DNA of 63,665 nucleotides, counting the filler, from Klebsormidium nitens (Eukaryota; Plantae; Klebsormidiophyceae), in assembly GCA_000708835.1 (NCBI GenBank). It is 5 parts of 5 records of this genome, joined end to end, with 100 filler letters (N's around TTAATTAATTAA, not from the genome) between each part and the next. Parts side by side here need not be neighbours in the genome. Positions count along the whole stretch, not along the records: positions 1 to 23,699 come from DF237879.1; 4 more parts are not named here. The stretch is one strand, 5' to 3'. Within the stretch, counting starts at the first letter, position 1; every line of letters starts with the position of its first letter. Below the pieces are notes generated by a model, which saw only the letters and a program-made list of their open reading frames with translations, did no database searches and was not told the origin of the DNA. Of the stretch, positions 1 to 63,665 are shown piece after piece. Both the position numbers and the translations under genes were made by a program.

Positions 1-1988
1 ATAGCTCCTATAGGCTGAGAGTCAGCTTTGTAGGGCCTACAGGCCTTGTTTTTGACGGTTTTCCGAGCTGGAAAAGGGAGCGCGTTTCCACGGGGCCTGT
101 TTCTAGCGGCCAGGCTTGACACCGCTGGATTTGGTGAAGGTTTGATAAAGATTCCAGATGGAGCCTAACCACTATTTCGAATGTTCAAGAAGATGCGCCC
201 CAAAGTCGCAGTTTGAATTTCACGATCTCGACGACCGTTCGCAAGTTATGCCACATCAGCATTTTATTATGCCCGATTATAAAGTCTGGGTGGTGGTTTA
301 AATGTGCAGTTCTATAGCCATCTTTTGAGGCCTATTTAGGGCAAAAATGCTATAAAATGGCAATATTTGGGGCGAAATGACATTTTTTCCGTGGGAATAT
401 TCTCCGAAGTACCCACAGAGTTCCCACATCGCTCCGGAGTTCCGCCGGCCGAAAATCACGATATCGACCGAATATGCTACGGCGCGCGCCCGAAAGAAAT
501 CGGTCTGCGGCAAATTTCCGCCGGGCTAAAAAGCACCGTAATTGTCCCGTGTGGCATTATACATCGTAATTTCAGAAATATGTACACTTACGTAAACTCC
601 GTTGTCTAGTGTGACGTGCCAGTTTAACCCGATTTCCCTGGCTGTACCGCGACGTGCTACAGTTCCGTGCAACCTGCACTATGAGGATACCAATATGTTC
701 TGTCTGAGGACGGCCCGCCCCGGCGGGTCAATCAATGGACTTTAATAAAGTAGTTCAATGTACGGAGTCCCTGCAGAAACTGAAAATAGAGACCGGGGCA
801 CCCTCCCACCCACCCCTTCTGTTACGGGCTCAACCCGTAAGTTGGGCCGACTAGTTGCGGAAGCTTGGAATGGTCGTGTGGGTGGAAGCTCGACTCAAAC
901 GCGAGAAGTATTTCTGTATTCGGAACTTCGCAATCCAACCCATTTTATAGTAAAGGTTTGCAGGCTAGTGCTGCAGCCTCCTTACTGGCTGGCAGTCTGC
1001 AGTCTTACTTAAAGTGGGCGTCGGGTTAAAAAACCCGATTTCCGGGACCAAATTTGGACATCGGCTCTGCGACTTTGGGCAGATTGACCGAACTGGCAAG
1101 CGCGCTCACCTTGTGAAAATGTTTAGATCCATCTCTTCCCGGTTCGATTCGACAACTTTGACATTTTTGCTCGCTTTCGCCCCTTCCTTTTTGCGGCCTT
1201 CAGCAGCTGACGTAGGATGACGTAGACCCTTCGGAACCGTGGTACCTTCCGGTACCGGACCTCCGGAGAGCATCCGGTCCCTGCCTGAAGGCCTAGGTTC
1301 GGTTGGTACCCGTATTCCTGAACGGTCTTGTACCGCCTGATCAGATTGAAATCCTCGACGTCTGATGACATCTCGGAATTGTCGATCGCAGGCGATGTGA
1401 CCGTCCGATCGGGGTGGACATGCATGTTCTACGCCCACTTTAAGACTGTGGCAGACCACGCAAGGGCGCTCCCCCATACAAGGGCACTGCCCTGTCAGCC
1501 GCCGCGTCACGTATGACAGGCTGGCTTTTGACAGTCTTGCAACCTTGTATTCGGATGGTTCAAGGATCCTTTAAGATTATGCACTTGATCAGTGACCGAA
1601 CGAGTATAGTCTATAGGATTCTTAGTAAGCCGCAGCTTTCTATTGAATCCTAGATGCCTTTAGTCTATTAGTCTATCTCGCTCTTAGGTATGGTCAATAC
1701 ATTCGGTATAGACTAATACTAATCGGCATCATGCCATTATTCTATAGTCAGTATTAGATATACTCTATACATTCCTATTCAGACTATACGTAGATACACT
1801 ATACTAATCGGCATTTGTTCGCGTGGCCTAATAGGCACTATAAAAGTATACTACTAGGGAATCTTAATAGAAGACGTATCTTAGTAGCATTACTACCGAA
1901 GTGTATTGCTACTATGTAGTCTTACTATATAAGAGACCTTTGATTAGTAGTATTTCCTATAGTCGGGCCTTTTCTTAGTAGTATTAGT

Positions 1989-2964
1989 TGTTGCCTTAAA
2001 GTCTGAAAGGTCTCAAAAAGTGAAGTGGTCTCGTGGCTCGTGTCAAAAGTCTCTTACAAGTCAAAATGGGCTGAGAACCAGGCTGTTTAGCCTGCGCACT
2101 GTAGGCCCCGGCAGTATTGCCTAGCAAGCAGTTCCGTTCCGTTCTGTAATGTTCCGTTTGGTCCGTTTTGGTTCGGAGTACAGCGTGGCGGTTTGTCCAG
2201 AGGAGTTCAAGTCGGACGTAGTCCGAGCTGGAGTGGTCGAAGGAAGGGAAGCAAGTGGCGCGTCCAAGACCATGTGCGCAAGTCGAAGTGTCCAAGATCG
2301 GAGTCGCGCACGTGTAGCAGAAGACACGTGGCAGGTTGTAGATAGAGGCGAAAATTGGGGCAGTGACGTCGAGTAGAAAGAAGGAAGGCGAAGGTAGGAA
2401 GGAGCGTTTCGTCTGGTAGTGCATGTAAGAAAGTCCTGGGCCGTAAGACAAGTCAGAAGGGGATAGGATCGAAACTAAGCGTATCATAAAGACGTGTAAT
2501 CAGCTTCGATGCGAAAGTAGGTCCTAGGAGGAGACTTGAGAAGTGTGCAGAAGAAACTCAAGAAGATTGTGACTCGTAGGCTCAGGAAAGAAGATAGGGA
2601 ACAACACAATTCGGGAGGGAAGGAAGAAGCACCACGTTTAGGAGCGCCTCAACTCATTTTCTCTACACGTCTCAAGCTGCTCTCGTTCGTGTCTTGATTC
2701 TGTGCATCATCCAACGCGACAGGCTGCTTGGCGCCTGGCGCGCGCGCGTGCTACGTGACTCATACTCATACAAGTCGAGGGGGAAGCACAGTACCCCTTG
2801 CACTCTCGCAAATCAGCATACAAAGGCGCGAAGTTCAGCAGCGCCTTCTCTGCATACGTTCGTTTTGGCATAGCACTCATTCTGTGGTGAGCCTGAAGGT
2901 TGCGCAAAGACTAGACTACATCAACGGAACCCCCCCTCTCAGTTTTTGAGAGACCGCGCAATCT
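1989..2964 (+). repeat. 5' LTR, lacking the terminal AAGGCAACA of the 3' copy
   Basis: Aligns by eye along its whole length with 12815-13807; matching stops after ...GAGACCGCGCAATCTT. Confidence 0.93.
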
Positions 2965-2981
2965 TGGTTCCGTCCCCGGGA
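2965..2981 (+). promoter_or_regulatory. Primer-binding site, tRNA-Glu-like
   Basis: TGGTTCCGTCCCCGGGA directly follows the LTR; its reverse complement TCCCGGGGACGGAACCA resembles the plant tRNA-Glu 3' end as I recall it (TCCCGGCAACGGAACCA). Confidence 0.7.
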
Positions 2982-3219
2982 TCCATCGCCACAGGAAGTG
3001 CTCTTCCGGTCGTCAAACCGGAGGAGACAGAGTGCGAGCAAAGACGGAAGCGCTCAAGAGACGATTCCAGACTTTACGTGGAGCCTTTCAGCCAAGGTGA
3101 GAAGAACGTGCAAAAAGTCCGAGCATTCCGTTTGTTTGACTTTCTCGGGTAATTTTGGGCTGAATTGTCTGGAAGGTGAGTTTCTCTTGAGGGTTCTTGA
3201 GTTCTGAGCTGAGGCCTTC

Positions 3220-4797
3220 GTGCATGTCGTTAAAAGGATGGGTCCAGACACCAAAGATGGAGAGGGAGTTCGTTCTCCTGAAGCCCAGCAAGGCATTGGC
3301 CTGGCTGATCCGAAAAACCAACCTGAAAGCCCCGAGAACGCCAGTCCTTCTACCAGCCAGCCCTTTCTACCTCAAAATCCAGAAGATAGTGATGAGGAGA
3401 GAATCAAGCAGGGCCTGGACGAGACAGCTGCTCTGAAATATAAAGCTTCCTACTATTATGCTCTCCAGGAAGAAACTGCTAGCTTGAGGGGAAGAATGGA
3501 TACCTTGTCAGCCAAGCTCGAGAGAGCTTCGGAGAAAAGCCTCCAGAAGAAACGCCAGAAGCACAGAATGCTGTCCTTGTAAAGATGATGGCAGATTAGA
3601 TGCAAGCCTTCCAGCAAACCATACAAAGTCAGCTGCAAGCAATGCAACAACAGATTGCTAAAAGTCCAACGAGGATAGAAAGCTACCGGCGTGTCTGCAA
3701 AGCCTGACCTATTGTCACCCCGAGCTGAAACGTCATTCCATGTAGCTCAGCCTGTCCCAAATAGCCCTAGAACTCCTCTCGAAAGTTTCAAGAACAGCCA
3801 AGAAACGTTTGGGACCAGACTTGGACCTTCCTCTCCGTTGCTTCAAGAAAATCCTACAACAAATGTCACAGCCAATCCTCTTTATAATGCCTCGAAGTTG
3901 AATAACATTGGAGCTGAGGCTCCACTAAAGCCCTCTTTTCCTGTGCAGCCAACACCTCCTTTGACCTTCAGCGAGACCCAAGTTCCACGTGTCCAAATTC
4001 CACCCTTAAATCAGATGCCTAAATATGATGGCTCGGAAAAACGATTAGCAGCCACGTCCTGGTTAATTGACTTAGAACAAATGAGGCCTCTCTACAATCT
4101 GCAAGATATTCACATAGTAGCTCTAGCAAGATGCTCTCTCGTCGGAGAAGCCCGCTCGTGGACAGAAACTCAGCCATTTAACCAGACCTGGGCCCAGTTC
4201 AAAAAAGCCTTCTGCCGAGAATGGGGGGAAAGAAATCAAGAGAAGTTGTTCGTTGAGATGCTTAATCATCAGCAGGGAGATTCCTCCGTTGGAGAGTATG
4301 CTACCAATATGTGCAGGTACTTCATGCAATTGGAAGTCTCGGGCGAGAAGCAGAGGGAGTATTTTGTCAAGAATCTCCGACCTGGAATTAAGGAGAGCAC
4401 CTTTTCTCGAAATCCAGTCACTCTTGTCGATGCAGTTGAAGTGGCCCGAGAAGCCGAAAACATGTACTACACTGTCAGCGGGAAGAGAGATGAACGTGGG
4501 ACAGAAGTCAAGGAGATCAAGAAGAAGGTCGAGATGCTCGCCCTTCAAAAAGCCAACTCAAATACTTCAGCTGTAAATGTCCAGGCTTCCTCTTATCCTG
4601 CAGGTCGACCACTTCGATGCCCCAAGTGTTTGCAAGAAGGACATGCGATTCTTAGGCTTTGCAACAATGAACCGAGAGTTCCGTTTCTCCCGTGCTGTAA
4701 CTATTGGGGGAGACATCGGTCAGGAAGCTTGTGTGAAGGTCAACCGATCCCTCCTTTGCCCAATAACCCGAGGAGACAAAATAACCAGCCTAACTGA
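3220..4797 (+). pseudogene. gag: Gag (N-terminal part frameshifted; 3691-4797 open)
   Basis: Retrotransposon gag core (AATSWL...LVGEARSW...TWAQFKKAF) and a CCHC-like knuckle CPKCLQEGHAILRLC. Confidence 0.85.
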
Positions 4798-5170
4798 AAC
4801 ATGATGGAGGAAATTCCCCTTTCTTATACTGATTCGGAAAGTCCAGAAGCTTCTGATGCGAGGCACGAAGTCTTTGCAGGTGAACCTTCGTCCGATTCCG
4901 CTTCTGGAGAAAGTGATTACGTCAGCTCTGACGTAGTATGTCTGATTCAGAAGACGAAGAGATCTTTGCAGGTAAACGGGCCCGGGAAAATGGCGGTCCC
5001 TCCCGTGGTGCTCCTGGAACAGCTCCACCTTCTAAACGTCAAAAAAAGACGCCTCACACAGCTCGCATAAGAAAAACCCGCCTAAACTAGTCAAAAATCC
5101 TCTTTCCGAAGACCAGAAACAGAAGATCCGGGAAACGAAAGCCAAGAACCGAGAGACGCTGTCCGAGCAG

Positions 5171-5937
5171 ATGCAGGGAATCGCGCGAGCACCTTTTAAA
5201 GACTGTTCACAAGCAATTTCGGCGCACCATCATGTAAAACATTTTCGAACAGATCTGCACAGGTACTTGGACAAGCTTCTCTTTCATTCCGTACACGAGA
5301 AGAAGGCGTGCAAGCCCGCGCGCGCGGCAAGTGGACACATGGCAGCAGAAGACGTAGTCGGAACACCTGGGCAGTCTAACGTAGCCGCTTTCACTCACAA
5401 AGAAATTATCGTGAAAGACTCTGTTTCTCCCCAGTCCTTTGTGCAGGATGAAGGTGACGGGACGGATGCGCTGTCCGCCCGCGTCTCGCGCCACGTGGCA
5501 CCAGCAGAATCAAATCTAACTGTGTACTGTGGGCTGCAGAACGCTTTTCGAAAGGATTATCCTATAAGGACGGAAGTCATGGCAGAAATCGAAAGATGTG
5601 GGGAAGTGCGGATAGGTTTGGACTCCGGAGCCACTTTCTCTGGCATCAACTTGAACGTCAAGTCGAGCAAGCGGGGTTTGCGAAAACAGTCAAGCCGACC
5701 AAAATGACCTACAGAACGTCTTCGGGGGAGATTCGGCCAGCCGAAGGAAAGGTGGTAGTCAAGCTGAGAATCGGGTCTCTTATCATCAAAGCTCCGATGG
5801 CCGTAATGCCCCGTGAGTGTTCGTACAACGTTCTGGTTGCTAGTGACATCATGGGACCCTTAGACGTGGACATCTGCCGCAGTCAGGATGCTGTCTTGTT
5901 TCACTTCCAAGTCGTGAATTTGCCATTCCGCTGTTAA
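5171..5937 (+). pseudogene. pol: Aspartic protease region of pol (frameshifted)
   Basis: IGLDSGATFSGI active-site motif; flap TSSGEIRPAEG and YNVLVASD in the next frame. Confidence 0.85.
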
Positions 5938-6291
5938 TGAAGCACACAGAACAGAAGGAAAGCCTTCCCGAAAGTTACTACGTGACTACGGTTGATGACT
6001 ACCCAGGCCCTTGGCTCGATCTGGTGCTCTCGTTTGAGGTTGCAGTCCCAAAAAACGTGAACAGTCCGCAAGCCCTGAAGGCCTAGGCGCCAAACCTGTG
6101 CGATCACGAAAGTTCTTAGAACAAATTCATGATGCTCCGTATATTCACGGGGTAAAGATCCAGTCAGAGCAGGACCTCGAGCTTGCGAGGGTGTGGTGTA
6201 AAGCCAATCATTTGAAGAACGGTCTGATCAAAAAGATTGTCAAGCAGGCGCGGCGTGCTTTACGAGACCCGGCAGTCCAAGGAAAACATGG

Positions 6292-7349
6292 TTGTACCCT
6301 AAAGGAGCGTCAGAACCGCCACCGGAGCTGAAGTTGGTTAGGATTAAACCCGCCTCGGAAACCACCTTCGAAACATACTCTCAACAGTCTAGAAAACAAG
6401 AATACACAGCCGAAGAAGTCGAGAAAATCTTAGCTGAGATTAAGCTAGGTGCAAATCTGACAGACGACCAGAAAGTTGAGTTGTCAGCAATGATCAGGCG
6501 AAATATTCACGCTTTCAGTCGGGATAAAGAGGATTTGGGTTACACTACCCTTATTGAGCATAAAATAGATCTTGTCAATGACACGCCGGTCAAAATGAAG
6601 CCGTTCAAGCTTTCATTCGAAGAACAGAAAGTAGCAGCCGAGTTCGTTCAAAGATTACAAGGAGAGGGCCAAATTCAATACAGCAAGTCTCCCTGGTCTT
6701 CTCCCGCCTTCCTAGTAGTTCCGAAGCCAAAGCCTAGGGAATACCGTTTGGTTTGTGGTTACAGAAGTCTAAACGCCCAGACCGTCCGTGGTCTATGCCC
6801 TTGCCTTTCATGTCCGATCTACAACAGCAATTGGGACAAGCCCGGTTCTTTGCGATGATGGACATCACAAGTGGCTTTTATGGCGTGCCAATGAAAAAGG
6901 AACACAAAGAATATACAGCCTTCTGGTTTCGGAATCTTGGACTATTTGAGTGGTTAGTTATGCCTATGGGTCTGAAGAACTCGCCCGCTACTTTTACCCG
7001 ATTACAAGAGCTTATCTTTCCGCCTCTGCAGTGGAATCGTTTTCTGAAAGTGTTCATTGACGACATGTGCGTGTTTGCGCACACTTTTGATGAGCTTCTG
7101 AGCAACCTTCAAAAAGTATTAGAACGTTTGATCTGGGCCGGTTTGAAGTTGTGTCCCCCAAAGTGTGAATTTGGGTCTGATTCGGTTGATTTTTTGGGTT
7201 ACCGGATCGGGGATGGAAAAATGACCATGTCAAACAAGAAAACAGAAGCCATTCGAAAGATTCTTCCCCCTTCAAATGTTAAGGAATTGCAGCAAGTTTG
7301 GGTCTATGCCAATATTATCGAGTGTTCATTCCAAAGTTTGCTCATATAG
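6292..7349 (+). pseudogene. pol: Gypsy reverse transcriptase (frameshifted)
   Basis: SKSPWSSPAFLV, YRLVCGYRSLN, MDITSGF, MPMGLKNSPATF, VFIDD and FLGY motifs. Confidence 0.95.
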
Positions 7350-7900
7350 CCCGTCCCCTAACTAGACTTCTAGGAAAGAAAGTCAACTTTGAGTGGTCGG
7401 AAGCCTGTCAAAAAGCCTTTGACTTCCTTAAAAATGCTCTTTGCTCTTATCCCATCCTTACCTGCTACAATTCGGAATACCAGTTAGTTCTTGATACGGA
7501 TTATCAAAAGACAGCCATTTCTGCAATACTTGGTATGCGTAATCCCGCACATAAGAAAGAACAAGCCATAGAATACGCTTCTTGTACTCTCAGTCAGTCA
7601 GAACAAAGGATTTCCACTACAGAAGGAGAACTCAGTGCAATTATTTTCGGTTTGCGCCGCTTCTCTGTTTACCTTCGCGGGCGACCTGAGTTCGTGGTTA
7701 GGACTGACCATAGAGCGTTAACCTGGATCGAGATTTTGAATCCCACTTCCGGAAAGTTGGCACGTTGGTTGTATCTAATCAAAGATGAATTCAATTTCAA
7801 AGTGGAGCACAGAGAAGGAAAAAGTCATCTTAATGCAGACGCCTTGTCTCGAGCGGTCGCGGAACATTTGCAAAACAATCCTGAGGTCGAACCCGTCTGA
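7298..7900 (+). pseudogene. pol: Gypsy RNase H
   Basis: LVLDTD...AISAIL, STTEGELSAII, VRTDHRAL, KLARW, NADALSR. Confidence 0.93.
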
Positions 7901-8742
7901 TGTTATCAGCCCTATACTTGCAGATTGGCAAAAGAGTGAGGAGCCAGCGCTTTTTCGAGACCAATGTGCAACTGTTAAGATTTTGCCGGCCATTTCTCAA
8001 AAGTCCATGTCTCGTTGTCTCCACGTCTCGTTTATGACAAACTTTCGTACGTTCTACGATGATGCGCACACCGGCCTGCCTTGGATAGTCATTTGGCATC
8101 CTACGTTTGAGAAACTCCACAGTGCTTGGTTCGGTTACTTTGCAGATCCGGATGATGCCCTGGCCCATCCGGAACTGTATGAGCGGGGACGAGACAATCT
8201 CTGGAAGTTAGCCCGGGGAGAATTGCTGACATTCTCGGAAGCCCAAACGTTTATCCAGTCTGCGATGGAGGTTTGCGAGGACATGGACGTTACAAGTCGA
8301 GGTTGGTTCTGCCTTTCTACTTACATTTTCCTTCTTATGCAGCAGGGCTTGCTTAAGCAAGGACGACACAAGAGCGGTCTACGAAGATACCTTTATACTC
8401 TACACAAAAGCGAACTCGCCCCTGAAGAGTATGCGGAACAAGTGGTTTCAATCAGCGTCAACCTGTCTGAAATGCTTTCGTTGAATTGATAGCCCTCAAA
8501 AGCCTTTATAATAACGTCAGTGTCTCTCATGGTGACGCAGGTTTGCGGTGCCCATGTCCGGAGACAGTCATGAGGATCCAGTCGTCGTGAAAACGTCATC
8601 ACGCTTCGAAGAAGTCTTCGCCGGAGAGAAGCGTAAAAGTCCTTCCCCGCCACGGGACGACCAAGGAGAGGCCAAGCGAAGCGAACCTCTGAAAGGTGAG
8701 CGGTCGGTTTCTCGAAAGTCTAAGTCTTTTCGGAAAAAGTAG
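7900..8742 (+). other. Unidentified coding segment between RNase H and integrase
   Basis: Long open frame (7785-8489) with a W/F/Y-rich helical-looking sequence, then an acidic/basic linker (8548-8742); no motif recognised. Confidence 0.6.
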
Positions 8743-8798
8743 GTCTAGGCTATTCTGATGAAGACCAGCAGCGTAAACGTTAGAAAGATTACCAGGGC

Positions 8799-10061
8799 TT
8801 GCACGAGATACGACACTTTTTAAAGTCATCGGAACTGCCAGCTCGAATCCTGGGAGCGACGACCCGTTACAACTTTAAAAGACGAGCCAGGGACTTCGTA
8901 ATTCTGAATGATGAGCTCTATATAAATGATAGAAAGCATCAGCCCTGTCGAGTCCTTTGGGAGAACGAAGTGCTCCCAACTCTAAAAAGTTGTCACCAGG
9001 AATAGGCTCACTGTCCAAAAGACAAAGGCAAGTTCCGGATTGAGGTGGAAGAAAGGTTCTTCTTTCCTCAGCTTAGTAATATCACAGCAGCCTTTATAGT
9101 TCATGTCCCGACTGTCAAAAAGAAAAAGCCGGCCGTGCAGAGCGCAGTGACCCGGAAATGAATTCGATGCCCCCTGTCTCCCCCTTTTTCAGAGTTCATT
9201 TAGACCTTTGTGGCTACTTTCTGGACGCAAAAAAGAAGAAGAAATATATTGCAGTCGGTATTGACGCTATGACCAAGTTTGCATATGCCCGTGTTCTTCC
9301 CAACCAAAAAGGCAGCTACGGTGGCAAAAGGTTTTAAAGAAGAGATACTGCTGCGACATGGCTGCCCTTTCGAACGGGTTGTTAGTGATAGAGGTACAGA
9401 GTTCCATGAAGAATCTGAAAGTCTACTGCGTGACGAGAAAATGAAACAGATCAGAGTTCGCCCGCGGAATCCAAAAGCCAATGGACAAGTGGAACGTTTC
9501 ATGCAAATACTAAAGTCAACTCTGAGAAGCATGTGTCACCGAAAGCCTACCGATTGGGAAAAACACGTGTCCGCCGTTGTCTTTCAATATAACGTCACTT
9601 CTCAGGAAACTATCAGAATGATTCCGTTTATGTCACGGTGTCTTTATGGTCGTATTCCGATCACACCAGCCGATCAACTTTTCAATTAGTCTTACCGTTC
9701 CTCTTTCTTGGATGCAGAAGTTAACTTTGAGGCACAGCTGGATAGACTGAAGACGTTGGAACATCTACAAAGACAGTCAAACCTTCTAATTGAACAGTCG
9801 CAAATCAAAGAGAAAGAAAATTATGCAGGGTGGAGTCTTAAACATAAACCTCGTTCTGATCCTATAAAGCCAGGCGATCTTGTCATTATGCAAGCAGCTG
9901 GAGCGATCCGAGGGTTCCGACTTCATTGGGACGGTCCGTTTGTCTTTGATGGCTGGTCTGGTCCACCTGAAAACCGAATCGCTATCATTCGAAATCCAGA
10001 TTCCGGGAAGATTTGGACGCGCCCGCAAACCGAAATCCTAAAGTTCACTTCAATGCAGTAA
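8799..10061 (+). pseudogene. pol: DDE integrase with Zn-binding N-terminus and GPF module
   Basis: CHQE*AHC zinc region, RVHLDLCG (D), VVSDRGTEF (D), ANGQVERF (E), WDGPF motif; interrupted by stops and frameshifts. Confidence 0.92.
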
Positions 10062-10085
10062 TTTCTGGATACTCACATTTTTCCG

Positions 10086-12764
10086 TTGCAAGGGAATCGA
10101 GCTGAGACGGAAGCGGAAGCGGAACACGAGAATGACCTCGAAGTACCCTGTATCATACCGCCAGGTCTTGATGGCTTCCGCAGCGGAGCCGCGGAGACGA
10201 TTCAGATAAATCAGAACCGTCAAGGAGACCAGTCAGACGGCGAAGAAAACCTAAGAGATTCCGTACTAAAGACCGCCAAAATTCATGTTCCGGGGACGAC
10301 GAGGAGACGAGGCAGCCCCCGTTCGGAGCTGAGCCAGACGCGACCGCTGCCGGAAAAGCTGCATGTGAGCAACCCTCTGTACCCAACGCCCAAAACGTCG
10401 AAGAGTACGACTCCGATGTCAAACTGGAGTGGGACTCGACTTGGGGAACTGCTCAGCCAACCGCAGACGGAAAAGACGGAAACTTTCTTGCGGTCAGTCA
10501 AGAGGCCCATAGAACGCGTAGGTCAACTAAGCTTGGGACCCCGGCCAGTCGGACAATATCTTCCCACCCCACTTACATGCCTTCCTGAAAAAGCCCTTCT
10601 GAACGTTCTCAGCCGTTTAGATACGGACAGTGTGTGTAACTTCGTAAACGTCTGTCGGGCCCTCCACGTGATTGGACACCGTCTAAAATGTCTGCACTTT
10701 GCGGTGTATCTCGTGTGTCTGAAGACTTGCTAGTCAAGATGAAGCTACTCAACGAAACAACCGGCCTTCCGTTCAAACCCTTGGACCAATCTTCCACACA
10801 TTCAGCAGCCATCCAGCTTACACTGGCCATGCATTTGCATGGGAGACTGCCAGCTGGAAGTGACTTACGGCAGCAGTTGCATAAACAGCTAAGGAAAATA
10901 ATCCTAGACGGTCCTCTTTTTGAACAAGCAAGTCTTTCCGTCGGAAAAGTCTTTCCAGCTGATGAATCCAGAGTGGATGGATTACCTGGAGTGGTTTCGG
11001 TCATTCGGAAGCGAGGGAGAACCGAAAGTCGACTTGATCGCAGACCTGGAGTACCGGAACCTCGATCCCGTGCTTGAGCGAGGGCTGTGTCTCGAAAATC
11101 CATACAGTATTAGCTACCACTTTCGACAGTTTTTCCCCAAGTCTCAAGGGGGATTGAACATTCTGTATGACAATTCACAAAAGCCTGTCTCGTCCTCAAA
11201 ATTGCCGCTACAGATCCGACGACATGCGGAAGAGTTAGCGCGGGCTGAACTTTCGCCGGAGCGAGCTAATGTCCCTTTGATGCGGCAACATGTAATTCTG
11301 CATGATGTTCTGCCCTCCGAACTGCGATCTTTACCAGGGGTTTCTATCGTTACAAGTGGGGCCGAGTCCACCCTGACACGCACGGAAACGTCACCGGAGC
11401 GAGACATGCCACGAGACAGCCCGGGAAGTCAGCATGTCTTCGTAACTTCGCCAGCGAACCCGTCCCCAAAAGCCCACACGGAGTCATCAATAGCCCCTCC
11501 GTCGAGTGCCCCGATGGAAGTCGAAGCTGAAGACCGGGAGAAAGCCGCTATCCGGGAACGTCTGAGAGCGTCGAGAGAGCGGGAAGTTGTAGCAAAACCA
11601 GAAAGACAGTCGGGCTTTCAGGGTGCAAAAGTCACGGGTCAGGTGGAGATGTCTCGCGCTGAGGAAAACGTCTACGAACGGTTAACGAGGTACTTCCGCT
11701 ACCAGGCAGTGCTCAGCTTAGCCTTCAACATAGCCAAAAGACGTCACAATCTGTTGAAGAGAAATCCTGACGCCATAGACGGATATGCGCAGAAGATGAA
11801 GGAGCTGGTCGATGGGATTTTGCACTTCCCCCTCCTCTGGAAAGGCAGTCGCGAAAACCGAATGGTGAAGTACGCGGCCAACTTGTACGAACTTTACTTC
11901 GAGGAGTGCGATTTTGACCGTCAGTCCCTAAAGTCATTCATGGAGGCGGACTGGAAAGCATCCGGCCAAACCGTAGAGAGCCCTCAAGCCTAGATGGAAA
12001 GAACGGAACCAGACTTCGCAGACCTCGCGCGGCGCCAGTTAGCCGCTTATTGGAACCGAGCAGAAGGCCTTCTTTCGCATAGGGTGGACCTGCCCCTTTT
12101 CATGACGTGCTCGGAACCTGCCCAAACAGCCGAAAACAGAAACAACGCCCCCAGTTCTCGTAACTTTTCCCCGGAATCAGTCACCCGCGAAAGTCCACCA
12201 AGAAGCCGACCTTCGAATGTGTGGAAACCCCCGGTAACGCCCCCAGTGAACCGAGACGAAATGAGGTTTAGAAAGCCAAGCGAAAAGCGGACGTCACTCT
12301 TTCCGATTCCCCCGGAAGAGAGGCATGAAAGCCGGAAACCGTTCAGCCCTGTTTACGGACAGTCTTCCCAACTTCTGGACGAGCCCCCGTACCCAGGCAA
12401 GACCCTTTCGTCTTCTTCGCTCTTTTCCCAAAACTACACGTCTATTCCCAATGTCATGGCAGAGGCGTATCGGTCCTTAGATTTCCAAAACGTAGCGCGC
12501 CCGAACGAGTCGACCACTTTTGCGCCGGCAAGTCCCCTTCCAACCAAGGTGATCAACTGGAGGCACGAAGTGCACCGGTTTGATTACGCGCACCGGCAAG
12601 TCGTCATAACCAAGGAGGACAATCGGCATCCCCAGGGGCTGCTGACGTCAAAGACGGAATACATGGACCTCTTGGAATACCAAAGAAGCGGTAGGAGTGA
12701 GAACGAACACACAAAAGTCAGCATCAGCCAACCACCTCCCCATTACAGCCTAGATAGATTCTAG
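10086..12764 (+). pseudogene. Sense accessory ORF(s) after integrase, containing an F-box-like motif
   Basis: Overlapping ORFs 10086-10733, 10688-11077, 10920-11993 and 11994-12764; LTCLPEKALLNVLSRLDTDSVCNFVNVCRALH at about 10572-10670. Confidence 0.7.
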
Positions 12765-12794
12765 CTTTAGGTTGCAAGGACGCAACCTTTCTGT

Positions 12795-12823
12795 GGAGGG
12801 GAGAAGGCAACAGCTGTTGCCTT
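12795..12823 (+). promoter_or_regulatory. Polypurine tract followed by a perfect 20-bp palindrome spanning the 3' LTR start
   Basis: GGAGGGGAG (12795-12803), then AAGGCAACA-GC-TGTTGCCTT (12804-12823). Confidence 0.9.
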
Positions 12824-13816
12824 AAAGTCTGAAAGGTCTCAAAAAGTGAATTGGTCTCGTGGCTCGTGTCAAAAGTCTCTTACAAGTCAAAATGGGCTGA
12901 GAACCAGGCTGTATAGCCTGCGCAGTGTAGGCCCCGGCAGTATTGCCTAGCAAGGAGTTCCGTTCCGTTCTGTTCCGTTCCGTTTGGTCCGTTTTGCTTC
13001 GGTGTACAGCCTGGCGGTTTGTCTATGGGAGTTCAAGTCGGACGTAGTCCGAGCTGGAGTGGTCGAAGGAAAGGGAAGCAAGTGGCGCGTCCAAGACCAA
13101 GTGCGCAAGTCGAAGTGTCTAAGATCGGAGTTGCGCACGTGTAGGAGAAGACACGTGGCAGGTTGTAGATAGAGGCGGAGATTGGGGCAGTGACGTCGAG
13201 TAGAATGAAGGAAGGCGAAGGCAGAAAGGAGCGTTTCGTCTGGTAGTGCATCGTCTGGTAGTGCATGTAAGAAAGTCCTGGGCCGTAAGACAAGTCAGAA
13301 GGGGATAGGATCAAAACCAAGCGCATCATAAAGACGTGTAATCAGCTTCGATGCGAAAGTAGGTCCTAGGAGGAGACTTGAGAAGTGTGCAGAAGAAACT
13401 CAAGAAGATTGTGACTCGTAGGCTCAGGAAAGAAGATAGGGAACAACACAATTCGGGAGGGAAGGAAGAAGCACCACGTTTAGGAGCGCCTCAACTCGTT
13501 TTCTCTACACGTCTCAAGCTGCTCTCGTTCGTGTCTCGATTTTGTGCATCATCCAACGCGACAGGCTGCTTGGCGCCTGGCGCGCGCACGTGCTACGTGA
13601 CTCATACTCATACAAGTCGAGGGGGAAGCACAGTACCCCTTGCACTCTCGCAAATCAGCATACAAAGGCGCGAAGTTCAGTAGCGCCTTCTCTGCATACG
13701 TTCGTTTTGGCATAGCACTCATTCTGTGGTGAGCCTGAAGGTGGCGCAAAGACTAGACTACATCAACGGAACCCCCCCTCTCAGTTTTTGAGAGACCGCG
13801 CAATCTTAAGGCAACA
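12815..13816 (+). repeat. 3' LTR
   Basis: TG...CA ends with an 11-bp terminal inverted repeat; near-identical to the 5' LTR apart from substitutions and small indels, e.g. a 15-bp duplication near 13238-13267. Confidence 0.93.
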
Positions 13817-14017
13817 TAGTATCCTTAATTTAATTAAGACTCTACTAAGTAGCGAAGCCTCTATTCGAAGATTCCGAGGAACCTTTTGTTTACGTGAACT
13901 CGGTGAGTTCGTTCGCCCGCATAATCCGGGAAGAGTTGGGATGCGACCAGCCGCGGTTCCGCGCAGTCCATTCCGGTCGGGCCGGTACCAGTCCGGCTGG
14001 TATGTGGTCCGGCGACG

Positions 14018-14170
14018 GACTTAGACAATGTGCGCGAGCCGCCAGCGATCTAGGGCCGACAAGTCTTAAGCTGATAGACTTAGACTATGTGCGCGAGCCG
14101 CTAGCGATCTAGGGCCGACAAGTCTCAAGTCTAGTAGAGTACCTTCAAGCGATCTAGGGCCGACAAGTCT
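14018..14170. repeat. Tandem repeat (about 59-bp unit, 2.5 copies) in the chromovirus LTR
   Basis: GCGATCTAGGGCCGACAAGTCT occurs three times; GACTTAGAC(A/T)ATGTGCGCGAGCCG occurs twice. Confidence 0.9.
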
Positions 14171-14289
14171 GAAAGTCTAAGTCGCCCTATCGCATAAGGT
14201 TCGGCTGGTTCAACGAATTGAACCTAGCACACGATTTTGGTAGTAAGGGGGAGAGTCGGGATAGAAGCCAAAAGAGTGCAACCGTTACA

Positions 14290-17200
14290 CACCTCCCTCC
14301 TTTAATCAACGTCCTCGTTGGTGGAAGCAGAAGCAAAAGCTAAAGCAACCCTATCGGCGTTGACGTTTTGGGTTCTTTAAAGACCTACGGAAGTAGAACC
14401 CGACGCGGGACGTTTGCGTGTAACCCGCGCTATGCCGCCTATCTTTGCCGCACCCCGACCCAGGGGAGGGTCGTTAGGCGAAGAAACGGAACGGGCACGC
14501 GGCCAATACTCTTTAAGAGAAATTTTGACATCAGTGAGATTTGCGACTGGCTCCCACGAATTATGCTCTCGTCCATAATTCTTCCAGGCGATCCGGGTAC
14601 CATGCAAAACGACGTTTGCCCTTACGAGTGTACCTATGATCTAGGATCCTATCGACTTTATATTCCAAGGCACCTTCAATTTCGGTTGGAGGTTGCGGGG
14701 GCTGGTGTCGCCCGTCGGCTCGATAAGGCTCAATCAAAGAAACGTGAAACACCGGGTGAATCCAATAATGAGCGGGCAAATCGACTTTATAGGCTAAGTT
14801 GTTAATTCGCTGGACAACTTTAAACGGGGCCTACGAAACGAGGTAAGAGCTTAATAGAGCCGGTGAAGCGAATATGAAGATTCCTGGAGCTTAACAGCAC
14901 CAAATCGCCTACCTCATACAAGACTTCACGGCGCTTTTGGTCGGCAAACGTCTTCTGCAGCGCCTGCGCTTGGGCCAAGGACGCTTTAGCCTTGGAAAGG
15001 CCCAACGAGATGCGCTCTGCAAAAGAGGTGGCTCCGGGGATCAAAGATACCGGAATGCGCCCAACGGGTGCCTTGGGCTGACGACAAAAAGTAAGTTCGA
15101 AAGGGGAGGCTTTAACCGACTCTTGCCAAGCAGAATTATAAGCAGATTTAGCCATAGGCAAAAGAGTGTCCCAATCAAACTAGTCGGCACAAACAAAGTG
15201 ACGAAGAAACGTTTCCATAGTCCGATTAAGCCTCGTCGTTAACCCATCCGTTTGAGCATGATAGGAACAACTAAGAGCAAGTCGAGTACCAATCAACCTG
15301 GTAAGTTCTGTCCAAAACTTCCTAGTAAAACGAGGATTGCGATCGCTAATGAACTTATCAGATAAGCCGTGATGCTTAAAGACATTGTTCAAATAGAGAT
15401 GAGCGAACCCTATTGCGTCGACTGTCTTGGTGGTCGGGACAAAATGGCCTAGCTTTGTTAAACGATCAACAAAGACCGCCAAAGAGTCAAACCCACGCTC
15501 AGTCGTCGGCAAATCGGTTACAAGATCAAAAGAAACACGCTCAAATGGGTCGTTAGGTGTCTGGTTGATTGTAACAAACCGGCAGCGTTTCGTTGCCGAG
15601 GCTTATTGCGCTGACAAATAGTACAAGTAAGCACAAAACGACGGACGTCCCCTGTCCGACCGTCCCAACGAGAGAGTTTTTCGACTGCCTTTTGGGTCTT
15701 ACTTATACTATACCGGTGTGGCCGCCATAATGCGTATCATGATATTCAATCACGATCGTTCGCCGAATCTCGAAGGTGTCGGCGGTGGCAGGCACATAGA
15801 TGCGACCATCTTCTATAACTAGACTCCCTGAAGTGATACGCAGTCGTCGGCCCGCAACGTTGTTTACATCTCGCAGCGTTGCCGGGTCCTTGGTATACGA
15901 CGAAGCCAATGGCTTCCTGAAGAAGGAGAGGTAAGCCAAACTTACTTGGATGCGTACGCCTTGTGAAGACCTCGCTGGCAGCTTACACCGGATGGGGTTG
16001 GCCGACCGCCACGACCGGCGTGCTAAGCTCTTCATCCCGCAAATGTTTGAGGCAGGCAGCGTCACTCACGGGGAACTGGCTTAACGGGTCTGCAACGTTA
16101 GACCTACCAGACCTGTAGACCCATTCAAAGTCAAACCGTCGAAGAAACTCAGACCAACGAGCCATACGCCTGCTCAGATTTTGTTGCGTTTGGAGAAACG
16201 TATTTGGACAGTGATCAGTTATGACAGTAAAATGCGTACCTTCAAGGTAGCACCGCCAAACCGTCTTGAAACAATGAATCACAGCCAAGAGCTCCTGTTC
16301 ACCGGTTGAGTAATTATGCTCAGCCGGAGAAAGCTTTCGGGACTCAAAGGCAACAGGACGTACGATCTTCTTGTAACAGGACCCCGGCAACTCCTAAAAG
16401 CGACGCGTCGCTCACCACCGTACATGGTTTAAAGGAGTCCGGCGACACCAAAACGGGTGCTCGACAAAGGGCCTTAATACCAAGAAATGCCTCTTGTTCT
16501 CTGGTCGACCATTCAAAAGGCTTATTTGCTCGCGTCAACTCGGATAGCGGCGCAGCAAGAGTCGAGAAGCCTTGAATGAAACGTCCGAAGTAGTTAGCCA
16601 AATCAAGGAAGAATCTTACTTGGTGCACATCGTTCGGGATCGCCCAATCAGAGACCACTCTGACCTTGTTGGGGTCTGGTTTGATGCCGTCAACTCCGAC
16701 GATGTGGCCGAGGAACTTGGTCTCGCTCTGCACGAAAGAACTTTTGTCTTTACAAACATAGAACCTTTTGCGACGCAAGATTTCCAAGACCTTTCGCACA
16801 TGAGCCTCATGCTCTTCTTCGGACTTGGTGAAGATAAGAATATCATCAAGATAGACTACGACGAAGTTCCGAAGATAAGGCTCAAAGATGCTGTTCATGA
16901 CAGATTGGAAGGTAGCGGGAGCGTTAGTTAAACCAAAGGGAAGAAGTGTCCATTCGAAGCCTGTGTCCAAAAGGCGTTCTGAAAGCCGTTTTCGGAACGT
17001 CGGCTTCGGATATTCGAATTTGCCAATAGCCGGGGTCAGATCCAAGCTGGTAAAGAATTTACCACCCGAAACCGTATCCAACATGTCATCGATACAGGGA
17101 AGAGGATAACGATTCTTAACAGACATCTAATTCAACATTCTATAGTCCACGCACATTTCAGACCGCGGTCGTTAGGCTTAGGGACAAAGAGAGTCGGGGC

Positions 17201-17640
17201 GCCGTAAGGACTCGTGGAAGGCTGAACTTTTAGACCAGTTTCCAAAAGAAACATTATCTGCTTTTTCGCTTCTTTCAATTCCAAAGGTGACAAACGATAG
17301 AGAGTGCGAAACGAAGGTGTGTGGCCTGATTTGGAATCCATGCGAACGGTTCCGCTTGGGTGGCAATTCTGGAGGCAGAGGGTCCTGAAAAACATCCACG
17401 AAATCCTTCAACATTCTATCAATCAAGAGTCTGGAGGTCTCACCCGGTAGCGGTGGGTCCTTGAGTAAAGCCAAAAACATTGGCTTACCCTTGCGAATTT
17501 GTGTGACGATTGGGCGATGGTTAAGTCTAACCGCACAATCGCACGGCAGTTAAACCTTCGGGTTTGCCAGTTTGTCGACGTGTCGGCATGTGGCCAGTAT
17601 TGACGTGACATAATTAATTGTAATTATGCCACCGGCTAAG
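14290..17640 (-). mobile_element. Degenerate Ty3/Gypsy chromovirus (PR-RT-RH-INT-chromodomain); its 3' LTR starts at 14289 and is interrupted by the 1989-13816 element
   Basis: YLDDIL RT, SDAS RNase H, VFVDRLTK/SDRN/QTDG integrase, HPVFHVSL, chromodomain WKNYGREHNSWEP; minus-strand PPT AAAGGAGGGAGG shortly before TGTAACGG. Confidence 0.92.
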
Positions 17641-17771
17641 ATGTATGGTAGGGCAATCATAACGATCAGTTCTCTTCAGTGCTGTTCAGTTGTGATCAGT
17701 TCGTTAGTCACTGTCAGTCGTTGGCGTGTCGCACTGTGCTCTACTATGCGGTCGTAAGTAAGCTACCTCAA

Positions 17772-18388
17772 TNNNNNNNNNNNNNNNNNNNNNNNNNNNN
17801 NNNNNNNNNNNNNNNNNNNNNNNNNNNNNNNNNNNNNNNNNNNNNNNNNNNNNNNNNNNNNNNNNNNNNNNNNNNNNNNNNNNNNNNNNNNNNNNNNNNN
17901 NNNNNNNNNNNNNNNNNNNNNNNNNNNNNNNNNNNNNNNNNNNNNNNNNNNNNNNNNNNNNNNNNNNNNNNNNNNNNNNNNNNNNNNNNNNNNNNNNNNN
18001 NNNNNNNNNNNNNNNNNNNNNNNNNNNNNNNNNNNNNNNNNNNNNNNNNNNNNNNNNNNNNNNNNNNNNNNNNNNNNNNNNNNNNNNNNNNNNNNNNNNN
18101 NNNNNNNNNNNNNNNNNNNNNNNNNNNNNNNNNNNNNNNNNNNNNNNNNNNNNNNNNNNNNNNNNNNNNNNNNNNNNNNNNNNNNNNNNNNNNNNNNNNN
18201 NNNNNNNNNNNNNNNNNNNNNNNNNNNNNNNNNNNNNNNNNNNNNNNNNNNNNNNNNNNNNNNNNNNNNNNNNNNNNNNNNNNNNNNNNNNNNNNNNNNN
18301 NNNNNNNNNNNNNNNNNNNNNNNNNNNNNNNNNNNNNNNNNNNNNNNNNNNNNNNNNNNNNNNNNNNNNNNNNNNNNNNNNNNNNNNA
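17772..18388. other. Assembly gap; further gaps near 23700, 25503, 37208, 38587, 44813 and 58926, several with artificial TTAATTAATTAA linkers
   Basis: N runs and a six-frame-stop linker. Confidence 0.95.
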
Positions 18389-19924
18389 CTGAGAGGCGCT
18401 TTCGCGTGTCTTCCTTGTCTGTTGGCTGTAAAGCTTGCCCATGGTTTCCGCACATGTGTAAGCAGACTGACAGCCGTAAGTGTATTCAGTCCAACGGCGT
18501 GCTAACTAGCCCCGCCGTCACACCCTCCATGATTCAAGTCTTCACTGAATGCGACTGAGGAACGAGACTTGGGAGTCAACTTGCGGGGATCCTTCAAGTG
18601 AAGTCCCAACCAGCAGGCAGAACTGTCTTGAGCTGAAAGACAACATTTTTACAGAGCAAGCGCCTTCGTCCGAGAATGCCTGCATCCATGGTTTCCGCAC
18701 ATGGCTGCCGTTAGTGTTTCGTCGTTATTCTGCCAGCACTTCGCTTAAGCTGGCCAACCGTCACATTGGACAGCAAGCATTTCATTGAAGTGCTCTGGAG
18801 GCAATATGGTTACCGCGCCGATGAGAATGAGCGCGGTAATGGCTAGCGCCCGGCTGTTCTTTACTGGGAGAGGGCCTTTCGACCTGGTTAATTCGATTCT
18901 CTGCAAGAGTTCGGGTCCAGGGGGGCTGACATGTGCCGCCCCCTGATTGGCAGGGATTCCCATGGACTTTCGTCCCGGCCAGCCAGCAACAGGCAGCCCC
19001 CCGGTTGAACCAGCTGGGGGGTAGGCGGTTGGCTCTACCGGCCAGTTCAGCCCACTACGAACCTGTGGAATTGGGTCGATTTTACCAGCTACCGAGCTGG
19101 CAGGGTGCCTTCGGCACCAGCCAGGGTCCCTTCCCGGCCAGCCAGGTCCGCCCCAGGCTGCCAGTTGTGGGAATCCCTGCTGATTGGCCGAACTTCATTT
19201 GGTTTGCTGCCCTCAGCAGAGCTTGCAAGGAGCAAGAAGCAAGCAGCAAGGACTCGGAGTCGGAGCTGAGGCGCATTAAGAGGAGGGCGGAGGGCACTCT
19301 GCTCAATCATAACATCCGTAGGCAGGCAGGTGGTGCAAGTCCTCCCTAATACACCAGCAGGAGAAAGTTTGGCCTCTTCTCGTGTGAGGGATGATCGGAT
19401 GAAAACTATGCAAGTAATCTACTTACTTAAAGGACAAAGCCTGACTTGAGTAGTCCCTTCTCGCTGGTATGGGCTAAATTGGGGTTTCTTTTGATGTGCT
19501 ATGGCTACAGCAAGAGCAGCAACGTGGCAACGCTCTACCTCTGGGAGGCTTTGGCGGCCTGTAGCATCCTCAAGAACAACTTTGAGAGGGTTGGTGCCCT
19601 GTCCTATCAGCCTTTGCATCTGCGACCGTCCTCTTGGCCAGCAGCGCTTTTCTCAGAGCAGGAGGTGGGGGCCAGAGCAAAAGCCTGGGCAGGCTGCCAG
19701 GGGGGCTAGGGTGTCTACGCAATCGAAGGAGGTGGATGGTCCAGGGGAGCAGACTGGAAATGTAAGCAGAAAAAGCTGGATTTGTCCTCTCCGCTTCTGC
19801 AGATTGACCGTTCGGATGCAGCACCAGCTTCAAAAGGATCGCACCACTTTGTGACAGCGTTGTTAATTGCAGCAGTTCTTGTATTGGATTCGTAGCAAGG
19901 AATAGGTTTCTGCATCGTAAGCGC

Positions 19925-22900
19925 ATGTGCAAATGCTTAATGAGGAATGGAACTCAGATCCTTGGGTTCTTGATACACTCACTATCTTTGCAGGGTGGTG
20001 GCAACGGGGGTGGTGGTGGGGGGGGAAGAAAGGGCGTGACAGATGGAGGAGGGAACAACTGGTGGCGAAAGTGGCGAAAGTGGCCCGTTGCTGAAACCAT
20101 GTTGGTGGCAATTGTGACTTCTCTGCTGACGTACTTCTTCGCGCAGCAGCTGCAGAGCAGGGAGAAGACCTCTACAGACGTCAGTAAAAAAATCATGCAG
20201 CTTATCAGGAAGAGGCTCACGAAGAAGTACGATCCGGAGGAGTTAGCAAAGCTAGAAGAAGGTAAGAAAGCCACCCCTGTAGTTGTTTATGCCAGCAAGA
20301 GAACCCTTCAAGTTTGGCTACTTTTAAGTTGTGGCTACAAAATTGCAGGCTTCATCTGCTCATGGTTTAGAACACTTTCAAACACAATTACTGGCAGAGC
20401 TCAAAGACGCTGTCATAACACTATCGTGTACTGCGCATGTTCTGAAGATGGGGCAGCTAGGGAGCCTACTTGAGTTCATACTTGCTCATCGCACACTTCA
20501 ACTGCCTCTCAAAGTCTGGTTCTCAAATGACGCCTTTGTTCTGCAGAGCTCGGGGTGCCACTTTTGCCAAGGGACGAAGTGACGCTCGTGCTGGAGTCAA
20601 CTGGTGACTCGTGCCTCCTGCTGGGGCCGTCACGCTGCGGGAAGACAACCTCCGTCAAGCTGTGGGGCCGTGGCAAGCGCCCCTTCCTCTACTGCTCGAT
20701 CCGCGGCTACCCGGATTCATGGCTCGCCGAAGCCCTAGGTACGTTGAGAGGCGCTCTCAGACAACGGTTTTAAAGCAAAGAGTTTGTCTGTTGCTGACCC
20801 CTGTCGTTACGGTTGAGCTCCTGTCTCTTGCACAACTTAGGATGTAAAGCGATTGGTTGAAGATCTATCTGGTGGCTAAGTTTGTCACACCAACTGATAC
20901 TAGATCTGATTCCTGGGATTTCACAATGAATCCTCAGTGCTGTATCATATGTTTTAGAGAGGAATTGCTCAATTGCTTGTGATTCTCTTTCCAGCAGTTC
21001 AAGATGCTAAGCATTTTGATAAGATTTGCACTCTTGTATAGCAAACAACCACTTGAAGAGCGCGTTTGAAAGGCTGCAAGTGCAGTCAACATTGAGGTGG
21101 CCAAGACTGGAAACCTACTTCTCCATATTGCAGATTCTGGAAGGGTTCCTTTTACTAGCACACCATTGCAAATCTAGCAAGCTCTTCAAGAAGACTCTCA
21201 ATGCCTTGAGACGCTGCAATAAAGCTGATAAGCAAAAGCTGCTCCAGCTGTCATGCCACAATGACTTTTATACTAGGGCATGTCGTTTGTCCTCAACTGA
21301 ACCTTTGATGTGCTTGTTACAGGGATCCCGGGCGAGTATGCCAAGCTCATCCCGGACAGTGAGCTGCGGACGCTCTTTCTGTCCGCCATCAAAGGGACCG
21401 AGGGCAAGCCTGTGGTCGTCATGGACGACGTGCAGTGCCTGCCAACCGAGGCGGGGCAGAAGCTGACAGCGGACAGCAAGAAGCTTCTTGCCTCGTTCAT
21501 CACGGCGGCGGCGGAAAAGCGGATCAAGCTAGTCTTCCTGGCTTCGGAGGCCTGGGTGGCTGCTGAGCTGAGCACTGGTGCGTTATTCTGATCCTCAGCT
21601 TATGTTGACTAGAAGAAATTGCTGACTGCCTCCTACACACAGTGATTTTGAATGAGCAGGTTGCAGTAGAGTGTGCTTCCAAAACCGATTTCTGTACGCT
21701 TAACACAAAAGCTATCTCGTCTTGTTCTTTAGGGCTCAGTCTACCCTTGATTGATTTGCCGGAAGGGTTGCTTGACTTGGATCCCGCGTGAAAGGTAGTG
21801 TCGCTTCCTGACACAGCTTTGCGGCTCTATTTCAACAGGTCTTTCCAAACTTGAAGGTTTTTGTTACCTTTTCAAACGTCTTGACAACCAGCTCGGATGC
21901 ACTTGCCAGCACGCTCCGTTCTACTTTCAACATGAGGGCCAACAAGTTGAATGATTTCACAATGTTTCAGGCAAGGCATAAGGACGGCTTTTCTCCCGGA
22001 GGTAGTGTCTTTGATACATTTGCTGTGCATCTGACGCGCTTCCTCCGTTCCTCTTCCCAGTATCGGGTGCCAATGCGCGCGTAGAGCGCGTTATGGTTCA
22101 GCAACCACCCATGGCGGTCCTCGGGGAGTACCTGAACCGACTGCTGCCGCAAGTTCTGACGCCTGAGCAGCATGGTTTGATCATCCAGACCTCCGAGAGG
22201 AACGTCGGCGACCTGGTGAAGGTCGTGCAGACGCTGAGCTCCATGCGAGCAGCGGGCAGGGAGCTGACGATGGACAACGTTAAACGTGAGCGTTGGGTCC
22301 CTTCTTCCATGTTTCTTCCATGTCTCTTTCATGTCCCTTCTTCCATATCCAGCCGGTTCATACAGTCGTGATTCAGGTTTGGAAAGGGAGATTGTCTATC
22401 GATTAGGGCAGTCATGACATGGTAGACGGGTTTTGTTGGACTTCAACTTGTCTTTGATCACTCAGGAGTGATCAGCGAATGGTGCTTCCTGTCCTCAGAA
22501 AGCAGTTCTCATTGAAGAGATGTGGTAGTACACCTCTTCTTCTTCTCCGTGACCTCTTAACCGAATCACTGATCAAAGGTTTATTTGCAGTCGCATGCTA
22601 CCGCCTCTACGAGCCCGACATCCGGCGAATTGAAACATTCCTGGAGTCCGTCGCTGGCAAGCTTGCCGGCAAGGACGAGCGGGCGGGGGTAAAGATGGCT
22701 TTCAGCCTTTTCAAGGCTGCATTGGAGTCGGGAGACGGCAAAGTCCAACTCCGTACTCTCCAATCTAGACTAGGACAGAAGTTTGACAGTACTTTGGGCT
22801 CAAACGTCGCAAAGGCGCTGGTAGATTGGAACGTCTTTGCGAAAGGGGAGGGAGTCTGGGCCTGGCACCTGCATGCTCCTCGAATAAAACACGCTTTGGC

Positions 22901-22943
22901 AGTTGTTTTGGAAGACAAGTCAGGACCAGACGACTTGAAATAA
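19925..22943 (+). CDS. Multi-exon P-loop NTPase (AAA/STAND-like) with N-terminal TM helix
   Basis: Walker A LLGPSRCGKTT and Walker B VVVMDD. Phase-compatible GT-AG exons (to 20261, 20547-20738, 21323-21577), further exons near 22100-22290 and 22590-22943. 5' end uncertain. Confidence 0.75.
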
Positions 22944-23799
22944 AGAAGAGCAAGCTGCATGCGCCCTTAGCCCAAGTTGGCAATCCAACAAAGACTCTTC
23001 TCGCCAAAGTCAATTGATGAACGTGCACGTGTTTATAAGGCACAAATAAACGATACTTATAAGCCGCCACATCATGCATTGATCTCGTGCTTGTTGGGCC
23101 TCACGAATCCACGAACTATGCTTGTGGTGCTCGCCACCAGTTACGAGGTGTAAAAGTGTGTTACATAGTCCTCAAAAGAGTTCGAAATGAACTCTTTTAT
23201 ACTATGAGTTAATTTTTCCGTTCCTATGTCCCGAAATTCCTTGCTCATAGTATAAAGTTTTCCACTTTGAAGTGACCTGGCAACTATCAATCTAACTACT
23301 TTTCTAGAAAGATATCTCTATAAGACGTAGTATAAACTTTTCTAGGGATGATCGGATTGAGAACTATATGTAAGTACACACTTAGGGACAAAACCTGACT
23401 TGAGGCGTTATCGCCCTAAGTCAGTGCTCGGATGGTATTACGGCACCTGACACAACTGGGTATCGGCGACCGTCAGGGGCCATTCGACCCCGTTTCGCCC
23501 TACTTGACCCTTTTAGCCGAGGGGGGCTGACGTGGCGGCCCCTGAGTGGCCCCATTTTTATGCCGAACTTCATTTGGCTTGCTGGAACGCGAGCACCGAA
23601 TACCCCGCGATAGCGGCAACGGGACGGTTGATCAAGATGCAATATTTTGTTGAGGCCCAGGCGGGGGCCCGGGGCCCGGGGGGGCTCACTTTTTTAGGGN
23701 NNNNNNNNNNNNNNNNNNNNNNNNNNNNNNNNNNNNNNNNNNNTTAATTAATTAANNNNNNNNNNNNNNNNNNNNNNNNNNNNNNNNNNNNNNNNNNNN

Positions 23800-24149
23800 G
23801 TGAACAGCCCGAAGGAGAACACCGCCACGTTCAGCAGCAGAGCCGCCCTCCACAGCCCGTACCCTCCCACCTGGGCGCGCGGGAGGACGATCCTCGTGCC
23901 CACCAGGGCGAGCACGCACACGACGCCGAACGCCCCGTATGCATAACGGGCCCACTTACGCTGCCGGCGCGGCGGGGGCGAAGGGCCGCTCGAGGCCGCC
24001 TCGTCAGCCTCTTCCTCCTCCTCCTCGTCCCCCTCTCTCGCTTCCGCCAACACCTTGCTTATCGGGACCTGCCTCGGCTGCGGCTCCACGGCCGTCCTCC
24101 TCTGCAGGCCGGACACCCTGGTCACCGTAGTCTCCCTGCCGGCGGACAT
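23800..24149 (-). CDS. Intronless membrane protein, 3' end lost in gap; probably viral
   Basis: Acidic/basic N-terminus followed by two hydrophobic helices; GC-rich and abutting the RNase III gene. Confidence 0.55.
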
Positions 24150-24187
24150 CGCTGCTCTCTAACGACCAAAAAAGAGCATCGCGCCGT

Positions 24188-25063
24188 TCAGGAGAGCAGA
24201 ATCCGCTCGTACGTCTCACGGGGGATGTGCACCAAGCCGGCCCTGGTGGGTACCTGGGGCAGGCCGTACGTCGAGATGGACGCCAGGCCCGCCCTCGCGG
24301 CGACCTGCTCCGCGTCGCGTTTCTTGACGTGAGCACCGCTGCCCATCTGGAAGCCGCACACGAGCACCACGACGTCGAAGAGATCCTGGTCGCCGCCCCC
24401 CTTGAACGTGCCCCGCACGCGGTACACGGGAAGCATCTCCTCGCCGTACCCGCTGTTGTTGAGCCCCCGGGCCGTCAAAAACGAGTGCGCTGCCTGCATT
24501 ATTCTCAGTAGTTTGTCCTTGAAATTCGAATCGAATTCGACCTCACCGAAGTCGCTTCGATCCAAAAGTGGATGCAAGAACCTACGGCAAGCCGAGATCC
24601 CTAGGTCGATGAACACGGCGCCCACCATCGCCTCGAAAGCGTCCTCCAACTTCTTGGCGTTCAGGTTCCAACCGGAAGCGATAGCCTTGTCGCACATGAG
24701 AATCAGATCCTGCAACCCCAGCTCGGATGCCCACCCCGCCAGCGTGGACGTCCGCACGAGTTTCGTTCGGACCCTCGTCAGGAAGCCCTCCTGCTGATCC
24801 GGATACCTGTCGAATATGTACTTGGTCACCACGATGTTCAGGACGGAGTCTCCCAAGAACTCCAGGCGCTCGAAGTCGCCCTCCAGCACGTACTCCCCCA
24901 ACGCTGACTTATGCGTCAGGGCCCGCACGTACACTCCCAGGTCTCTCGGCCTCAGCGGCTCCCCTTCTCCGACGAAGCGGTTCAGAGCAGCCTCTATGGT
25001 ACGCCGATTCACGTTCCGCGCCTCCAGCAGGACCGCGCCGTCCCTGCGCTCGCTGTCCATCAT
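24188..25063 (-). CDS. rnc: Ribonuclease III with dsRBD, NCLDV (phycodnavirus-like) type
   Basis: ALTHKS, ERLEFLGDSVL, QEGFLTRVRTKLVR, LEDAFEAMVGA and dsRBD KKRDAEQVAA; intronless. ORF is open to 25180, likely ATG at 25063. Confidence 0.93.
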   Translation of the reverse strand: MMDSERRDGAVLLEARNVNRRTIEAALNRFVGEGEPLRPRDLGVYVRALTHKSALGEYVLEGDFERLEFLGDSVLNIVVTKYIFDRYPDQQEGFLTRVRTKLVRTSTLAGWASELGLQDLILMCDKAIASGWNLNAKKLEDAFEAMVGAVFIDLGISACRRFLHPLLDRSDFGEVEFDSNFKDKLLRIMQAAHSFLTARGLNNSGYGEEMLPVYRVRGTFKGGGDQDLFDVVVLVCGFQMGSGAHVKKRDAEQVAARAGLASISTYGLPQVPTRAGLVHIPRETYERILLS

Positions 25064-25101
25064 CTCGACGTTGCTGTCAGACCTCGAAAATAAAGACGGC
25101 G

Positions 25102-25263
25102 TCACGACCGAATCTTCGTGACGTCGATGCTGTCCGGGCTGTCGTCCTCGTCCAGCAAGCCCGCCTCCTCCCGTCGCCACCTGTGCACGGTACGCAAGTA
25201 GGCGAGCGCTGCGAGAGCCGCCAATGCGAACAGAGTGATCGGGTCGTCAAAGAGTGCGAGCAT
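25102..25263 (-). CDS. 53-aa single-TM protein
   Basis: MLALFDDPITLFALAALAALAYLR..., followed by an acidic tail; compact spacing as in viral genomes. Confidence 0.5.
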   Translation of the reverse strand: MLALFDDPITLFALAALAALAYLRTVHRWRREEAGLLDEDDSPDSIDVTKIRS

Positions 25264-25335
25264 CCTGACCCTTCCCTTGCATATACGCACCGTAGAATAA
25301 TTATCGGAACATATAGATACCATACAAACTCTGAA

Positions 25336-25502
25336 ATGGCCAGAACGAAGGGCACGCACTCTCCGACACGCAAAGCTCCGAAAGGCAAAGCAGGGGATCA
25401 CAGGCTCCACGAGGTCAAGCGAGGCGCGGACGGCAGGAACTGGGTGGTGGGGAAGAGGACAGACGGCACCAAGTTCTGGCACCACCAGTCCCTCGGAAAG
25501 AA
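25336..25502 (+). CDS. Basic repeat protein, copy 1 (truncated by gap)
   Basis: MARTKGTHSPTRKAP...KRGADGRNWVV; paralogous to 25908-26399. Confidence 0.7.
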
Positions 25503-25907
25503 NNNNNNNNNNNNNNNNNNNNNNNNNNNNNNNNNNNNNNNNNNNNNNNNNNNNNNNNNNNNNNNNNNNNNNNNNNNNNNNNNNNNNNNNNNNNNNNNNN
25601 NNNNNNNNNNNNNNNNNNNNNNNNNNNNNNNNNNNNNNNNNNNNNNNNNNNNNNNNNNNNNNNNNNNNNNNNNNNNNNNNNNNNNNNNNNNNNNNNNNNN
25701 NNNNNNNNNNNNNNNNNNNNNNNNNNNNNNNNNNNNNNNNNNNNNNNNNNNNNNNNNNNNNNNNNNNNNNNNNNNNNNNNNNNNNNNNNNNNNNNNNNNN
25801 NNNNNNNNNNNNNNNNNNNNNNNNNNNNNNNNNNNNNNNNNNNNNNNNNNNNNNNNACGTACCGTAGAATAATTATCGGAACATATAGATACCACAGAAA
25901 CTCTGAA

Positions 25908-26399
25908 ATGGCCAGAGTGAAGGGCACGTATAAGATCAGCAAGTCTCCAACACGCAAAGCGCCGAAAGGCAAGGCAGGGGATCACAGGCTCCATGAGGTC
26001 AAGCGAGGCGCGGACGGCAGGAACTGGGTGGTGGGGAAGAGGACCGACGGCACCAAGTTCTGGCACCACCAATCCATCGGAAAGAAGTCGACTCCCGGCA
26101 GGAAACTCCCCCCTTGGGCGGCATCCTGCTTCAAGTACGGCACCCACAAGCGGGGACTAGACGGGTGCGTCTACAGCGCCTTCAAACCCCGAGGTGGAAA
26201 GATCTTGCGGTGGAGACACACCACAGGCGGCCCCGAATGCGGCAACTGGTCGAAAGGACCCCCACGGCAGGCGCCAACCGAGCCCGCAGGTCAGTACCCA
26301 TCGAGAACCAGGAAGAAGGGGCACGACGGGCGCATGTGGAGGGTCGTCAAGCACAGCAACCACGTCCACGTCTGGCACCGGGTGCCTAGAGCTACATGA
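25908..26399 (+). CDS. 163-aa basic protein with three RxxPxxxA...KxGxDGxxW...W repeats (giant-virus-like)
   Basis: Repeat cores KRGADGRNW, KRGLDGCVY and KKGHDGRMW. Confidence 0.75.
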   Translation: MARVKGTYKISKSPTRKAPKGKAGDHRLHEVKRGADGRNWVVGKRTDGTKFWHHQSIGKKSTPGRKLPPWAASCFKYGTHKRGLDGCVYSAFKPRGGKILRWRHTTGGPECGNWSKGPPRQAPTEPAGQYPSRTRKKGHDGRMWRVVKHSNHVHVWHRVPRAT

Positions 26400-26597
26400 T
26401 CACTTCTTGGTCCACACCTTCCGCGTCGTGGCAGCCTGTCGAGTCTTGGCCCTCGGAGAACGTCGCGCTGAAGCAGTCGACGTCTTCCTCCTCGCAGCCC
26501 GGCCGTGCGTCGCACATCTGTCCCCTACCAACGCAGTCATCTTGCACCTCTTTTCCAGAACGGTCAGAGCGGCACAACGAATCATAATAGAGAACAT
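26400..26597 (-). CDS. 65-aa basic C3H zinc-motif protein (DUF5763-like)
   Basis: RCAALTVLEKRCKMTALVGDRCATH plus an Arg/Lys tail; its stop codon abuts the convergent gene's stop. Confidence 0.55.
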   Translation of the reverse strand: MFSIMIRCAALTVLEKRCKMTALVGDRCATHGRAARRKTSTASARRSPRAKTRQAATTRKVWTKK

Positions 26598-28526
26598 GCA
26601 ATCAGTGAGGGATATTTAAAGTAGACCAATGGTCGGCGTCCACATGGTCCGTTGTTAGGCATACGCCTTGATACATGAGTAGCTCCTTACGCTTACAGCA
26701 TTGTTGGTGTTGCTCGCGAATCCATCTTCATCACCGCATTACGGCTTTGCAACCTTCATGGATCCAGACGGGATGCCCCGCCGGAGACTGAACGGGGTAT
26801 GGGTATCGGTTGCACTGCGCCGTCGCGTCGGCCCCTCCGGCGGCCTCCGCGTACAGCTCGGCGGCGCGCGCCTCGTCCTTCTCCACGCCCGTGCCGCGCT
26901 AGTAGCAGACGCCCATGGAAATGAGATCAAAGGCCGGACTTTGTGGAGCGCATAGGTGCTCTGATGTTGCAAGGACGCATCATTAATCATCGTTTGGGCA
27001 ACACTGGGACGAGTGAAATCATACGACAGAAACACGACGAGTGAAATCATACATGGAGTGCTCTCATAACATTTGAGCAAGTCTACGAGGGAAAAATCAG
27101 AGGAGATTCACTGCGGTCGGGAGCATCTTCTACTTCCAGCTCGGTCTGGCATCGGCCAGATTCCCCTGCTACTCCATCGATTGCGAGATACACTTAGTCA
27201 GAAAGTTCTGGTGTATCCAGGAGGACCACGGCTGGCGAGACGTGCTGTTTCCGGAGCACGAGGATATCTCAATGAAGGAGTTTGGCCCGTCTCGAGAGAA
27301 ATAGGTCCTCCTGCCTCCTTTCGACACGCACTCCATGTCCATACGCCTGCACCACAAGACGGCGAGGGCCATGATGCAGTGGAGACACAGAACTTTCAAG
27401 GCCAAGCTCCTGGAATGAGGTCCCAGTCGAGGCGTGCGTGTCATGATAGTGCCAAGGCGTACAGCAGCAAGACTTGTGTGGATCGTGCGGGTGGCTGCAT
27501 CACAGCCTCGGTGGGAACAAGATGTATGAATGTAGGAGATGTGGAGGAGCAATAGACAGGGACCACAGTGGCGTCTGAAATACTTTCCTGAGAGCAATGC
27601 GATCAGGATAAGCCCCATAGGAACCCGGTGCACCGTGGGGATGGGTCGGAGAGATAGCTCCCAGTCTCAGAAAGTTCGAGAGACTTGGCACTAGGCGATA
27701 AGGCCGATATCGTACGGTGCACAGAGACTTGAGCAGTATTTCTCAGGTTTCAAGTATCGGAGTCCAAAGATGCCCCGGAGTTGAATAGATTCTTTGCAGG
27801 AAGATTGCTCGAATTTTTGGGATGCACCCCAAAGATGAAAACGATCAGGCTTTACCACGTTTTACAATTCCTCCATGACTGCAATGAGATTCGCTTTCGT
27901 GTCGAGAACTCGACCACACCAAACGTGCTCGTATGTTTTTTGGCGGAAAGAGTACCGCCATATATGGGCCTCCTGCTCCATCATATTGCGACATAAGACC
28001 ATGTATGTACCAGGAATAGTAAATTGTGCGACCGCGTACCCACTTATGTCGATCACACGCTTGCCGGCCACCTCCTTGATGAACACACGAATTTCTGATG
28101 GAATTCCATCCGGAATCGGCTGCGCAAAAGTCAAAGGATGGATGTGCACATTTTTGTTCGTAAGAATTTCCAATACTCGTGCTACGAATGTATCTTTGAG
28201 AACCGCAGGCTTTGCTCGTTGTATTTTAGACGCCCCCGCATCATGTCATATGTTGTTCAAAAAAAGCTTCCTTCCAATCCTTCCCCGGGAAGCGTTGTAA
28301 AGTCGATGGGTACACCTATGAGCCAAGTCACGAAGTCGCTATTCATCGCCTAATTACGCTGATTCCTTGGAGTGCTGCGTTCGTTTTTCAGTTGCGTCGT
28401 CAAAATATTACAGGAAGCTGTATCCCCATAGCACGGCGTCGAACAACACAGAGCGCCTGCTAAAGGGGCGGCATAAGCCGCGTCGATATAGGGCAAACAA
28501 ATTCCTCGGGATCATTAAGACCATTC

Positions 28527-30050
28527 ATGGCGTCGTCTCGCTTGGTAGCCACCCGCTTTCAGCCTAATCGAGCAGCCGTACTGCCTCCTCCATCCGAGAG
28601 ACAGCACCATCTTCAATCGGTCCCCCTGCAGAGGGCACAGAGGGTTTTCAACACGACAACCACCAAGTACCTCCAGATGCTAGCCCGTCTAAAATGGGAC
28701 AGGGACAGGAAGGGAGTGGGGTGGTGGATGCGCGAGACATCCGAACGGATGGCCCCTGTTCGTAAAACAGGGGCCATCACCACCACTGAGACGAATTTCG
28801 TGCAATTCGTCTCAGTGCGTGGGGAGGGTCTGATCCCGAGATCCTAGAAGAGCTGGTCAAACTGCAAGACTCTGTCACTCCGTTCGACTCTAACTCTTAC
28901 CAGGAACTCTTGTAAAGTTACAGTGTGCCGCCAGGCGCGGCACCCATTGCTTGTGGGTCAGTGGCTGCAGTTTACAAGGGCCGCACGCGGGACGGCGAAG
29001 CAGTTGCGATCAAGTTCGTCCGGCCCAACCTGTGAGACTCATTCCTGCAGGGGCTCAACGACATGCAATCCTTCTGCCAGATTCTGAAGAGCTTGCGCGT
29101 GGAAGGGAGCGAAAACATCTCGGAGATGCTCACAGAGATACAGCCGGTCATCCTTGGGGGAAACGGACCTTAACAGGCGCACAACGCAAGGGCATTTCGA
29201 GACTCCTTGGAAAGGGTTGGTCCGGGTGCCAGAGGTGCTGGCAAGCTGGAACGGCTGGCTTGTCATGGATTATGTACTGATTGTAAAGATTGACGACGTG
29301 GAGAATGTCAAGGACCGCATCTCGGCGCGGATGGTGTCGCTCCGATTTGCGGCATGTTTCGCACCTAAAATAATCCAGAACGGGCTCTTCCATGCAGACT
29401 TGCACAGTGGAAAACGCCGGAATAACGGAGGAGGGACAGCTAGTGTTTTACGACTCCGAGGCCGTCATCGCCCTCGGAGACTCGCCTAGAAAGTATATGA
29501 AAGACCTCTTTCGAGCGTTCACGACAGAGAACGCGCAGACGGTCGTGGACTCTTTGGCGGGCATGGGAGTCCTGGACCTCAGCAAGTGTCGCAACTCGAG
29601 GGACACCAGGAGCCTCACGGAGGCGGTCCAGGCGGTCATGGGACAACTGCTACAAGCAGGCAACCCAGAGGGCGTACATGCCATAGTAAAGGAGCAGAAA
29701 GATCTCAGGAGGAACCAGTCGCGGGTGTTCAGGCCCAGGCTCGAGTTCCTGTACTTGCTCAGAAACTCTGGCATGGTAGATGCAACTTGCCGAAAGTTGG
29801 ACCCCCTTTGGGACTCTGCGGAAACTCTTAAGTCTATCCTGCCCAACCCTCCAATGGATTCGGCTCTCCTTGCGGTCGTATGGCCCGAGAGGTCTTTGTG
29901 GACACCCCGAACTTGGTGAAGACGCTCCCGACGAGCCTTCAGAGCATCAGAGAGAAGACAGACGTATTGCGAGACGACTTGAAGATTAATAGGAACATTC
30001 TGTATATATGGCTGACCCTAGTCAGCGTTATACCGACAAACCATTCATGC
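28527..30050 (+). pseudogene. ABC1/UbiB atypical kinase, intronless and multiply frameshifted; probably viral
   Basis: ELVKLQDSVTPFD, PIACGSVAAVYKG, VAIKFVRP and GLFHADLHSG motifs spread across frames. Confidence 0.85.
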
Positions 30051-30752
30051 GTTTATATTCGAGCGAATGGAGTATACACTGGATGGAAATAGAGCCGTTG
30101 CCGCATTGTGAGCCAAGTGTGAGGTATGCATTGATATTGTCATTTCTATTGATAACAACGGCCCAGGGAATACTCGAAGTTGTCGACATAATTGAATTCT
30201 TGGAAGCCCTAAGGTAGGAAGGAGACGTGTTATCAATCTCTTGCATATTTGTTGTGCTTGACTGCAAAATGTATGCGATGCAGCACTTGGTTTCTTGATC
30301 AAGAACGGACTCTTCCAATCTCAACTCTGTTGAGGGTACGCCATCCATGACCGAGGGCACTCCTGTACTAGCCATATTCCAGAGGTATCCTACATGTTTA
30401 CAATTTATCATCTACCTACGACTGTGCTTGTGGAGACTGGAGATTGCATTGCACGCGCCGGCGAGTATGTGAAAAACACTCGTGACTGTCTGGTAAGCGT
30501 TCCGGACCAGGTCATCAATATTATGTACGCATCTTTGCCTAAGTAGCGGTGCAAAAGGCATGAATTTGTATATTGTCGTACATCAATGTAATCGGTGACA
30601 AGATCCGATCGATATTTCATTGATTTCAGTCCTATGCGTCAATCTCAAGCTGATCTAACAACTTAAGGGTTCGCTAGAAGTGACGCAAACATTGTTTTTA
30701 TCGCATCAAAAACCGACTGTGTTCGTAAAATGGCAAGGATTAACTAAATTGA

Positions 30753-32565
30753 TTACCTACCAGCTAAGTGAGTCGTAAGTACGGTAAGTTGTACCGCGGC
30801 TCTCTGCTTTCTCTGCTTTCTTATCTCAAAGAATAGATATCCAGAGAATCCGCCGAGCAGGACCCACAGAATGATAAGGGCTGAACATAGAAGAGAAGCC
30901 CCCACAATCAACGTTGCACTCTTGGCTTGGTCCTTCAAAGCGCCTATCAGAATCAAAACGCTACCCGGTACTGCTAAGAGTATGTGAGCCATTTTCAAAG
31001 AAAAGATAGTCCACCATGACCTGATCAGTGATAAGCGCATTGGCATGAACAAGCCTAGTAAAGTTGCAGCTAACCCACTACCAAAAGCCCACCAGGCAGA
31101 AAACTTTGTTGATGAGGAGGTGCTCCTCACGGCTGTATTGAATGCCCCAGCAGAAGCGACGGTGAAAACCACCAGATATACAGCGGATATCCCTATTTTT
31201 GAAGGCGATAATTCATCAACCACACGGTGGCCAGAAGCATCTCTCTGCAACAACGATTCTACTGTCAGCAGAAATTGATCGAGCAGGGCCATACCAACAA
31301 GATAATTTGCATCCAAATCAACATGGACAGAGCAGCGAATCCAGCTACAGCAGGAATAAATCCGTGATGTAGACATGACAGCATACAAAGCGGGTTTCTC
31401 GTAACATTTGACTGTACAGAGCTTGTCAAAAGCGTGTCAACAGGCCTCGTCCAGGACCAAGTAACTACTTTCCGCAGTAACCTGTATGATAAATTCCATG
31501 ATCTCAGAACAATGTTTTCAGAGGTCATGCATGCTTGTAAACTCTTGCTTTTACTACACCTTGCTTGGCAGAACTCTATCAGCTCCTTACATCAGCACGA
31601 ACTTGTGAATCCCCTCCCACTTCTTGTGACCCTTGCCTCCCTTCCTCCAATTCTTCCTCCACTGCTGAAGATCCATCAATAGGGATCTGCACTTGAGCAC
31701 CCTCTGCACAACTTGCCCTCTCGTATAGGAATTTTGCGATGAGGAAAAAGATGAGGAGCGCCCCAGTTGTTGCTATAATCACCCAGGCAGTCGTCCTCTT
31801 GTCAAAATCTAGGGTTGCGAAAAGCAGAGCCAGGATTGCAGAGTAGAATGACAAGGTGAGGAAGATCCACACTGATCTAATCAGGATATACAGGTACCCA
31901 GTTGCCCATGTTGAGAGGAACACGTCCCTTTCCATACCGGTATATGCCGCAACCAGCTGACTGACTCCAAATGCATTGAAAATAGTCACTACAGATAGCA
32001 CAAACGAAAGTGTGACACACACTCGGTATGCTTGCCCCGCCCATGGTCCAGAAGGACTGCTGAGGTTGCTGTCTGGAAATGGAGCAGTAATTGAAGGGAA
32101 CGTAGAGGTTGTTAGGAGCCCAGAAACAACCAGAACGGTCTTCATTAGACTTGACAGGCTCTTGTTTGTTGGGGGTTTCAGAATACCTTGCCAATAAACT
32201 TGACTCTTCACATCCTCTCCAAAAACCAGCTTGAATAAGATGTCCCCGACTGCTTCCATACAGCCCCTAGAGCCCCTAGAGCCCCTAGTGCTTAGAGGAC
32301 CCATTGTGGTCCTTGATCACCCGCTCGACGCGTGATTCACTTGTTGTGTAGCTCTGCGCTTGAACTCGTCCTTCTTTGCCTGACTAATATTCCCTGTATA
32401 GACCTGGATCTCAGAAGGGAGTCGTTTGATGCCTATGTCCGGGCAACAACCAAAAACACCAAAGATTTTCCCACAGCTTTCAAAAAACTTCCGCGACTTC
32501 GACTTTGTACGTGTTGCTTCAGAATGTTCACCTCCAGCACCCACATTAGGCTGCTGTGCGCTCAT
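30753..32565 (-). CDS. Multi-exon membrane protein with two PGG-like 4-TM modules
   Basis: VLVVSGLLTTSTFPSITAP...CVTLSFVLSV and a second hydrophobic block in 30753-31388; splice donors such as GAT|GTAAGG. Confidence 0.5.
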
Positions 32566-34854
32566 CGAGGCCCTTCATCAAGTGGCTGGAACCAAGGTGC
32601 CGAAAGCCTTTCTGACTACTATTGCCTCTCCTCAACGAGCAAACCAGCCCTCTTGAAACCAGCCTCGGAAAAAGCAAATACCGGAACACGGCTGCATGCC
32701 GTCCCTACTTTTTCCGCGTGAGCCCTCACGTGTTCCATTTTCGATGGGGGCCTGATCTTTGTTCAACGAATCAGAAGTTACCGGATGGCACATGCGGAAA
32801 GTTGAACGGCCAAGATGCCAGCAATTTCTCGGCATTTTCGGCGAAGTATGTGAACAGAACAGATGGGCCTGCAATCATTCTAGCACATCGAACTCTTCTG
32901 CTGAGCTGTCGCTGTCGTCAGCGCAGCGCTGTTTCCGCGAAAATTCGGGTTCCTTCCCTTTGAAGTGGGTGACACCCCCTTAGGTATCCACTTGTATCCC
33001 GTTAAAAAAGGGGGGGTGGTGCTCGTTTTTTAGGGAATGCCGTAAAGAAGTCCAATAGCCTCAATGTTTGAAATAGATTGGTTTTTATTGACGAGGCGCG
33101 CTTGGATTGCTTCAGCCAATCGAAGGTAGGGAGGGGGGGGGGGCTAGAGGCATTTGGCTTCGGGAGACCCCCCGATCGGATTTCAGCTGAAGAGCATGCT
33201 GATTTACAATCTTTTAGCCCAAGGGTGAGAGTTTCTAGACCAATGTACGCAACATTGAAGCACTTCTCGACATTGAAAAGGGCGGATTTATGCTTACAAC
33301 AGTGCATTGGTCCAGAAGTTTGCCCGGGTGGCCGCAATATAGACCGGGGCCTTCACCATATCGGTGAACACAAGGTCGGGAGGAAGGAGGGAGGGGGGGA
33401 GGGAGAGGGGGCGGGCTTGAGACCCTCCAGCCAAAGTGCCTCTAAAATACTTAACCCACTGCCATATCAAAGTGACGGTGCCTTTATAACGAATTATTTT
33501 GTTTCCACTTGTCTCTTGCACTTTGTATTGGTAGATCTTAGCCACATCTTGAGGTCTGACTCTTTGGAGACAGGCCTTTTCTCTCGGGCTTTTATTGTTC
33601 ATTTCCCACATGCCCTTCTAGCCATACCATAAAATTTTGCGGGTAATATTTTCGTAGCACTTTACTGGAAACCTGAAACTTATTGCAACCTCGCGAAAAT
33701 GGGCCATTGAAGTAGTAAACGACCATGACGAAACGGGAACCTATTAAAGAGCAATAATAAAATCCTTTATTAAATTGTAGATGAGTGCGCCGACTACCGC
33801 TAAATGTGGATACTTCAACGTATGACTAGGCTCAGGTGTCCAAGACGTAGCATCTGAACAATCAAGCTCTACGAGCATTGCACGCAACTAACGAGCATGT
33901 CGCTGAGTACTTCCTGCAGGGCGGAAACTCGGATAATTTGTCCGCCAAATCCGTCAGCTTTTACCACCCGTCTTTGACGACAAGCCGATTATTGGAGAGA
34001 AATCTGAGCTCTTGGTCGTTCAAAGCCAGGAATTTGCAGCAGCTGTAGGTCCTCTAGGCTGCCCATAGATGGCGCCTGGATATATTTTGCTTCGGAGAGA
34101 TGCCTGAGCTGGCAACTCGGATCTAGATCGAGTGCTTGGATGAATATAGTATTTAAGAATTATCTATGCGATCGTGAGTTTTTCTAAGAGTCTACTTGGC
34201 ACCGTTGAATTCCCTGCGTCCAGAGGAGCACATATCATCTCGTCCGCAAGCGAAAGTTCGTGGTTGCGTCCACCACTCTCGTTTTTGTTTGTCCTACTCA
34301 AAGCACCATGGACAATACGAAAAGCCTTGGTTCGTGCGCCGTTGCATGCAAGGGCTTGCGTACGACGGTCTACGCAGATGGACATTGCTGATGTGTCGAG
34401 TGCGTGGCATGAGTGGGTTTTGGCCAAGAAAACACATGCATTGTGCAAACAGGCCATGGAGAGTTCTGCATGGAACTCAAACTGGATCTACTGAGAGACG
34501 GGCGAACCGACTGGTGGGAATGTGCTATGTGCGAACGTGCGGTTCGCACAGACGATATCTACATCAATCCCACGACTCTGCCTAGGACACCCCCTGCCTT
34601 TCCTATGATGATGATGAAGAACGCAATGAAGAGAAAGATACATGAGAAGCAAACCGAGGCAGAATTTGCAAAGATCATGCCTGCAAATGCCGCTTTTGCA
34701 CAGTTGCACTCATCATGCTGTGACTGTAATTCCTCATCACTCTCATCACTCACGGTATAGAGGCCGTGAAAGAGGTATTTGATGTTGACTAATTTATTTC
34801 TCGAATCTTCTCGATTCTTCTCGAACCTTATCCAAAGCTGCCACATCATCTGAT

Positions 34855-37727
34855 CTAAGACGAGCACGAAACGCATCCTTCCTCCATACTACATGCGGGC
34901 GCGTCCGCATCCGCATCCGCGGTGCCCTTGTCGCTCTCCACGGTGAACTTGGTCGCAGTCGACGCCGGGCGGGTCCTCATGTAATAGCACACCGTCTTCA
35001 GCCCCTGCTTCCATCCGTATATGAGCATGTTGCTGAGCTTCTTCAGGTTGGGCTCCCTCTGGTAGAGGTTCAGGCTCGCGCTCTGGCACACGAATGGCGC
35101 CCTGTCCCGCATCATGTCGATGTATGCCTTCATCGGTACCTCCCACGTCGTCTTGTAGAGAGACCGCAGGCTCGAGGGGATGCGCTCGATGCCCTGAACG
35201 GAGCCCTCGTCCCGGACCAGCTCCTGCTTCAGGTCCGGAGTCCAGAGGCGGGACCGGACGAGGTCGCGCAGCAACCAGCGATTGATGACCATGAACTCCC
35301 CGGACAGAGTCCTCCGGCTGTACATGAACGACGTGGGCAGCTCGAATGACTCCGTGTTCTGCAGGAGCTGCGAGGTGCTGGCGGTGGGCATGAGCGCCAT
35401 CGACGTGCTGTTGCGCAGCCCACTCTCCTTCACCCTCTCCCTCAGCCTCACCCAGTCGTACTCCGACGCGCCGGGCTCCACGCCCCACAGGTCGAACTGC
35501 AGCTTGCCCTCACTGGCGGGGGAGCCGGCAAACGACGAGTAAGGGCCGTAGACCTCGGCGAGCTCCACGCTGGCCAGCACGGCTGCATGATACATAGTCT
35601 CGAAGATCCGCACGTTGACCTCCCTCGCGCCCGAGGACTCGAACGGCAGCCGCAGCGCATACAGCACGTCGCAGAAGCCCTGGACGCCGATGCCGATCGG
35701 GCGGTGCCGCTTGCTGCTCGCTTCGCACTCATGCGTCGGGTAGATTGTGGTGTCGATCACCCGGTCCAGGTTCTTGGCCACGGCCATCGTGACCGAGTGG
35801 AGCTCCGCGTAGTCCATGTACGCGGGCGATCCGGGGCCGTCCTCGTACTTCACGAACCTGCTCAGCGCCACCGACGCAAGCACGCACACCGCCGTCTCCT
35901 CCGCATCGGAGTAGAGCGTCACCTCGTTGCACAGGTTCGAGTTCTTGATGGTCCCCAGATTCTTCTGGCCACTCTTCGCGTTCACGGCGTCCTTGGCGGA
36001 GATGTAGGGCGTCCCGGTCTCGATCATGGACCGCAGGATCAAGTCCCACAGCTGACGCGCCTTCATCTTGCGCCGGGCGATGCCTCGCTCCTCGTACTCT
36101 CGGTACAGCCGCACGAAGTCGTCACCGCACGCGTCGCTGAGCCCCTGCGCCTCGTTAGGGCACATGAGCGACCAGTCCTCGTCCGCCAGCACCCTCCGGA
36201 AGAACTCGTCGGGCACCCAAAGCGCCGTGAACAGGTCCCTCGCTCTCGCCTCCTCCTTGCCCGCGTTCTTGCGGATGTCCAAGAACTCCACGATGTCGCC
36301 GTGCCAGGGCTCCATGAAGACCGCCACCGCGCCCTTGCGCACCCCCGCCTGGTCCACGTGACGAGCCGTCTCGTTCAAGACGCGCAGGAAGGGCACGAGC
36401 CCCTTGGAGGTGCCCCCGCTGCCCCTGATGTAGCTGCCCTTGGCGCGCACGAGGCTGCAGTTCGTCCCGATACCCCCCGCCATCTTGCTGATCTGCGCCA
36501 CGTGCTTGACCAGGTCGTACATGCCGTCGATGCTGTCTCGCTCGGCCGTGTCGATCTGATTCAACAGCATGCAAGACGAGAGCTGAGGCATCCGCGTGCC
36601 CGCATTGAATAACGTTGGCGTTGCGTGCGTGTAAAAACGGTCGGACATCAGCCCGTACGTCTCGAGCGTCTTCTTCAGATTCAGCAACTCGCCGCGCGCG
36701 CTGTTGATCCAAGCCGCGACCCGCATCAGCATGTGCTGAGGACGCTCCCGGATCACGCCGCCCTGGGCCTTCAGGAGGTACATCTTCTCGAGCGTCTTGA
36801 TCCCAAAGTAGTCGTAGTTGTAGTCCCTGGTGTAGTCGATCGCCTCCTCCAGCACCTCCAGGAGCGCCTCCTCCTCGGTCAGCATGGCGTAGAAGCGCGC
36901 GTCGAGCCTCCCCTCCAACTCCCTCACGGACCCCCCGAAGGTAGACGTCGTCGTCTTGTGCAGGTTGCTCACGACGATTCGCGAGGCCAAGACGCCGTAC
37001 TCTGGATGGAGGCTCTGCATGGCCGCCGCCTCCTCGGAAGCCAGCTTGTCGAGCTCCACCGTGGTGATGCCATCGTAGATCCCGGCGCAGACCTTCTGCG
37101 CGACCTTGTGCGGGTTCACCCCCTTCAACGGTGCACCCGTGCACAGAGGGTCGTCGTCCACGACGCAGTCTCTCGACTCTCGGGACCGACGGGGGTACGG
37201 CTGGAATNNNNNNNNNNNNNNNNNNNNNNNNNNNNNNNNNNNNNNNNNNNNNNNNNNNNNNNNNNNNNNNNNNNNNNNNNNNNNNNNNNNNNNNNNNNNN
37301 NNNNNNNNNNNNNNNNNNNTGTCAGCATGGCGTGGAAGCGCGCGTCGAGCCTCCCCTCCAACGCCCTCACGGACCCCCCGAAGGTAGACGGCGTCGTCTT
37401 GTGCAGGTTGCTCACGACGATTCGCGAGGCCAAGACGCCGTACTCTGGATGGAGGCTCTGCATGGCCGCCGCCTCCTCGGAAGCCAGCTTGTCGAGCTCC
37501 ACCGTGGTGATGCCGTCGTAGATCCCGGCGCATACCTTCTGCGCGACCTTGTGCGGGTTCACCCCCTTCAACGGTGCACCGGTGCACAGAGGGTCGTCGC
37601 AGTCTCTCGACTCTCGGGACCGACGGGGGTACGGCTGGAACGGATCTTCCGACAGCTTGATGAGCCTCTCGGAGATCTTGTCGAAGCTCATCAGCTCCTT
37701 GCCACCACTGCGCTTGACCACAAACAT
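34855..37727 (-). CDS. RNR1: Class Ia ribonucleotide reductase large subunit, intronless, probably viral; about 325 bp is represented twice around an N gap
   Basis: ATP cone MFVVKRSG, THATPTLFNAG, QLSSC, NSNLCNE, VCVLAS, PTASTS, CYY dyad, C-terminal CVSCSS. Confidence 0.96.
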
Positions 37728-37942
37728 GTTTGCCGACGGATCGAACGCTGCCACGGCCACGCCGTTCAGTCTCGAGAGATCCAAAGAATGAGACTGCTGG
37801 GTGTGCCTCCCGAAGCTTTTATACCCCCGAGAAAGCAACTTAACGACATCAAGTCCCTTATCCGACTTTTGTCTCGTCATACCCATCCGCTTGAAACTCA
37901 TCCGAGCGATTATCAGACGGCCGAGAAACTTTTGTCGACCGC

Positions 37943-38575
37943 CTACGCGGCCCCACGCTCCTCGACGGGGCCACCATGATCAGCCTTCATCTGCGCGTGC
38001 ATGCTCTCGAACATTCGAGGCAAGTCCCACAGCGCGAGGGACACCTTGACGGGTACCGTCCGCTCCGCCGCTTCGTTTGCCAACCAGCTCTCCCTCGTCG
38101 ACCACACGCCGAAGGTAGTCGACACCTCGTACAGGATGCTGTCGGGCAACTTCCTCACGCTGAGTTCTCTTTCGGACAAGACGGCATACCCCGCGCCACC
38201 GACCGACGGCTTCTCTGGTGCCTCTGAAGCCACGTCCGCGACCGAGTCGGGCACGGCCGAGATGGTCACCTGCGCCGCCGTCTCCCCGTCGGGGCCCGCA
38301 AAGCGTTGGATCGACACCTGCGTCCGGTGCATCATCGGAGGCAACTCATCCGGGTCCCCGTGATGCACCCTTCCGCTCATGGGAGACGGTTGCTCGCCCT
38401 CGCCGCCGGAAGACACCGGTATGACCACCACCGCGACGTCGTCGGTGATCAAAATCGCACCCTCCGTCGACTCTCCCTCCGTCGCGGCAGCCCAGCTCTC
38501 CACCGCCGGGTCTTCCGTGGGCCCTCCCAAAAGCGCGTCCGCATAGGTCCTGCCCTCCCTCACGCCCTCAGACAC
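37943..38575 (-). CDS. Acidic hypothetical protein upstream of RNR, open into the gap
   Basis: 210-codon GC-rich intronless ORF on the same strand as RNR. Confidence 0.45.
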   Translation of the reverse strand: MSEGVREGRTYADALLGGPTEDPAVESWAAATEGESTEGAILITDDVAVVVIPVSSGGEGEQPSPMSGRVHHGDPDELPPMMHRTQVSIQRFAGPDGETAAQVTISAVPDSVADVASEAPEKPSVGGAGYAVLSERELSVRKLPDSILYEVSTTFGVWSTRESWLANEAAERTVPVKVSLALWDLPRMFESMHAQMKADHGGPVEERGAA

Positions 38576-39224
38576 GTCTGCCTCGNNNNNNNNNNNNNNN
38601 NNNNNNNNNNNNNNNNNNNNNNNNNNNNNTTAATTAATTAANNNNNNNNNNNNNNNNNNNNNNNNNNNNNNNNNNNNNNNNNNNNTTTGGTTAAGTTTCG
38701 GGCCTTTCGTAATCCGAAACGTGACCTAGGGTTCTGCAGGCGGTTTGAATGCCATACTTCTACCGCCACGTGGACGGTTTTTGAGGTTGCCCATCATTCG
38801 TCGATTGAAATTTAGGCGGTGGCCGGCCGCGCGGTGGGAAGCCTCTAGCGTGAGAAATAGGGTTTGCTTGCGAGCGCTGAGCTGTGTGAAAGGCTGCATT
38901 CTCTGTGCGCTGTGTACATTATACATGATAATTAGGTACATGGTAGAAAGCTTGGCTCGGATTGCAGCCCATTGCGTGAGCGAGCTGGCGCGAGTGCTCG
39001 CTGATTACAACCCAGCTGGAAACGTTCAAAAAAGTCTTAAATTGTGGCAGTGGTTCAAAGACAGAGTCCTTCAGGTTCCGCAGCTCAGCCCTTGAATCAC
39101 TGGCAAAGTATTAGTACAGGGTGTTGGTAGCAATTTAGCACAAGCATTTTTTGCCAGTGGCATATCCTGTGTGTGCAGTCCTTTGGTATGAGCGGGCAGC
39201 TCGTTAGGGGATCTTGGAGAGCAG

Positions 39225-42200
39225 ATGGAAGCCTGCTTCCATTCAAGCAACATTGTACGTTTGCTTCTTGTGCTTCTGGCTGCAACAAGCTCAATTACAC
39301 AGGCCGAGCTCCTTGATGATCAATCTGAACAACTCAACGCACAGTCTTCTGATGCAAACCACCACTTTGAGATTCCAGCTGCGTCTTACACTGCACGGGG
39401 CGTCATCTCTGAGCAATCGCACGCCAGCCGGACTCACAAGATTAGTGGTGAGGAAGAAAGGCAGGAGGTAGTGGTGGAGGTAAAGGAGCTCACAAGTGGG
39501 GTGTGTTGCACTGCAAGAGCCGATGGATCACCAAGTGGTGGAGCTGATGCCGCTGACAGAGTCCCACAACAGGCAGAGCCTTGTGAGGCTGGGGTGTATA
39601 TGCCTAGCGAAGATTTGCACTCTAGTCAGAGCACTCAAAGTGGCACCACTTCGGACTCCCTGCCCTTACAGGTTGAGGAGCCCTTTGGGGCTGCCCTCAC
39701 GCAGAAGCAAGAAGCGGCGGAGCCTACATTCAAGCTGGAGAACAAGGGTGATGCAAAAGCTGATGTTCTCTTGTTAGATGGAAACTCAGCTGACCAATCT
39801 CGTGAGGATGATCAGACACTTTGGAAGGCGTCAAGCTGGCACTTTGTTAAGGGAAGGGACACAGAGGTAGTTGAGAAGGATGTAGAAGGAAAGTCTAATC
39901 ACCATGAATCCAACTGGCAGTTGGTGCCGGATAGAATCCCCAGAAGCAGCAACAAGACACCTGCAAGTGACACTGCATACACTATTGCGCTTGGCAAGTC
40001 TAGCGAACTCCTGCCGGATGTCATCTTGTCCTCAAGGCAGACAAGGGGTCTACTGGCCACAGAGAAGACGGTGGCAAGCTACAGCGAATTGACAAATGGG
40101 GTGAATACCAATGGGTACGCTACTTTGAGATTGATAGCCTCGTTTGCAATCACAGGGATGGTCAGTATCAGCAGGAATCTGACCATCAAAAGCGACACCT
40201 CTCTTTGCGGTGGGCGTTGCACGATATCTGGAAGCGTAAGTTGCACTCTTACACTTACCTTAATGCATCCCACGACAGAGCCATTGCTTAACCCGCTGAA
40301 CCTGACAGTTGCGGTGCTGGCAATAACACCGACAAAGTGTACTTACCTCTCAGTAGAGGTCTTTTTGGAGCATTTGACCTAGCAGTGTCATTTAAGCAGC
40401 ATTATCAGTCGGTGCACTTGTTGTTCTCCATGAGTCTACTCTGCGTGTCAGAGTGGCTGACACCAATCTCAAGAAGGCACAGGATCAATCTACTGTCTTA
40501 TAATCCACTAGTTGACTATCTCGTTCTCTTGCTTCTGCTGCGGACATCGGTTGACACCGCACGGCCCTGGAAAGCTCAGGCCTGTAGCTTCGCAATCCTT
40601 TTTGCAGAAAAGCTACCAAATCTTCCAGCTCTCTGGTTCGATTACTGTTACCTTCCAAGACCTGATTCTCTCCTCTGGGTACGGAGTGGGGAACAGCGAT
40701 GCAGGAGCCATCCTTACTTATGGAGGTGAGTCCGTTCATATTGCCCTACAAGCGATTGTGGAGAAAGCACGTGGCACCTCCGCTCAGGTTCCTTCTTTTA
40801 TCAACTGCCAAAGAGTCTCAGGATGAGGTCTCTACGATCCTGAGGGTGCGGTGCAGAAGACAAGTACTCGCTTCAAAGGAAAAAGCTGCAAGCAAGCTCC
40901 AGAGCATCTGAAAGCAGGGAGGGCCGATTTGCAGCAGCAGTGACTCAAAAAATGTAGGCATGTTGTCCACGCTGGCAGTGTCTTCAACCGAAAGATTCCA
41001 TACACGAATATGCACTGCCGACCAGGGCAGTCCCCTAGCTGGACGGGATTGTGGATAAGGATAAAGTTTAATACCTATCAGAGCTATAAGACACTCCCGG
41101 CGAACGGGTGGGGTTGGTATGGTGGTTAGGGTGGGTTTGGGTGCGGAGAGTCATGTCTGTAGTTTAGGGTTTTAACTTACGTTGGTGCCCCGGGTACTTC
41201 CTTATAGGTATTAGATCCTTATAGGTATTAAGCTTGATGAGTATGGATGGATTGTGGACGAGACATGCGTCCGTTTCGACGTGTCATTATGCACCTTCTA
41301 CTCAAGGCAACAAGCTCCCGTCTGCATGCCACGAGTAGGACCGAATCTGACACATTGGCCGACATCAAAAGCCGCTCAACCACAGTCCCATCGATCAAAC
41401 TCTAAAAAAAACTCTTTTCGGGCTCCTTCTGGGAAAAGACAGGACGGTTTCCGTTTTCTGATTCGTTCGCATCCGTCGATGCTTCTTGCAGCTGCCTCCG
41501 CCTCCTTCACCAACGTAAACTTCACCGGAAACGCTGGGCAGGTGAGCCCTTCTTCTCTGTGCATTTTCTTTGCGCATCAAAGCAACGCCGTAGTAGGCTA
41601 CTCTGGAGCAGCACTGAGTCGGCGGGGATATGAAGACGGGATCCAAATCGGGTTGACGGGCCTATGGTAGCTCAAGGGGTGGAAGTGAGGAGTGTAGATC
41701 AAAGGAGGGATGTCGCTCAGAAAGATGAGGTAAGACTGGTGCGCCCTATATGATTTCGAGTTCCAGACGGGCAATGTTCGTTCCGATTTCGGACGGGTAA
41801 AACCAGGGTTTCACTGTGAAGCTGCTGTCTGTTCGACAGCTTTTTCGTCGCAAATCGAAACTCGGCATGATGACGTGGTCTCTTTTCAATCTGGCAATAA
41901 AATGGTCTTGGATCGACTGCAGCTTCACTGAGTGAAACCCTGGGTTTACCCGTTCGAAAATTTGGATTGAACATTGCCCGTCTGGAATCAAATTCATCCG
42001 AAATAGGACGCACCAGTCTCGTAAGACAAGGGTTCGAGAAGACGTGAGCTTTTGAGCGGCTCATCTGGTCGCCTAAGTTCTTGCTGTTAGTGGCCTAGGG
42101 TCTCAATCGTTCTGCGAGAACGAGAGACGTGACTCGAGACGTTTGTCAGAAATATTGACGTTGAGTCATGATGCATGGTGACTGATGAAGAGAACACCGC

Positions 42201-43355
42201 ACTGCCTTGATATCCGCAATCAGGATACCGGCGGACCCAACCCTTCACCAATACGACACGACCTGAGCTCGCACGATAGAGCTCGTCTCGCCAGAAAGCT
42301 CCTCGATTGGATTCACTAAAGAAGCTATGCAAATAGTCTGCAAACGAGTCTGTGTTTGCAATACTTCCTGGAATACACTTAAGCTGGTTGTTGCAGTGGT
42401 AGGACGGAAGGCAAAGATCAGCCACAAACTTTTTTGTATTCACAAGACAACTGCTCTTTGACGTATGCTGCGAACTAACCATTGACAACACGACCCCACT
42501 CCTTAGGCCGGGGCTTTTTATCTTGTTGATAAATCAATTCTTTTCGTCGGTGCATGCGCTCTAATCCGAGTCCAATCCTTGCAGAGAACAGCAGGGGCCG
42601 TGAACCTAGGTGGCTCGGGTTATCTTGGTTTTTTCTACTGCTCGTTTGAGGGCAATACGTGTTCGGTGAGTCTTCTACTTTTATTGGTTTTACTTCATTC
42701 GTAAGCTTTCGTAAGAGAAGCTCTCGTTCAAACAGAGAAGACCTGAGCACCTCATCAAGATGGTTAACCAGACTAGTATTTGCTTTATTATCCCCTCCTT
42801 ATCCCTGAACGCTGCTCTCAACTTAGCGGGAATTCCTGAGAGGGTCTTTTTGTCACGCGAAGTGTCGCCCCTTAGAAGCCCCGTCTTTGTTAGCGGCCGA
42901 AGGCATCTGAAAGAAAGATGACGAGAGAAAGCCGTTGTCGCAGCAGCGACATTCGCCTCGTTTCACTCATTGTCTAAGACCTGTCAATCCGATTCTCGGT
43001 TAACCGCTCACCTTCCTTCGGCTGCTCCCCGGAATCCCGGGGATACTCACGTCGGAAATGCAACCTACGCGATCACTCACTCTAGTTTGTCCATGTTTAG
43101 TGCGCAGGCCTCTCGTATCCGATCTTCATTAGTTCATTCTCGTCTCGAGTCCCTTCTGAATCTCGCTTCCGTTGCGACTGATTCATTCCGTTCCAATCAA
43201 TCCGTTCCGTTGCGACTGATTTGTTCCGCTGTCCAGAGCGCCATTCTCAACTCGCTGTGCACGGGAGCTGCCCTGAGCATCACTGGTGGCGGCGGGAAAG
43301 CTCTCTTTTGGCGGTGCACGTTTTCCAACAACATCGGCGGAATTGCCAGCCTGGT
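39225..43355 (+). pseudogene. Secreted pectin-lyase-fold/beta-helix protein gene, probably disrupted
   Basis: Signal peptide, long low-complexity exon, then small exons LILSSGYG...AGAILTYGG and GAALSI...CTFSNN; frames are inconsistent between exons. Confidence 0.55.
41730..42025. repeat. Imperfect inverted repeat, about 100-bp arms and 80-bp loop
   Basis: AGACTGGTGCG..TTCCAGACGGGCAATGTTC..ACGGGTAAA..CAGGGTTTCACT..GTGAAGCTGC is mirrored at 41915-42025. Confidence 0.8.
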
Positions 43356-44924
43356 AAGATACTTTCAAGACCGTCAAAAGTCCGGATATTTCAAAGACTC
43401 GACACCTCCAAACCCTAGGTTGCTAGCCCGTCCATCTTGTGCCTGCAAACGCTTTGCCGCTTCTCCGACTCCTCTTCTCGGAACATAATGAGGTGCGTCT
43501 TTCCCTGCAGAGCGAATGACCGCTACTGTGCAATGGATGCCCGTTGGCATTGACCATACCCTTCTCATTTGTATCAGAGCGTTAACGACCTAATACTTTC
43601 CTCGTCTGAAAGGACCATCGTTCCGTCCCTTTCAGAGCAGCGGAACTGCGGAAGACCTGGCGATCGACACGAGTAGCTCAAATCCAACCATCTACATCTG
43701 CCCCTCTACGACCTCAGTGGTAAGCCTTAGCCAGATTCAATGGCTTGGATATCTGGTAAGAATGCAAGATCGTATGGTCCAGAATCGTGTGGTTCTTATG
43801 AATGGATTTGAGCAGAATCAAACCATATTCTCATCATCTCACTGCTCAGAAGCAATCAGGTCCTGTGCTACATGCACATATGAGGTGTCTACGTGATGCT
43901 GGAGCACGGAAATTGTCTATGTTTGGAAATTTCTTTCATACGCAAGTGACCATTGTTCTTGCAGATCATCGGCAACAATGCGGGGAACGTCGTCTATCAG
44001 CGTGAGTCAAAGAAACCCCTCTTATTCGCAGCTTTACCAACAAGTGCGAAGTCCAAGAACGATCTACGGAGGCAGAACCTCTGCTAGTGACTCGACCCAG
44101 AGTCACTGAAGCGATCCATGCTCTGCTGACTTCTGAAAGTATAGCCCGCAGCGTATCAATCCGTACGTTCTGAATCTTCAGCTATTTCAGCCAAGTTGAT
44201 GCTACTCTCTGGTTGATACAGCGTAGGCAGCCTGTTGGAACACATTTGTTTTTAACATCAACTGTCAGAAGGTGGGAACATTCGGACTTGGGGCCCGATC
44301 ATCTTGGAACCAAACAATTGGAGAAGAACCAGGAGGATTTCGTTACCTCACAGCTTTCTGTGCAATTTGGCGTGTCTTCTTCGCTTTATCCGTGCCAAAA
44401 AAGGATGGCTGCCAAGCGGAGAGGGCGCGTCCAACACGCATGTTTAGGGCACGCCAGGATGAGATTCTGCTTGTCCCGAAGAGTCTGAGATTCTGACTGC
44501 GAGCGCAGACTTGATCTGGCTCCTATCCTGGTCTGAAGAACATCAAAGCCGCCTCTGCTGCTCCGTTCTCCTCCTGAATAAAGCGTTTAAGTCATCACCT
44601 CACCGCATCTCTCAAACTTGAAGCGAAGTTCGAGTAGCGGGCAACTAAAGAGCGTCGCACCGACATACCAGACGATTCTGTCATCTCTTGATAGCCCCTA
44701 AGCTTCTGAATTCCGGTGCGTGGCCAATGAACATAGCCTCTCGCGCCTCGATGTTAACCGAACTCTGTTGTTGGTGCAGCGGCAACCTCGTGTCCCCTCC
44801 CCCCCCCGCCTCNNNNNNNNNNNNNNNNNNNNNNNNNNNNNNNNNNNNNNNNNNNNTTAATTAATTAANNNNNNNNNNNNNNNNNNNNNNNNNNNNNNNN
44901 NNNNNNNNNNNNACGGTATTTTTA

Positions 44925-44929
<5 letters not shown>

Positions 44930-44960
<31 letters not shown>
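44930..44960 (+). repeat. Poly(A) run at a contig start, possible retroposon tail
   Basis: 31 consecutive A. Confidence 0.5.
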
Positions 44961-44964
<4 letters not shown>

Positions 44965-45325
44965 TTCAAGCTTTCTCCCCTGTGCTAAAGCAACAAGAGA
45001 GCTTTCATGGTTTTGCATTCATCTGGGTCTGTGAATTTGTTCACGGCATAAAGGAGGCACCTTTGGGTATGCCTAGCACTTGCACGCTTCCCACAAGAGT
45101 TCCCCCATGTCATTCCTGATCCTACGTGCCCTGATCTTGCAGGAATCTATATATGCGCTCATTGGCCCTCACCACATTGCTAAGTGTTGCGGGCAGGCCT
45201 GATGACCTTGCCTCAATTAGCAGGCTGCCCAACTAGCTTCGACCCACAGAAGTCTGAATCCTGTAAACGGTGCTAGGGCCTCCGCAGAGCCTGTCTATCA
45301 GAACCTGCTGAGGGCTGGCCCAATC

Positions 45326-57294: not shown

Positions 57295-60200
57295 CGATAC
57301 TCACCTGAGCATGCCGTTTCAAAATCATTGCTGTCGCTCGCCCGTGGATGCTGCGCTTCTACCGGTCGTACAACAATCGGTCAAGAAGATCTCCTGGCCC
57401 GATGCCGTGAAATTGCGTCGGCGAGAAAGTTTCCTGGAGATAGACTCAAATCCGGCCTTAAACTTGCGCAGATTTAATCGCAAAATTTGGCACCACCTTT
57501 TGGCGCGCCACAGTTGAACCCCAGGTCGTCTCTTGTGACCAGATAACTTGCCGTTGTTTGAGACGCACTTAAGAACGTTTATGCTGAGTTTACACAGCCC
57601 TAAAACCTCTTTGGAAATCTACGTCCGTCAACGTCCGTCACTAAAGCGCTGCTTCCGTCTCTTTTCGGCATGCAGTTCCTGGAGATCAGCAACGAGGCCG
57701 CACGTTTCCGACTGCTTATGAAGACTCTGAAGGCCCGGATCGTCGACTTAACTGTCAAGTACATGTGATCAGCCGCTGTAACAGCTTGTATATTATCTAA
57801 GGTGACCATCCAGCAGCCAGCTGAACGGGGCTTTTTTCCCGGCTGGATTGGTTGGGATTGACTCGTACCCGTTTGAATGAGATGTGAATCTGGATGTGCT
57901 GCGACGGGACTGCAACCTTAGCAAAAGTTTCGGAGACTCTGTTGATGATGCATCAAATATTGCCTCGTTTACATACGTACGAACCGGCGCACGAGCTGGC
58001 AGCAGCATAGTCACTGCATCCGCAGACTCCGTAAATGATCTGGGATGATCCATGATGCTATCGGGCAAAGACGCTATACCTGACTATCATATCCCTATAC
58101 ATCAGCAAATGAATCTGCACGTGTATTCTGTGTTGATCTCAAGCCAAGCGCACATGTCGGGAACTGTCAAAATTTCCACTTGTCATAAATGATAAAAGCC
58201 GCTCACTAGGGCGCTGCCGCCACATGAGCCATATTGAAAGCCGGTGCTACACAAATGTTCGCGTACTGCATGGGCCGCCACGGCTTCTGACAATAAATCG
58301 ACACGTACTCAGCTCAGTCCGCGCGGGCACGGGTTGCGCCTCGGAGCAGCGCGATCGGCCCCCCCTCTTGCATGCCAGGGCCCGCATGGGCCGCGCCGGG
58401 CTGGCCGCGTGCAAAGAGCGGTTGAAGTGATGCGCGCCTTTCATGCGCGATAGTGTGACGAAACATTTCCGCCCTGCCGGACCGGACTGCCGAGTCCGTA
58501 CAAATGCCGGAATCGCGGCCGCATTTGTATCGATAAACCTCGCGGTTTAGACAGTCGCCGCGTCGTGCGTGCAGAGACTCTCCATAATGTAGATACCACT
58601 TATTACGTAAGCACTAGAGACGCTTGGAAGACGTTCGAAGTTGACGACTCAAAACATTCATTCCAAATTGACCAAGTAAGGAAGCTCTTGCCGCACGTCC
58701 ATCGTTCTTGCGCACTATGGCGTCCTAGTAAGCTACTTCATGGTGTTTCGAGCAGCTTTCGAGGCCTTGCGTGACCGATCTGCATCATTGAATACTTGTT
58801 GTTGAGCCGCAGGTAGAATCCGGGCTCGTGTGTACTTTATCCCGGTTGGGGTGTTGTTTTGGTGACCTGCCTGGGACCGCCGTGTCCTAAGGCCCTAGTG
58901 CGGGAACCCACAGGTGAACAAGATTNNNNNNNNNNNNNNNNNNNNNNNNNNNNNNNNNNNNNNNNNNNNTTAATTAATTAANNNNNNNNNNNNNNNNNNN
59001 NNNNNNNNNNNNNNNNNNNNNNNNNAGAGTAACCTCAACTATACTACGACTCCCTACCATGAGTTTCAACAGGGTGCGTACGATTATCCTTCCCCGTTCT
59101 CGACTGCAATGTGCGTGGACACGATGTACAGCATTCGCGAATCACCTGGCAAGCAGGGATCACGCACGCTACAATCGTTGATTCAAAAGGCGGAGCGCTT
59201 AGTCAGACTTGCACTAGTCACTGAATAAGAATAAGCGGCGCCAACTCTCGCGAACACTGGAAAGTACGGCGGCGGCATAAATGGTGAAGCAAGACCGTGC
59301 ACGTGCACGGCTCGGGGACACCAATATGTATAGGGCACGCTCATTCCGCGTCTGCCGATGGCTCTGCGGCCAACTCTCACTGTCTTCTCTCACCCCTCGG
59401 TCAATTTATTTCCCGTAGACCCGCGACTCCTGCTCCTACACGACTCAAGGTCGGTCTATTGAACGCATCGTCACAAGTTCCGGCTTATCCTAAGCCGTTT
59501 GCTGGTTTCATTCCGATATCGTCTCCAGCGACTCGCTTTCTCTATTTACATGTCATGTATCCGGGTTCCTGGTGACACGCTGGTCCGCTTGTTAGACCTT
59601 GTCATTTTTTTGATGGAAGCCCCTCCCGCAATTGAGCTCGAGCTCCTTCTTCCGTCCAGCCTACAGCAACACCGGAAAGTCTCAAACGTGCGTCTATGCA
59701 TTGACACCTGGACGAATAGTGGGCTGAGATCGAGCCAAGAATCGTGGGAAGGTGCTCAGATCGTGATGTCACACGCCGGTCGTATAGGGAGGGAAGGGCA
59801 TCAAAGGATTGAGGCACCGCTACCCCGTATGCTGGGCCGCCAAAGGCGGGTGCCGGGGCCAATAGCATTTATTGGGCTACAGTCGGGACCGAAGTCGAAA
59901 GCGACGCAAGACCACATTAGAGTGCCCGGCTCCACTCCGCGCCCCGTGACAGAAAAGACATTTGAAAGCCTCAGATCGTCCTCTAGTTCCACTTACATTG
60001 GCGGCAGAGTCCTTGAAGCAAGAAGCAGCGACAAGCTCCCAGTCGTCGCAAGTGCCTCCATCCCACTTGTACTCCACGCGCCGCCGTGGAGCCCCATTGG
60101 CCCGATTGAGGCACCTTCCTTCAATGGACCGGAGCCAGAAGCAGTCTCCGCCGGTCATGGTGACATCCACCGAGACGCCTGCCCTCCGATCCTCCTCTAG

Positions 60201-60428
60201 CAGCCGGTCCGAGCTCGTCTCCAGCAGAATCCTGGACACCCCAGCTTCTCGGACTTCGGCTCGCGGCGTAGCAGCACAGGTTATCAAACTACCCAAAGCC
60301 CTCGTCGCTGTGCTCCATCTGGGGCCCTGCGCGCCCACCATTCGCCTCAGTTTCTCCAGCCCCGCATTCGCTAAACAATTTGATATTTAGCGTTCAAGAT
60401 TCTCTCCCTGTCCATTTTCCCCCAGCCC

Positions 60429-63400
60429 TGTTGAAAGCAAGCGCCTTTCAAGTGCTCAATTACTAGGAATGAGTGTGATTCTTTTGCTACATGAGTCCGA
60501 GTTTGATAGCCTAGCTCAAGCCTAGCTATTACCCTAGGTGTTTCAATCGACAAACCGACGGTCCCTACTCGACTTTGCCAACAAAAGAACCTATCGAACG
60601 GCTACACCGAGAATACACATCACAAAAGAACCCATGCACAATGAACTCAATCCTACGGCTTACGTTTCGCTTATGGTACGGTGGAGATTCAATTATGCAA
60701 GCTCACAATCGTGCGGCCGATCTTATGCATCAAAGGCCTACGATTCTATGGACGATATATCCACGATATATCTTAGGATATTAGGGCGTACTCAATGCTA
60801 GTACCGCCCAAGTCTAACACTCCCCCACGCACTAGGTATTCTATGCAATTCCTAATTCCTTCTTGCACTTCAAGAACTTTCCGGGTGCCAAGGCCTTGGT
60901 CAAGATGCCCGCCTTCATGTCCTCCGTCTTGCAATACGCAAACTCGACCTCCTTCCGCGCCAACCGCTCCCGCGCAAAGTGATGAATCACGTCGATGTGC
61001 TTCGATCGCTGCGAAGCAATCGGTGCTTGAGGAGCCATATTGCCCTTTGGTTGTCGCAATCAATAAGCACTGTTCCGAGGTCCAACCCCAACTCTCCCCC
61101 GAGTTTCCGGAACCACAACGCCTCCTTCACGGCGTTCCCCGCGCTCATATACTCCGCCTCTACCGTCGAGGCCGCCACCGTAGATTGAAGACGGCTCGAC
61201 CAAGTCAACGCTCCTCCGTACATCAAGAAGACGTACCCCGTCGTAGAACGCTTTGTGTCGATGTCCCCCGCATATCGGCGTCGCAAAACGCTTCAGAGAC
61301 CTCGCCGCTCCCCCCGAAGGTTATTCCGGCTTCCGCCGTCCCCGCCAAGTAGCGCACCACCTCGAGCGCCGCCGCCCAATGCGCCTCCGTTGGCGCGCTC
61401 GTGTAGCGCGCCAAAGCACCCACGGCTTGAGCGATGTCGGGCCGCGTGCACACGCTCAAGAACAACAAGCTTCCAATGAGCTCGCTATAGGGGATTCTCG
61501 CCGTGTCGAGCGGCTCACCCTCTCTCGTTAACTTCTCCACCGCACCGAGGGGAACCGAGCGCGCCCGTGCGCTCGCCAATCCGTGCCGCCCAAGAAGCTT
61601 CCCCGTGAGCTTCTTTTGTGTGAGCTTCAAAGTATGCGCCTCCCGGTCGCGCGCCAACTCCATCCCGAGGAAGTAGGACGCCTCCCCCAAGCCGCGCACG
61701 TCAAACTTCTCCGCCAAGTGCGCCTTCGCAATCCGCTCTGGCCCCCGGGCCGCGACGAGAATGTCGTCCACCCACACAATGAGGTAAACCCGCTCCCCGT
61801 CCACCACTCCTGAAAAGAGCGCCGCGTCCGCCAAGGACGCCACGAACTCAAAGTTCCCGAGCTCCTCCTTCAAGCGCGCGTGCCACGCACGCGGCGCTTG
61901 GCGCAATCCGTACAAGGTGCGCTTGAGGTGGCAAACCACGTTGGGCCCGCCTTGCTCGTACCCTTGCGGTTGTTGCATGTAGATCTCCTCCTCGAGCTCC
62001 CCGTTGAGAAACGCCGTCTTGACGTCCAATTGGTGAAGCTCCAAGTCGCGCTCAGCGACTACCGGTAAAAGCGCCCGCAAGGTGGTGTACTTGCTCACGG
62101 GGGCATAGACCTCCTCGAAGTCTATCCCTTGCTTTTGCAAGTACCCCTTCGCCACGAGTCGCGACTTGTACCGCTCCACGTTCCCAAGCGCATCCCGCTT
62201 AATCTTGTAAACGCACTTCATGGGAACCGGCTTCACTCCCTCTGGTTTTTCGGCAACTTAAGCTCCCATGTCCTGTTCTCTAACAAGGACCGCATCTCCT
62301 CGTCCATGGACTTCCGCCAAAGCTCGCTCTCCTTTTCCCCTACGGCTCCTTGATACGTTTGCGGCTCCGGATGCTCCCCCGTTTCCGCCGCTAGATTCGC
62401 TCGGTACCATTCCCTGGGCGCCCGACTTTTGTGTGCGGCGTATCTTCTTGCCGTCTCCTCTTGAGCGCCATCCCTTTCAACAGAATCCTCGCTCCCAGTG
62501 TCGGCCTCTCCCGCAGGAGTAGCCCCTACACCGCGCTGAGTGTCGGCCTCCCCCGTAGGGGTAGCCTCTACACCCATCCGAGTTGGGGGGCTCACACGAC
62601 TAGGGCCGCGAGCACCCCCCTCCTCCTTCCCCGGATCGGAGCCAAGCTTAACGATCGCGGAGGGTCCACGCTCATCCACCATGACGTTGCGGGAAGTTAA
62701 GATCCTACCATCCCGTTCCCGAAGGACCCGGTAGAATTTCGAGTTGGGCTCGTAGCCCAAGAACACCCCCCTCTCGCTCACCGGCTCCATCTTCTTCCGA
62801 TTTTCCGTGGGCACGTGGATGTAGGCCCGCGCCCCAAACACCCGCAAGTGGCTTAGGTTCGGCTTTTCCCCATAGAACATCTCCCACGGGGTCTTGCCGT
62901 GCACGCTCGAGGGTACCCGGTTTCGGGTGAAGTTGGCCGTCAACATCGCTTCCGCCCACAACTCCGGTCCCAACCCGGCGTCTTCTAGCAAAGCCCGCGC
63001 ACTTTCCTCGAGCGTCCGGTTCAACCGCTCCGCCGAACCGTTTTGTTCGGGAGAGTGCCCTGCCGTGATCCGTTGCACCGTCCCTCTCTTCCCGAGGAGG
63101 GCCGTCATTCCCTCGTTTACGTACTTCCCACCCCGGTCCGTTTATACCGCCTTGACCATCTTCCCGAATTGCAACTCCAAGCGGGCAAACACGCTCTTCG
63201 TGACCGCCGTAACGTCGCTCTTCCGCTTCAACGGTTGGACCACCGAGAGCTTGCTATAGTCGTCGAGGAAAGTGGCCGAGTGCCTACTCCCCCCCTTTGA
63301 CGTCACCGGCATGGGCCCGCACACGTCCATGTGCACGAGCTCGAGGGGCTCCGTACTCTCCTTGGAGTCCGACTCTTTGGGGAACGGCTTCCGGGTTTGC

Positions 63401-63665
63401 TTTCCCACGATGCAAGGGTCGCACACCGAGGTTTTCTCCTCCCGGAACGCCTCCGCTTTCACCCCCACACCCCGGACCAACCCGGGGCCCTCGACCATCT
63501 TGGCCAAGGTCTCATAGCCGGCGTGCCCCAACCTCCGGTGCCACAACACCGGGCTCTCGGCTTCCCTCACGAGCAAGCACGTGTCCTCTCACGTTGCCCT
63601 CGGTTGGCAAATCACCGACATGCCCTCCTCCGCGTTCTCCTCCGCCCGAAGCATGACTTCTCCGA
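60429..63665 (-). mobile_element. Ty1/Copia retrotransposon (pre-INT, INT, RT, RH, 3' LTR), frameshifted, extends beyond the window
   Basis: LWHRRLGH, VHMDVCGP, QNGSAER, KSRLVAKG, VWVDD, KHIDV; PPT GTGGGGGAG then TGTTAG at 60819; probable LTR end TTCAACA at 60429. Confidence 0.93.

Follow-up and report, generated by a model that had tools for sequence, protein, structure and literature searches.

A decayed Ty3/Gypsy retrotransposon of Klebsormidium nitens that carries its right LTR tip behind the polypurine tract and may insert only after its cDNA ends are joined

The debate on 2-LTR circles as precursors of integration reportedly dates from Panganiban and Temin in 1984; the circle-precursor model was abandoned for retroviruses, and the circle route is usually seen as a dead end. 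Linear DNA is described as the accepted retroviral precursor (PMC11054761), and the 2-LTR circles of retrotransposons are reported as a minor class in flies (PMC12951756). Two reports are partial exceptions: HIV-1 was reported to re-linearise and integrate its 2-LTR circles (PMC4372172), and foamy virus integrase to cut a palindromic junction with a 2-nt spacer, only 2 nt being lost between junction and provirus (PMC1180852); the latter report agrees with the premise of a preliminary description of the present locus, namely that retroviral integrases can cleave palindromic LTR-LTR junctions. In the copy-out/paste-in transposition of IS3, IS30 and IS256, as described in PMC7780238, a DDE enzyme integrates a circle via the junction of two inverted ends separated by a short spacer, and Ngaro and PAT are reported to have split direct repeats in the order A1-B1-A2-B2 (PMC4157794). 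The plant non-chromovirus Ty3/Gypsy groups Phygy, Selgy and TatI are listed with a 4-bp target site duplication (TSD; Neumann 2019, PMC6317226).

The window analysed here, that is, the whole stretch of 63.7 kb composed of five joined parts, contains an 11.8-kb element at positions 1989-13816 (features lie on the plus strand unless stated otherwise). Direct reading of the sequence gave TG...CA ends flanked by a 4-bp TSD, TAGT: on the left, TAGT (1985-1988) is followed by TGTTGCCTT from 1989, and on the right, ...GCAATCT (13800-13806), a single T (13807) and AAGGCAACA (13808-13816) are followed by TAGT (13817-13820). The insertion target was the 3' LTR of a multi-copy chromodomain-type Gypsy element (820-14288, minus strand, about 1637 bp without the insert). 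Empty paralogs of this repeat have one TAGT and connect position 1988 to 13830 (three of the four DNA runs) or to 13833 (all four runs), which indicates that both borders and the 4-bp TSD are correct and that the right tip is part of the element. The element is single-copy in the source sample, as judged from contigs of the DNA runs, with the contig depth of the flanks above its own; neither a second copy, nor a solo LTR, nor a circle junction was found among the listed contig matches of that sample, in contigs that drop rare forms. The chromodomain-type Gypsy target has an ordinary layout, with its own PPT 2 nt from its own TG.

The peculiarity of the element lies in its LTR borders. The 5' LTR (1989-2964) starts with TGTTGCCTTAA and ends with ...GCAATCT (2958-2964), directly abutting TGGTTCC of the PBS (from 2965), without the terminal AAGGCAACA, whereas the 3' LTR (12815-13816) ends with ...GCAATCT-T-AAGGCAACA. 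The right tip (13808-13816), missing from the 5' LTR, is identical to positions 12804-12812, beyond the purine tract, where AAGGCAACA, GC and the 3' LTR start TGTTGCCTT (12815-12823) form a perfect 20-bp palindrome (12804-12823, no strand assigned), composed of the stored right tip, a 2-nt spacer and the start of the LTR. One and the same 9-mer is thus exactly absent before the PBS, present after the PPT, and present again at the right end, enclosed by the TSD, and the stored unit CA-GC-TG reads like a junction whose spacer is 2 nt long. In this the element departs from the textbook structure, in which the two LTRs are identical end to end at insertion and each ends in the att CA, since its 5' LTR is without the 9-nt tip. 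Both peculiarities, as well as the TG...CA ends and the TSD, had been noted in the preliminary description, and all of them held when compared with read contigs and empty sites. The palindrome was the longest of nine perfect palindromes of at least 14 bp in the window, and a 20-bp palindrome occurred anywhere in 3 of 300 resampled elements; the chance of the 9-mer lying within 7 positions upstream of the 3' LTR was p ~4e-5. The terminal inverted repeat of the element is 11 bp. Aligned with each other, the LTR cores show 17 transitions, 14 transversions and 19 gap columns (K2P 0.033), and no TATA or AATAAA motif was found in the LTR.

The PBS (18 nt, 2965-2982) is tRNA-Glu-like: all 12 tRNA genes matching a PBS-derived pattern were those of tRNA-Glu, with 15-16 of 18 nt identical (they come from 8 of 17 loci and are not host tRNAs). 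A putative U5 8-mer, ACGGAACC (2924-2931), is complementary to PBS positions 2966-2973 (p ~0.002 for the final 100 nt of the LTR) and may act as an anti-PBS stem or as a self-primer. The PPT, GGAGGGGAGAAGG, extends over 12795-12807, and its last 4 nt double as the start of the stored tip. Since the purine run enters the stored tip by 4 nt, the RNase H cut required by the scheme below would have to fall within the run, leaving a short 9-purine primer.

As read from the sequence, AAGGCAACA at the right end has no template in standard reverse transcription from this PBS and PPT. Priming of the minus strand by tRNA-Glu at 2965 would give cDNA in which both LTRs end with ...GCAATCT, with one T added if the last A of the tRNA is kept, and plus-strand priming after ...GGAGGGGAG would let both LTRs start with AAGGCAACAGC-TGTTG. 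Blunt joining of the right end to the left end, whether the end-joining machinery of the host makes a 2-LTR circle or reverse transcriptase jumps across the ends, would build TT-AAGGCAACA-GC-TGTTGCCTT-AA. Here the inverted repeat would be lengthened to 11 bp, which would distinguish the junction from the internal palindrome. Integrase nicking after CA on each strand (CA^GC^TG), with a 2-nt stagger, would then release two processed ends at once, and strand transfer would leave the 4-bp TSD. We infer that end joining and the 2-nt staggered cut account for every base of the insertion; every cycle would regenerate an identical layout, which would thus be heritable. We consider it likely that the layout is heritable and that the element inserts only after its cDNA ends have been joined, and the joined ends are probably a circle. 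Of the earlier proposal of integration from a 2-LTR circle, the base logic and the CA^GC^TG cut that yields the observed insert stood, while the circle itself is not the only route, as a template jump of reverse transcriptase would leave an identical scar. Similarly, the extra T fits the retained 3' A of the tRNA that had been suggested, but it has a second possible source, as it may come from self-priming at the 8-nt match between U5 and the PBS. Several points speak against obligatory joining: the element is a single dead copy, the internal palindrome should attract wrong cuts, the accepted retroviral precursor is linear, and 2-LTR circles of fly retrotransposons are a minor class. Two more had no place in the preliminary description: the purine run extends into the stored tip, and a CA stands 4 nt upstream of the PBS.

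An assembly artefact at the LTR borders could be suspected from the gaps and filler sequence in the window, and the four DNA runs used for comparison are one sample, possibly the very one from which the assembly was made. The contigs of these runs nevertheless contain the PBS junction (bridged by contigs 2638-6392 and 2742-4855), the palindrome (a single 9909-nt contig spans 2936-12844 in two of the four runs, with 5 differences and no gap), the tip with TSD and flank (a contig over 13778-13881, 0 differences), and the empty sites. Because all junctions are present in read contigs, the layout is not an assembly error, and we regard an artefact as extremely improbable. It could also be argued that an ordinary family suffered private accidents in this copy, the 5' LTR having lost its last 9-10 nt while a fold-back template switch separately perfected the AAGG/CCTT palindrome. 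The element is indeed a single copy with many frameshifts and stops, the LTR pair differs by two further indels, and the AAGG at the PPT end is naturally complementary to CCTT of the LTR. Such a history would require two independent events on one 9-mer, one of them stopping exactly at the PBS, and even the generous chance for the second event, with AAGG granted as PPT purines, is p ~9e-3; we find this explanation unlikely.

The layout could be heritable without end joining if the 3' end of the plus strand (...TT) snapped back on the AA that follows TGTTGCCTT in its own LTR and copied the tip, integrase then trimming 11 nt from the left end. The TT/AA match behind the 11-bp inverted repeat is the pairing that such a step needs, and the hairpin fold of the palindrome has a z of -1.96; yet only 2 nt would pair before a mismatch, and the route offers no reason why the tip should also be retained behind the PPT, which makes it quite unlikely. 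Alternatively, the family may normally integrate linear DNA through the CA at 2959-2960, and the present copy would be the rare case in which a 2-LTR circle was cut at its junction and inserted, a cut that is possible for retroviral integrases. The 4 nt between this CA and the PBS fall within the 1-5 nt range seen for all 11 PBS matches in ordinary loci. However, the inverted repeat between this CA and the left end is only 2 bp long, in comparison to a perfect 9 bp for the stored arm, and the 11-nt gap between PPT and TG would be left unexplained, so that we hold this last explanation to be highly unlikely.

Obligatory joining of ends, our preferred reading, would place the element close to several known systems, with differences from each. 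Like prototype foamy virus and HIV-1, as described in the reports cited above, the element would present a palindromic CA-NN-TG junction, from which an integrase cut yields two processed ends in one step. These viruses have complete LTRs, competent linear DNA and optional circles, whereas the linear cDNA of the element is predicted to lack the right end, and joining would therefore be obligatory. IS3, IS30 and IS256 are DNA transposons without reverse transcriptase, whose transposase forms the junction from flanking DNA, while the element encodes the spacer and one arm. The likeness to the split repeats of Ngaro and PAT that had been pointed out holds for the A1...B1-A2-B2 order and for nothing beyond it: B is just 9 nt long and corresponds to the start of A in inverted orientation, and the element has a DDE integrase and a TSD. 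Scans of 29 frames gave no tyrosine recombinase; 27 of these frames, of at least 100 aa and on both strands, lie in the element and cover all but a few of its frames.

Tentatively, and somewhat short of probable in our judgement, a whole Ty3/Gypsy lineage may be obliged to circularise, with the 2-LTR junction as the sole substrate of its integrase, so that the circle-precursor model of 1984 would describe a normal life cycle, the reverse-transcribing counterpart of copy-out/paste-in IS elements. If true, this would be a natural case of an obligatory junction imposed by sequence, and it would predict that the element depends on end-joining, that circular DNA contains a defined junction, and that wrong cuts leave characteristic insertions; LTR finders that assume two equal TG...CA repeats could miss such families or misplace their borders. 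No published description of such an LTR layout was found in the openly accessible literature searched.

Searches for related DNA returned nine loci in viral contigs (RT identity 34-40%), three in genome contigs (31-37%), and 422 confirmed metagenome stretches, of which the best 80 reached an RT identity of at most 44%; none of the loci and stretches compared was DNA of a clade relative. With the clade integrase alignment, 0 of 26 and 0 of 61 candidate stretches belonged to the clade, the search with the orphan ORF X (see below) gave 0 of 37, and the palindrome pattern had no match in viral contigs. The sole near locus with a readable PPT (L010) has an ordinary PPT/LTR border, as does the host chromovirus, hence the layout is no general trait. 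The motif ATCCA-NN-TGGAT stands behind the PPT in seven loci, which were rejected as parallels, with an ordinary LTR in all three in which the other LTR end was readable.

By its proteins the element is a member of Ty3/Gypsy (Metaviridae), in a separate clade, which lies apart from the chromoviruses and the Tat-like loci included in the RT tree. Its gag is broken and includes a Ty3 capsid domain (3208-4797; Pfam PF19259, E 4e-10; PF03732, E 9e-7); it is followed by a frameshifted aspartic protease region (5036-5937; a weak PF13650 match, E 0.07, below the cut-off) and a frameshifted reverse transcriptase with RNase H (6149-7900; Pfam RVT_1 and RT_RNaseH, tblastn). The broken DDE integrase (8554-10061) has a zinc-binding domain and a D-34-E spacing from the second D to E, which recurs in 11 of 13 relatives; in the other two, not both of the motifs were found. 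Among solved structures, Ty3 gave the best match for RT (E 5e-74) as well as for integrase (E 4e-16), the integrase being nearest to Ty3 and foamy virus. The gag, the order of RT-RNase H before integrase, the closeness of RT to Ty3, and the TG...CA ends, short TSD, PBS and PPT confirm the assignment to Gypsy with a DDE integrase that had been made from the sequence. The element as a whole is decayed, with many frameshifts and stops.

It resembles Phygy, Selgy and TatI in the gag-PR-RT-RH-IN order, Ty3 capsid, DDE integrase, TG...CA ends, PBS and PPT, and in the TSD length listed for them, but its tRNA-Glu-like PBS is not of a dominant type in the table of PMC6317226. Unlike in such elements, its LTRs differ at the right tip, and its PPT is separated from TG by 11 nt that include a palindrome arm. 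Phygy, described in the same source as short, with a 4-bp NCGN TSD, a mostly tRNA-Trp PBS and no extra ORFs, is set apart by that description from an 11.8-kb element with TAGT, a Glu-like PBS and extra ORFs. A chromovirus was rejected as well, as an F-box stands in place of the chromodomain, for which there was no match, and the RT clade is separate. Tat/Ogre/Retand was rejected since ORF X matches no Pfam family (no archaeal-type RNase H) and Tat-like loci cluster apart in the RT tree (L042 and L060, taken as Tat-like from PBS motifs).

The D-34-E spacing of the integrase differs from that of Ty3, which is 35, and the element further departs from the Ty3/Gypsy types compared in its stop soon after RNase H, its orphan ORF, its separate integrase and its F-box tail. 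The stop is shared with four relatives (tblastn, stop positions). ORF X (7896-8489), located between RNase H and integrase, is conserved in the clade, with three homologs at 52-62%; three representatives among 1.84 billion were found, one likely a chance match, and its predicted fold has a mean pLDDT of 45. A further open frame before the PPT (11994-12764), of unassigned nature, had no Pfam family and no match among the proteins compared. The C-terminal extension of the integrase (10062-11123) includes an F-box domain (Pfam, E 6e-6), which is also fused to integrase in one relative, P0055. The stop, the orphan ORF and the separate integrase are common to the relatives, and the orphan ORF and the separate integrase with its F-box tail are further unexplained traits of the clade.

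The element at 1989-13816 was flanked by TAGT on both sides, and its two LTRs, whose cores diverged by 3.3% (K2P), had different termini. The 5' LTR ended in GCAATCT at position 2964 with TGGTTCC directly after it; the 3' LTR terminated in GCAATCT-T-AAGGCAACA. A second copy of this 9-nt tip was located beside the PPT, at 12804-12812, where together with the following GC and the start of the 3' LTR it formed a perfect 20-bp palindrome. Of the nine palindromes of at least 14 bp in the window, this was the longest. We examined these features in four DNA runs covering the stretch, all from one sample and possibly the assembly's own source. The PBS junction and the palindrome were both present in the run contigs, as was the tip along with its flank. 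Empty copies of the target repeat carried TAGT once and ran from position 1988 to 13830 or 13833, so that both borders and the 4-bp TSD are established. The preliminary description had reported a 5' LTR abutting the PBS without the tip, a palindrome across the 3' LTR start, and a 4-bp TSD; window sequence and contigs bore out the first two, and the empty copies the third.

The element had inserted into the 3' LTR of a Gypsy element of the chromodomain type, which lies on the minus strand (820-17550) and has what we take to be a chromodomain motif; the PPT border of this target element was ordinary. The target LTR is multi-copy, and short 45-59-nt repeats were noticed at 14018-14174. The inner part of the inserted element was recovered as one unbranched 9909-nt contig in two of the four runs. 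At 80% likeness, the matches listed contained two entries into the LTR (host flank and PPT palindrome) and two exits (PBS, and tip with flank), indicating that, among these matches, the element is single-copy in the sample; nor did they include a solo LTR in the sample's contigs. One diverged relative in the sample matched the inner LTR only; a 5575-nt contig of run X2 that matched 13306-13392 carries such a diverged LTR, from a related family in the same sample.

In retroviral copying, the right parts of the cDNA LTRs come from RNA just before the PBS and the left parts from RNA just after the PPT. Under this established scheme, the AAGGCAACA at the right end of the element would be without a template. 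The cDNA would begin with AAGGCAACAGC-TG and end with CAATCT(T); joining of the right end to the left would create a 24-bp palindrome. Nicking of this palindrome after each CA would then yield the observed insert. In HIV-1, the last A of the tRNA is known to be retained. One copy cannot distinguish a covalent circle from an RT jump as the joining route. Neither a circle nor RNA appeared among the matches listed.

The 18 nt from 2965 were tRNA-like. A PBS-derived pattern matched 17 loci in viral contigs, with tRNA genes at the match in 8; these 12 genes were all tRNA-Glu and matched 15-16 of the 18 nt after addition of CCA, a comparison made with viral-contig tRNA genes. The U5 8-mer at 2924-2931 was complementary to PBS positions 2966-2973 (p ~0.002), which makes it a candidate anti-PBS stem or Tf1-like self-primer; self-priming from it would be a second possible source of the extra T. 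The purine run at 12795-12807 extended over the stored tip's initial four letters, so under the model RNase H would have to cut within the run; in murine leukaemia virus, purines directly past the RNase H cut are known. A CA was present 4 nt upstream of the PBS. In ordinary elements, this distance was 1-5 nt in all 11 matches to presumed PBS motifs (10 of 80 metagenome loci), thus the PBS side alone does not appear abnormal, and the argument depends on the presence of the tip within the TSD and of its second copy behind the PPT.

We lean towards a heritable mechanism in which the junction is formed first, based on one dead copy. Private accidents in this element are an unlikely alternative, to which the AAGG of the PPT lends some substance, as it could seed a one-off palindrome. 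The probability that the 9-mer would fall by chance no more than 7 positions from the LTR start was ~4e-5, or 9e-3 when its first four purines were given free, and a 20-bp palindrome anywhere arose in 3 of 300 resampled elements. Snap-back appears less probable again, and a rare circle insertion would be quite improbable. An assembly artefact can be given almost no weight, since the junction, palindrome and flanked tip recur in the run contigs.

Joined ends as integration substrates have precedents. PMC1180852 describes cutting by foamy virus integrase at a junction with a 2-nt spacer, PMC4372172 HIV-1 circles as a reserve, and PMC7780238 junction integration by transposases of IS3, IS30 and IS256. 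Against the joined-end route, linear DNA is the accepted integration precursor (PMC11054761), and in flies the 2-LTR form accounted for 2% of the circles from nomad and 12% of those from copia (PMC12951756).

Judged by its protein sequences, the element is a Ty3/Gypsy retrotransposon, with Pfam matches to Ty3 capsid, RT, RNase H, integrase core and F-box, although it departs from the textbook structure in that its two LTRs are unequal. The copy is dead, its frameshifts and stops being confirmed by contigs without gaps. The best solved-structure match was Ty3 RT for the RT, and Ty3 followed by foamy virus for the integrase. Eight RT protein relatives at 48-79% were found among 24 matches, and the integrase search gave 13 matches. 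FastTree, run on the 80 RT sequences left after 44 near-duplicates were dropped from 124, gave a midpoint-rooted tree in which the element and nine protein relatives formed one clade with support 1.0, free of any fetched locus. No clade member was found in the viral contigs, genome contigs or metagenome matches listed, nor by the palindrome pattern search in viral contigs.

Of six proteins checked, four had an RT-RNase H that terminated 23-35 residues past the DxLSR motif; no such motif was found in the remaining two, both outside the clade. The integrase was in a separate frame with D-34-E spacing in the window (~9380-9500), as it was in 11 of 13 relatives; Ty3 has one residue more at this spacing. 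Its C-terminal extension carried an F-box domain (10570-10680), and in P0055, a relative from the integrase search, integrase was fused to F-box; speculatively, this domain might bring in an SCF ubiquitin ligase. An orphan frame of ~160-200 aa (ORF X, 7896-8489), located between RNase H and integrase, was conserved in the clade. It matched no Pfam family, its fold was not predictable, and three homologs were found, with three representatives among 1.84 billion; the contig of one homolog has the same length as that of an integrase homolog.

The element is unlike chromoviruses, Tat and Phygy, as far as these are tabulated in the relevant part of PMC6317226. The likeness to Ngaro/PAT drawn earlier holds only for repeat order (PMC4157794); no tyrosine recombinase was found among the element's scanned frames. 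No description of the layout was found in the literature searched (Repbase and subscription journals lay outside its scope).

Elsewhere in the window, 24188-37979 contained, by eye, RNase III-like and ribonucleotide reductase large-subunit-like frames, GC-rich and with no obvious introns; it looks like a giant-virus-derived insert. At 45221-49871, the frames resemble an NB-ARC-type NTPase with, after it, TPR repeats of 126-nt period. The 100-nt gaps (23700-23799, 38586-38685, 44813-44912 and 58926-59025) carried TTAATTAATTAA filler mid-gap, an assembly mark and not biology. Copia-type integrase and RT remnants were present on the minus strand at 61223-63141.
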